Of a DNA stretch of 64,000 nucleotides, positions 1-64,000 are shown piece by piece. A model generated the notes under the pieces. It did no database searches and had not been told where the DNA came from. It worked only from the letters and a program-made list of their open reading frames with translations. The position numbers were made by a program, and so were the translations under genes. Every line of letters begins with the position of its first letter. Position 1 is the stretch's first letter. This DNA comes from Selaginella moellendorffii (lineage: Eukaryota; Plantae; Lycopodiophyta): assembly GCF_000143415.4 (NCBI RefSeq), contig NW_003314300.1:360385-424384 (forward strand). Direction: 5' to 3'.

Positions 1-209
1 CACCTGAATTAGTGATTTTAGACTCCGACAATGAAGCTCAACCATCACCAGCTCGACAACAATGCCAAGACTCAATACCAGAAAACGGACAGACAAATCG
101 TCAAACATCGACATTGACACCAGAACACAATTCGGCAAACTTTGACAAAATCCAAGCAGTCGCAGAGACTATCCTCAACCAAAATATTCAGATCACCATC
201 GGCCAACTG
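1..209 (+). repeat. Direct repeat of gag segment 1256-1464 (internal duplication, offset 1255 bp)
   Basis: CACCTGAATTAGTGATTTTAGACTCC...ATCGGCCAACTG is near-identical at both places. Confidence 0.95.
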
Positions 210-285
210 AGAAGCAGCGACACACATCAACCTTGCCACATATCTCAAATTCGCAAGAGCCCTTCAAGATGTTCAAGCTCGACGA

Positions 286-3200
286 ATGACAACACAAGTA
301 GATGACACGGATAACTCAGATTCTGATAGCAGTTCCAACGACGACTCCGATGATGAACTCAGAGAGAGCACCAAGTCAAAACTTCGGAAACTTAGGAAAA
401 CAATTGACAAGCTCAAGGGAAAAGCCAAGGCCGACATCAAAGAATTTCGATCTGGAATTTGGTGTACTAAGTGCAAGAACGAAGGACATCCGGCAAGTGA
501 CTGCAAGCTCCAAATCTCCAAATGCCAGATCTGTACCAAAGAAGGTCACGACGCCAAGACTTGTAGATTTCGAAATTCTCCAGAAGTTCGACAAGTCTCG
601 AACTATCCCCGACAGCAGTTTCGACAACCATATCCAAATCAATACTTCGACAATTACCAGCCACCACCTCTGACAAACTGGAGACCACCGAGAAACAACT
701 TCCAACACCAGAGTCGACAATGGAATGATCAACCTCGCTATAACAACTACAACAATTACAACGACTACAACAACTACTACAACAATCGACAACACCCGCC
801 GAACCGGAACTACCCAGCAAACCGAGACAACAACAACCAAGGATACCAACAATACCCAAGATACCAGAACCCAAGATACCAAGGCCAAGGTTATCAAGAC
901 CAGGCCTACCAAGGCAACTACAACAACCGACCATGGCAACCTCGACTTCAAAACCAAGGCGGTTCGTCGAGACTTGGTCCACCGCCTCCTCGACAACAAG
1001 ATCAGAACCAGCAGCAACCACCAACAACAAGGATGGTCGAGACCGACGAACTACCTTATGCCGACAATGACGACTCAGATCCTCAAGTCATGGCAGTACA
1101 AACCCGAGCACAAATTCGAGCAGAAAAACAACAACAACCGGACAGAGATTCCGGAGATAGTGAAGAGAAAGGCCCTGAGAGCCCGACAAAACTCCGGGAA
1201 TGGAAAAAGAAGCAGAAGTTAGCTGCCAAGATACAGCAGAAACTCGCTCTACAACCACCCGAATTAGTGATTTTAGACTCCGACAATGAAGCTCAACCAT
1301 CACCAGCTCGACAACAATGCCAAGACTCAATACCAGAAAACGGACAGACAAATCATCCAACATCGACACCGACACCAAAACACAATTCGGCAAACTTCGA
1401 CAAAATCCAAGCAGTCGCAGAGACTATCCTCAACCAAAATATTCAGATCACCATCGGCCAACTGCTGAAGATTGCACCCTACCTCACCAAACAGCTCACC
1501 GATCTGACATCTGCACCGACCAACACTTTGATAGACTCGCCCACACTCAACTCGACACAGACAGCTGTTGACACATTTCGAACCGAGATTCAACCAGGCG
1601 ATTGTGACAATGATGTTCCGACAATCGACCTACGACTCGACAAACATCTTGTTCGAGGAGCCATAATTGACGGCGGCTCCAGCGTTAATATTATTGAAGA
1701 AAGTCTTGTTCAACAACTCAACATCGGCCCAGTTCACCCAGCACCTTTCAATGTCTGAATGGCCAACCACCGATCTGTTCAACCCAAAGGCATCATCCGA
1801 AAAGTCAACACCACCATTCAAGGCGTCAAAATACCAGTCAACTATGTCATCCTCAAACTACCGGAGCAGACCGACGGATACTCAATTCTCCTCGGTCGAC
1901 CTTGGCTCCGAACTGCCCAAGTTTATCAAGATTGGCCCAATGACAATCTTATCCTTCACGGACCAGACGGACCAACAACTGTGTCGACAAAAGCGACTAA
2001 ATCGCTGTCCAGCCACAACCGACCTATTGACTTGGAAGAATATAATCTCGAAGATGGCCTCGACGACTATCAAGAACAACAAATTCTCAAAGCCTACCCC
2101 GATCTCGAACCTTTGGCCAAGATCGACCTCTTCCGAATTGTCGCCGACTTCCAACGAGAACAACCCCCGATTACATCAGCACTGAAAAATCCAGTCACTC
2201 GAGATACAAAACTCGAAGCGCCACCGGCATTCACAGTCGACAACCACAACAAAGTTGCCTACATTCCGTCAATTCCAGCAGACCAAAAACTCGAAAAAGT
2301 CAGCCTTGCCGACGACGGCAACGAACACTACATTGTACTCGCCACTGACATCTCGGCAAGTTTTCGAGACAAAGGCATCAATCTTCTCCGAAAGAAGAAA
2401 CACTTGTTCGCTTGGAGTTATCGAGACCTTAAGGGAGTTTTGCCAAAACTCAGCCTTCACACCATCACCCTTCTTCCAGACTCAAAACCAAGAAGACAAG
2501 CAGCCTACCGGATGAATCCAAATCTGATGGAACAAGTAAAGGAAGAACTCGACAAGCTTCTCCAAGTCGAGTACATCTACCCAATTCAGAATCCGATATG
2601 GCTTTTACCACTGGTGGTTGTACCGAAGAAAAATGGCAAACTTCAAATCTGCGTCAACTATAAACAGCTCAACGACGCCACCAAAAAAGATGTCTTCCCG
2701 ATACCATTTACCGACGAAGTTCTTGACGCAGTCGCCGGACACGAGATGTATTCCTTCCTCGATGGTTTCTCCGGCTACAACCAAATTCACATCGCCGAAG
2801 AAGATCAGCACAAGACAGCATTCATCAGTCCATGGGGAGCCTATGCTTATTGACGAATGCCTTTTGGACTCTGCAACGCCCCATTCACCTTCCAAAGGCT
2901 TGTTACCAACACTTTCCGAGACTACCTCACTGACTTCATGAGAGTCTTCATGGACGACTTCAGCGTTTTCAGCTCGGAAGATCAACATCTTGAATGCCTG
3001 GAGAAATGCCTCAACAAGTGTGAGGAGAACAACATAGCACTCAACCCCGACAAATGCGCTTTCTTCGTCAAATCTGGAGTACTCCTCGGCCACGTTGTCT
3101 GCAAAGATGGCATTCTCATCGACAAGGACAAAGTTGACATCATCTCCAAACTTGAACTGCCGAAGAACCAGAAAGAACTTCGGCGCTTCCTCGGCAAAGT

Positions 3201-5090
3201 CGGATATCACCGACGATTCATCCACAAGTATGCTCACATTGCCAAACCACTCACCGATGGACTAAAACAAGATGCCCAATGGACATGGACGTCCGAACAG
3301 CAACAAGCATTCGACAATCTCCGACTCAAACTAACAACAGCACCGATCCTTGCCAAGCCCGACTGGACACAAGAGTTCCACATTCATGTCGACACTTCCG
3401 ACGTCGCCACTGGTGCAATTCTGAGCCAAACTCAACACGACAACCGAGATCAACCGATCTACTACGCCAGCCGACTACTCAACCCAGCTGAACGAAATTA
3501 CACCACTACCGAGAAAGAAGCTCTCGGCATGATCTACTCACTTCAGAAGTTTCGACACTACATACTGTCAACCAAAGTCGTAATTTTTGTCGACCACAAG
3601 GCACTCCTTTACCTCATCAACAAGCCGATATTATCTGGTCGAATATCAAAATGGTTCCTTTTACTACAAGAATACAACTTTGAGATCGTCCACAAACCCG
3701 GCAAAAATCACGAGCAAGCAGATTATCTCAGCCGGATCACCACCGGCGATAAACCCGAAAGACTTACCGATGACTTACCCGACTCAAACCTATTCCGAGT
3801 TTCAATACCAGCAACCTGGCTCGACGACGTCTTCAGTTACCTGCACTCAGCAAAAGTTCCAGATCAGTACACTATGTCCGACCAAAAGAAGACTTTTGTT
3901 GCTAAAACCCGACGATACTCAGTCATCGGAGGCACTCTCTACAAACTAGGAATTGACAACATTCTTCGCCGATGCATCAAGCCGCCAACCACAACTCAAA
4001 TCATCAAGGAAGCTCATGATGGACCTTCCAGCGGACACTTCGCCGCTGACACCACAACTCGGAAGATTCTTCAAGCCGGCCTCTGGTGGCTGACACTCTG
4101 GCATGACACTGAAGAATTCTGCAAACGCTGCGACACATGTCAAAGACACCGACTACCACCAAAAACTCAGACTCAACAACTCAACCCAACATTCCCAATG
4201 GCACCATTTCAGAAATGGGGACTTGACTTCATCGGACCCCAAGTCAGCACCCATCGACGAAATCAGTACATCATTGTCGCCACCGATTACACTACCAAGT
4301 GGGCCGAAGCAATACCTCTCCGACATGCCACAGCGAAAGCAACAGCAACCTTCATCTACGAAAATATCATCACTCGTTTCAGCACACCACTCGAACTCGT
4401 CACCGACAGAGGCACCCACTTCATCAATCAAACAATCGAACATCTCGCCACCGAGTTCAAAATCCGACACAAAACGTCGACACCATACTATCCTCAAGGC
4501 AACGGTCAAGCAGAAGCAACAAACAAAACACTAAAGACCATCCTCAAAAAAAGTCATCAACGATTCCGGCAAAGACTGGGACGACAAACTTCTTGACGTA
4601 CTTTGGGCCTATCGCACTGCGTATAAAGTCACCACTGACATGACGCCATTCAAACTCGCCTTTGGAACAGAAGCCATCACACCAATTGAATTCATCATCC
4701 CAAGCATGTGAATCACCGTCAAGTATAATCTCGACACCCGACATGCAGTTCGAGAAAGGCTTCAGCAACTAGAACATCTCGACGAACTCCGACTCAATGC
4801 CCTCTGGACACTTCATGCCATCCAAAAACAAAGAAAAGCTCGGCACGATCGACAAGCATCCCAGCATAACATTCCCAAATACAGCGTCGACGACCATGTT
4901 CTCTGGTACCGAGGACCCATCGGCAAACTTGGCCGAATACTCCACACCAACTGGCAAGGACCTTTCAAAATCATTGAACTATACCCCAACGGCACCGCCA
5001 AAGTCAGCACACTCGCCGAAGACTTCACTAAGATCGTCAACCTCAACAAGCTTCGACCATATCACGTCAACATATTCAACATCAGCACCT
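286..5090 (+). pseudogene. gag-pol polyprotein, broken by TGA at 1756, 2851 and 4709 and a frameshift in the A-run at ~4546-4552
   Basis: ORFs 286-1758, 1759-2853 and 2857-4596 are in frame across single stops (PFNV*MAN, AYAY*RMPFGL). Integrase continues in another frame after the A7 run (DWDDKLLDVLWAYRTAYK). Confidence 0.92.
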
Positions 5091-5482
5091 CAACAAATTT
5101 CAGACCCAAACCGACAAACACCCCAAAACCAACAATCAACACTCACCCCAATAGACAAACTTTAACTCAAATCAGTTCGACACAACTCAACTCAACTCAA
5201 CACGAACTCATCCACCAACTTCAGCAACAAACAGCAGCAAAAATCTGTAAGTCCCAAGCTACCGTTGGATCAACGCCACCTGAGCAAATATCAACAGTTG
5301 AACTTGAGTTAACTTCATGACCAATATCCACCATTGATTTGCAATCAAGCCAAATCAAACCACATCAATTCCGTCAACAAATCTCGACCGTTCATCACCA
5401 GCAATCGAGCGCCGCACGATCAGCCAACCAACAGTTACAGGTTTCAAGAACCCTAACGAGGCGAGCACTTCGATCGCAGAAA

Positions 5483-7480
5483 ATGAAGAGAAAGATGCCA
5501 GCTCATCCACCCCAACGCCTCAGATACGTCATACACCATATTCCTAGGCTTCCCAGCAACGACACAACCACCTGGCTCAAGGACCATGGATTCGAGCTCC
5601 TCCACAAGGCCTTTTCAACACACCCTGATCAAAAACTAGCGAGGAAACTGGCAGCCTCCTTCAACCCCAAGAACAACACCATAACCGATGGCACCAACGA
5701 GATCACCCTCAGCCCAGCAAGAATCGCTTCTGTTTTCAAAATCTCCAACAAGGGACTGCTCAAATTTTCAGGAGAAGTTCCACAGCAAATCATCAAGGCC
5801 AATCGAGAAATTACCGGTGAGCTCACATGGGAGGACATCGAGGAGCAGCATATGGATCGACTCAAAGCCCTCCTCCTCTACTACAAACTTCGCCCAACAG
5901 ATCGCACCATCGGCAAGCGCACAGCAGAAGTCTACGGAGCTCTACTCGACGGCAAACGTGTGAACGTGGCTCATCATCTCCACGAGCTCCCTCTCAAGCT
6001 TCTTGACTGCGCCATCCTCACCACACTCAACAAGAAGACCATGCGCACAGTAATCTTCCCACTGCTGATCGCTCTACACGAAGCTCTTCCCAACAAGCAA
6101 CCGTGGACAACCCAAACGAACTCCACAGAACAAAGTGACAGCTCCGAAGAACACTCAGAATCAGAAGGAGCAACTCCCAGCAAGAAACCAAAGCCAGCAT
6201 CTCAACAATCAGGCTCAACTCACTCCAACAACACTAGCTCCAGCAACAAACACTCCAACAATTCAACTCCACTTCGCCGCCGCTTCACACGCAAAACACC
6301 AGTGAATCCAGCTCCCAAACCCTTGATCCGAGAGCACCTCATCATCAGTGACAAGGAACACAACTCACACCACCATCAACAATCACCCCAGAGCCCGCAT
6401 CCACTCGAATCAGCCCCAAAACCGACAACTTCTCACAAACACATCAACATCGCCAAAGAAAAACGTCAGCTGATCGCCCAAAACTCAATTTCTACACCAG
6501 CTGAGAACAACATTCTCAACACCCCGACCTCCTTGACACGTTCCACAAAAGAAAACATTGACTACCTTCGCCAATCACTTGAAGAACACGCAACCATGTC
6601 TCCTCCAGCAAATACCACGACCAGCATTCACAAAAATTCCGCCCCTTCAACAAAATTCCAAGCGAAAAATTTTTCAACGGATAAATTAATTTCAGTGCCA
6701 CATCTGGGCCGTTCATCCACCATCAAACTGAAAAGCTCATCTCCAACCACCTCAAAGAATCTGGCCCAACCACGTCACCCACATCCAACGAAGCATATTC
6801 AGCCTCCAGCAACTTCAACTCCCGGGACCAAGAACAGAGCGAACCCTAGCGAGAAACACCAGGATCACCGAGCAGGAGCAGGAGCAGCAACCATGCCTCA
6901 GCCACAGAGTCAGGTACGCCGTGATTATGACGAGATCAGGAAGGAGTACGAAGATAAACTTCGCGACCCAAGCTACTGCACCCGCAAGTTGTTTGAAGCC
7001 CTGGATCAACGCATGCACCGCGAGCAAGCAAACTACTTCCCAACACCAGCCGACATTGCACAGCATCTTCTCAATCAAGACTCCTTCATATACACCCGGG
7101 GAGCGATCAAGAAGGAATTTTATGAGCCTTTAAACCACCGGCTGGATACTCAGATTGAAGAGATGAAGCAGATCCGCACTGACCTCCGGGACATCAGGAA
7201 GATCGTCTCTAAGCAGCCATCAACCCCATCAGCAGCTCACGAATTCACCTACAAATTCAAATACGAAGAGCTCAACACCCGCTACCGGAAACTCGAGGAT
7301 GATCATACCGCCCTGCTGGCTGAGGTAGCCGACCTCCAGGAAGATGGGACAGATCCACCAGACAGTGTCCCTAACCACGAGCTTACACTCCCACAGCAAA
7401 AACGTCGCCTCTATCGACTTGAACAGCAGCAGCAACAAGCGATGGAAACTGACTATGTTCGCACCGAGGACGGTGTCTAG
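5483..7480 (+). CDS. Retrotransposon extra ORF (env-position ORF3), ~665 aa, unknown function; weak mobile-domain-like N-terminus, disordered middle, coiled-coil C-terminus
   Basis: Uninterrupted ORF between integrase and PPT, first ATG at 5483. Motif 'SFNPKNNTI...EITLSPARIASVFKI' at the N-terminus and heptad-like helices (YEELNTRYRKLEDDHTALLAEVADLQE) at the C-terminus. Confidence 0.75.
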   Translation: MKRKMPAHPPQRLRYVIHHIPRLPSNDTTTWLKDHGFELLHKAFSTHPDQKLARKLAASFNPKNNTITDGTNEITLSPARIASVFKISNKGLLKFSGEVPQQIIKANREITGELTWEDIEEQHMDRLKALLLYYKLRPTDRTIGKRTAEVYGALLDGKRVNVAHHLHELPLKLLDCAILTTLNKKTMRTVIFPLLIALHEALPNKQPWTTQTNSTEQSDSSEEHSESEGATPSKKPKPASQQSGSTHSNNTSSSNKHSNNSTPLRRRFTRKTPVNPAPKPLIREHLIISDKEHNSHHHQQSPQSPHPLESAPKPTTSHKHINIAKEKRQLIAQNSISTPAENNILNTPTSLTRSTKENIDYLRQSLEEHATMSPPANTTTSIHKNSAPSTKFQAKNFSTDKLISVPHLGRSSTIKLKSSSPTTSKNLAQPRHPHPTKHIQPPATSTPGTKNRANPSEKHQDHRAGAGAATMPQPQSQVRRDYDEIRKEYEDKLRDPSYCTRKLFEALDQRMHREQANYFPTPADIAQHLLNQDSFIYTRGAIKKEFYEPLNHRLDTQIEEMKQIRTDLRDIRKIVSKQPSTPSAAHEFTYKFKYEELNTRYRKLEDDHTALLAEVADLQEDGTDPPDSVPNHELTLPQQKRRLYRLEQQQQQAMETDYVRTEDGV

Positions 7481-7487
7481 TTTTGTC

Positions 7488-7499
7488 AGGGGAGCAGAA
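7488..7499 (+). other. Polypurine tract of gypsy element
   Basis: AGGGGAGCAGAA lies directly before TGTAG and is preceded by the CGAGGACG motif common upstream of gypsy PPTs. Confidence 0.75.
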
Positions 7500-7752
7500 T
7501 GTAGCAACCAAAAACCCAGGTTCAGGGGACTCCGACTTTGAACCCAGGGCTGCATCGGAGCCATAGATTAAATCATGCACAGCATATAGTATATGCTAGC
7601 AGTTAGAACCGCTAGCCTTTCAAAAGGGGGAATCCGAATTGTGAATCCCTATCTCCATTCCATTGTTTTTCTTATCAATACACAGCATTCTTTTACTCGT
7701 GCTTCTTCTCTGCCCTTGGAGATCGGGACCTTCTCTCTTTTGTTTTCTTACA
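7500..7752 (+). repeat. Putative 3' LTR (253 bp)
   Basis: Starts TGTAGC right after the PPT and ends CTTACA (TGTA...TACA). The 5' LTR is not in the window, so the end is unconfirmed. Confidence 0.65.
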
Positions 7753-7789
7753 AACAATAGATTTCCAGCGAAGAAGAGTTTTCACACCT

Positions 7790-10192
7790 CTTCAGTTGCT
7801 CTGCTCCAGGGATTGTCGAGCTCTTCGAAGTCTGGGTTTAGCACAAGCATGATAAACACGATCAGCTCGAGAGCCATGGAGTTTCTGTGTTCTACTGGGG
7901 GAGATGTTTCGACCACGGACGATTTAGGTGTTGCCACAGCACTGGTGAAATGCTTTGGAAGTCACAGGAGAATCAATGAAACTGAGGTGTTTGAGAGATT
8001 TTGACACTATAGGTTCGACTTGGTGCTCTGGAACGCCATGGTATGGGCTTATGCCGATCCCGAAGAAGCTCTGTTCGTGCTGAAAATGATGGATCTGGAA
8101 GGTGATAAGGATGATACGTTCACGTTCGCGACTGTTTTAACTGCGTGTGCTACCAGTTGCGAGCATGCATTGCTACAAACGAACTTTCTTCACGATCGAG
8201 CGACCAGTTTGGGGCTTGGATCCGATCCAGTTGTGGTAGCAGCAGTTATCAACTCGTACTCCAAGTCCCAGAGGCTCGGGCTTGCAAGGAGCACTTTCGA
8301 AGGACTTGCGACGGACAAACGAGATGCAGTGGTACGCACGATCAGGTCACATCCAAGGCGCTCTGGAGATCTTCTCCAAGATGGATCATCCGGACAAGAT
8401 CACAATCGCGCAGGTGCTGGATGCCTACACGGATCTGGCATGCCTCAGCCAGTGCAAGGCCGCTCATCGCGATTTCATGTCGCCAAACCAAGAGCTCGAG
8501 TCGGAGAAAATGGTGGCCAACGCTCTTGTAAACATGTACGCGAAGTGTGGAAGCCTGGAAGAGGCCAGGAGAGTTTTCGACAGGATGAGCTTGCAGTTCA
8601 GGAACATCGTCTCGTCATGATCTCGGCTTACGCCCAGCACGCCCGGAGCTCCGAGTCGATGGAGCTGTTCCAGAGGATGCAGCAGCAAGGAGTGGAGCCG
8701 AATCAAGTGACTTTCATCAGTATCTTGAGCTCTTGCAGCCACTCGGGCTTGATCGATCAAGCAGCGTACTGTTTCTACAGCATGGAGCAAGATCAGAGCT
8801 TGCTGGCGTCCCAGAGTCATCTGGTTCATATGGTTGATCTTCTCGGACGAGCTGGGATGCTCATGTTGAGGTATACGCTCTCTATGACATGATCCTAGGT
8901 GGCAGGAGTGTCACTTCATTGATCCAGGTGTAGGCTAAAGGTGTGTCTCTTCATCATGTATATATATCTATGATATGATATACAACTATCCTTTGAGTCA
9001 TCCACCATTGTAGCTTCTGCTCTTCTTCTCTTCATGGTATCATGGTATCGGAGCCCTGAGGGCTTCAGATCCAGGGACGATGGTGCTGGCCGAGGAAGAG
9101 GCTAGCGAGGATGACGATGAGCCACTGGACGTGGCTGAGAGGTGTCAAGATTTGGCACTGTGCTGTACTGAGTGCCAAGATAACGGCACTAGCGAGCTGA
9201 GCAAGGCGCTAAGGCGTGATCAAGCAGAGACCAGCCCAGAGGCGCTGTGGCGCGAGGCACTGGCCGAGCAGAGGTGAGCGCTGGGCACCCTGTAGGGTAG
9301 AGGCGCGAGACACCAAGGGCTGCAAGCAGAGGTGCGAAGGGATTGGAGTGCTGGGGCGCTGGTGGACTGGAAAGAGGTGCTGTCCAGAGGCAAGCAGGCA
9401 GAGGCGATGCTGAGTGTTGGGCTGTGAGAGGGCTCCATAGCAGAGGGAGAGAGCCATTAGGACTCTGGCCAAGGAGGCTTGGTCGAGGCTGAGCTTCAAC
9501 TGAGGACAGTGAGAGATCAGAGGATGTGATCGAGTAGAGACTGGCTGGCAGAGGCGCTGAGAGAGGAAAGACTGCGATCAGAGGCCGTGAAGGAGGCACT
9601 AGGGCGTGTGAGGCCCCGCAGAGACTCACCAGAGGTGAGTGCCGGGCGTAGAGGCACGAGGCACCGAGGGCTGGCCAAGCAGAGACTCCACTGGAGCGCT
9701 GAGTGAGGCGCTGCTGTGAGAAGGCACTGGCAGAGGCGCTGAGAGGAGGCACTGAGTAGAGACAGATTTCTGTCATGGATATGACCAAGTGCTTGGATGC
9801 AGAGGGAGAGTGATCTCAGATTCATGTCATCGAGATCGAGAGGGACTCCTATGTGGCAGAAGTGCCACTTCATTGATCCAGGTGTAGGCTAGAGGCAAGT
9901 CTCTTCATCATGTATATATATCTATAATATGATATACAACTATCCTTTGAGTCATCCACTATCGTAGCTTCCGCTCTTCTTCTTTTTAGCTCAAGCATGC
10001 ACAAGAGATTCGGGAGTCTAGCTCTTCTCGCAAAATCAAGGAATTGCCACCGTGCGCGATGGTGGAGAGCTTGCTTGGAGGATGCTACACGCAAGGAGAC
10101 CAAGAGATGGCCTCCAAGATTGTGGGAAGAGCGCTAGAATCTCCCTCGGCGTACATGAAATGTTCCAACATTCGTCAGGTCCAGGTATCCTG
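7790..10192 (+). pseudogene. PLS-class PPR pseudogene (frameshifted; interrupted by TRIM at 8864-9988)
   Basis: Motifs VLWNAMVWAYA, VANALVNMYAKCGSLEEARRVFDRM, PNQVTFISILSSCSHSGL and MVDLLGRAGML lie in shifting frames. The reading resumes after the insertion as KHAQEI...SLLGGC (E-domain-like). Confidence 0.88.
8864..9988 (+). mobile_element. Non-autonomous short-LTR element (TRIM-like), 1125 bp, TSD GCTCA
   Basis: 5' LTR 8864-9034 (TGTTGAG...CTTCA), PBS TGGTATCA-TGGTATCGGAGCC at 9035-9055, 5'-truncated 3' LTR ~9847-9988. GCTCA at 8859-8863 and 9989-9993. No RT or IN inside. Confidence 0.92.
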
Positions 10193-10681
10193 AAACCAAT
10201 CCTCATCCAAGAAACGGCGCATGACATCTTTCAGCTCTGGATCTCCCCGGCCCTTGACCCGTGACTCCAAGCGATCATGCTTCTCGGCCAGCTGTTCACC
10301 AAGCTCCTCGATCTGGTGATCGACTTCACTGTCTGGAATCGCTATTCTCTGCCATTGATTGCAGAACTGTTGGAAACAGATTGGGAGACCGACGATGGAC
10401 ACGAGCGCTACAAGCAGCAGGGTATCGTCAAGAGTCAACAATTCCTAATCGCAAGTCGTAGTTTTTTGGAATAGTCCCACGTTGTTGATAGCTCTGGAAC
10501 GAAGGCAAAATGAATTCAATTTACAGCACAGTTGCACTCGTCGTTAAATGCTTTGGGGCTTGAAGAAAGATTGAATTACTTTTGAAACTAAATTGAATAA
10601 AAACCGCTTTCTAAGGGTGGTTTATATTCATACCATATAGGGTGCAAGAAACATTTATTTCGTCGTTTATTTACCACCCAG

Positions 10682-13369
10682 TCAAGCACGAATGAAATCG
10701 TTTACCTGGACACTAATGGGGCTCCGTACATAATGGACGCCATCTGACCAAGTGATGGAGCCAAAAGCATAGTGCCCCACTGAACGAACTATTTGAGCAG
10801 CCTCAAACGTGATCTCATAAGACAGCTTTGTCACGGAACTGTTGAAATGGAGATTGTCCGGTTTGACTGTAACTCTGACGCTATGCGGCTCTTCCACGAT
10901 TGCCCTGTAACTTGAGTATGGTGTCCCTACGTTTGTGACAACTCTTTTCACTGTTTTGGTTCCCACCAGATTGGAGATTGTTATCGAGGGATAGTTCAGC
11001 TCAGTGGCTGCTAGAGTCTGAGACGAGCATTTGGAGTGTTCAATCTTGCAAATGCTGCCCAGACTGCAGCAGAAGAGAGCATAGTCTTGAGGAGTGGTAA
11101 CGTAAACAAGGCCTGGATCTGCTGCTTTGGTTGGATTGATGTGTCCTGCACCATATCCGAAGGGGTTGGAATAACTTAGTGTGAAACTATCAGTTATTAT
11201 ATCCCTTGTGTTGTCCATGTTCCAAGCTGCAACCGTGATACTTCAGGACAGAACTTGCAAAACCCACATACCTGTTGTCATAATTGCAGACTTGATTGCG
11301 GAGGGGCTCCAATCTGGATGCAAGGATTTAAGCAAAGCCGCAACACCGGAAACGTGAGGACAGGACATGGACGTGCCACTCATCGCTCCAAAACTCTTTG
11401 CTGAGCTGCTTGAATGGTTTTTTGGAGGAATAGCAGCGATTATGTCAACGCCAGGAGCAATGATATCAGGCTGCAATGCCGGTAATATATCAGATGTTTG
11501 AATTTGGAAACCAAATGACTCACAAACCTTTAGAATATCAGGAGAAATTGGGTTTGGTCCCCTGGCTGAGAAGGTTGCAACAGCAGGGGCTGGTCCAATC
11601 CCGGTCACAGTTTCAGGTGGATGGATATAGATCGTTGACGATCTGCAATTGGAGGTAGCCAAGTTCAAATGATGAAGATAAACAAGATCGATCTGGCTTA
11701 CTTCTCATGTGATCTGTGACCTAAGAGCTGCACACCGCATGCACTGGGAACTACAAATATAGGGAGCGACAAGGTTCCTGTTATCGATCTGGCTGTATCG
11801 GTGATTATAATTCCGGTGGCTCCAGCCTTTTCGATAGCATCCATGTCCACGGGAAGCTCGGCGCTGGAAGCAAAGCAAAGGACATACTTCCCTCTCAGGG
11901 TGGTACCATTCAATGTCGCTTCTGTACAATAGCTGCACAGAATTCACCTCATCAGAGAGATACTAGTGTCCGAATGTATGCATACCCATTCTCCCCAGAG
12001 GCAATTCCATGCAATCCAACTTTAGAACCGGTCCGGTGCTGTGATGGCGTTGCCTGTCCAAAAACTTCAAAAATGAAGGTTCATACAGCCATTTTGCAAA
12101 CCTGGCAAGAGGTAGCATTGTCGGGAAGAACGATCTTTGCATGGAAACCCCGGTCAATAGTGCTTGCTCCCACACTCAGAATCCAGGGAGCAGTGTTAAT
12201 GATTGTGGACGGATATGGTCCCGAATTGCCACCACTTGCCACAACTAAAATCCCATTCTGGACTGCATGAAATGCGGCAATTGCAATGCCATCCGTGTTG
12301 TAGTCGTACGTATTTTCCATGCCTGCAGAAATGGACAGGATGTCGACTCCGTCATAAATTGCGTAGTCGATTGCAGAAATAATGTCTGCTTCTAAGCTGC
12401 TACTCTCTTCATAGAATTTGTACATTGCAAGCCTGGCCATTGGTGCTCCACCACGAGCTATTCCGCTGCCAAATTCATCATCGCTGGCTCCGTAAACGAG
12501 CCTGCCTACAGCGGTCGACGATGTATGCGTGCCGTGAGAGTTTTTGTCCCTGGGTGATCTGTAATCCTCCACGCTAGGATCCACACTTTGGTCGAAATAT
12601 CGAGCTCCTATAAGTTTCCTGCATTCATGCAGTTAAAACACATGAAACGGCTATACTTCCAAGTTCCAAGCCACTCGGAGGTCCCAACAACGAACCTATT
12701 ACAGTTTGAAGCCGTGAAGTTCTCGCCTATTTGACATATTCCCTTCCATCTTGTGGGAACTGCTGGCATTGATTTGTCATTGAAACTCTCAGCTTCAGGC
12801 CATACACCTGCAGAAAAGTTCCGAAATTTGGTATCTGCTGCACACTAGAATGTGAAACTTAACAAACACCTGAATCCACAACCCCAACAATTACGTCCAC
12901 TCCGAAGCCAGATTCTTGCAAAATGCCTTTGGGCTTCATGACATCCAATCCAAGGAAGTCCCAGCTGTGAGTTGTATGCAGCTTCACCTTTTTGCTGCGG
13001 AACACAGACACAACTCCAGGCATCTCTGTTACAGAAGTATTAGCCTGAAAGCTGAGAGCACAGCCACTTACTGGACAAAGCTTTTGCATGCCCTGGATTC
13101 ATATCTGCTGCGAAACCGCTGAATCCATGCCGGTAGCTGTACAAGATAGCACTTTTTGCCAAATCTTCACTTCCCAACACACTAGCCAGCGTTTCGTGAT
13201 GGGATTTCGTTACCAGTTCGTGGTCTTCAATGGTTTTTTTCCCCATGTAGACTATATAAACCTACGATGGCACCAGTTAGCGCCGCTGTATACTCAATAA
13301 AATACTTACCTCTCCCATCGAGCACTGGATTTGAGCCAGAAGAATAAGAAAAGCGATTAGTGGTGCCAT
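10682..13369 (-). CDS. Subtilisin-like serine protease (S8; signal peptide, I9 prodomain, PA, Fn3-like), multi-exon, copy A
   Basis: Signal exon [20 protein letters not shown] is spliced to VYIVYMG. Also [11 protein letters not shown], catalytic triad VVDSG / HGTHTSST / [17 protein letters not shown] and VRSPI. Introns are GT-AG. Confidence 0.95.
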
Positions 13370-13684
13370 TCTTCAGGAGTGCAATGCAATGGAAAATCTC
13401 TAGCTGCTTTCCGAGCATACCCGGGGTTTGATATAGAGGCGACACCAGTCAGCATTCTGATCAGATGTACTGTGTGGGCCTTCACGCGCTCAATTTTTCT
13501 TTAGTCGCGATGTTGATCTGGCTGGCCCATCCGACCACTAGTAGTGGACCCGCAAACAGCCAATGGGGTTGTGTGTAGTGCGGCCCCCCCCGTGAAAAGA
13601 AAATTCGAGAAGCACATTAGGCTTCGTCCATCGATGATCCTGCATGTAAAAACATTCTCTTTACAAAGAAAGTCGATGAACAAG

Positions 13685-13849
<165 letters not shown>

Positions 13850-14544
13850 TCACTTCAACCCTGGAGCCTTTACTTTTGAGATACTTGTGGTGATTAGATC
13901 CATATGTATGCAAGCCTGAGGTGGTGAATCTGCTGTTTATGAGGCGGTATGTGGCACTGGCTTTAAACTTAGTGTGGTACTGGTATGAGTATGCTGATGC
14001 GAGAATGACGCCTAGAAATTCAGCCGCAAACAGACTCTACAATTAAGATATCAGGCCGAGGCAGGTTGCAAAGTGCTGAAAGACAGTTCTAGGACAAATA
14101 ATGCTGCTGCCAAGCAGGCCAGCATTTCATTGTTTCTACATCTTCACATCAAATGCCCGTCTAACTATCACTTAGTCAGATATCATCGTCGGGAGCACGC
14201 AGAAATGCGGCCACATAGCTCTTTTGAGATTTTAGGTGAAGTAAAAAAAATTCAAAAAACTATTACGTGCACGATGAAGTTGGCCATGCCCAGGGCCAGC
14301 GGCCCATTTGGAGGTACCCAGACGAGCACACTTAACTCTTGCCCGAATTTCACCTCTTTATACTGCTCTAGTATGTGGGCTCACCTGAAAACTAACCTGA
14401 AACAAAATGAAAGCAACAAACACGCGTTGACTGAAGAGGATTCTTTATATCATGAGATTTGTTTGACCAGTCTCACATTTTATGACGGAGGAAAACGGGT
14501 TAGCGATAATTTTCACTCACGCTGCTCGAACTTTCTTCACAACC

Positions 14545-15185
14545 AAGTCGCTACTAAAACCAGGAGCACTCCTCTTCACTCCACAGTGCCTCCTCCTGTG
14601 GATAGTCTTCTTGATTTTACTGCTGCAATTTTCCACGATCCAGGGATGCTCCAGCACACCATCCAGTGTCAACCTCTAGCTCGGCTCCACAGCCAGCATC
14701 CCGGGAATGTGGACAACCATCCGGGAATCCCTGGTTCACAACAACTCGATCTCCCTGGATTGCTTGTAGCCTTTCAGCAGCTCATATGCGATCACTCCCA
14801 GTACCCATATGTCAATGGCCAGCGTCCAGCTGTTCTCCGGCTTGAGATTCCGGTGGACGATGCTGCTGGTATGTATCCCCTTGAGCGCCTTCACCAGACG
14901 CTGGATGGTCTTGGCGGCCTCCTTCTCACCCAGCGGCCCTCCCTTGATCAATCGATGGCACAGACTAGGGCCGCACAGCTCCATCATCATGGTCCCGTAG
15001 CAAGCCCCGCCACTCCTCTCCCTCACGAAGCCCGCCAAAGAGACCAGCCGTGGAGCTTGGACATGAGCTAGAGCTCTCTCCCGGCCTCCCTCCCCAATTT
15101 AAACATAGCTCATGGCGCCCTTGAGCATCATCATCCTCGATGACGATACGGCACAATCGTCATCCTCGAACTCACTGTCGCACCA
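14545..15185 (-). pseudogene. Deleted copy of the kinase-like gene at 22290
   Basis: MMELCGPSLCHRLIKGGPLGEKEAAKTI...HRNLKPEN joins directly to AIDIW, so DFG and APE are deleted; further indels are present. Confidence 0.9.
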
Positions 15186-15399
15186 TCACAGAGCTTCTCC
15201 TCTCGCATAAGCTTCCTTGATATGATAAAAAGGGGAGAAACTAACGATTATATGTCGACGGCTGGATGGCGTTTTGCTGACGGCTGAGATGTGATCGCCG
15301 TGTGCCTAGCCATGAATATTTTTTAAACAATTAGAATATTTTCTATTACCCTGTCACCTTCTTGGACAAAGACAACATAGTTGTAAGTTGGGCTCACCT

Positions 15400-16630
15400 C
15401 CAAACATTTCTATATAAACTTCTACAAACATTTGATCTCATATTTCTTGGCAGAAAAACATCAAGGATTTAGAAGCATAAAACCCAAAATAGAGTGTTAT
15501 TTGAAAGTTGTAAACTTTTTAGTTGTGTGAACTTTATATTGTGACAAATCCTGATGGGAATATTTATTTTTGCATTGACTATTGCCTATTAAACAAAATA
15601 ATTATCTTGAATATATACCCTTTTCCTCACACTATTAATCTTCTAGATTGTTTAGGGAAAAATTGTTGGTTCGTAAAATTATATTTTGCTTTTGGATACT
15701 GATAAGTGCTAATGGCCAAGGAAAATATTCCCAAGACTTCTTTTTATATATTATTTGGTTTATACAAATTCTTGGTGATGCCATTTGATTTGAAAAATGC
15801 TTTAATTACTTTTTAATGGATGATGAATGAGGTTTTTTGCAATATGTTGGAGGTAACTATTAACTTTATAAATGATGTTTTGATCTATTTGGAGGGGATA
15901 TAGGCATACATTAGTGATGTTTGTAAAGTGTTGGATCACTTGCAGGAAGTTAATTTAAAGCTAAAGTAATTGAAGTGTATGTTTGTGTTCAAGGATACAA
16001 TTTATCTTGAGTACCATATTTCTCATTAAAGTTTGCAAGTTGATTTTAATAAATTTGTTACTCTAAAGTGTGTGAATAATATGCAATGCTTATTAGGCAA
16101 GGTGTAATCTCTCAGCCATTTCATTAATCATATTTCTAATCATATTGCATTATTGGGACCATTGTTGAAGTTGTCAATATTATCTTTCATGTGGTATATA
16201 GATTATGAGAGGGCATTTACAGATTTTAAAGAGTTGTTAATAATTTTTCCAGTTTTAGCATATCATAATTACACTAGATCTTTAGTTTTGCAGGTGGATG
16301 TTTTTTAGATAAATTTTGGAAGTGTGTTGATGTAAAAGAGCTCAAATATGTCTAATTAGCACCATCCCATTATATCAACTTTATGTTAGAACCAATGAAG
16401 ATGAATTACTATATAATAAAGGTGTATTTTACAATAGTGAGAAACTTCACACATATCTACATAGTTCTCAAACATTACTAAAAGATGATCATATTGTAGT
16501 TACTTTATTATTGAAGCAGAAGAACTTGATTGATTGTATTACTCAGTGGGCTTTGAAGTTTAAGATATATGATTTTGAAGTTGTTTATCGCCAAAGGAGT
16601 TTTATATTTAATGTTAACACCTTTTCTCGA
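15400..16630 (+). mobile_element. Highly degenerate, AT-shifted gypsy RT-RNaseH relic
   Basis: Residual PDG..FCIDY.LLNK, YKFLVMPF.LKNA, VLQVD and WALKFKIYDFEVVYR...SR among many stops. Confidence 0.8.
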
Positions 16631-16799
16631 GCTCCTTTTCTTTCTTCATTCTCTTCTCATGTTTTTTATAAACCTATTGTTCAAGCATTTGTGTATTTTA
16701 TGAATAAAGATTTTATGCTGTTATCAGTTGTTATATTTGATGTTCAGTGTTCACAATGTATGGAGCAAAATTTACCTTCTCTTGACAAGGTTTATAAGG

Positions 16800-17470
16800 C
16801 TCAAAAAATAAACATAAGATTAATCTTATTACAACCATTAGATGGTAAAATAAATAGAATATGCTAAAAAGTGTTTAGGAAAGTTTATAAATTATAAATA
16901 TGTTTATATATATTATAAATACAAGATTAATCAAATGAATAACAACCATTTACTCCTACAATTTTGCTTAAGCATACCAAAAATTTACTGGATGCAACAA
17001 TGTTTGGTTACTTAATAATAGTGGTTATTATTTATTAATCTTATTGATTATATGAAATCTTGAAAAGTGTTTAGAAAAGTTTGTAAATTATAAATACAAA
17101 ATTAATCTAATAACTGTTAGATGGTTAGAATATTATATTTTAGGTACATCCACTCTTCCTTTATAAGTTTGCATAAGCAAACCAAAAATAATTTTTAAAA
17201 ATGTTTTTCACATAAATTAAAATAATTTTCTGCATAGCAATGCTTAGTACTTATTTAGTATTTTTTAATAACCCAATTGATCAATAATTATAAACATGTT
17301 TATAATTTATAAATCAGGATTAATCTTATTGCATATTAATCATTAGATAATGGAATAAAAAGAATATACTAGGAAGTCTTTAGGAAAGTTTATAGATTAT
17401 AAATATATTTATAAATTATAAATACAATATTAATCTAAATAAATAACAACAATTAGATGATTGAATATTC
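16800..17470. repeat. AT-rich degenerate direct repeats (about three copies)
   Basis: GTTTAGGAAAGTTTATAAATTATAAATA...ATTAATC recurs near 16873, 17069 and 17377. Confidence 0.6.
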
Positions 17471-17712
17471 TTAAAATATTCAAGTATATTTTAAATATAT
17501 TCAATCCCCTTATCAGTTTTGTTTAAACAAACCAATTATATAGCCTATAGTTTTTGATAATTTTTTATGTGAAGAAGTTTCTTCGGTACTTGCTAGGATC
17601 CGGGAGGTGGATGTATACGTAACGTATCGATTTTAAGGTGTCCAGGTTCATTGTACCCAGGCTGAGCAATCTAAAGGCTAGGGTTTTAGCATAAGGAATG
17701 TAGCAGCGCGTC

Positions 17713-19462
17713 ATGGATCGATGCTGCGCTCATCTGCGTCTCAGATGCTTCCCGATCAGCAAAGAATCGCCGCTCCAATTCCATCGCCCTGCTCTTCTTG
17801 TGCGCCTCGCGGCTGGAAAATCTGTTATTCCGGGCCCTGGATTAACAGATTTTCCAGGCAAGAAATCCTCACTTCGTCTCGTTTGCAGCAGAGCGGCAGC
17901 GGCGGCTGCGGAGGAGCGCGATCACAACAGGTAATGTGGATTTGGGGGCCAATTCGTTTAGAGATCTTGAGTTCTTGTTGCCAGTGGTGCGTCGAGCTTT
18001 CTGGACCAATACCCGGCGCTCACAACCGGGTCGCTCTTCCTATCTTGGTAAGAAGAAAAGATAAGAGATTTTTGTTTTCTTCCCTAGCTCCAAATCAAAG
18101 GATCGCACAGGTCTCTGTTAAATGCGGTTTTTAATGTCTTGAACAAGCAGGTGTTTCACTACTTTCCATATCCATGGTAACTTCCTCTTCTTCTTCGTCT
18201 TGTTTAGTCTAAATCTTTTTCCTCACCTTGAACAGTACCATGTCCGTGATTCATCTGGCGGTGGGAGTTACATACTGCAGCGTTTGCTGGGCATTTGGAA
18301 TGCCAAAACGTGTCGTAAGTTTTCGATTTTTTCGCCAGACTACCTATCCTGATTTGATTGGTTCCAGCCATTGAGCAAGGAACTGATGAGATTGCTTCTG
18401 CCAGTTTCGTTTTGTCACGCGCTGGGACACATCATGACCAACATTTCCTCATCCACCGTCGCCGTTTCCTTCACACACACGGTCAAAGGTTTTGTGGTTT
18501 TGCTTTTAGTTTGTGGAGATTGACAGGATTACTCGTGTTTGCTGCTGGCAGCGCTGGAGCCTTTCTTCAACGCATCTGCGTCACAGTTTCTTCTGGGACA
18601 ATCAGTTCCTTTCGCCCTCTGGCTTAGCTTGATACCTGTAGTCGCTGGTAAATATATGCTCTAGATTTGTAAACCTCTTGCGTTCTCAAGCTTGGTCCTT
18701 CAGGGGTTTCTCTAGCATCACTCACAGAGGTTTCATTTAACTGGAAAGGATTTCTCAGTGCCATGACGTCTAACGCCGCATACACATACCGAAACATTGT
18801 TTCCAAGGAGGCTATGGTACAAAGCATTTCTTCATATCTGATGACGCTCTTTCTTGTCCTGTCCAGGCAACAATTGACAGCACTAATCTTTACGCTTACA
18901 TATCTTTGATTTCGCTCTTCATGTGCATTCCACCAGCATTACTGGTAAGTAGCATTCATTTAATCCGCAAGCTTTTAGTAGATCAATGCTTTTTATCTAC
19001 AGATAGAAGGTCCGAGCCTTGTCAAGCACGGGCTTGCTACCTCAGTTGCAAAAGTAGGCATTCGAAAGTTCGTAGCAGATCTAATCGTGGTGGGAGTTTT
19101 CTATCATCTGTACAATCAGGTTCGTTCTTTCTCTTCGATAAAGCACGATGCCAGATATTTCTTGCACGTCTATCAGGTTGGCAACAACACTCTGGAACGA
19201 GTAGCGCCTCTGTCACACGCAGTAGGCAACGTACTAAAGCGAGTCGTAGTCATCGTATTCTCTATACTTGTTTTTGGTAAGCCTTTCGAGTGATTAGATT
19301 GATGATGCGAGTGACTTTCTTTCTGTCTCTGTAGGAAATCGAATTACAAAACAAACTGCTGTAGGCACGACGATGGCAATCGGTGGAGTTGCCTTCTACT
19401 CTTTTGCTAAAGCCAAACTAGACGAGATGAAACAACGAGCTCTTTTGAATCAAAAGCATTAG
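17713..19462 (+). CDS. TPT: Plastid triose-phosphate/phosphate translocator-like, multi-exon
   Basis: Transit-like N-terminus. Spliced exons give [29 protein letters not shown]...[34 protein letters not shown] and [21 protein letters not shown]. Confidence 0.92.
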
Positions 19463-19539
19463 TTTTGGATTTGGTCTACCCGCCTCGATTGCACCACCAT
19501 GCAATTGACATGCTAGGCTGAGAACATCGTGGACTGGAA

Positions 19540-19960
19540 AGCTATCTTCTTTGACCAAACTGGACTCCAGTCAAGAAAGGCTAACCTTGTGTCTGGCTTC
19601 ATCCACCTCCTCGCTGCTGATGGACTGCAAACTTGAAGCCCCAAGAGAAGACGTTTTTGTCGGCGATGGCATCGAATGCTCGTGTGCTTGCCATACATGT
19701 CCACCAGAGGATTGCCGATACTGGTGGAGTGGCGGCCATGGAATCGCAGCTGCGCTTGCATGCATCCCATATTTCGACACAAGGGCCCCAAACTCCTCCG
19801 CATCGATCGCAATGCCCGTGCTCCTGGACGCAAGGCGCTGGATCTCTTCCATCGAATACTGGAGCTGGACGACTTGGTCCACTCCACCGCGCTCCAATCC
19901 AATCGCTCGAGGACGGGCGCGGTCCACAAGTGGACCAGATCATTGAGCCATGAGAGCTGG
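19540..19960. pseudogene. PPR-derived debris
   Basis: Fragments such as SIGNPLVDMYGK (minus) and ALDLFHRILELD (plus). A related fragment recurs at 22015-22100. Confidence 0.5.
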
Positions 19961-20689
19961 CGCTGGATGCTTCTAACTTAGATATTTAATTCAAAACATC
20001 TACCAGCGATTTTGCCGACGCTCCACAGGGAGGAGCACCGCCAATCCAATGAATCTAGTAAAGCGCAACATTGATAGCGATGGAAATGAAAAAGTGTCTT
20101 GAGGGATCACTTGATCCTCATTTCTATCGCATCCTGAGGAGCTGATCTTGCTGATCTCTACCACGGCGTCTTGTTCCACATACACACATGGGACACTGTA
20201 CAAAGCACCTTCGTGCCTCTCTATCTTGATTCTTGATCCACCGCCCGCGATTCCCACTTCGAACTTCACGCGTGAAGGAATGAGAGATCTCAAGCTCGAG
20301 TCTGCAAATCAACTCAAAACGATAAGAACCCAGAAAGATAACAAAGAGCATCTGCGCTCTACCTTGGTCTACATGGCGACCACAAGCTTGGAAGGAGCCA
20401 TTTCTATGGTAAACAAGAGAAAGAATGAGAAAAACGAAGGGGCAAGCTCCCATTGATAAAGGCCGAGGGATCACATACTCACACAAAGGCTGGCACGGAC
20501 TTTGAAAAATGCAAGGTGTTGTTCACTGAGTGGCCAAGAGATGACGTTGATAACCATAGTAGCACCACCATTTAGTTCACTCGATAAAATATGTTAGTGT
20601 GGAATCGAGGACATGGTTGATCAGGAGAAAAAAGATGGCAGATAATATCATTAGACGCGAGCAACGTGGGCTCGCAGCAATCCTTATTT

Positions 20690-21290
20690 GCTCGAACATT
20701 GCGTTCTGGTAAAGGTGACGTTCGTGGGACAGCCGCATTCGCTGGTACAAGTCAAAGGCGAGGTCGCCGTAGCCATTGACGGAGTACGCAGCGATCAAGC
20801 TGTTCCAGGATACAACATCCTTGCGTGGCATTGTCCCGAAAGTTGTCCTGGCGTCGCCCAAGCTCGCGCACCTGGCTGACGAGGGCGTTCCGGATTTGAG
20901 CTCCGTTCTCTCGGCTGCCGCTCGTCGCAAAGCTCTCTTCGACATTGGAGTGGATCAGCCTCGTGGTGTGCAAGTCGACTGGTCCCGTGCAAGCGTTCAT
21001 GATCGAGAGAGGCAACGTCGTTTGCCCTCGAGCCCCATTCTCTGGTAGAGCTGAAGCGATTCCGAATTGAGACCTGATGGCGTTCCAAAGATCACGTCGC
21101 ACGATTCTTTGAACACGCTCCTGGCGGTGGTAAGCTGGCCTCCGTTTCCATAGATGCTCACCAAAGAGTTGCAAACAACAGTGTCAGAGGACACTCGAAG
21201 GCCCCTAGAGCTCCAGAGAGCTTCCATGAAGCCCGAGAAAGACGCATAGGCGACGATGAGAGTGTTCCGGGAGATCACGTCGGGCTGGTC
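20690..21290 (-). pseudogene. PLS-class PPR pseudogene fragment
   Basis: DTVVCNSLVSIYGNGG, ESLQLYQRMGLEG and DARTTFGTMPRKDVVSWNSLIAAYSVNG in different frames. Confidence 0.8.
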
Positions 21291-22289
21291 CGGGACACCA
21301 CTGATTCAAGTGAAGTCATATCCTAGATAAAAGAGCCTGTAATGTAATGCAATGTCTCTTTGTATTGCCAGTAGACAAGTATATTATGTGGGTGTTGGAG
21401 GAGCTGAGGTGGAGTCTAAGTTAAGAGTCCCTGTCTGGTGCAGGTGGGCGACTGCTCTGCATATGCTTGCTTGCTTTGCTTGCCACCACAATGAGCATTG
21501 TGGTTGAAATAGTTATAAATTTAAACCTTTGATCTTTTTCAAGAGATATTTTGAGAAACAGAAAAATCTGGTGACCTGATGATGCCCAGTGCGGGCAATC
21601 CAAAGATACACGAGCACCTACAGACGCTTCTTTCATGCTGTGACGATCAGGGCGATGGAGAAGAGATCCATGCTTGTGTCGTGAGGGCTGGCATCGAATG
21701 GGACGTCGCCATGTCCACTGCATTGGGGCGCTTCTGCTCAGTGGACTCGACCTTAAAACTCCCAAGCTTAAAAGTCTTAGCTACAGCATAGCTCTTCCAT
21801 GCCAGAGCACTGACTTCTCCAGCCAGCCGAGCTTTCTGGAGTGATTCCTTAGAATCTCTGTGGCACACACTCCTCAACCGAACAAGGTTGCCCTGCTCCA
21901 GAGCCAAGCAAGACCTCGCCAGCCTAAGGAACGCAACCTTATGTGTCCTTGCTTCGCTCACTCCCTCCACCCCTCTTTGCTGCTAGCATAGGCCGTGATC
22001 AAGAATCCCAATAGAAGACGTTCTTGTCGGCGATGCGCGTGCGTCGTGCGCGCTGCCATGTGGAATCGCAGCTGCCCGCTTCCAGGGCATTGGATCTGCC
22101 ACTTCTCACTAGAAAATATTCTAATTGTTTAGAGAATATTCGCGGCTAAGCACATCGGCACCGTTGATAGTCGATCACATCTCAGCCGTCGGCGAAACGC
22201 CATCCCAGCCGTCGACATATAGTCGTTATGGGTTTCTACCCTTTTATTTTTCATATCAAGGAAGCTTGCGCGAGAGGAGAAGCTCTGCG

Positions 22290-23189
22290 ATGGTGCGCGA
22301 AGACGGTGAGTTCGAGGACGATTGTGCCGAGCTCCTCAAGATCCACACGAGGGGCCAGAGGCTGGGCTGCGAGGGCCAGGGCCAGGTTTTCGTGCTCAAC
22401 GCCGGGAAGATGTTTCAATCGGGGAGGGAGGCCGGGAGAGAGCTCCGGCTCATGTCAAAGCTCCGCGGCTGCGCTGGAGTGGTCTCGTTGGCGGGCTTCG
22501 TGAGGAAGAGGAGCGGCGGGGCTTGCTACGGGACCATGGTGATGGAGCTGTGCGGTCCTAGTCTGTGCCATCGATTGATCAAGGGAGGGCCGCTGGGCGA
22601 GAAGGAGGCCGCCAAGACCATCCAGCGGCTGGCGGAGGCGCTCAAGGGGATACATACCAGCGGCATCATCCACCGGAATCTCAAGCCAGAGAACATCTTC
22701 GTCAAGCTGGACGCTACTGCCGTGCACGAGGTGGTGATTGGAGACTTTGGAGTGGCCACGGACGACCCCAAGGAGATGTCGCAGTACTATGGAACCGGGA
22801 AGTATATGGCCCCGGAGGTGACGAGCTGCAAGGGTGGTCATGGCGACGCAAGAACGCAGAGCTTTTACACTACGGCCATCGACGTGTGGGCGCTGGGAGT
22901 GATCACATATGAGCTGCTGAGAGGCTACAAGCAATTCAGGGAGATCGAGTTGTTTCGAGCCGGAGAATTCCCGGATGGTTGTCCTCTCTCAGACGAGGCG
23001 GAGGATTTCATCTGTGGGATGCCGATCGAGAGGTTGACGCTGGATGGTGTGCTGGAGCATCCCTGGATCGTGGAGAATTGCAGCAGTAAGATCAAGAAGA
23101 CGATTCATAGGAGGAGGCGCTGTGGAGTGAAGAGGAGTGCTCCTGGTTTTAGTAGCGACTTGGTTGTGACGAAAGTTCGAGCAGCGTGA
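22290..23189 (+). CDS. Intronless CAMK-like protein kinase fold, catalytic HRD->HRN (probable pseudokinase), 299 aa
   Basis: LGCEGQGQVF, MVMELCG, HRNLKPEN, IGDFG, GTGKYMAPE, DVWALGV, LEHPW. ATG at 22290. Confidence 0.8.
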   Translation: MVREDGEFEDDCAELLKIHTRGQRLGCEGQGQVFVLNAGKMFQSGREAGRELRLMSKLRGCAGVVSLAGFVRKRSGGACYGTMVMELCGPSLCHRLIKGGPLGEKEAAKTIQRLAEALKGIHTSGIIHRNLKPENIFVKLDATAVHEVVIGDFGVATDDPKEMSQYYGTGKYMAPEVTSCKGGHGDARTQSFYTTAIDVWALGVITYELLRGYKQFREIELFRAGEFPDGCPLSDEAEDFICGMPIERLTLDGVLEHPWIVENCSSKIKKTIHRRRRCGVKRSAPGFSSDLVVTKVRAA

Positions 23190-24197
23190 GTGAAAGCCAA
23201 TTATATTATCGCTAACCCGTTTTCCTCCGTCACACCGCTCTTAAAATGTGAGACTGGTCAAACAAATCTCCATGATACAAAGAATCCTCTTCAGTCAACG
23301 CGTGTTTGTTGCTTTCATTTAGTTTTCAGGTGGATTGTTGTGTTTGAGCCCACATGCTGGAGCAGTATAAAGGGGTGAAATTCAGGCGAGATTTAAGTGT
23401 GCTCGTCTGGGTACCTCCAAATGGGCCGTTGGCCCTGGGCGTGGCCAACTTCATCGTGGTCTTTGATTAAACGTCGTTTTTTTTGAATTTTTTTAAAAAA
23501 ACTTCACCTAAAATCTGTGGCGTAGAAAGCCATTAGCGTGAAAGTGATAGTTGGTTTGAAGATGCAACTTTAACATGTTGCAACTAAAAACAGTGAAAGC
23601 ATTATTTGCCCTAGAGCTGTCTTTAAGCACCTTGCAACTTTGCCTGATATTTTAATTGTAGAGGTCTGTTTGTTTTGGTTTTGGTTGAATTTCTAGGCGT
23701 CATTCTCGCATCAGCATACTCATACCAGTACACATACCGCCTCATAAACAGCAGATTCACCACTTCACAAGTATCTCAAAAGTAAAGGCTCCAGGGTTGA
23801 ATTGACACATATTCTCCTATCCGCACTAAGAGCTTACGCAGCTTTGAACAGGAACGGCTTGTTCATCGACTTTCTTCGTAGAGAGAATGTTTTTACATGC
23901 AGGATCATCGATGAACGAAGCCTAATGTGCTTCTCGAATTTTTTTTTATCTGCAATGAGTGCTGTGCATTGTTCCTGTTCTGCTGCAGTGAATTGCTGGG
24001 GGAAGTGGCAGCACTACAACCCCATTGGCTGTTTGCGGCTCCACTACTAGTGGTCGGATTCAAATCGCAACTAAAGAAAATTCGAGTGCCTGAAGGCCCA
24101 CACAGTACATCTGATCAGAATGCTGAGCCTCTATATCAACCCCCGGGTATGCTCGGAAAGCAGCTAGGGATTTTCCATTGCATTGCACTCCTGAAGA

Positions 24198-26875
24198 ATG
24201 GCACCACTAATCGCTTTTCTTATTCTTTTGGCTCAAATCCAGTGCTCGATGGGAGAGGTAAGTATTTTTTTGAGTCTACAGCGGCGCTAACTGGTGCCAT
24301 CGTAGGTTTATATAGTCTACATGGGGAAAAAAACCATTGAAGACCACGAACTGGTAACGAAATCCCATCACGAAACGCTGGCCAGTGTGTTGGGAAGTGA
24401 AGATTTGGCAAAAGGTGCTATCTTGTACAGCTACCGGCATGGATTCAGCGGTTTCGCAGCAGATATGAATCCAGGGCATGCAAAAGCTTTGTCCAGTAAG
24501 TGGCTATGCTCTCAGTTTTCAGGCTAATACTTCTGTAACAGAGATGCCTGGAGTTGTGTCTGTGTTCCGCAGCAAAAAGGTGAAGCTGCATACAACTCAC
24601 AGCTGGGACTTCCTTGGACTGGATCTCATGAAGCCCAACGGCATTTTGCAAGAATCTGGCTTCGGAGTGGACGTAATTGTTGGGGTTGTGGATTCAGGTG
24701 TTTGTTAAGTTTCACATTCTAGTGTGCAGCAGATACCAAATTTCGGAACTTTTCTGCAGGTGTATGGCCTGAAGCTGAGAGTTTCAATGACAAATCAATG
24801 CCAGCAGTTCCCACAAGATGGAAGGGAATATGTCAAATAGGCGAGAACTTCACGGCTTCAAACTGTAATAGGTTCGTTGTTGGGACCTCCGAGTGACTTG
24901 GAACAAGGAAGTATAACCGTTTACTCTATGAATGCAGGAAACTTATAGGAGCTCGATATTTCAACCAAAGTGTGGATCCTAGCGTGGAGGACTACAGATC
25001 ACCCAGGGACAAAAACTCTCACGGCACGCATACATCGTCGACCGCTGTAGGCAGGCTCGTTTATGGAGCCAGCGATGATGAATTTGGCAGCGGAATAGCT
25101 CGTGGTGGAGCACCAATGGCCAGGCTTGCAATGTACAAATTCTATGAAGAGAGTAGCAGCTTAGAAGCAGACATTATTGCTGCAATCGACTACGCAATTT
25201 ATGACGGAGTCGACATCCTGTCCATTTCTGCAGGCGTGGACAATACGTACGAGTACAACACGGATGGCATTGCAATTGGCGCATTTCATGCAGTCCAGAA
25301 TGGGATTTTGGTTGTGGCAAGTGGTGGCAATTCGGGACCATATCCATCCACAATCATTAACACTGCTCCCTGGATTCTGAGTGTGGGAGCAAGCTCTATT
25401 GACCGGGGTTTCCATGCAAAGATCGTTCTTCCCGACAATGCTACCTCTTGCCAGGTTTGCAAAATGACTGTATGAACCTTCATTTTTGAAGTTTTTGGAC
25501 AGGCAACGCCATCACAGCACCGGACCGGTTCTAAAGTTGGATTGCATGGAATTGCCTCTGGGGAGAATGGGTATGCATACATTCGGACACTAGTATCTCT
25601 CTGATGAGGTGAATTCTGTGCAGCTATTGTACAGAAGCGACATTGAATGGTACCACCCTGAGAGGGAAGTATGTCCTTTGCGTTGCTTCCAGCGCCGAGC
25701 TTCCCGTGGACATGGATGCTATCGAAAAGGCTGGAGCCACCGGAATTATAATCACCGATACAGCCAGATCGATAACAGGAACCTTGTCGCTCCCTATATT
25801 TGTAGTTCCCAGTGCATGCGGTGTGCAGCTCTTAGGTCACAGATCACATGAGAAGTAAGCCAGATCGATCTTGTTTATCTTCATCATTTGAACTTGCCTA
25901 CCTCCAATTGCAGATCGTCAACGATCTATATCCATCCACCTGAAACTGTGACCGGGATTGGACCAGCCCCTGCTGTTGCAACCTTCTCATCCAGGGGACC
26001 AAACCCAATTTCTCCTGATATTCTAAAGGTTTGTGAGTCATTTGGTTTCCAAATTCAAACATCTGATATATCACCGGCATTGCAGCCTGATATCATTGCT
26101 CCTGGCGTTGACATAATCGCTGCTATTCCTCCAAAAAACCATTCAAGCAGCTCAGCAAAGAGTTTTGGAGCGATGAGCGGCACGTCCATGTCCTGTCCTC
26201 ACGTTTCCGGTGTTGCGGCTTTGCTTAAATCCTTGCATCCAGATTGGAGCCCCTCCGCAATCAAGTCTGCAATTATGACAACAGGTATTGTGGGTTTTGC
26301 AAGTTCTGTCCTGAAGTATCACGCTTGCAGCTTGGAACATGGACAACACAAGGGATATAATAACTGATAGTTTCACACTAAGTTATTCCAACCCCTTCGG
26401 ATATGGAGCAGGACACATCAATCCAACCAAAGCAGCAGATCCAGGCCTTGTTTACGTTACCACTCCTCAAGACTATGCTCTCTTCTGCTGCAGTCTGGGC
26501 AGCATTTGCAAGATTGAACACTCCAAATGCTCGTCTCAGACTCTAGCAGCCACTGAGCTGAACTATCCCTCGATAACAATCTCCAACCTGGTGGGAGCCA
26601 AAACAGTGAAAAGAGTTGTGACAAACGTAGGGACACCATGCTCAAGTTACAGGGCAATCGTGGAAGAGCCGCATAGCGTCAGAGTTACAGTCAAACCGGA
26701 CATTCTCCATTTCAACAGTTCCGTGACAAAGCTGTCTTATGAGATCACGTTTGAGGCTGCTCAAATAGTTCGTTCAGTGGGGCACTATGCTTTTGGCTCC
26801 ATCACTTGGTCAGATGGCGTCCATTATGTACGGAGCCCCATTAGTGTCCAGGTAAACGATTTCATTCGTGCTTGA
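24198..26875 (+). CDS. Subtilisin-like serine protease (S8), copy B
   Basis: Same exon structure and intact D/H/S triad as copy A. ATG at 24198. Confidence 0.95.
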
Positions 26876-27504
26876 CTGGGTGGTAAATAAACGACGAAAT
26901 AACTGTTTCTTGCGCCCTAAGCGAGAATCATCTATGGTATGAATATAAACCATAAGACTTTGGTTTCAAAAGCAATTCAATGTTTCTTGAAGCCCCAAAC
27001 CATTTACCATTTCAGTTGGCGAGTGCAACTGTGTTGTAAATCATTCATTTTGCCTTTGTTCCAAAGCTATCAACAACGTGGGACTATTCCAGAAAACTAC
27101 GACTTGTGATCAGGAATTGTTGACTCTTGACGATAGCCTGCTGCTTGTAGCGCTCGTGTCCGCCATCAGTCTCCCAATCTGTTTCCAACAGTTCTTCAAT
27201 CAATTGCAGAGGATAGCGATTCCAAACAGTGAAGTCGATCACCAGACTGCCGTCCTAAGATGCTCCAGTTGCAAAATTCTCCTCAATATCGTACTGGCAG
27301 TTGACCCTTTGACTCTTGTAAAAGTCAACATAGTATTATCTTCAAATTATGTGAGCTCATTCCTTAGACACCACATTTTCTTAACAACTAAGTTTGTTTA
27401 ACAGGTGTCAAGCTCAAAGCTACGTGTTGGAATCGACGTAGAACAGGTTTTCTTTCATCCCGAGAGCCCTCCCCCAAACTAGCTGAGAGATCCTTCCATC
27501 CCAA

Positions 27505-28860
27505 ATGGTGAGGTCGGTGCCCGCCAATGAGAATCACATTCCTTCCGCAGTTGCCAGGCGAAGTGTTGCTTCCGGTAAGAAACTCGAATACAGAAAAGAT
27601 CTCTATACGAATGCATTGCTCCAGCATGGAAGAGCTACGCCATAGCAGCGACACTGGGTGTTCTTCTCTCGTGGGCTTACTTGTCTGGAGTGAAGGCTCC
27701 GCCTCCTCGAATTTGCGGGCAGCCGAATGGACCTCCAGTGACCGCTCCAAGGATTGTTCTTAGTGATGGTAGAAAATTGGCTTACAGTGAAAGAGGGGTT
27801 CCAAAGGAACAAGCAAAACACAAACTCATTGTTGTGCATGGCCTTGACGGGTCCAGGCACCAATCCCTTTCACTGGTATCACAGGTATGGTTTCTAGGAT
27901 TTTCCAAGATCGGTTTCAAGAATGAAACAAGCAACTCTTCTCATTAACTTCCACCGTGTTTTCTAGGAGCTTCTCGAGGAGCTGAGTGTGTACATGGTGT
28001 CTTACGATCGAGCCGGTTATGGACAGAGCGACCCAAATCCAACACGAACCGTGAAGTCGGAGGCTTTCGACGTTGAAGAATTCACAGACCAACTTGAGCT
28101 GGGACCAAAGTTTTACTTGGCATCTATCTCGATTGGAGGCTACACCGCTTGGTCTTGCCTTTACTACATCCCCCACAGGTAAAACGTTAATTCCATATTA
28201 GTTCTTTTCGTTTCGTTGTTCGGAGAACTAACTTTTCGCTATAGATTGGCTGGAGTTTTGATGTTCTCGCCCGTCACAAACTTTTGGTGGTCGAGGCTCC
28301 CATCCCGGGAAGCCTACAATGCGTTTCACACGCAGGCCATTGGAGACAAGCTCGCGCTGCTCGTCGCTCACTACACCCCCTCCTTCCTCTACTTTTGGAT
28401 GACACAAAAACTCCTCCCAACCTCGAGCACCATGGGAGCGCTCCACTTACATTGCAACCCAATGGACAGGGACACAATACTCGGAGGAAAACCGGATCCT
28501 GCTGTAAGTTTCAATACTCCCGATTGTTTCTATGATACTCATGTAGTTTTCATCGTCCAGATTGCCGAAGAGGCAATGCAGCAAGGGATCTTCGAGTCGA
28601 AAATTCGTGACAAGATGGTCATGTTTGGCAACTGGGAGTTCGACCCCTCGGACGTCCCGGATCCATTCCCGAGCAAGAATGGGTCGGTCCACATATGGCA
28701 GGGTGACGAAGACTATCTCGTCCCTGTGGCGTTGCAGCGCTATGTCCATCGATCCCTCCCGTGGATCCAGTATCATGAGCTTGCCGGGGTTGGGCATTTG
28801 CTCCATGCTGCGCCGGGTGTGACTGAGAAAGCATTTCGCCAGCTCTTCCAATCATCCTGA
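27505..28860 (+). CDS. Alpha/beta-hydrolase family protein with N-terminal membrane anchor, multi-exon
   Basis: MVRSVPAN...AWKSYAIAATLGVLLSWAYL, PPPRICG...PRIVLSDGRKLAY, VHGLDGSR, SYDRAGYGQSDPNP, SISIGG, HIWQGDEDYLVP, GHL. Confidence 0.9.
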
Positions 28861-29036
28861 TACCCAATGAATACATCACTGTGTATGTCAACATACGCTA
28901 ATTTACAAAAATGTTTTACGGCCTTTCATTGACTTTGCATTGACTTTACATTGACCATGTTGACTTTCATAGAGCTTCAGGAGCAAAGGCTGGAATCTTA
29001 GCGTTCCAGCTTCTCGGGAGCAATGCTCTTGCTTTT

Positions 29037-31247
29037 TCAAACGCTGGCCAGCAAGAGATCATACCCAGCGCCATCCCTGGCATCCATCCTCACCAGATTC
29101 TCAAACGCGGCTCTGGCGAGATCATAGCTCTCCCACCGCCGGCAAGAGCTCAAGATCGTCCTCCACGCCACCGCATTCGCCCGGAAGGGCATCGATCGCA
29201 GCAGCTCCACCGCGGCATCCAGCTCGTTGGCTCGACCCAAGAGATCCACCATGCACACGTAGTGCTCCATCTCCGGCTCCACGCCATACCTCTCCGCCAT
29301 CGCCGCGAAGAACTCCTTCCCCTTCTCCACCAGCCCGCCGTGGCTACACGCCGCCAGCACGCTCTGGATCGTCACGGCGTTGGGCGCCACTCCGTCCTCG
29401 ACCATCGCTCCAAACAGCGCGATCGCGCGCTGGGACTCGCGGCTGTGGGCGGTGATGATCGACGTCCACGCGATCACGCCTCTGGATCCAGCGCCATCGA
29501 AGACGCGATCCGCGAGGAGGAGAGCTCCACACTTTCCATACGCGTCCACCAGCGCCGCCACTAGAATCTCCTCCTCCGCCAGCCCCGACCGGCAAATCTC
29601 GCCATGGATCACTCGCGCGGCGTCCAACGCCGCCGCCATCGCCGCCGCCTTGAGCCCCGCCGCGTAGCAGTGAGCGTCCGGCGCGATGGAGCTCGCGCTC
29701 GCGAGGATCATGCTCCAGAAGAGATCCAGCGCCGCTCCAGCCTCGCCACTCTCGCAGCACGCCAGCAGCAGCGACGTGATCGCCACCACGTCGCAGCGAT
29801 CGATCGACTGGAAAGCTCGCCGCGCGTCGTCCAAGCTCCCACACTTGGAGTAGAGATCCACAAGCGAGCTCGCCACCTTGCTCGAGACGTCTAAAGCTCG
29901 GGAGTGGAGCTCCATCCCTCTCTCCAGAGCTCCAAGCTTGACGAGCTTGCCCTCGTCCATCTCCACGCTCTCCTCACGGGCCGCCATAGCCATGCAAGCT
30001 TTGAGCGCTGGAAGAAGAATCGAGCCACTGCCGCCACCGCCGCCACTTGGATCTTGTCTCATCCATTCAAGAGCTAGCTCCACGGCGAGCTCAGGCGCCT
30101 CGTTCTCCGCATAGCCGAGCACCAAAACGTTCCACGACACGGAAGTGTGAGCCGGCATCCTATCGAAAACCCGGCGAGCATCGACCAAGCTTCCACACTT
30201 TGCGTACATTCCCAGCAAGCTGTTGGCCACGAAGGTGTCCGAGTCTTGTGAAGATCTCGCTGCCTGAGAGTGAATCGCCATCCCGGTTTCCAAAGCTTCC
30301 AGCTTTCTTGCATCAAACGCTCGGGAGCTTCTTGCCAAGACTGTCTTTCTTCCATCAACCTGGGCGCTCTTTCCCGGGAGAGTTTCCATCCTTCTTCCAT
30401 CGATCTGTGAGCTATCTTCCTGTTGAGAGCTCCTTGCCGAGGCTTCCATCTTCCTCCCATCCATCTGCGGCTTTCTTTCTGCCTTTGTTCTGTCTCTCTG
30501 CAAGGCGATTGTCGTGCAAGCCTTGAGAGCAGCGACGAAAGCTCGAGCGTTGGGAGCGCAGCCCCGGCGTTGCATGCTCCCAAACAGCTCAAGCGCCGTC
30601 TCTCCCTGCCCGTTGTCCGCGTAGCCGAGCATGAGAGCGGTGTAAGTCACAACGTCGCAGCTGGGCATCTTGTCGAAAACTCGCCGAGCCAGCACCAAGC
30701 TCCCACACTTTGCGTACATGTCCACGAGACTGCTCGTCACAAAAGCGTCCGACTCGCAGTGCACCATCGCTGCCTGTGAGTGAATTTCGAGGCCTTGCTC
30801 CAGAGCTCGCAACTTCAAACGAGCTCCGTCGCGACTTTGTTGCTCAGCTTCTTTCGCTGCCAAGTTACTGCAAGCTCTGAGGGCGGCCACGAAAGTTCCA
30901 GCATTTGGAGCGTAGCCTCCGAGTTTCATGTGGAAGAAGAGCTTGAGAGCGAGCTCTTCTTCGCCATTGCTTGCGTATCCCAGCATGAGAGCGTTCCAGA
31001 GAACCGTGTCCTGGTTGAGAGTCGAGTCGAAAACCTTTCGTGCCTCCCCCATGCTCTCGCATTTTGCGTACATGTTGATCAAGGAGGTGGCGATGAATGT
31101 GTCCGACTGCAGCCCGATCTCGGTGGCTCGAGAGTGAAGGATTTTTCCCGTGCGGAGGTCTCTTGAGCTCGTGCATACCTTCAGCGCAGCAAGTAACTTG
31201 GATCTCGCTGCTCCGTTTGCAAGCATACAAGGATGCAAAGGCTGCAA
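29037..31247 (-). CDS. PLS-class PPR protein with E-type end, intronless, 736 aa (candidate organellar RNA editing factor)
   Basis: Repeated MYAKCGSL..ARRVFD.M, WN.L..GYA, ACSHGGLV, HYVCMVDLLGRA, AWRTILSSC. No DYW domain. Confidence 0.92.
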   Translation of the reverse strand: MQPLHPCMLANGAARSKLLAALKVCTSSRDLRTGKILHSRATEIGLQSDTFIATSLINMYAKCESMGEARKVFDSTLNQDTVLWNALMLGYASNGEEELALKLFFHMKLGGYAPNAGTFVAALRACSNLAAKEAEQQSRDGARLKLRALEQGLEIHSQAAMVHCESDAFVTSSLVDMYAKCGSLVLARRVFDKMPSCDVVTYTALMLGYADNGQGETALELFGSMQRRGCAPNARAFVAALKACTTIALQRDRTKAERKPQMDGRKMEASARSSQQEDSSQIDGRRMETLPGKSAQVDGRKTVLARSSRAFDARKLEALETGMAIHSQAARSSQDSDTFVANSLLGMYAKCGSLVDARRVFDRMPAHTSVSWNVLVLGYAENEAPELAVELALEWMRQDPSGGGGGSGSILLPALKACMAMAAREESVEMDEGKLVKLGALERGMELHSRALDVSSKVASSLVDLYSKCGSLDDARRAFQSIDRCDVVAITSLLLACCESGEAGAALDLFWSMILASASSIAPDAHCYAAGLKAAAMAAALDAARVIHGEICRSGLAEEEILVAALVDAYGKCGALLLADRVFDGAGSRGVIAWTSIITAHSRESQRAIALFGAMVEDGVAPNAVTIQSVLAACSHGGLVEKGKEFFAAMAERYGVEPEMEHYVCMVDLLGRANELDAAVELLRSMPFRANAVAWRTILSSCRRWESYDLARAAFENLVRMDARDGAGYDLLLASV

Positions 31248-31476
31248 AACAAAGACATGACAAAATTCACCAATGCTTTAGCTGAATGAAAGTGCAAGGT
31301 ACCTATATCACTGTTGAAGGCATTTGGGTCGAAGCAGCGCAATCCAAAAGAGCAGCAAAACTTCATCAATCTGCAACAAAACCCTAGAGAAGTTCCTCCA
31401 ACAGAAGTCTTAGTCTTTGTTGTCAATCTTTCAATTAAGAGATTAAATAAAAGAATCGTCTTGAAGTACCTATCTT

Positions 31477-33200
31477 TCACTCTGCGATGGAAATTGCAAC
31501 CGCAGTTCCGATTCCACAGGTTAATGCAAACAGCTGGAGCAATGTGCTCTTGATAGAGCTTCCTTGCTGATGCATTTCAGGTATAACTCCTGCCAAGGAG
31601 ATGTACAAAAAGCCTCCGGCCGTGAACGCCTGCAAGAGTTTCTAAAAGTCAGTTGCGGTCCATCTCGTAAGATTTTAATACCTCAATCACTGATGACTGC
31701 TCGGGATTGGCCCCAAAAACCAGCGCCTGGATTGAGTTTCAACCATATGAACACCACAAAACCGAAATGGCTAGCTAGCTACACATACCACGGCAGTGCC
31801 AGCCAAAGCAACCAACGCAGACAAAAAGTTGAATGCCAAAGCCTTGAAAACAGTGAAGCCAGATCTTACAAGAATTCCAAAATCTCCAACCTGAAATATA
31901 CGAGCAATTAAGAAAGCAGCAATGCCAGGAGAGTTATAACCTCTTGAGGAAGCTCGTGGACAAGAAGGAAGAACGTTCTGGACCAACCTCCTTTTGTTCC
32001 ATATAGAAGAAAAGCTGCTCCTATCGCCATTCCGTCGGTGAAGTTATGCTGCAAAAATAACGAGCTTAAAGTATGATACGAGCATTCCAAACCATACCAC
32101 TCCGTCGGAGAACAGGTTCAGATAACCCAGCACAAGTTTAGATCCATCAGCGTTCTTCTGTGCTTTTTTCTTCTTGGAATTTTTTGGAGGGATCTTTTCA
32201 GTTTCCTGAAGCGAAGTTTGTTCGTTGAGGAGAAACAAAAGAGCTTCAGGAAAAACTTACAGAACTTTTGTCGGAATCAGGTGCTTTACCATCATTTTTT
32301 TTGGGATGGTGGTGATGTGAATGCGAAGTTTGAAAACCGTGCTCCTCGACGTAGCGCACTATCTTCTCAACCATGAAGAACAGTAAAATTCCGGCTGCGC
32401 AAAAGCATATTACTGTTATCAGAAAACTTCTTACAACAATTTTACGTACCGAGAACACAAAGTCCAGTTGAGATCTCCTTAAGCGAATGAGCGTGACCTC
32501 CGTTATCATGATCGTGTGAATGATGGGAATGAGAGTGCGAATGCGTAGAATGGCTTGAATCTCCAAACGCGTGAGGCAGCTGGTGGAGGAACGCATCGCC
32601 CATCATGGCACCTCCCTGCCGGTAAAATTCTAAGACACGTTCTAAGAAACCACGTTTAAGAACTTACTCCAAATGCCGCCAAAGTGTTCACAAAATTCGC
32701 AGGAGGAGGTCCTTTAGCTGCAAAGATCGAGCTGGTGTTAGAGAAAAAAAGTTCCATGCAAAGGAAAAAAAGAAGCTCATCGTACAGGAAATCAAAGGGA
32801 CCGTCGCGAGACAGATGAGAGAAACCAGGCTCACCAATAACGAACTTCCCATCGCGTAAGCCCAGAGCTCTACAGAGGAAAACAAATAGAGCATTAAACC
32901 CTACGCTATAACCCATACTACAAACATACCAAATTTCGAGAGCTCGCTCCTGGAATCCTCAAACTCCGAGCTGCCGAATCCAAAGCGCTTGAGATCCTCC
33001 TCTTCCGCGAGCTCCTCCGGTAGCAGACTGTGGTCGTCGTGATGATGATCATGCGAAGAATGTGAATGAGCATGGTCGCGGGAGTGATGATGCCCGCCAT
33101 GGCTGCAAGAATGCGAATGCTCGCGCTCGTGAGCTGCGGCGAGGAGAGATCCGCTCGCTGCCGAGACGACGACGAGCAAAACGAGGAATGCGCGCTCCAT
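31477..33200 (-). CDS. IAR1: ZIP/LIV-1 family metal transporter, IAR1/ZIP7-like, multi-exon
   Basis: Signal peptide, His-rich segments, LPEELAEEEDL, AFLHQLPHAF, LNLFSDGV-HNFTDGMAIG, HELPQE-VGDFGIL, FTAGGFLYI. Confidence 0.92.
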
Positions 33201-33236
33201 CGCGCATCTAGGGCTCCTCCTCTCGAGCAGGGAAAT

Positions 33237-33242
33237 AAAAAA
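33237..33242 (-). terminator. Pol III oligo-T terminator of tRNA-Arg
   Basis: T6 run 4 nt downstream of the discriminator on the minus strand. Confidence 0.75.
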
Positions 33243-33246
33243 CCAG

Positions 33247-33319
33247 TGACCACGGTGGGATTCGAACCCACGACCTTTGGATTCGAAGTCCAGCGCGCTA
33301 TCCACTGCGCTACACGGCC
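33247..33319 (-). tRNA. tRNA-Arg(UCG), 73 nt
   Basis: GGCCGTGTAGCGCAGTGGATAGCGCGCTGGACTTCGAATCCAAAGGTCGTGGGTTCGAATCCCACCGTGGTCA has A/B boxes, a cloverleaf and anticodon TCG. Confidence 0.95.
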
Positions 33320-34090
33320 TGGCGGAGATCATGGCAAACTGCCAAACTCCCGCCGGCTGAGCCCCTTGGTCAATTTAGTCAACTCTTGGCCCAGTCAAAC
33401 GAATTCCAAGAGGAGAGAAAGAGAAATCTAGGTCTTGCTCGCCCACCGCTTCGTGAAATTTTGATCTGGGCACTCCAACAAGAGGCGAAGAACACCACAT
33501 TGAGGTACTCGCGCGTGAATTCTTAGCTTGGATTGTTCTGGCTTGAATACATTTCTTCCCACATGATCTCTACAAAACTTTGTTTTCCAGGTAGATTCTC
33601 GTAGAAAGTACGCGCTTCGAAAGAAATGCGCACGAATTCTCTACGCTAAGAAACGCTGTCTACTTTTCTCCATAAGTATCTCGTCGTCTCCATTTCTTTC
33701 CCAATTTCCACTCGAGGTACGCTATCCTTTGGTCAAAAGCTTCTTTTTTTTCCTTCTTCCTCTTTTGTTCGTGCGTAAGCACTACGTAAGTGTGATCGAG
33801 AGATCTCTCGCATGGTTTGGCAGTGAATTCGTGTGCTTGTGTGTGTGTTGCTACCATTGACGGTGGCTGTCGCTGTGGCCCCTCCTTCCACTTTGTCCTT
33901 TCTTCCACTCAGTGGAGAACATCTCATTCGTTTTCTGGCGAGAGCTAAAGTTGTGGAGCGATAGCCTGTGCGTGTGTGTGTGTGTGTACTTTTGTTCCTC
34001 TTCCTAAGGCTGCGCCCCCTTTGTTTCTCATTGTTTTTGCTCGTCCCCCTTTTCAACAGGCTCCGGGTTTCCATCGTCGCTGCGCAGAAA

Positions 34091-34682
34091 ATGGCTTCTT
34101 TTCGCAAGATAGTGCTTGCATCACTACTATCATGCTTGCTCCTCGCCGCTGTTGCCACTGAAACCGAAGGTAGAGCGAGCCTTTCTCTCTTTTGTTTTCT
34201 CCTTTTTTACTCTAGAACCGATTGTGTTCCTGATTCTTCCGTGGAATTCTAGCAGATGAGAGCTTGGTGGCAGCACAGGACCAGGTAAAAACTCTTGTTT
34301 TCTCGTTTTTTCGTACTGTTCTTTAGCCGCGTGATAGGATCTCTTTTAACTTTCATTCGTTCGTATTGCATAATCTCACCCCCACTGTGTCTTCGCCTTT
34401 CGAGACTAGTAGATGAGGTAAAAAGCTCTTTTTCTTTTTGCTGCGTTTCGCCACTGTTCTTCGCGTAATCTCCAGTTATTAAAGCTCTTCGTTTTCGCCA
34501 AAGAACTTATACTTCCTATTCTTCAGGCTCTTAACTTCGACCGTGGATTCGCCATGGAACAGATGCTATCACGGATCCAGAGCAAAAAGCTTCGTCGCGA
34601 GAGAAACTTGGTCCACACAAACGACTACGCCGATCCATCGCCAAACACCGATCCAAAGCGCGGCCCGCCGAAATCAGGATAA
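34091..34682 (+). CDS. Secreted tyrosine-sulfated peptide precursor, PSY-like (#1), 88 aa; exons 34091-34169, 34253-34284, 34527-34682
   Basis: Signal peptide MASFRKIVLASLLSCLLLAAVAT. In-phase GT-AG splicing gives ...KLRRERNLVHTNDYADPSPNTDPKRGPPKSG*, resembling PSY1 DYGDPSANPKHDP. Confidence 0.82.
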
Positions 34683-35030
34683 GTATAGAACTCGTTGGAA
34701 GCGCGTGTAAATTTACTCTACGCGGATATCAAGTCCATGGTTGTTTTATACATGGCTGACTCTTTGGCTTCCTCAAAGGAAGCATAGTGTGTTTTGCTGG
34801 CCAGCATCAACAATGAATCTATAATATACAAATGGTTTGTGGCTTATAATGCTGGTAGAATAGTGTTCTATCAATTTATAAGCAGCAGCTTGCAGAGAGG
34901 CCAGCCACAATATATGACCACTTTGATGGTGTGAGCTGACCGAGTGGAACAAGTGCTGTTGTAAGAGCTAGGGAGAGCTAGGGAGAGTTTAAATGTGAGT
35001 GTGGAGCTTCCGGAGAAGCATAGAGAAAGC

Positions 35031-35392
35031 ATGGGCGTGTTTGCGAGAAGCATGCGTTTGCTCGTTTGTCTCATGATCTTTGCTGCAGTGTTGATCTCAC
35101 AAGCTGAAGTTGAAGCTTTCAAGGATGGAACAAAAGGTAACTTTTTCCGTGGTGTTCTTCCTGCTAAGATGAATGCAAGCTTAAAAAGAGTCTCTTTTGT
35201 TGCTCACAGTGGATAAGGGTTCTTTGCCAAGGAAGGTTGTGAGGAATTTCAAAATGCTGGTAAGTTCATTCTCAGATCTTTTGAGATGTTTAAAATCTGT
35301 GGAGCCTTGTTCTGCACTTGCAGGAAGATAAGAAGTACCATTCAATTCATGTCACTGATTACGATGACCCTTCACACAACACACGGCCATGA
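35031..35392 (+). CDS. Secreted tyrosine-sulfated peptide precursor, PSY-like (#2), 74 aa; exons 35031-35136, 35210-35259, 35324-35392
   Basis: Signal peptide MGVFARSMRLLVCLMIFAAVLISQAEVEA. Spliced C-terminus EDKKYHSIHVTDYDDPSHNTRP*. Intron phases (1,0) match #1. Confidence 0.78.
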
Positions 35393-35499
35393 TAAGAGAA
35401 AGAACTCGGACCCCCACTGTCTTTCAACTCCTTGTTCTCCCCTTCGACTATCTTTTGTCCTCGTAACTGAGTTTAACAAAATCAATGTTCAGAATATTC

Positions 35500-36690
35500 T
35501 ATGAAGATTTATAATTCTTACATGCTTAAGAATAATCGAAATCCCTAGTAGTATAGTTATGAACTCTTTAAATTCAATATGACATATGATACAGTGGATT
35601 ACAGTATGTTATATATATAGTTAGTATTAGAAAATAGTATGCAAAGATGGATTTGTTTTTGTCACAACAAGAAATGAATTTACTTAATTTACAATTTTTT
35701 GTCCAAAAAAAATATTAATTTTTTTTAAAAAAATATGACATATATTTTTGTTGTAATCATTAATTAAAGCTTATAACTCGAGGAGTTAATACTTTTTGGC
35801 TCCATGCCTAAAATAAAATATGAAGATATATTTATATATTTTTAACACATACTTTAGTAGACCTTTCAATATAGTAATTATATATATTATGTAAATTAAA
35901 TAAATTTTAATATTACTTAATTCAAAATATATTATATAACTTGATAATTTTACTAAATCTTTCTATTGGTATTGATACCAAGATTTCTTTTAGGAAAGTT
36001 TTTGAATTTGACGTTTGATGTATTGAATATTTTTTATAATTTTCTATATTTAGAATATTTAATATAAAAATCATTAACTTTTGATTCTGTATATAATAAT
36101 AATAATGATTATATTAATTTAATTTTGATTTGATCAATAAACAAAATCACTATGGTGATTTGATGTGAATTTGAAGGTAATATTTAAATTTCTTGAGATC
36201 ACTCTTTACATAAATATAAATAAATAATAATTATTTTTATGCTGTCAGATGGGGTGCTTAATTCATAAAAGTTTTGCTAAATCAACTAAGCTTTAGCCCT
36301 TAAATAATAGATTTTTTTTAGATATTTAATTAAATATAACCTTCATATAGATTTTACTTGAAAAAACATTAAAGGTCATATTTATTTAATTATATTTCAT
36401 CATCTATAAAAAATAAATATCTAAATATTTAAATTTCTAATCTTTAAGAGAACATATTTTATGTTGTTTTTTTTGAAACTAAATAAAAGTAACTCATAAG
36501 CAAGAGTTTAATCAAAAATTAGTATTTTAGATTATTAAATTATTTATATTTATTAATATTTAATGAATATCGTCCAAGTACTTTTAATAATTTTTATGTT
36601 TTAAAAAATTAAAACTTCTTAGAATCGGTTATCTATTTTAAACATCAATAAATCCTCTATTTTAACTTATTTAAAAGGAAAACAAAATTC
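35500..36690. other. Very AT-rich non-coding island (probable decayed TE)
   Basis: Abrupt composition shift, no ORFs, CpG nearly absent. Confidence 0.5.
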
Positions 36691-36715
36691 TTGAGTTTCT
36701 ATTGTTTTGGGAGTG

Positions 36716-37554
36716 TCATCTCCTTCTATCATTGTCTCTTAATCGCCTGCCATCATCATCAACACGGCTCTCCCTTCTCGGAGATCTCTTCCGAGACTCT
36801 AAACGATGCCTTTCACCTCTCGACTCGTCGTGTCGATCGTGTTTCCACTTTGTCTCGTCGTCCGCTCCCCATCCAGTGTTCTTGTTCCTCTGAAGAAACA
36901 AGTTAAAGAGACAAATGTAAACATCTGAACGATTCAACTCACGTTTTCGTCGTGTGAGAACTTGCAGGAATCGCCCCGGCTACAGCTTCCGCGCTGGAAC
37001 TCGTAGCAAACACCGTTTTCTTCTCGTTTCTTCTGCCGCTCTTCCTCGTCTTCCTCTTCTTTCTTCCGATACTTTCTCACATGATCCACACGCAGCGTGC
37101 GTCCAGCGACTTGAGCTCCATTCAGATTATCTGTGCATCAAATCATCAATCAACCAGAAAGTTTCGGAAAAAATCCAGAGAAACTTACTCACCCACGGCA
37201 AGTGTGGTGCTTCGTTGATCTTCGTACGCGAGAAATCCATAGCCCTTTGATTTCCCGGTACCTTTGTCGCGAATTAAATTCACATCCACAACTTCGCCGT
37301 ACCTATCCCCCCCCCCCCCCCCCCCCCAAACAATCGATAAGAGCGAAGAAGCATAGAGATCTAAACGAAAGAATCACTTACTGTGCAAACACCGCAAGAA
37401 TATCGCCCTCGTTGAGCTCGTACGCTAGCCCGCCAAAGAAAATGTAGGCCGAATCCTTGTACTCGGCGTGCCAGGATGCAGACTCGGCGATCCCAGACGC
37501 ACTCTCCCGGGCAGTGATCTTCTGGAGATTCTTCACCTGCGTCAAGGGATTCAT
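36716..37554 (-). CDS. RBMX2: RBMX2/Snu17(Ist3) RES-complex RRM + CCCH zinc-finger splicing factor
   Basis: MNPLTQVK...SWHAEYKDSAYIF.GGL, YGEVVDVNLIRDKGTGKSKGYGFLAYEDQRST.LAV-DNLNG...RVDHV, CYEFQRGSCSRGDSCKFSH, RD/RS-rich tail. Confidence 0.92.
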
Positions 37555-37822
37555 CCCTCAAGAACCCTAATTTCAAGAACCCTAACACAAAGGGCAAAAG
37601 TGGGTTTATAAGAATATGCGAATCTTAGTTAAAGATTCGCCCTCCACTTTAGCTAACACGTGAGTGACGTACGGCGCGCTCGATCGTGGAGCTTTAAACA
37701 AAGGCTAGCTAGAACACGAAAAAAAAGAGACTAGAACGCGGCTAGCGCGAAGTCAAATAAATGAAAATGGAGGAGCTTCTCATTGTTTGTTCCTTGGATC
37801 TTCTCATCTTTCGTATAAGATC
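37555..37822. promoter_or_regulatory. Shared divergent promoter region with telo-box-like AACCCTAA x2, G-box CACGTG and TGACG
   Basis: AACCCTAA at 37563 and 37578, CACGTG at 37656, TGACGT at 37664, between two head-to-head ATGs. Confidence 0.45.
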
Positions 37823-38108
37823 ATGGCAGCGCAGCAGCGTTTACTTGCGATCATTCTCTTGGCGATCCTGGTGGGAATTTCGCTGCTAGCAAATTCCATC
37901 TCTGGAGCTGAAGCTCGTCCACTGGATCATCAAGGTCTGTGTGAACTTTTCACAATGTTTTCCCTTGAAGATCTTCCATACTTTGTTCTTCCCAGACGAT
38001 CACTATCGTTCTCTCGTCGAGGAAGACGGGGACTACGCACCGACGTCGAACCAGAGAGATTTCCAGAAGAGCCACGGACCTGTGTCTTCCAAACATCCTG
38101 GAAACTAG
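37823..38108 (+). CDS. Secreted DY-motif peptide precursor (#3), 74 aa; exons 37823-37934, 37996-38108
   Basis: Signal peptide ending AEA-RPL. Spliced C-terminus DDHYRSLVEEDGDYAPTSNQRDFQKSHGPVSSKHPGN*. Confidence 0.72.
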
Positions 38109-38186
38109 AGAGTAAGCTCTACACTGTGTCCATCCAGTACCTGGTTTTTCCTGTGAAAATCTATGTAGACTATTTCTTCAAGTGTT

Positions 38187-39116
38187 CTACAGTCCCAATT
38201 CCCTCTCAAAGTCGTCGTCCTCTTCAAAGAGTTTGATGAAGCGAGCCTGCTGTTCTTCGCGTTTCTTCTGCTGCCACTTCGTGTAGCCGACGATGCCGAG
38301 ACCCGCGACCATGAGAAAGCTAAAGAGGGCCACCAGCGCTGTGATCGCTGCTCTTCCATGGCCGGAAGAGGGAGCTTGAGGCTCGTCATTGCTAGAACCT
38401 GAGTCTGGAGCGTCTAGCAACAAAACGAAAGGAAAGTCATACAAGGAAAGCAAGCAAAGAAGGAAGAACTCTCACCGAGCGACTGAAGAAACGTTGCATT
38501 GAATTCACCCTTTTTGAAGTGGAAGTACCGGCCACTCTTGTCGAAATCGTCTGGGCAGAGCTCCCACTCGTCGAAAACGCCGTCTTTGAGGAACTCGTTC
38601 TTCTCATACACTCCACACCGCTTGCATCTCACACCGACGAGCGATGTAAGTGGCTGAAGTAAATAAAATAGACTTGGATGAGAACTCTAGAAAAGAAACG
38701 ATCGAAGCAAGCAGAAAAACTATCGAGACTAAAACTTGGATGAGAACTTTCGAAAAGAAGCGATGATCATCGCAGCAAGCAAAAAAAAATCGAGACTACA
38801 CTATTTGGAGCGAGCAAACTTACTTGCCAGGATTCATGGCCAGCAAATTTGTAAATCCGGTCCTTCTCCTTCACATCGGGCAAATCCACCTTGTTCTCGT
38901 CCCTACACTTGAAATACAAACTCGGCTTGTGCCCCAGCCATTCGTGCGTCCGGAAAATCGCTAGCGATTCTAGAGTAACATTCTGCGCAGAGACTCCTAC
39001 ACAAGAAAATCAACAATCTCGCCTAGAAATCGCCAGAACTATCCATCATACGCACCTAGGCAGCAGCTGATGATCTCCAGCGCGCACAGCGCGATCCAGC
39101 AGCGAAGAGCACCCAT
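38187..39116 (-). CDS. Conserved plant type-I membrane protein of unknown function, multi-exon
   Basis: Signal peptide, VTLESLAIFRTHEWL..P..YFKC...LPDV...ESWQPLT...CKRCG.YE...FDEWELCP...EFNATF, TM segment, WQQKKREEQQARFIKLFEEDDD.E.ELGL. Confidence 0.85.
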
Positions 39117-39218
39117 TCTCCTCCCAAACCCTAATTTCCCCGATATATTCTTTTAATATTCTTTAAGATTCTATATGAGCTGCCGCCTTGGCATTTGGCC
39201 AGCGTTTAGGGTTCCTCG

Positions 39219-40396
39219 ATGGAGCCATCGCCGACGATGCTGGATCCTGGCGTGGGAGTTCTATCCCCGGGCGTGGCTTCGGGCGCGGGGATCACATCCG
39301 GATTCCCGCAGTGCGTCGCGGCGACGAGCGCTGGCGCGGGATTCAAGCAGAACGTCTTCATCCTCCGCCACGGCGAGCGCCGGGACGATGTCGACAAGGA
39401 GTGGCTCGCGAATGCGTCGCGTCCCTGGGATCCGCCGCTCACCGATGCGGGTAAGAAGCAGGCCTGGAATGCGGGGAGGAAGCTCCGGCTCGCGGGATTT
39501 GAGATCAACAGAGTTTTGATCTCCCCGTATCTTCGATGCGTCCAAACGGCTGCCGAGGCGATCATGGCGCTTTGCGTGAATCAGACTGATCTGGGGAACG
39601 ATAGCAGCACTGGAGTTGTGATTGATCCCTCCAAGGTGAAGGTAAGCAAGCAAGAACTTTTCCTTTCTTCTCTCCCTTGTGCTTTTCGTCTCAAACTTTT
39701 TTCTTTTCTTCCTTGAGCTGCCTCTTGTCTTTCTGGGAGTGCTTGATCTCAAACTTTTGCTTTGTTTTCCATAGGCTTCGATCGAGTTTGGTCTCTCGGA
39801 GGTCATGAACAGCATTGCTATAAGATTTCCACGCTCCTCTCCGGATGTTCCTTGGATACTTGATCTTGGCGAACTCCAGTCACTGCTGCCCGCTGGAACT
39901 CTGGATGCAGTGGCACAGTCTATGTGGCCACAGGTACTGTTCTTTCGCTTTTCAAGGAGAAAAGAATTGATTTTTTCGTCCTTTTAGCTGCCAGAATGGC
40001 CAGAGGAAACCGAGGCTTCTCATGTGAGATACGGGAAAACTTTCCGAGCGGCCGCTGATAGGTTCCCCGGAGAGAACATCCTGTGCGTTACACACGGTAC
40101 TTTTCTATTCTTCTTGGCCCTGTCAACCGAGAAACGATAAGATCACGCGAAGAACTTTTCGTGTTTCTCATCATTGGTTTTGGTTTTGCTTGCTTCCAGG
40201 TGAAGGAGTCGCAGTTTCGGTGTCCCACTTGCAGCCAGTGCTGGTCTACGGCGTCGACTACTGCGCTTGCTCGCACTGGCAACGCACAGTCCGAGAGATC
40301 GATGGAAAGCTGAGCGCTGGCGAGTTCGAGCTTCGCACGGAGCCGCTCGAGTCGGGTGTTTTGTTCGGGGACGTTTTCAAAGAAGTTCCCGCGTAG
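39219..40396 (+). CDS. Phosphoglycerate mutase-like histidine phosphatase, multi-exon
   Basis: FILRHGERRDD, RPWDPPLT, SPYLRCVQTA, SIEFGLSE, ENILCVTHG-EGV. Confidence 0.9.
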
Positions 40397-40656
40397 AAGA
40401 GCATACAAAAATACTTGTACGATATTGGAATGGAGCCACGATTCCAAAGAATAATCTCGTGAACTTAATTACAAAGAATAATCTCGTGTTCTTGAAAGAA
40501 CCAAGTTTCCAGGAAGTAAAGTTTACTCTCTTTTAGTGGAAAGTTACGTTATAATCCATCAACGTAACAGCCACGGCAGCGTGAGAGCGTCCGTCCACGA
40601 CGTGAATCGTGGAATATCGAAGAGTTATTTTCAGCATTCGAGGCAGAGAGACGACT

Positions 40657-42147
40657 ATGGTGAAGAAGCGATGGGTCGGGAACTCGGTGGTGATCCTTCT
40701 CCTGGCACTCTTCTTCTTCCGAGAGATCATCGTGGACACTTTCTTCCCTCTTGGCACCTGGACGAGGACGAGTTCTTCCACAGACCCTTCACTCCTGATC
40801 CAAAGGTCTGCTGCTCTTCCCGTAGCTCCAGTCCCGCTGAGACAAGCCTTCGCAGGAAGAACTCTCAACGTCTCCGACCGTGTTCTAGAGCTAGCTCCTC
40901 CGGGGATTAGAACAGAGTTCGAGGAGAACAGGAACGTCGACGGCTATGGACTCACAGTCGTCAGAAACGCTTGCTTTCTTCCTGGAGGAGAGATCGTGTT
41001 AGTAAACATCACAGACGAGTACCTCAACCAGACGCTCTCGGCATCGCCCAAGCTCCAGGAACTCTGGAGCGCCGGTTACAATTCCACTTGCGGGTGGTGC
41101 CAGAAGACCGGTTCGCAGCTCTCGCCGGAGGCTCCAGAGGGCGCTCGGTGGATCCCCGGGAACACCACCCACATCCTTCCATACTTGGGGAACGTCTTCC
41201 ACAACTTTGCCGAGCGGATCTGGCCACACCTGGCGTCGCACCACCCCCCGCTCAACCAGACAGCCATGCAGCCGATCAATCACTTCCTGATCCACAAGTT
41301 CACCACCTGGATCGAGCAGGCCGACGCCGGAAACCACGAGCGCGAGAACTTCATGCTCCAGTTCCGGGTACTGGCCGAGCTCTCCCCCGGCTCGGACTTC
41401 GTCGTCATGGACTCGGCCGGCCAGAACCACCCCGTTTGCTTCGAGCGGATCACACTGTCTTGCTCCTCCTGCGACCGGATGTCCACCACCCTCGGCCACC
41501 AAGTCTTCTCGGCCTCCATCACCTCGTACCGCGAGGCCGCCTTTAAGTTCTTCGGCGTCCCGGAGCCAGCGGTCTCGGCTCCACCCCGGCCACTAAGAGT
41601 AGCGTTCTACGGCCGCAGTGACACGAGAAGACGTCGAGTAGCAAACGCTGGCGAGGTGATGGAACACCTCCGAGCTTGGGACAGTCCACCGCTTGATATC
41701 CTCTTCCTGGACGAGCTTCTTTCGGACAAGCGTTACAACCAGACCATGCCGGAGGCGGTGGCGCTCTTCTCACACACCGATGTGCTCGTCACTGTTCATG
41801 GAGCGAATACTTGGGCGACTATGTTCATGCCACGCCGTGCTGCTGTGATCGAGATATACGGCCCCTGCGGCCCCGGGACTTGGATCGACAACGTCGCGAG
41901 AGCTCTCGATCTTAAGCACGACACGACGTCGAATCCATGGCGAGACAAGGTGGCCTCTCCTCTGGCTGGAAACACCACCCAGTGTGAGGGAGCTATACAA
42001 ACTCCAGACTTCACCTTGGATACGATCAAGCTGGACGAGGCCATCGCAAAGTTGGCGCTGCCTACGGGGCCCTTGGATCGGATTCCACTGCACTGGTTAT
42101 ACGACTGGAAGAAACGAGCGTACGCTACTCACTTGGTGGAGGGGTGA
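40657..42147 (+). CDS. Glycosyltransferase family 61 (DUF563)-like type II membrane protein, intronless
   Basis: N-terminal TM, NVFHNFAE, VCFE, R..RRRVAN..E, DVLVTVHGANTWATMFMPRRAAVIEI. Confidence 0.8.
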   Translation: MVKKRWVGNSVVILLLALFFFREIIVDTFFPLGTWTRTSSSTDPSLLIQRSAALPVAPVPLRQAFAGRTLNVSDRVLELAPPGIRTEFEENRNVDGYGLTVVRNACFLPGGEIVLVNITDEYLNQTLSASPKLQELWSAGYNSTCGWCQKTGSQLSPEAPEGARWIPGNTTHILPYLGNVFHNFAERIWPHLASHHPPLNQTAMQPINHFLIHKFTTWIEQADAGNHERENFMLQFRVLAELSPGSDFVVMDSAGQNHPVCFERITLSCSSCDRMSTTLGHQVFSASITSYREAAFKFFGVPEPAVSAPPRPLRVAFYGRSDTRRRRVANAGEVMEHLRAWDSPPLDILFLDELLSDKRYNQTMPEAVALFSHTDVLVTVHGANTWATMFMPRRAAVIEIYGPCGPGTWIDNVARALDLKHDTTSNPWRDKVASPLAGNTTQCEGAIQTPDFTLDTIKLDEAIAKLALPTGPLDRIPLHWLYDWKKRAYATHLVEG

Positions 42148-42430
42148 CTAATCAAAGACGAGTTCTTTCGTGGTTTTCCTGAAAGCAGCCATTCTTTCAA
42201 TAAAGTTAACATCCAGATCTCAGGAAACGTTACCCATCGAAGTAGCTCTAGGAAGAACACTCAAAAAGAAAAGTGTGAGAGAGCATGAAAAAAACCAGAG
42301 TGTTCACAGGCACCACACGCTGTCACCAACAAAAAAAGAGCAAAAACACCGTCACCTCTTTACTGGAAGAAAAGGAAAACATGCCTGGACTTTTCGAAAG
42401 AAATTCTTTTTTTCTTTCTTTGATCAGCTG

Positions 42431-44170
42431 CTAACGCAGCGGTAGAGACCACTGCTCAACACGAGTAAAGCACCGGTTGCGAAGTGTCAGTGCTTCGGGG
42501 GAGCGATAGATGCCGCCCGACGAGAAATGGCTCGTGCATGACGATATATGCTGCGTTGAGGCTGCACGGAACGCAAAGTTAGAGAACACTCAAAGTTCAT
42601 GGATATGGCTTCTCTACTCACGTATCAATGTCGGGTGGCGTCAAGGGATCGAAAACCTCGTTGTTAGGATCATACATTGCATACGGATCGCCCTGGCAGT
42701 GGCAGAGAAAAACTTAAATCAAGCAAGAACAATGTTTTTCGCATTTACCGGTTGCATATAGCCTCCATATCCTTGGTAGCCTTGATATCCAGCATAACTA
42801 TACGTAGAGTCTTGGCCTTGTGTGTATCCATAGCCATCGTATCCATATCCATAATAGCCCTGAGATGGATCACCACCCCATCCAGCGGGATACTGTCAGA
42901 GAAAAATTATTTAGAAGAAGTAAAAACACCGAAGAAGAAAAAGAAAAACATCTGAGAAACCTGTTTATTTGCGGTTCTCCCCCACGACAATCTGATAGCT
43001 TGCTGCCTGATCATGGTACCATGAAGTTTTCCTAATGCTTCCTCGGCGCACGATCTGACAAACGAGTAAAAGGTTTTCTCTCAATACAAAGCTTGCAAGT
43101 GTCGGCAGTGCTACCTGTGAGTAAACTGGACAAATCCACAGCCTTTCCCCGGAGGTATCTTGACATAAACAAGCTCGCCAAACTCACCAAAAGTTTTCTG
43201 GAGCTCCTCCTCGGACACTGCGGGGTCCAGACCACCAACAAATATCTACCAGAAATAAAAGAGGAAGCATTAGAAAAGTGCAAGAGAGAAAAATTCTGCT
43301 GGACTCACGGTTGTGTTGTTCGGATCATTGTCGTTTGGCACATTCTGTAGAGGTGAAGTCGCAAAAGTGGTCACTGAAAAAGAGAGAGACGAAGAAAAAA
43401 GCTGTGAGCTACGTTGATAGAAAACGAAGAAACTCTCACCTTTTTGTGGAGCTGGCGCGCTCGGGATCAAAGCCTTCTTCGGAGTAGCTGCATTAATCCG
43501 CATGGGACGGCTGGAGCAGTAGATCCCATTCATCTCGGACATGGCCCGGACCCTCTCCGAGTCGTCGGCAAAGCGGACGAATCCATAGCCTTTGGAGCGC
43601 CCTGTGGCGACGTCAGTGACGACTTTAGCACCTCTAACAGACGGGTACCGCGTTCTAAACGTCTCCTGGAGCATATAGTCGGTCACGTCGGGTGCCAGGT
43701 CGCCGACGAAGATGGAGTTCTCGGGGCCTCCCTCGGGGCGGCGCTCGCCAATCCCAAAGTAGGCCCAGTTGAGGCGGAAGAGCTGCTCGGTCTGCGGCAT
43801 CTGGGTGCCCGTGAACGCCGTCAGCACCCTCTCGGCGCATGCATGCGACGCAAACTCCACGAATCCATACCCCTCGGGGAAGCCCGACGCCTTGTTCCTG
43901 ATGATCTTGGCGCTCACCAGCTGCTAGAGCAAGAATGCCGAGCGACGCGGTGCCACAAGCGCCAAGAAGAGCGAAGGATTTAGCAAAGGAAAGAAAGGGA
44001 AAACGAAAGAAAGAAGGCGATCGATGCATTCTTACCTCGCCAGTGCTGCTGAAGATGGAATTGAGGTAGCTCTCATCCATCCAGTACTGGAGATCGCCTA
44101 CCCACAGCGTCTTCATGTCGATCGGCGGCTGCTGGCTCCATTGCTGCGCGCTCGCGTCGGGCGAATGCAT
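42431..44170 (-). CDS. RBP47: Polyadenylate-binding RBP45/RBP47-family protein (three RRMs; RBP47B'-like tail)
   Basis: TLWVGDLQYWMDESYL, KIIRNK..G.PEGYGFVEF, IFVGDLAPDVTD, IFVGGLD...KGCGFVQF, IRLSWGR, LNAAYI tail. Confidence 0.92.
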
Positions 44171-46039
44171 CTCACTGACTGACCTAAAAGCACCCCTTGA
44201 CCTAAAACGTTAAAACCAAACGAGAAATAGGGAAACGGAAATGAAAAATGCTCTATCTTTTTACTATATTTTTATAGAGATTGAAAACAGATATTTAGTA
44301 AAGAAAATTTATAAATATATATTAATTTAATTAATTAATATAATATATAAACTATTTATTTGAAAATGAATATGGTCCATTTATTCTTGTTTATAAGCAA
44401 AAGTCTAAACCTTAACTAATATATCTATTAATCAATTACATTGGTGAAAGTAAGGGATAATAAGACAAAGTTTTTTTAACAATATTTTCCTTGATGCTCA
44501 AGATTGTGCCTTTTTTTTATTATTTTGTTCTAGATTTATGTTAGTTTTTTGTTAAATCTAGAATTATAATTATTAAATCTATTATTCCTTTTCAATCTTA
44601 ATTACATTTTTTTCCTACATCATACCATGTCATCATCAATCAAAAAGTATATCACTTAAGACTATTGATGTTACTTCATTAGATCAAGGTTTTAATATTA
44701 TGGGGTGTGATTATATTAATATTTTACCCAACCTTGATGTATTGCTATTATCATTTTATATGGGATGTGATTATATAACATTTTTTATTCTTGATGTCCT
44801 ACTATCTTTTATTGATGTTGAGTATGATTATAAATTTTAATGGGACTCACAACCAGAGAAATGCACCCAATTCAAAACTTTGGTAAAAGTGATTCAACCT
44901 TTGAATAGGGGAATATTTAATGCTAAAATTGATCAAACACTAATAAAAAAAAAAGAAATATTATTTTCTTTATATAATCTTTTCTGACCTTTTCATTTCT
45001 CATGTGTTTTTTTTTTCTTCCTCTTCTACATCATTTCCTTTTCCTATCATATCAATTGTTTATGACTTTTATAACATTCTTAGTTTGTTGTTGTGTGTTT
45101 TGTGTTCTCTTCATACTAATTTAGATGTTAAACATAATTAATTGCAAAGTTATGAATGGAAAATATTTAAAGATTGAACTTATGGGAAGATAATGTATAT
45201 TAACTCAAGTGGATTTTTAATATTGATAAATTACTTCAAAACGATAATAATCAATTGAAGACTTTATAGAGTAAGTGTCAATTTTTAAATTTATTATATG
45301 ATTCTTTCTTTTTGCCTTCTACATTTTTATTTTACTAGTGCTACTAAAAAGTTCTTTTATTCACTTGAGAATGTGGATTTTTTTTAATTTTCCCATCTCA
45401 AGTGTTGAATTTGATGTTTAGAAGGTTGAGTGTGTAAATATTTATTTTATAAACCTTTATTATCCAAATTTTTTGCTTAGATGGAATTTTTTATAAGAAA
45501 AAGTCCCTTATTAAGCTTTTAAAACTTATATGAAATAGATTTATTTTTAGCTAAGAAAAAGTCAAAATAATTATTATATACCTCAGTAACTTGTTATGCT
45601 TTTCAAAAATCCTTCAGCTTTTCTCATATCTTAAAAGAACTTCACATCCAAAAGAACATAAAAATAAAATTTTTAAATTCATAAATTTAATAAAAAGGAT
45701 TTTAATTATGTTTTGCAATTAACTCCTTTATATATTGCATCTCAACATAACAATTGTTAAAATGCTTCAAATTTTACAACACAACCATTTACTCATGTGT
45801 ACCTTAAAAATATATAAAATTCTAACCTAAAAACTCTTATGTTAAAACTTTATAAAGAAAATAAAAGCTTTCTTTTCCTTTTAGTTAAAAGTTGGTTGGC
45901 TAGCATACATTTTTTGAAGTATTTAAAAACCCACTATTCAAAAAAAATTTAAATAGTTTTTAAGGTCTTGTTTTGCATTCTTTGATATTCTTTAAAAAAT
46001 TAAAAAGGTTTTAATTCTCTTTTTGTTGATCTTTAAGAG

Positions 46040-47345
46040 TATATTAATTGCTAAAGTGTTAAACCTAACAGAAAATATATTTGTGTTACCCAAAAATTTT
46101 ATATATATTTTTTGATAACTGGACTTAGGATTTGAAGCCATAGTTAGTTGAAAACTAAATACACAATAAATCCCATTAATCACCACTTCTTTAATGGCAT
46201 TTAGTATTTCATGAACTTTATTTATAGGAAAATGCAAAATCATTTCACTTCCCCCTTCAAACTTTTTATAGTTGAATTTTTTATTAAAAAATTTCAATTA
46301 AATTTGGGAGCAAAAAGTAAAAATTGCATATCCAAATAAAACATATTTTTTTTACTAGTTAGATTGTCACATCAATGCTAAAGTGTATAATTTAGCACAA
46401 AATACATTTTTATTGTAATCTAAACCACTTTAAAAATTTTATATGTGTATTTTGATAAATGAATTTGGGATTTAAAGACACAGTTATTTGCCAACAATGC
46501 ATATAGTAAACCCCTTTAATTACAACTTCTATAATGGTATTTAGTGTTTTTTGAACTGTATTTGTAAGCAAATGAAAAATCATTTCACTCCTTCCTTCAA
46601 ATTTTTTTTAATTAAATTTTTCTTTAAAAACTTAAATTGTTTTTGGTTTCCAAGCCTAAACATTTAGGAGCATAAAACAAGAATTGCACATACAAATAAA
46701 ATATATTTTTTTTAATAACCAGTCTGTTACATTAGTGCCAAGATGTCTAATATAACACAAAATATATTTGATTGTCAGCTAAACATATATCAAACCCTAT
46801 TAATTACCATTTCTTTAATAGCATTTAATGTTTCATGAGTTTTATTTATAAGAAAATGAAAAATCATTTTATTTCTACTTTCAAATTTTTTTTAGTTGAA
46901 TGTTCTTTTTAAAACTTGAATTGTTTTTGTTTTTCAAGCCCAAGTTTCAATTAAATCTAGGAGCATAAAGCAAAAATTGCACATCCAAATAAGACACATT
47001 TTTTATACTAACTAGCTTATTACATCAGTGCCAAAATGTCCGATCTAACATAAAATACATTTATATTGCCCTCGAAACTATTCTAAAAATTTTATATATG
47101 TATTTTGATAAGTGAACCCGGGATTTAAAGTTATAATTAATTAACAAAACACATAGTAAACTCTATTAATCACCACTTTTCTAATGGTATATAATGTTTT
47201 ATGAGCTTTATTTTTAAGCAAAATAAAATCATCTCACTTCCCCCTTTAAGTTTTTTTTAGTTGAATATTTCTTTAAAAACTTGAATTGTTTTCATTTTCC
47301 AAGTTTAAAGTTCAATTAGATTTAGGAGCATAAAACAAAAATTAC
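46040..47345. repeat. Degenerate tandem array, four ~280-370 bp units
   Basis: AAAATCATTTCACTT..CCTTCAAA near 46236, 46577, 46860 and 47226; TTAGGAGCATAAA near 46304, 46665, 46958 and 47322. Confidence 0.8.
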
Positions 47346-47799
47346 AACAACAAAATTGCATCATTTTACATTTAAATTGTTATATAGGTTTATACAACAT
47401 TTTGTAAATAGTTGTGAATGATATATGAAGTTTTTCTATGATTGAAAATGCATCCCATATTATCTCTAAATGGAAAATAAATGCTCAACTAAATTAATAT
47501 ATTTATTATTTGAGAGCTTGGGATGGGCATAATGTAAGGGATTTTTGTTGAAGGCTCAAATAGGAGATTCAAATGGTAAAAAGTTAAGAGGAAAAAGATA
47601 CAACATGTTTACAAAGTTTCAAAATAATTTAATAATGAATATTGAAGATTTATGGCTTAAAAGTTTTAATAAATTTCAAATTTTGAGTATCACTTACGAA
47701 AAATAATGGGGGAAGGAAACAACATTTAAAAAATCTCATTAAAAATGAATGAAACACCATAGGAGTAATAAAATAACATTTTAGTGGTAACATTTGCAA

Positions 47800-48210
47800 A
47801 TACTTCGATTAACATTTGGAAGATGAAAGCAATGTTTGGAAAGAAAAGTAACATTTTTGGAAAATGTGCACACAACACTTGGATGAAGGAAATACTTAGA
47901 AAGGATGCAACAGAAGCAACACTTGGTAAGTATACAATAACACTTGGATGGATGTAACACTTGGTGAAAATGCAACACTTGATAGCAATATAAAGATGGA
48001 GGAAATACTTGGTGAAGATGTAACCTTTAGTGGTAATATAAAGATGGAGGAAACACTAAGATGCAACACATTTAGAGCAACAATTTGATATAACATTTGG
48101 TGGCAACACTTAAAGGTAACACTTGGAAGTAACACTAGAATGCAACACTTGGAGCAAACTTAGAGGCAACATTAAGATGAAACACTTGAATAAGGCAATA
48201 CTTGAAATAA
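47800..48210 (+). repeat. Minisatellite-like array of AACACTTG(G) cores, often ~13 bp apart
   Basis: About 20 degenerate copies counted by eye. Confidence 0.75.
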
Positions 48211-48363
48211 TAGGTAGAGATGAATAAATGTTGCATGTATAGGGGATTTGTATATTTCCTTTTCAATACTAGATTTGGAGGAAATTTGTGATATTTTTCT
48301 AGTCTCTATGGCAAAGTTAAAACTTTTTCGAAAATGAGCTAGCATACTTATCCCATATAGGAA

Positions 48364-48900
48364 TGTAACACATATGATCATGGGATGAGATTTAAATATA
48401 TTATTACCATGGATCTTTAAAACTTTGGAGGATAAATGAGGATAAAATAACCATTGTAAAGGCTTTGTTATCAAGCAATTACCTCTTTTCCAATTAACTT
48501 AAGAGAAGAGAGATAGGGGGTGTTACATGTGGTATCAAAACAAATGGCACATGTTTAATTCTTATTGATTAATGGCTGTTTAAATATAATATACTCTTAA
48601 GGAGCATTCACGGATGAAGTTATCTACCATGGGATTGCGGTAAGGGAGGGCAGGGAGACAATGAGTGTAGTGTATGTGATCATAAGATGGTTTGTTTTGA
48701 GTTCACTTAATTTAAATCTAAGAGTTGCAATTACATCATTATTAGACATCATTTTGGCACTAAAGGCACCTTAGTGGTGGAATGCTCTATAATGAATTTC
48801 ACATGTCATAGAGCATAGTAGGTGATTTCAAGTTTTGTTGTGAAATCACTTGAAAGTTAAATGACTGAAGAGCTATATTAAGCATTTATGTTTGTAGTTT
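48364..48900 (+). mobile_element. Short LTR (48364-48527) + degenerate Met PBS + gag relic
   Basis: TGTAACAC...GTGTTACA, then TGGTATCAAAAC at 48530, with a downstream gag-like WWNAL remnant. Confidence 0.75.
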
Positions 48901-51330
48901 CACTAGTTTCATTTTGTGGAAGTGTTTTCTGGATGTTTTATTTAGTCCCTATGAAACATTGGGGAATATACATATACATTTCAACAAATATGCGGGATTC
49001 TACCAAGCATTTCCACCAATTGATTTTTGTCAAATTCGTCACAAAGAGACTGATATGTACAAAAATGATTGGTTTTAATATTTCATTCATGACCTTTCCA
49101 CCATCAATAATGAAAAAGATTGTTTCCGACAACCTTCTAACCCATTCAGTTATTTTGTCCATGTCCTCTTGAATTCTAGCAAATAACTCAAGCTTTATTG
49201 GATCATGGAGGAATGTAAAAATGAGAGAAGTGTATAAAGACATTAGAGAGCATGCAAGCAAATACTTGATATAGGATAGGATATACAAGTTTTCTAGCAC
49301 CAACTTCTACTCTCAATTTTACATCTTTCACAACTTCTATATTGTTAGGGCCTAGATGCTTAGCTCTAGCATTTGTATCTTCTGAAGAAGAGAAAGCATG
49401 TTCTACAAAGACACCCTATTCCATGCAAGTTGTTATCCATCTCCTCTATTTCTCCTAGAGCTTCTATGGATGCATTGGCTGTCCAAGATGTCATGTTGTA
49501 ACCCTAATTATGCAAGAATTCATAAACATGATATCATAGGTACACATCTAATTTTATCAACATACTAGATATTGCCAGCAAATGCTAGGTATGCACATAA
49601 ATCATCAGATAGATATGAAATTTGTGCTTTGTTCATTCAAGTCAATTAAAGAAATAATTACAATGATGCTATAGAATGTCAAGCATGTAGCTTCCAGTGC
49701 AAAGTCATGCAAAAAACCAAGCTGGAAGTCAGAACTATCCAGCATAGCATAAGAGGCTTTAGTGGTGGGAACTCATGAACCAAGGCAAGTCCATTTATTA
49801 GTACATTTTATTGATGAGTTAGAGATGGTTGCTAGCCGAATTATATTTTTCACCAAACATTATTTAAGGGTTTTAAAATCTGTAATAAGGTAAAAAAACA
49901 AAATTTGAAGGAAAGAGGTGATGATATTTGTGAGACCCTCTATGAAACATGGTTCTTAGTTTTAAATTTGAAGTGTTGCATGCAAAGCCACTTGCTATGT
50001 AAGAATAAACTGCAAAATAGATTTGCTGCCTGTTGGGAGAAAGAAGTGGTTGCAATGTGAAGGCAGTGAGTGATCTTGATTCCTGAAATAAAAATCTCCA
50101 AAGAAACCCTGATTGCCATTATCTTTTACCTGAAATTAAGATTAGTACTCTCCCGCTGGATTCTATGCTCCTGCAAGATGTGCTCTGTGTCAGAGAGAGA
50201 GAGCCACTCAGAAAAAAAAATGGCTGGACACATCTCACTCACACTTCCAATCCACCAGCCCACTGCTTGTGCTGGCTGTGAGCTAAACAAGCAGTAAAGC
50301 CCTACATGCATGGTACAATTGTCAATTCCCCTTCTTCCCTCCCGACCACCATGTCTGCTGCCCATTGGCTGCAAAAACATCCACTTGATTTTTCTTGAGA
50401 GCATGTCTTCCAAGGCTGCTAGGATCTGATGGCTCCCAGAGGCTGGGCTCTTCATTTTTATGGTAGTACAAACTTCAAAGTTTTGCCTTCTTACCAAATA
50501 TTTTGAAACTTCTAAATAACACTCGATAAAGAATATTTATAGAGTTTTATTTCATACTAGTTCTTCAATAAACTAAAAATTTAAATCAGTTAGTAGGGGC
50601 ACTGACTTTGGCTCCCATGCTGCTGAATGGATGGGCCGCAGGACCAATGGAGGCTTTCTGATCAGATTTTGACCTCCTCGATCACAAGAAAACATTATGA
50701 AGGACTGCTAGGCCAAGTTTTGTACTAGTCCCTAGGGGACATTTGGGAGTAGTGTACATATCGCATTGCATCATGGATCACAAAAAGTTAATTTTATATA
50801 ATAATTTAGCGAGTTTAACAAGAAAAAACCTATTTGAATTCTTACTGGTCTAATGCTTGTCAAACCATCAGAAAAAAAGCTCTCAATATTCATGGCAAAG
50901 ACAGATATTAATCTAGGTCTTTGTCTTTTAGTTTCTGTAATTTTATTCTTTCACTCCTCAATGTACAATTGCAGCTACTGTGCTTGGAACATAAAATGCT
51001 ATTTGCCATAGCAAGAGCAGAACACTTACATTTGCCAACCATATAATGACATTCAAGAGTACACCCAGCAGGTTTCTGGAACTTCGTTTCAAGAGGGGAT
51101 AATAGCAGATCTAGTTGCCCATAGTTGACAAACACATCCGCATGATTGTCATAGTAGATCGCCACCCCATCACTCACCTTTCGCCTTACCTCTGAATGGA
51201 TCGGACGTATTGTCACTCTCTGGAAGGCCAGGTCACTGACAGTACGGGGATGCTTTGTGAACTACAATGACGTTGTTACCTGGCAGAAGCTCAGGCAAAA
51301 GTGGGTTGAAGCTCCGAGACAAGCCTTCTC

Positions 51331-52430
51331 CTGCCGCCTCTAGTAGTTGACGTTGTTGGCGGACAAGGCGTGATAGTCTTATACAAGGGCGAGGTTAGCA
51401 ACATGACGGTCGAGCTTTGCAACATGGCAGTTATAGAGGCGAACATAACAATGGTGGCGAGACGCCGCAAGCAAAATGTATATGTCGAGGACGATGTTCT
51501 TCAGACGGCACTACCTCTATACACTGGCATAAAGGCGTCCGTGCCCATACAGCTCCAAATTGGCCACCTGGATTCGCAGACACTCGAAAACTCCACTCAA
51601 TCTTTGGACGAAGAAGCTTTTCTTCATGTTCACTATGCAGGTACGTATCCAGTTTATCTTGTGGAACTAACAAAAGGACATTTTTACAGGTTCTCGCACT
51701 CCTGAAAGGACTGACGAAGAACTCTCCTGATAGACGGCTGACTAGTCGTTTGAGGCTTCGAGTTCTTCAAGGCCTTCGTCTTGTCAATTCGCAGCTGCTG
51801 TCGATGGATATTCCTCTTCAACTAAGCAGTACTCTCCCTAGCGGACACTGGCAAGGCCGAAGCAAACGCCTGGATCCTTACAGTCAACGAGTTCTCGAGC
51901 TAGAGCTGTGGAATGGGACGGACGCTTTCTTTGAAGTGACAGTGGCCGTCAAAGGCGAAGAACTACGTGCCGGCACAAAAGTTGATAGGAAGCACTGTGC
52001 ACGAGTGCTGGTCCCGTTGGAAAAATTCAAAGCTCTGGAGCACAGGAAGTGACCTCCATGATTGAGGAGCTGTGCTCGAGCATCTGCGTGAGGTGGTCGT
52101 CAGGGAAGAGCAGCAGCGGCGAGCTCCACTTGAAGAATGCACTCCGCGAGGCACTGAAAGACTCGTCCTCCTTCCGGATCCACTCGTATGCATTCTCTGG
52201 GAGAGGTAGTGCACAGGATTTAGCTGTTCTTCCTAGTTTCAGGAGAGTCAGTCCCACGTCTGATCCAAAGCTCTCAAGGTTATCTCACAAAGAAAAAACT
52301 GACTTGCCAGTGTGCTTGCTCCAAAGATGTCCCGGCAAGCGACACTGAGCGACACGGCCACGTCCTCGGCCGTGTTGTTCTTGACGAGCATCTAGATCGG
52401 GACGAGCTGGTTTGGAACGTCCTCCCCACC
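51331..52430 (+). pseudogene. TRS120: TRAPPII subunit TRS120/TRAPPC9 C-terminal fragment, frameshifted, last piece inverted
   Basis: LVVDVVGGQGVIVLYKGEV, LHVHYAG, RRL...VLQGL, LELELWNGTD..FEV, KVDR..CARVLVPLE.FK, VRWSSGKSSSGELHLK. Minus strand 52327-52400 gives MLVKNNTAEDVAVSLSVACRD. Confidence 0.8.
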
Positions 52431-52689
52431 TCCACTCACCAAAAGGTTAGGGTTCTTCACAAGTAAATCTTGTCTTCCTTTTGCCTTTTTGTCTTTATAT
52501 CTCAACCTCCTCCACCCAAAAAGTTTAGCAGCAAGTTTGTGGGTTTGCAAGGTTTTCTCTAGATCTGATATTCAAGCTCCAGCCCAAAGTGTTATCCCAC
52601 GCCCAAGTTTCAAATTAGCATAATCAGTACTTTGTTAGAGGCTACAACATTTTTGTTGTTCTCTGAACCTCTAGTTGTCCAAGGACAAA

Positions 52690-52880
52690 ATGACTACCTG
52701 TTTTGATGATATTGATTGGGTTCGCTCTGTGTGGTCGTGAACAAGCTCTCAATGATAGTGTTTGTGTTGGCCGGTAGGAGGATGTTAAGGATCTTCTTGT
52801 CACCATGGATGATCCTGTGGATTTTCAGAATGCTGTCAACAAGGCTGTGCATGTGGACAAATTGAGAGTGGTGTTAGGAG
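52690..52880 (+). mobile_element. Retrotransposon gag relic
   Basis: EDVKDLLVTMDDPVDFQNAVNKAVHVDKLR resembles the gypsy capsid C-terminus. Confidence 0.55.
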
Positions 52881-55209
52881 AGTTATCAACCACTACCTAC
52901 ATCTAGTTTGCCTGTACCTGCACCTGCAACTAGACCTGTGCCTATGATGCCATTTCACAATCTAGTCCCCTCTTGCATGTGGAACATCAGCATCAATGGT
53001 TTGTGCTTATATTGTGGATCCATGTCTCTATCAAGACTATAGGCAAAGAACACAGGACTAGAATGAAAGACGAGAGAAAGCTAGCAAGAAAACACAAGAA
53101 GATCAGCCCAAGACTAGTGTTGATTCAATTCAAAGGTTTGTATAAGTCTGTTAAATTTTGCTATCACCACCAATAAAAATAGTATGTGCCATTTGACTAA
53201 CACAGCCTGCAGATAAGTAAGTCTAGAACCTGATCTCAAGTGATAGAGTGTGCTCAATAAAGATAGTTACCACTATAATTATTGATAGTGATGGCTGATC
53301 TATTTCTCAAATTTTAAAAGAACCACTATTTCTCAAATTAAATAAATATCACCAAACAATGATAAATGCATAAATCATTCTATTTTGGTATGCTTTTTAT
53401 TGTTTGGAACTGCATCTTCAATAATATAATTTAAATAAAAAAGGATGCAAACAACTAAATTAGTATTTACATCATCTTAAATCATGTGAAACTTATATAT
53501 AAGATAATATAAAAAGAACAACTTGATTTCTTTTAAGCAATATTGATGCATAGTAAGAAAAACTTAAAAGAAAGAATTAACTATAATGTTAATAATAGTC
53601 TCTGAATGCATTACTAAATTGTAAAGTCCTTAGTTTTGATTTCCTGGGATGTCATCTGTCCCAGTACTACTAAAATATAAGGAAACTTAACTTCTACTAT
53701 TACAAAATATTTAATTAATTAAAAAAAGAGTATTTTTACCTTTATCTTTGAATATTAATGGTTCTTATACATATGTGATTTTTTGCATAATGAATTATTA
53801 TAGGATAACCATATAGTGGAACTTAACCCTTGGACATGTATGCTATAAGCAATAGAGTGGGATTTGAATTTTAGGGCCTTAGGCCATTGAATGAAGGTAC
53901 AAAGCTGAAATTTTAAATGTATAGGTAATGAGTGAAAGAACATGAGTACAGAGCAATATTAGAACAATCCTAGAGCATTTAACATTTTAATGTTAAAATT
54001 AACATGCACAACAAAGCTAAAAAAGTTTAATCTTATTTTAGCAATTTAATGAAAGGAAATATGGTATAGAGCTTAGGCTTAAACCCAAGCCAAATGCGGA
54101 AAAAAAATAAACATGATAAGGAGCTAAATAATATCTTAAGATGATCAATTATGTTCAACTTACTCACTATCTTTATTAAAACCCTTTATACACCCAACCC
54201 AGCCTAATCAACCCACCTCACTTAAGAATTTATTCCTTATACTCATCTAACTAAGTGTTAAAGCACTTAAAAAAAAGAGAGTAATAACAAGAACCAATAA
54301 TATTGACTTGCTATCATGGCAATAAAAGAAAAATATTTGAAATAATTCACCAATAGATAATTTTTTATACCCATAATCATATTCATCTATCAATGGTAAT
54401 ATATACAATTATTGTTGGAGAATAATCCACCATCCCAAAGAATGATAAATCTTCTATTATTAACAATTATTAAGACTTTTAATAACAATAGCCCAACCCC
54501 CAACCTAAACTTTTTTATACTTGCTTTTCTTTATAAGAGAATACAACCCAACCAATTACTACCAACAAGCATTGTGGTAAACAAGGATGCAAAGGGTTTT
54601 GGGATGTAGAAGGATCAAGCTTCAAGCTAGATTGTTTGTAACCCATCTTTAAGTGGTGCATAACTCATAATATAGTATATATTCTATGCTAGGTTGTGAT
54701 TTAAACATTCTCTAAGCATTTATAGCAAATATATATTGAATGCAATGAACACAAAAGATTTTAGTAATTTTTTACTAAAACTCATATGAGTATATTTATT
54801 TAGTAAAAATAGTAAAACTTAGTAACAACTAAGTATAGTACCTTTTAGTGCTATAGATTTGGGAGTGTAAGTGTTTTTTGTAATGAACTTTCCTTCATAA
54901 AAATGGCCTTCTATAATCTGAGGACAATGAATAATACCACCACAAAGCTATCCACACACAATCCAACAAACTAAATATTACTTACCATAACCAAAGAGTA
55001 ATGGAGATCTTGATCAAGAGAAAGCTTAATAAACTTAAGTGAATGAAACCCAAATGCCAAGTAAACTTCAATAGTGAGAGGAGGAACACTTTAAAAAACC
55101 AAAACCCTAACTCACTTTCTAGTTAATTGCTTAAGAGCTAAGAAAGTTATGACCCAATTGCATAGCACTAGAGAAAATATAAGAGAAAATCATAAGTTCA
55201 CACTCTCTA

Positions 55210-55790
55210 TGTAGTGCGTATGATCATGGGATACATACTATCACAATGAATCCTTAAAACCTTGGTTTAAAGGGAGAGATATAGAGTGTGGTATATGTGG
55301 TATCAGAGCAAATGACACAAGTTCAATACCATTAATTAATGGCTATTTAAAATATAATATACCCTTGAGCAAGGTATATTTCTAAATCTAAAATTAAAGT
55401 CATACATATTAGGCATCTATGAGTATTCCTTCATCTTATGTGGAAATGGAAGTTGATTGGCTTAATAAGGGTTATTAATTAATAGTTAATAGTGAATAAG
55501 GATATGAACATCTCTAAAGGGGGGTGAGTGTGTATTGCGCATCTATAAGTATTCCTTCATCTTGTAAAGCANNNNNNNNNNNNNNNNNNNNNNNNNNNNN
55601 NNNNNNNNNNNNNNNNNNNNNNNNNNNNNNNNNNNNNNNNNNNNNNNNNNNNNNNNNNNNNNNNNNNNNNNNNGGGGTTATTAGTCAATAGTCAATAGTC
55701 AATAAAGACATTGACATCTTTGAAGGGGGGGTAAGTGTAAAGCATGTGATCATAGAATGAGAATTGGATATATTGTCACTATGGATCTAC
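55210..55790 (+). mobile_element. Second short-LTR family member (TRIM-like), spans assembly gap
   Basis: Shortened LTR from 55210, PBS TGGTATCAGAGC at 55298, PPT GAAGGGGGGGTAAG then TGTAAAGCATGTGATCAT at 55736. LTR and post-PBS sequence match 48364-48600. Confidence 0.7.
55572..55673. other. Assembly gap (102 N)
   Basis: Run of n characters. Confidence 1.
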
Positions 55791-55924
55791 GCTATTATTA
55801 TATACAATCTAGTATGAAAAAGTAATTAAAATCCAGACCTAAGGGATAAATGTGAAGCCATATGAACCAAACATATACCCATTCAAATCATCATTTTCAT
55901 CAAACCAAACTCTTAAGCATACAT

Positions 55925-56085
55925 ATAGTGCACTCTATCTCTCTTCCTTTAAACCAATTAAAAAAGGGGTATTTGTTTGATAAAAGAGCTTTTAATGGTT
56001 ATTTTATTTCCATTTATCCCCCAAGATTTTAAGGATTCATAGTGACAATATATTTAAATCTCATTCTATGATCACATGTATTACA
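55925..56085 (-). mobile_element. Solo-like LTR of the 48364 family, inverted
   Basis: Reverse complement starts TGTAATACATGTGATCATAGAATGAGATTTAAATATATT, matching 48364-48527. Confidence 0.75.
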
Positions 56086-58228
56086 ATACAACCAAGGTGT
56101 AAAGGAATTAGAGCACAAAATGACTCTAAGCATTCAACTCAAGGTGCGAAGGAGTATGAGCACGAACCAATGTTGGAATAGTTTTAGAGCTTTTAGCATC
56201 TCAATGCCATGACTAACACGCAAAAATGAGCCAAACCAAGTCTAGGGTTATTTTAATATATCGATAGCTTAACATAAGGATATAATGCTCCACCAATTAG
56301 AGCTTAGGCCTAGACCCAAGCCAAATATAGAACAAAGACAAACACATAAATAGAAGCTAAACTATAGCTCTAATTATGCCTTATTTACCCACTATCCCTA
56401 TTATGCCTCCCCCCCCTATTTTGGGCTTTCACTTTAGTCCCAGGAGTTAGTTTCTAGGACAATTACAAAAATTTACCAATATGGAATAATGTTAGATTGC
56501 GAATCTAAGAGTGGGAATAACATTATTGTGTTTAGAATAATCTCTACATTCTGTAAATATGCCCAATTAGTAAACCTAGACATTTTTTATAAATAGCTAA
56601 TGGGACTAAACAAAACTAACACATGGGGAAATGATAGTGAGAGTGTCTTGGTGGACATAATAAATTATCACCTAACAAGTATTAAGGGACCAATTAATAT
56701 TGTAGGGGTTCTTGTCAAATTAATATAAAATAAAACAAAAGAAAACTAACAAATTAGGCTAAATATACTTGGCTAAATAGACATTTAGCCTTATTCTCAT
56801 TTGACCAAGTACAAATGAAGTTAAGTTTATTATCATTTAAACAAGAGGGATTAATAAATGGTCTAGTAATACCAACCTCCTATCGTCATAATAATACAGA
56901 AAGAATATCTAAAAGGACTTGCCGACAGGTAACTTTTGATACCCAGTCATATTTATGACACTCTATCACCTAAGAACTTTAAATATAAAATTTAGAAATT
57001 ACAACCAAATACTTAGTAATACCTATATTATGATTATGCAAAGGAATCAAAGGAGGAATAAAAGAATCAATAAGAATATATATACATGCAGTCCAAGCTC
57101 TAGATATAGTTGTGGCATTTAGGTTGTGATATAGAGATCCAAAGAGAACTAGAAGAAATCAACATTATAAAGAGGAAGGCAATGATAGAAAAACCATGCC
57201 CCTTTCTTAAAGCAATTAATAATGTTCTTAGAATATTTTTAGTTCTAATGAGAGATTACACTTAGTTTTTAGTGTGTTTTAGAGTGTTTTTGAGAGTATT
57301 GATTGTAGTTCACAATTGGCCACTAGCAACAGGGCATCTATGAGCAATCTTATGAAGTATAAATTGACATTACACCATCCTTCTATCCAAAAAATAAAAA
57401 AACTTCAAGAAGTCAAGTTTGGTGGAATATTTAGAGTTTTAGCTAAGCTATTGCATAGAACTTGAAAATCCTATGGACCATTAACCTATAAAATATAGTT
57501 GTTGACAACTATGACAAAAATAAAACCTAAAGCTATAGCATAAACATCAATCAATTGCAACTTTATATACAATTGTTAAATGCTTAAACTAACTTTGAAA
57601 TTGTAATTCTAAACCAAAACAAGGGATTTCAAGGGCAAACATAATTTACCAAATACCACTGCAGTGAATAATAAATTCCACTTTTATGTTTACCTTTCAA
57701 TTAGTCTCACAAGAACTTATTTATATGTCTTCTTTCTGGTTAACCCTCTGAGACTTATATTACACAACCTTTATCATGTTTAGCATTGCATATAAAAAGT
57801 CAAAATCACTCCATTTGTCCCCTTTATACTTCTTATCCCCTTTGTGAAGGAAAAAAATGTTTTGAAATGCCAACTCCATTTGGACTCATTGTACTTGGTT
57901 ATTTATATTCATCCTCACTCTTATTATATTTGTTTAAACTTGCTACACTCATCTTTACTTCACAATTTATATCATCAATCCTTGGTCCACTGAAAAAAAA
58001 GTTTGAAGTGTCTGGGCCAAAAAAGAGAATATTATGAAAAATTAAAGAAGAAATATTATGGAAGAAAAAATGACATTGGAATTTTTAGTAATTTTCAAGA
58101 TAAAAATAGGAAAATAAAAAGAAGGAAATGTGAATTCCTTCGCACAGTTGTGAAATTGAGAATAAAGATTAAATCCTGCTCAATTACTTTTATTTCTACT
58201 TCTCAACTAAAATGTCTTTTTTTTATTG

Positions 58229-60829
58229 TTATTGTGCTGTGATGTCTCTGGCCTTTGCCGGCTCCATCAACTTTTGCGCATCCTCAACCCTGCCAAGCTT
58301 GATCAAGCTCTCGGAAAGGATCCTAAACGTCTCCGGGTTTGGCACCGCGCCGCTCTTCCTCGTCGCCTCAAACACCGCATAAGCCTGGTCGATGTTTCCC
58401 GTCTTGCAAAGCCCTCCAACGAAGCTCACGCAGCTCACGGGATCCAGCAAGAACTTCTTCTCCCTCATCTGCTTGTAAACCTCCAGAGCTTCGTCCAGCT
58501 TCGTCGCTCGAGACAGTCCCGCGATGAGGATGCGATACGTGCAAGAATCAGCCGCGAGACCTTTGGTTCCCATCTCCGCGACGAGCTCGTTCGCTCGGCC
58601 CAGCTTCCCCAGCTTGCAAAACCCATCGATGAGCGTGTTGAAAGTCACAATCGTTGGCTGCAAGCCTGCGCCGCCGGACATCTCCCTGTAGAGCTTTTCG
58701 GCCTCGTCCATGCTGCCCCTCTTGCAGTAGCCGGCGATGAGCGAGTTGTAGGCCACCGCGTCCGGGGGAATGCACGCTTGAGTCATCTTCTCGAAGAGCT
58801 CCCTGGCTTGGATCACCTTCTCGGCCCGGCAAAGCCCCGAGATGAGAGTCGTGTAAGTGTACTTGTTTGGCTTGCATCCGGCCTCGAGCATGCTGCCGAA
58901 GACTTCCAAGGCCTTCTCCAGTTCCCCCGTGCGGCACAGCCCGTGGATGAGCGTGCTGAAAGTGATCACGTTTGGGACGTAGCCAGCAGCTCGCATCGCC
59001 TCGAAGAGCTTGCAGCCTTCTTCCACCCTTCTGGCTTTGCATACCGCGTCGAGCAGCGTGTTGTAAGTCACCACGTCCGGAGAACACGAGTGGCTCTTCA
59101 TCTCGGCGAACAAGGTGTTGGCTTGCTCAAGCTGGCCGGAGGAGCACAGGCCGTGGAGCAAAACGTTGTAAACGGGGACGTTTGGTTGGCAGCCGTGCTT
59201 GGGCATCTGCTTGAAGCGTTCCGAGGCATCTTTCACCTTCCCCGCTTGGCAGAGGCCGAGTATGAGCTCGTAGAACATAAGTCTGTCCGGGTGGTGGCCG
59301 CCTCGAATCATCTCGTCGAACAGGCTGCTCGCGTGGTCGACTCTCCGCGCCTTGGCTAGCGCTCGAACGAGGCTCGAGTACGCCTGCATGGACGGCGTCT
59401 GTCCTCTCATCACCATCTCGGACAGGATCTTCAAGGACTCGTCAAGCTTGCCAATCTTCGCGAGGCCGTGGATGAGAATGTGGTACGAGACGTTGTCCGG
59501 CTTGTATCCGCTTTCCACCATATGTTGGTATACTTCTCTCGCCTTCTCCATGTTGTTGGACCTCGCAAAGCCTTGCATGACGCCGTTGAAGGCAAACACA
59601 TCGGGGTTACACCCGGCTGCCATCATCTCTTCCAAAACTTTGTAGCTCTCCTCGGGCTTTGCCTCCTTCACCAGGCTCTTGATGATGGAGCTGTAAGTAA
59701 AGACGTTGGCCGCGATGTTCTTGTCTCTCATCTCGGACAAAAGCTTCCTGGCACCTTCGGTGTTCCCCGAGCTGCAAAGCCCGGATATGAGAGTGTTGTA
59801 AGTCCATCTATCCGGCTCCACTCTCTTCTCGCGTTTCATACTCTGGAACAGATCGAGAGCCTTTCCAAACTCACCAGCGTTGCAGCGGCTGTTGATGAGG
59901 ACGTTGTAAGTTACGAGTGACGGTACGCAAGACTCGCTCTTCATCTTCTCGAAGACTTCCAGTGCCTGTGCCAGCATCCCCGCTTTAGCCAAGCTTTGCA
60001 CGACGAAGTCATAAGCGTCACCACCTATAGCACACTTGGCCTTGCTCATTCTTTTCAAGATCTCGTAGACGCGAACTCCCTTTCCGGCTTTCCCAAACGC
60101 TGCAACGACGGCCGACCAAGTCTTGGACTCCACGGCCACCTTTTGCGATCCCAGGCAGTCTAGCACGCTCTCGATCTCTGCGAGACGCTCCTCCGGCTTC
60201 GCTGCGAGGAGCTGGATCAAACTCTCCAGCGTCGTCGAGGATCGAGGAGCAAAGTTGGATGCTACCATCGTCTTGAACGCGTCGAAGGCCTTGTCCGTGG
60301 AGTTCGTCGCGACGAGAATCTCGAGAAGAACGTTGTGGACATCCTTCTCAGCCATGAAACCATTCTCTGCCGCGATCATGGCCTCGCAAGCCGGTATCAA
60401 AAGCTTGGATCGACCATCTCTCACCAAGCTGTGAAGAACGAGCTTGAAAGTTTCCTCGTCCACGTCCAAGAAGCCCGGGCCGCGCTGCTGGATCTGCTGG
60501 ACGAGCTGGTTCACGACTCTCTTCTGGGCATCGAGGGAGACGCTGGAATGAGAGTAACCGCGCTGGCCTTCCACCCAGCTCAAGAACTTGAGCGCTACTC
60601 GGCGATCTTTGATGGATTTCACGACCTCCACGGCATGCTGGGGCTCTACAAGGCCAGCATTTAGACCCTCGAGCCTCTTCGCCGTGTCGGGCGTCCATCC
60701 CCCACTGAGAACGCGGCCGATCGTCTCAACCACGTCGATCTTCTTGGAAATCTTGGCCCTTGTGCTCGCCAATCGCGACTGGAAATTCCTGGAGCTGCTA
60801 CTTACCTGATTGTAGCACGAGCGTAACAT
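58229..60829 (-). CDS. P-class PPR protein, intronless, 866 aa, organelle-targeting-like N-terminus
   Basis: Tandem 35-aa PD/PN..TYN.LI.GLC repeats and an R/S-rich N-terminus. Confidence 0.95.
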   Translation of the reverse strand: MLRSCYNQVSSSSRNFQSRLASTRAKISKKIDVVETIGRVLSGGWTPDTAKRLEGLNAGLVEPQHAVEVVKSIKDRRVALKFLSWVEGQRGYSHSSVSLDAQKRVVNQLVQQIQQRGPGFLDVDEETFKLVLHSLVRDGRSKLLIPACEAMIAAENGFMAEKDVHNVLLEILVATNSTDKAFDAFKTMVASNFAPRSSTTLESLIQLLAAKPEERLAEIESVLDCLGSQKVAVESKTWSAVVAAFGKAGKGVRVYEILKRMSKAKCAIGGDAYDFVVQSLAKAGMLAQALEVFEKMKSESCVPSLVTYNVLINSRCNAGEFGKALDLFQSMKREKRVEPDRWTYNTLISGLCSSGNTEGARKLLSEMRDKNIAANVFTYSSIIKSLVKEAKPEESYKVLEEMMAAGCNPDVFAFNGVMQGFARSNNMEKAREVYQHMVESGYKPDNVSYHILIHGLAKIGKLDESLKILSEMVMRGQTPSMQAYSSLVRALAKARRVDHASSLFDEMIRGGHHPDRLMFYELILGLCQAGKVKDASERFKQMPKHGCQPNVPVYNVLLHGLCSSGQLEQANTLFAEMKSHSCSPDVVTYNTLLDAVCKARRVEEGCKLFEAMRAAGYVPNVITFSTLIHGLCRTGELEKALEVFGSMLEAGCKPNKYTYTTLISGLCRAEKVIQARELFEKMTQACIPPDAVAYNSLIAGYCKRGSMDEAEKLYREMSGGAGLQPTIVTFNTLIDGFCKLGKLGRANELVAEMGTKGLAADSCTYRILIAGLSRATKLDEALEVYKQMREKKFLLDPVSCVSFVGGLCKTGNIDQAYAVFEATRKSGAVPNPETFRILSESLIKLGRVEDAQKLMEPAKARDITAQ

Positions 60830-60926
60830 CGCTCGCCATCGTCATCGCGGCCTCATCTCTCTACCCTAGCAAAATTCGTAGGGTTCTTCGCGACCATGAG
60901 CTGGGCACTTCTTCAAGAAATCTGTG

Positions 60927-63095
60927 ATGCCTGTCCAAATTCCATCCAAGAGAGCGCCTTCACACGATGATCTAGCTCGTCTTCTCCAATCGTGCACGGA
61001 TCTTGAGCGCGCGAAGCGTATCCACAGCCGGATTCACGACTCGACCGCGCACGGGAGTGGCATCATTCTCGCAAATCTCTGCGTTGCGATGTACGCGCGA
61101 TGTGGCAGCATTGCCGATGCTAGAGCTACATTCGATTCTATCAAGAACCCTAATGTTTTCTCCTGGAACATCATCCTTGCAGCATATACCCGGGCAGGGC
61201 ATCTGGATCAAGCCCAGCGTTTGTTCCATGCCATGCCCTTTTGGCAGCGTGACGTGGTAACATGGACGACCATGATTGCTGCGTACGCTCAGAACCAACG
61301 GCTCGATGAGGCCCAAGCTCTCTTTCTCTCCACTCCCGAGCACAATGCTGTCTCCTGGAATGCTATGATCCAAGCATATGCTGCTTGCGGATATCTTTCC
61401 AAAGCAAAAGCTTGCTTTAATACCATGCCGGCTACCGATATTGTTTCCTGGAATATACTTTTATCTGCTTACGCCGAAAGCATGTTACTCGAGGACGTAA
61501 CTTTACTTTTTAACTCAATGCCTCAATGGGATCTTGTGTCCTGGAATACGTTCCTTGCAGCAAATGCCCATTCTGGGCATCTGTATTATGCAAAGCGCAT
61601 ATTCGATGAGATGCCCGAGCATGGCTCTTGCTCGCGCAGCGTCATGATCTACGCCTACGTTCACGCTGGATCCGTAGAGGACGCCACGAAAAACGTACCT
61701 CTCGGGGAAGACGATGTGGCATCTGGCAACGCGATTATCAGTGGGTGGTCACAGGCGGGAGATGTCCAACGAGCAAAGCTGGCGTTCGATTCCATGGGCC
61801 GCCGGGACCTAGTGACGTGGAATGCCCTCCTCGCCACGTACGCACACAATGGGATGTTAGTAGCAGCGGCTGCTACGCTGGACAAGATGCCCGAGAGTGA
61901 CGCGGTGACGTGGATCACCATGATCTCTGCCTACTCACACCACGGCCACGTAGAGGAAGCCGAGAGGGTGTTTGCATCAGCGCCTGGCGGTAACATGATG
62001 ACGTGGAATGCCATGCTGTCGGCGTATGCCCACAACGGGCGTGCCGCGTCAGCGGAGTCCTTGTTCCGTACGATGCCACGTCGGGACAGGGTGTCGTGCA
62101 ATACAATGATCGCTACGTTTTCACAGGCGGGAAAGCTGGGAAAATCCGAGGAGGTGTTCTTTGAGCTCTTATCGGATGAGGAGAAAGGAATAACTTCTTG
62201 GAACGCGATGATCGAGGCGTATGCCCGAAATGGTCATCTTGGAGACGCTCGAAAGCTCTTGGAGCTCATGCCCGAGTGGAACGCGGTAACCTGGACGACA
62301 ATGCTTGGGGTTTTTGCCGATGCTGGCCTTGTAGAAGACGCAAAGTCCTTGTTTGATCTAGCACCAGAGAAGGATTGCGTGTGCTGCAATGCTATGATCC
62401 AAGCGTTTGTAGTAACTGGGCTCTTGGAAGAAGCGGAAGCAATGGTTTCGAGTCTTCCTTATGCCACTATATATGTTTGGTCAACGATGGTGGGAGCTTA
62501 TGCAAACAGTGTAAAACTCCAGGAGGCCGAGGCTATGTTCTTTGCTATGCCAGAACGGAATGTTACGTGCTGGAACGTTTTGATAACAGCATATGCCACA
62601 AATGGGCAATTAGAAACATCGAGAAAAGTCTTTGATCGCATGCCAGAGAGAGACGTAGTTTCATGGTCGACGTTAGTCTCCTCATTTGCTCACGGAGGCC
62701 ATCACTGCGAAGATTCCATGGGTATCTTCCGGGACATGGAATTGGAGGGCGATTGCGCTCCAGATGCCATATTCTTCTTGAGCATATTGAATGCTTTTAG
62801 GCAGCAGGGATTAGTGGATCAAGCATCACATTTTTTCACGTTGATGAGTGTCGAGCATGGGATTTTGCCATGGCAAGAACACTACAATGCGATGGTGGAC
62901 ACTTTGGGACGAGCAGGGAGAATAGCAGCAGCAGAAGAGCTCATAAACAACATGCCATTTGAGTCCCAAGTGGCTGTGTGGGGATCGCTCCTCACATCTT
63001 GCAAGCGTTTTAGTGACAGATCCAAGAGGGCATCTTTGGCTTCCAAGAATATACTTGAAATGGATCCCACAAATTGTGCCCCGTACCTTTTATAG
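60927..63095 (+). CDS. PLS-subfamily PPR protein dominated by 31-aa short motifs, with shortened E domain
   Basis: Many DVVSWN.MI.AYA.NG.L..A..LF..MP repeats, HYNAMVDTLGRAG, WGSLLTSC; ends APYLL*. Confidence 0.9.
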   Translation: MPVQIPSKRAPSHDDLARLLQSCTDLERAKRIHSRIHDSTAHGSGIILANLCVAMYARCGSIADARATFDSIKNPNVFSWNIILAAYTRAGHLDQAQRLFHAMPFWQRDVVTWTTMIAAYAQNQRLDEAQALFLSTPEHNAVSWNAMIQAYAACGYLSKAKACFNTMPATDIVSWNILLSAYAESMLLEDVTLLFNSMPQWDLVSWNTFLAANAHSGHLYYAKRIFDEMPEHGSCSRSVMIYAYVHAGSVEDATKNVPLGEDDVASGNAIISGWSQAGDVQRAKLAFDSMGRRDLVTWNALLATYAHNGMLVAAAATLDKMPESDAVTWITMISAYSHHGHVEEAERVFASAPGGNMMTWNAMLSAYAHNGRAASAESLFRTMPRRDRVSCNTMIATFSQAGKLGKSEEVFFELLSDEEKGITSWNAMIEAYARNGHLGDARKLLELMPEWNAVTWTTMLGVFADAGLVEDAKSLFDLAPEKDCVCCNAMIQAFVVTGLLEEAEAMVSSLPYATIYVWSTMVGAYANSVKLQEAEAMFFAMPERNVTCWNVLITAYATNGQLETSRKVFDRMPERDVVSWSTLVSSFAHGGHHCEDSMGIFRDMELEGDCAPDAIFFLSILNAFRQQGLVDQASHFFTLMSVEHGILPWQEHYNAMVDTLGRAGRIAAAEELINNMPFESQVAVWGSLLTSCKRFSDRSKRASLASKNILEMDPTNCAPYLL

Positions 63096-63427
63096 CATTT
63101 GAGTATAATTAAGATGTTTTCCTTATTCCTAAGGGTACATTTTTAACTTAAATTTAGGTCAAGTAAAAATTGTTTTAAATTTTTGTCCCTAAAAAGATAT
63201 GTCTTAAAAGAAAAAGTTATCACCTTAACTTAAGTATTTTTTAATATGCTACACAATATGAACAAAGGATTTAAGTTTGAGTGAATCATTTTTAAAACAC
63301 CTTGTATATTGCTAATATTTTTAAATTTTGTCCTTAAGCCATAATAATGAATTATAAAGTTGTTAGGCTATAGTGATAAGTTAAAATTTTATTAATATTA
63401 ATTGAGGATTACTTGAATTATAAAATC

Positions 63428-63454
<27 letters not shown>
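63428..63454. repeat. (AT)n microsatellite
   Basis: Perfect AT run of about 13 units. Confidence 0.95.
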
Positions 63455-63459
<5 letters not shown>

Positions 63460-64000
63460 ATGGTAAATAAATATGTTTTAACAGAAAAAAAGATTATATT
63501 CTCTAGTATCCCTACCACCTGACTACTTGAATAGTTAAATTAATTTTTAGTAAATTACCTTTAATATTTTTTTAAGCTTTAAATAAATACATTATGTATT
63601 TATATTGTTTTTGTAATTCATATATGAATCTATTGTATATTTTAGTTACAAAACTACATATAAGTGATCTCTCAATGGACAGTTTGCCATGTTCAATTCA
63701 CGCATTACAATTGAATCTTCTTCGGCTTAATCATCATATTTTTCAATTGTGAAAAGAAAGCAGAACTTTTTATTTTCTTTTCACACTATTTTTTGAACTT
63801 TAACTGTTGAAAAATTAATTTCAAACTCGTTTTTTCCTACTATTGAATATTTTATGTTTAATTTATTATCTAGAAGAGACTAAAATATTTGGAGGATTTG
63901 TCAATAAACTCTCTTGATTGGATTACTTCAAAACTAAATTGAAGGTTAAAGTAGTTTAAATAGTAAAAATTTATTAAAAATTTTGTGGTAAATACTTTTT

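Follow-up and report, generated by a model that had tools for sequence, protein, structure and literature searches.

Three spliced genes for small Asp-Tyr precursors

Three gene models, designated g1, g2 and g3, were rebuilt from the sequence of the window, i.e. the whole stretch of 64,000 nucleotides of Selaginella moellendorffii DNA that was analysed (64 kb). They are co-oriented on the forward strand and encode precursors of 88, 74 and 74 aa, respectively. Their exons and predicted peptides are listed in Table 1. Every intron has GT..AG borders, and the precursors end, immediately before the stop codon, in ...HTNDYADPSPNTDPKRGPPKSG (g1), ...VTDYDDPSHNTRP (g2) and ...EDGDYAPTSNQRDFQKSHGPVSSKHPGN (g3). 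The preliminary description of three co-oriented, spliced genes of 74–88 aa is thus borne out by the rebuilt models.

Table 1. Exons and predicted peptides of g1, g2 and g3 (position 1 is the first base of the window)
Feature	Position	Strand	Remarks
g1 non-coding 5′ exon	33577..33716, start approximate	+	GT..AG intron 33717-34059, joins 34060
g1 start-codon exon (ATG 34091), signal-peptide-like, ends in phase-1 intron	34060..34169 (coding 34091-34169)	+	
g1 internal coding exon, 32 nt	34253..34284	+	
g1 last coding exon: pro-region, peptide and stop	34527..34682	+	3′ UTR contigs to ~34813
g1 predicted mature peptide DYADPSPNTDPKRGPPKSG, 19 aa	34623..34679	+	
g2 exon 1, signal-peptide-like, ends in phase-1 intron	35031..35136	+	
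g2 exon 2	35210..35259	+	
g2 last coding exon	35324..35392	+	contigs continuous to ~35514
g2 predicted mature peptide DYDDPSHNTRP, 11 aa	35357..35389	+	
g3 exon 1, signal-peptide-like, ends in phase-1 intron	37823..37934	+	
g3 exon 2: DY peptide region (38031-38105) and stop	37996..38108	+	

With first coding exons of 79, 106 and 112 nt, all three genes have a first intron in phase 1, as had been claimed for an intron following a signal-peptide exon. By a heuristic of our own, the three N-termini are signal-peptide-like: each opens with a basic n-region, followed by a hydrophobic core of 12 aa (mean Kyte-Doolittle value 2.85–3.38), and has small residues at –3/–1, forming AxA-like sites. An Asp-Tyr (DY) pair, with more acidic residues close by, occurs in all three peptides; it lies at residues 70–71 of the 88 in g1 and 64–65 of the 74 in g2. 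Both of these precursors agree with the length of 60–200 aa, and the motif in the second half, that are applied to PSY precursors (Tost et al. 2021, PMC7913133).

Transcription and splicing

Usage of the predicted splice junctions was assessed in transcriptome-like contigs from four runs, which derive from four independent studies. It is apparent that all five coding introns are used, at exactly the predicted joints. Both introns of g1 (34169/34253 and 34284/34527) were spliced in all four runs, both introns of g2 (including 35136/35210) in three of the four, and the g3 intron (37934/37996) in two (X1 and X2). An unspliced g3 contig, spanning 37775–38125, was present in run X3. Two internal controls were available: the AT-rich spacer at 35517–36545 had a depth of zero in every run, and a neighbouring gene on the minus strand was spliced at CT..AC sites. 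The joints predicted in the preliminary description are therefore used, in up to four studies; g1, g2 and g3 are real genes that are spliced as predicted and transcribed.

The contigs also provided the basis for the non-coding 5′ exon of g1. Loose contig ends of 117–140 letters, preceding position 34058, were found in runs X3 and X8, and their 30-letter consensus matches 33685–33714 exactly. There is an in-frame stop upstream of the g1 start codon. Since no gaps were observed in the contigs over the last exon of g2, its stop codon is real. Two haplotype differences were found in the g1 coding sequence (34670 and 34676), both of them synonymous; its second intron, by comparison, has seven substitutions and one indel of 3 nt.

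Database searches

A Pfam scan of all of the signal-peptide and last exons returned no family match and one sub-threshold chance hit. No candidate came from word-index searches of proteins in which the queries were the last exon of g1 and the last-exon ORF of g3, and an Atlas look-alike search was blank for g2 and g3. When 1.84 billion proteins were searched exhaustively with HMMER, using the g1+g2 alignment, no match was obtained at E values up to 0.001, a result that is expected for a conserved block of 11 residues and does not show that relatives are absent. The three genes are apparently unannotated, and the lack of a matching protein for g1 or g3 in large protein collections fits the earlier suggestion that the locus is under-annotated.

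g1 and g2 as old paralogues

The peptides of g1 and g2 have in common the block DY.DPS.NT.P, in which 9 of 11 residues are identical (combined, DY[A/D]DPS[P/H]NT[D/R]P). Over their full length the two precursors are 30% identical across 73 aa, and before the block only 13 of 63 aligned residues match (approximately 20%), so that identity is significantly enriched in the block (Fisher p 1.7e-4). In a six-frame translation of the 64 kb the pattern occurred twice, both times in the g1 and g2 peptides, and it was not found in 100 Markov-1 simulations.

Different synonymous codons are used at five of the nine residues conserved between g1 and g2. Comparison of the g1, g2 and g3 loci with one another revealed no DNA similarity, and comparison of each locus with the 64-kb window revealed no further copies. 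The different codons and the lack of DNA similarity argue that selection has preserved the block ever since the genes were duplicated long ago. These comparisons support the identification of g1 and g2 as anciently diverged PSY-like paralogues, in which the only conserved part of the precursors appears to be the C-terminal PSY-like block.

Likeness to PSY and the missing histidine

The PSY peptides (PLANT PEPTIDE CONTAINING SULFATED TYROSINE; AtPSY1–9 and PpPSY1) are the ligands of PSYR1–3. In their precursors, which are 70–110 aa long, a signal peptide precedes a pro-region of variable sequence, and a conserved C-terminal block begins with Asp-Tyr; g1 and g2 are organized alike, with a signal-peptide-like N-terminus. 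The defining histidine of the family, considered below, is kept also in the bacterial mimic RaxX and in the root-knot-nematode mimics of PSY.

The predicted peptides were compared with a reference panel of 13 peptides (from PMC11534595 and PMC8462819), using 2000 shuffles in which the DY was kept. For both g1 and g2 the best scores were obtained with AtPSYs, and not with RGF or CIF. The g1 peptide matched AtPSY5/AtPSY1 best (shuffle 39/2000, p 0.02), and its tail (DPKRGPPKSG) is similar to that of AtPSY5 (DPRRRPGGKG). The g2 peptide is identical to AtPSY2 (DYDDPSANTR...) at nine of the first ten residues (shuffle 3/2000, p 0.0015). When the peptides were looked for in the literature as exact strings, DYDDPS of AtPSY2 was the sole match. 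In a language-model look-alike search with g1, a 'PSY3-like' cluster was ranked third (0.86), which serves as a lead only. Since no significant database match was obtained, the similarity to PSY rests on approximately 8–10 residues.

The PSY motif is DYxxxx[AP]NxxHxP, with His11 and Pro13 as defining residues (Tost et al. 2021, PMC7913133); both are present in moss PpPSY1 and in 9/9 AtPSYs. All of the canonical PSYs compared have N-x-x-H-x-P, including the moss peptide DYEKPCANKKHDP, with Asp for Asn in AtPSY9. At position 11, g1 has Pro, g2 has Pro followed by the stop codon, and g3 has Phe; at position 13, g1 has Arg, and the g2 peptide has already ended at residue 11. Pro follows the Asn by three residues in g1 and g2 (+3), in contrast to five in PSY (+5). 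At [Ala/Pro]7-Asn8, g1 has Pro7-Asn8 and g2 has His7-Asn8, while g3 has neither residue in register. The initial proposal that g1 and g2 fit PSY (DY.DP..N) thus holds for the N-terminal half of the motif, but not for the half that contains His11 and Pro13. Because both the His and the N-x-x-H-x-P spacing are missing, g1 and g2 are referred to here as a histidine-less PSY-like variant, rather than as proven members of the family.

These same features could point to a lineage-specific family of sulfated DY peptides, either convergent with the N-terminal half of PSY or long split from it, and perceived by a receptor other than PSYR (e.g. an RGI/GSO-type LRR-XI kinase). The failure of the exhaustive HMMER search to find a relative would agree with such an origin. 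Moreover, DY peptide families are hard to distinguish (PMC8462819), and the non-canonical 'PSY-like' families of moss have shifted H/P positions and differ from PSY in behaviour (10.1101/2024.05.13.593875). We nevertheless regard this explanation as unlikely, given that DY.DPS.N in g1 and g2 matches AtPSY1/2 at 6–9 of the first ten positions, that the scores against RGF and CIF are lower, no better than chance (234/2000 and 578/2000 shuffles), and that the C-terminal His-Asn or Asn of RGF/CIF is missing from both peptides.

The loss of the His region (with, in g2, an early stop) could also have abolished hormone activity, in which case g1 and g2 would be PSY descendants that are still transcribed but decaying or non-hormonal. 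The g2 stop lies 11 residues after the Asp, and its +1 frame reads H-D exactly at the position of H-D in AtPSY2, as if a canonical motif had undergone a 1-nt frameshift; His11 is missing from both genes, and neither the g1 word search nor the exhaustive search found a relative. However, the N-T-x-P ending and the 11-residue block are kept in both genes despite saturated synonymous change, which would not be expected of independent decay. In both genes the reading frame, the splice sites and the signal-peptide-like region are undamaged, transcription was seen in three to four studies, and the coding haplotype changes in g1 are all synonymous. Decay is accordingly considered very unlikely. The reading preferred here is that g1 and g2 probably stem from an old tandem duplication and encode small secreted pre-pro-peptides, a shortened, histidine-less PSY variant, with g3 separate from them.

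Other DY-peptide families

Assignment to RGF, CIF or PSK was rejected, as alignment scores against RGF and CIF were at chance and the family motifs were absent. The RGF/GLV/CLEL peptides have an N-terminal sulfated DY, are Pro-rich and lie C-terminally in a small secreted precursor, and in these respects the present peptides are loosely alike. RGFs are, however, of approximately 13 aa and end in P-x-[H/S]-N, whereas g1 and g2 have no terminal Asn; g3 does have a C-terminal Asn, like many RGFs, but its HPGN end gives 25 aa from DY to Asn. The CIF/TWS1 peptides, which are GSO1/2 ligands, begin with DY, are approximately 21 aa long and have a C-terminal Asn, features that g3 shares loosely. The CIF motif DYxxxxPxPPLxxPxPF is absent from all three peptides, and AtCIF1 and MpCIF gave the lowest scores of the reference panel. 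With regard to PSK (YIYTQ), no Y[IV]YT was found in any frame of the 64-kb window.

Moss PSYL1 and PSYL2 are likewise DY peptides of a non-seed plant with a motif off the canonical PSY spacing, and genome annotation had overlooked them or got them wrong, so that they were recovered from transcripts; they have been reported from mosses and from a single liverwort (10.1101/2024.05.13.593875). Compared by motif only, they (DYDNH*P and DYD*NHP) keep the His and are without DPS.N, unlike g1 and g2.

g3 as a separate gene

The preliminary description envisaged a tandem array of three precursors of tyrosine-sulfated peptide hormones. Of this, the old g1/g2 pair stands, but g3 showed no similarity to g1 or g2, in protein or DNA, and is situated 2.4 kb from them. 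As that gap contains an unrelated minus-strand gene, the evidence supports a tandem pair and a neighbour rather than an array of three.

Several features would nevertheless suit a third, highly diverged member of a PSY-like array, with a one-residue deletion after DY and a five-residue insertion before H-G-P. g3 resembles g1 and g2 in orientation, in size, in the phase-1 intron after the signal peptide and in a C-terminal DY with an acidic flank, and its best gapped alignment is with AtPSY3 (DYA-PTSNQR.....HGP vs DYSDPTANGRHDP). The score of that alignment is, however, at the shuffle mean (952/2000), and g3 showed no above-chance similarity to PSY, RGF or CIF. Besides the minus-strand gene, 1 kb of silent AT-rich DNA separates it from the pair; its end, ...HPGN, is unlike that of any PSY; and the Atlas and word searches with g3 were blank. 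Membership in such an array is consequently judged quite unlikely. Judging from its sequence, g3 appears to be a separate transcribed gene for a small, putatively secreted peptide that has a DY site in acidic surroundings, ends in a free Asn and matches no known peptide family.

A possible hormone route in a lycophyte

In angiosperms, growth and stress response are balanced through PSY–PSYR signalling, which in moss governs growth. By analogy with the PSYs of Arabidopsis and moss, the signal peptides of the g1 and g2 precursors would be removed in the ER, the Tyr following Asp would be sulfated by TPST in the Golgi, and prolines might be hydroxylated or arabinosylated. A subtilase-type protease would then cleave immediately before DY, releasing into the apoplast a sulfopeptide that could bind a PSYR-clade LRR receptor kinase. 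The data themselves show how the genes are built, that they are transcribed and spliced, the conservation between the paralogues and the likeness in motif; every step of this route, from secretion through sulfation and processing to the receptor, is inferred, as is the function. TPST requires Asp before the Tyr and an acidic flank (PMC13074997), and g1 and g2 have both. For S. moellendorffii, TPST has been reported, together with one receptor of the At1g17230/At2g33170/At5g63930 clade, i.e. that of AtPSYR1–3. The literature found names PSY ligands for moss, liverwort, gymnosperm and angiosperms, and none for lycophytes; given the reported TPST and receptor, the expressed genes described here are ligand candidates for that gap.

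We tentatively suggest, as a possibility that is still on the doubtful side, that lycophytes use a shortened PSY ligand, minus the His and two residues, and that g3 founds a further, undescribed family of DY peptides. Were this so, either the core that the receptor actually binds would be the sulfated octapeptide DYxDPSxN, or the lineage's one PSYR-clade receptor would have co-evolved a different pocket, in which case the pair would represent a natural switch in ligand–receptor specificity within an ancient hormone system. The missing His in g1 and g2 offers a cheap and direct test of which PSY residues are needed by the receptor. At this locus, RNA junctions taken together with paralogue comparison can recover peptide genes that are missed by ORF- and homology-based annotation.

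Gene models, transcription and splicing

Models of three co-oriented, spliced small genes (g1, g2 and g3), predicted to encode secreted precursors with a C-terminal Asp-Tyr (DY) motif, were rebuilt from the window sequence, for which the stretch 33800-38400 was read. They gave exactly the C-terminal peptides quoted in a preliminary description of this DNA. All introns are GT..AG, and first coding exons of 79, 106 and 112 nt in g1, g2 and g3, respectively, place the first intron in phase 1 in each gene, as that description had it. A heuristic reading, as distinct from a trained predictor, found each N-terminus to start with basic residues and to contain a hydrophobic core of 12 residues (mean Kyte-Doolittle 2.85-3.38), with small residues at -3/-1. 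The g1 start codon is the first in-frame ATG downstream of an in-frame stop.

Positions of the peptide genes and of other features in the window
Feature	Position	Strand	Remarks
g1, non-coding 5′ exon	ends 33716, spliced to 34060	+	from contigs and sequence
g1, coding exons	34091-34169, 34253-34284, 34527-34682	+	88 aa
g2, coding exons	35031-35136, 35210-35259, 35324-35392	+	74 aa
g3, coding exons	37823-37934, 37996-38108	+	74 aa
Spliced gene between g2 and g3	36641-37557	-	CT..AC introns 36890-36942, 37131-37192, 37300-37378
Subtilase ORF	12081-12584	-	in inverted duplication
Subtilase ORF	24972-25475	+	in inverted duplication
PPR gene	29037-31247	-	
PPR gene	58229-60829	-	
PPR gene	60924-63095	+	
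Kinase ORF	22125-23189		
GT61 glycosyltransferase ORF	40609-42147		

Twenty sequencing runs from nine studies contain 0.20-0.39 of the sampled words of the 4.2-kb stretch, and the contigs of four of these, from four studies, were aligned to 33900-38300. The RNA nature of the runs was a guess; that the contigs derive from RNA is indicated by their splice joints, by three CT..AC joints in the minus-strand gene and by a depth of zero across the AT-rich spacer 35517-36545 in every run. All five coding introns were present as GT..AG joints, each exactly where the models place it (g1 in four, g2 in three and g3 in two of the four runs), so the junctions predicted earlier are used. The contigs crossing the g2 stop codon have no gaps, and its short peptide is therefore not an assembly error. 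An unspliced contig at 37775-38125, the sole g3 form in run X3, represents intron retention; in this form the frame continues into a 149-aa ORF (37787-38236) that lacks the DY peptide. An upstream out-of-frame ATG at 37761 would open an overlapping 42-aa ORF if the g3 transcript starts that far upstream.

Packing of g1 and g2 is very tight: the start codon of g2 follows the stop of g1 after 348 bp (34683-35030). The g1 3′ contigs extend to approximately 34813 and those of g2 begin at approximately 34907; low-depth contigs from run X8 span the gap, so read-through transcripts are possible.

Two allelic forms, each at about half depth, were seen in all four runs (34315-34694, 37911 and 38060), pointing to two diverged haplotypes in the line that was sequenced. 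The alleles differ at two synonymous positions in the g1 coding sequence and by seven substitutions and a 3-nt indel in its second intron. In g3 they differ at two positions, of which one is synonymous and the other is an E-to-G change just past the signal peptide.

Relationship of the three genes

The pattern H..DY.DPS.NT.P is common to g1 and g2, both of which carry [V/I]-H-x-x directly before DY. Identity is 9/11 in the peptide block versus 13/63 in the preceding aligned residues (Fisher p 1.7e-4), and 30% over 73 aa for the full-length proteins. The six-frame translation of the window contains DY.DPS.NT.P twice, both times at these peptides, and 0/100 Markov-1 simulations contain it. Different synonymous codons are used at five of the nine conserved residues, and blastn detected no DNA similarity between the g1, g2 and g3 loci. 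Precursors of post-translationally modified peptides typically combine a free-running pro-region with a C-terminal block held by selection. The conserved block, the free-running pro-region and the codon divergence together point to an old duplication as the origin of g1 and g2.

No similarity of g3 to g1 or g2 was detectable at the protein or DNA level, and it lies 2.4 kb from the pair, beyond the unrelated minus-strand gene. The array of three related members proposed in the preliminary description is thus not upheld.

Comparison with known peptide families

A Pfam scan of g1, g2 and g3 gave no match. The peptides were aligned to 13 references (AtPSY1-9, from PMC11534595; AtRGF1, MpRGF, AtCIF1 and MpCIF, from PMC8462819), with 2000 shuffles per gene that preserved DY and composition. 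PSYs were the top-scoring references for g1 (best alignments AtPSY5 and AtPSY1) and g2, their scores being reached by 39/2000 and 3/2000 shuffles, respectively. DYDDPSHNTRP of g2 matches AtPSY2, DYDDPSANTRHDP, at nine of the first 10 residues. Against RGF and CIF both scored at chance, and g3 was at chance against every reference (952/2000 for PSY). In a language-model look-alike search with g1, a 'PSY3-like' cluster came third at 0.86, below the level that counts as more than a lead.

The defining motif of the PSY family is DYxxxx[AP]NxxHxP; of 32 aligned PSYs, 31 conserve its DY, N, H and P (Tost et al. 2021), and moss PpPSY1 (DYEKPCANKKHDP...) also carries it. Unlike these, g1 and g2 have no His, and their Pro lies 3, not 5, residues past Asn. 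The PSY fit claimed earlier, seen in the motif-level shuffles, thus fails on these two defining features, and the pair is accordingly filed, from sequence, as a histidine-less PSY-like variant rather than as PSY members. At 35381-35392 in g2, N-T-R is followed in frame by P-stop-stop and in the +1 frame by H-D-K; AtPSY2 has H-D at exactly that place, and the RNA contigs show no indel. The +1-frame H-D may be a remnant left by an old 1-nt frameshift in the canonical motif, or may be chance.

Word-index protein searches with the g1 last exon and the g3 last-exon ORF, which could have found the 88-aa and 74-aa proteins, respectively, returned no candidate, a result that fits unannotated genes. 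Exhaustive HMMER searching of 1.84 billion representatives, with an alignment of g1 and g2 as query, gave no hit at E up to 0.001. These blanks say little about distant relatives, since a block of 11 residues is too short to be significant. No named lycophyte PSY was found in the literature searched. Putative PSY orthologues are reported in P. patens, M. polymorpha and P. abies, and S. moellendorffii is likewise reported to have TPST and one receptor in the At1g17230/At2g33170/At5g63930 clade (Furumizu et al. 2021), which comprises AtPSYR1-3 and two moss members that are functional PSY receptors. Mosses have non-canonical PSY-like peptides with shifted H/P, for which growth or ROS effects are reported (10.1101/2024.05.13.593875).

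By analogy, the g1 and g2 precursors would lose their signal peptide, TPST would sulfate the Tyr following Asp, a subtilase would cut before DY, and a PSYR-clade kinase would perceive the product; Pro hydroxylation or arabinosylation is also possible. GPP in g1 occupies the position of the modified VPP of AtPSY1, and its RRERNLVHTN upstream of DY recalls the PSK4 site RRSLVL/HTDY quoted in Tost et al. Taken together, the preliminary observation is confirmed and its interpretation supported only in part: the modest but real result is a pair of PSY-like genes that are expressed, lack the histidine and are apparently unannotated, together with one orphan DY-peptide gene.

Genomic neighbourhood

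Subtilases process peptide precursors. Parts of subtilase (Peptidase_S8) genes are contained in a 3.3-kb inverted duplication (10312-13575 / 24012-27246, 95.6% identity); that they lie 7-20 kb from the peptide genes may be coincidental. The two arms of another inverted pair, 14270-14820 and 22874-23458, share 86% identity. ORF translations of the minus-strand gene, read by eye, resemble an RRM in their N-terminal part and include a CCCH zinc-finger-like motif, and one of the gene's introns contains a run of approximately 20 C. An LTR-retrotransposon-type element is indicated at 286-7480 by long plus-strand ORFs, in which a Pfam scan covering only 2857-4596 identified domains of reverse transcriptase, RNase H and integrase.
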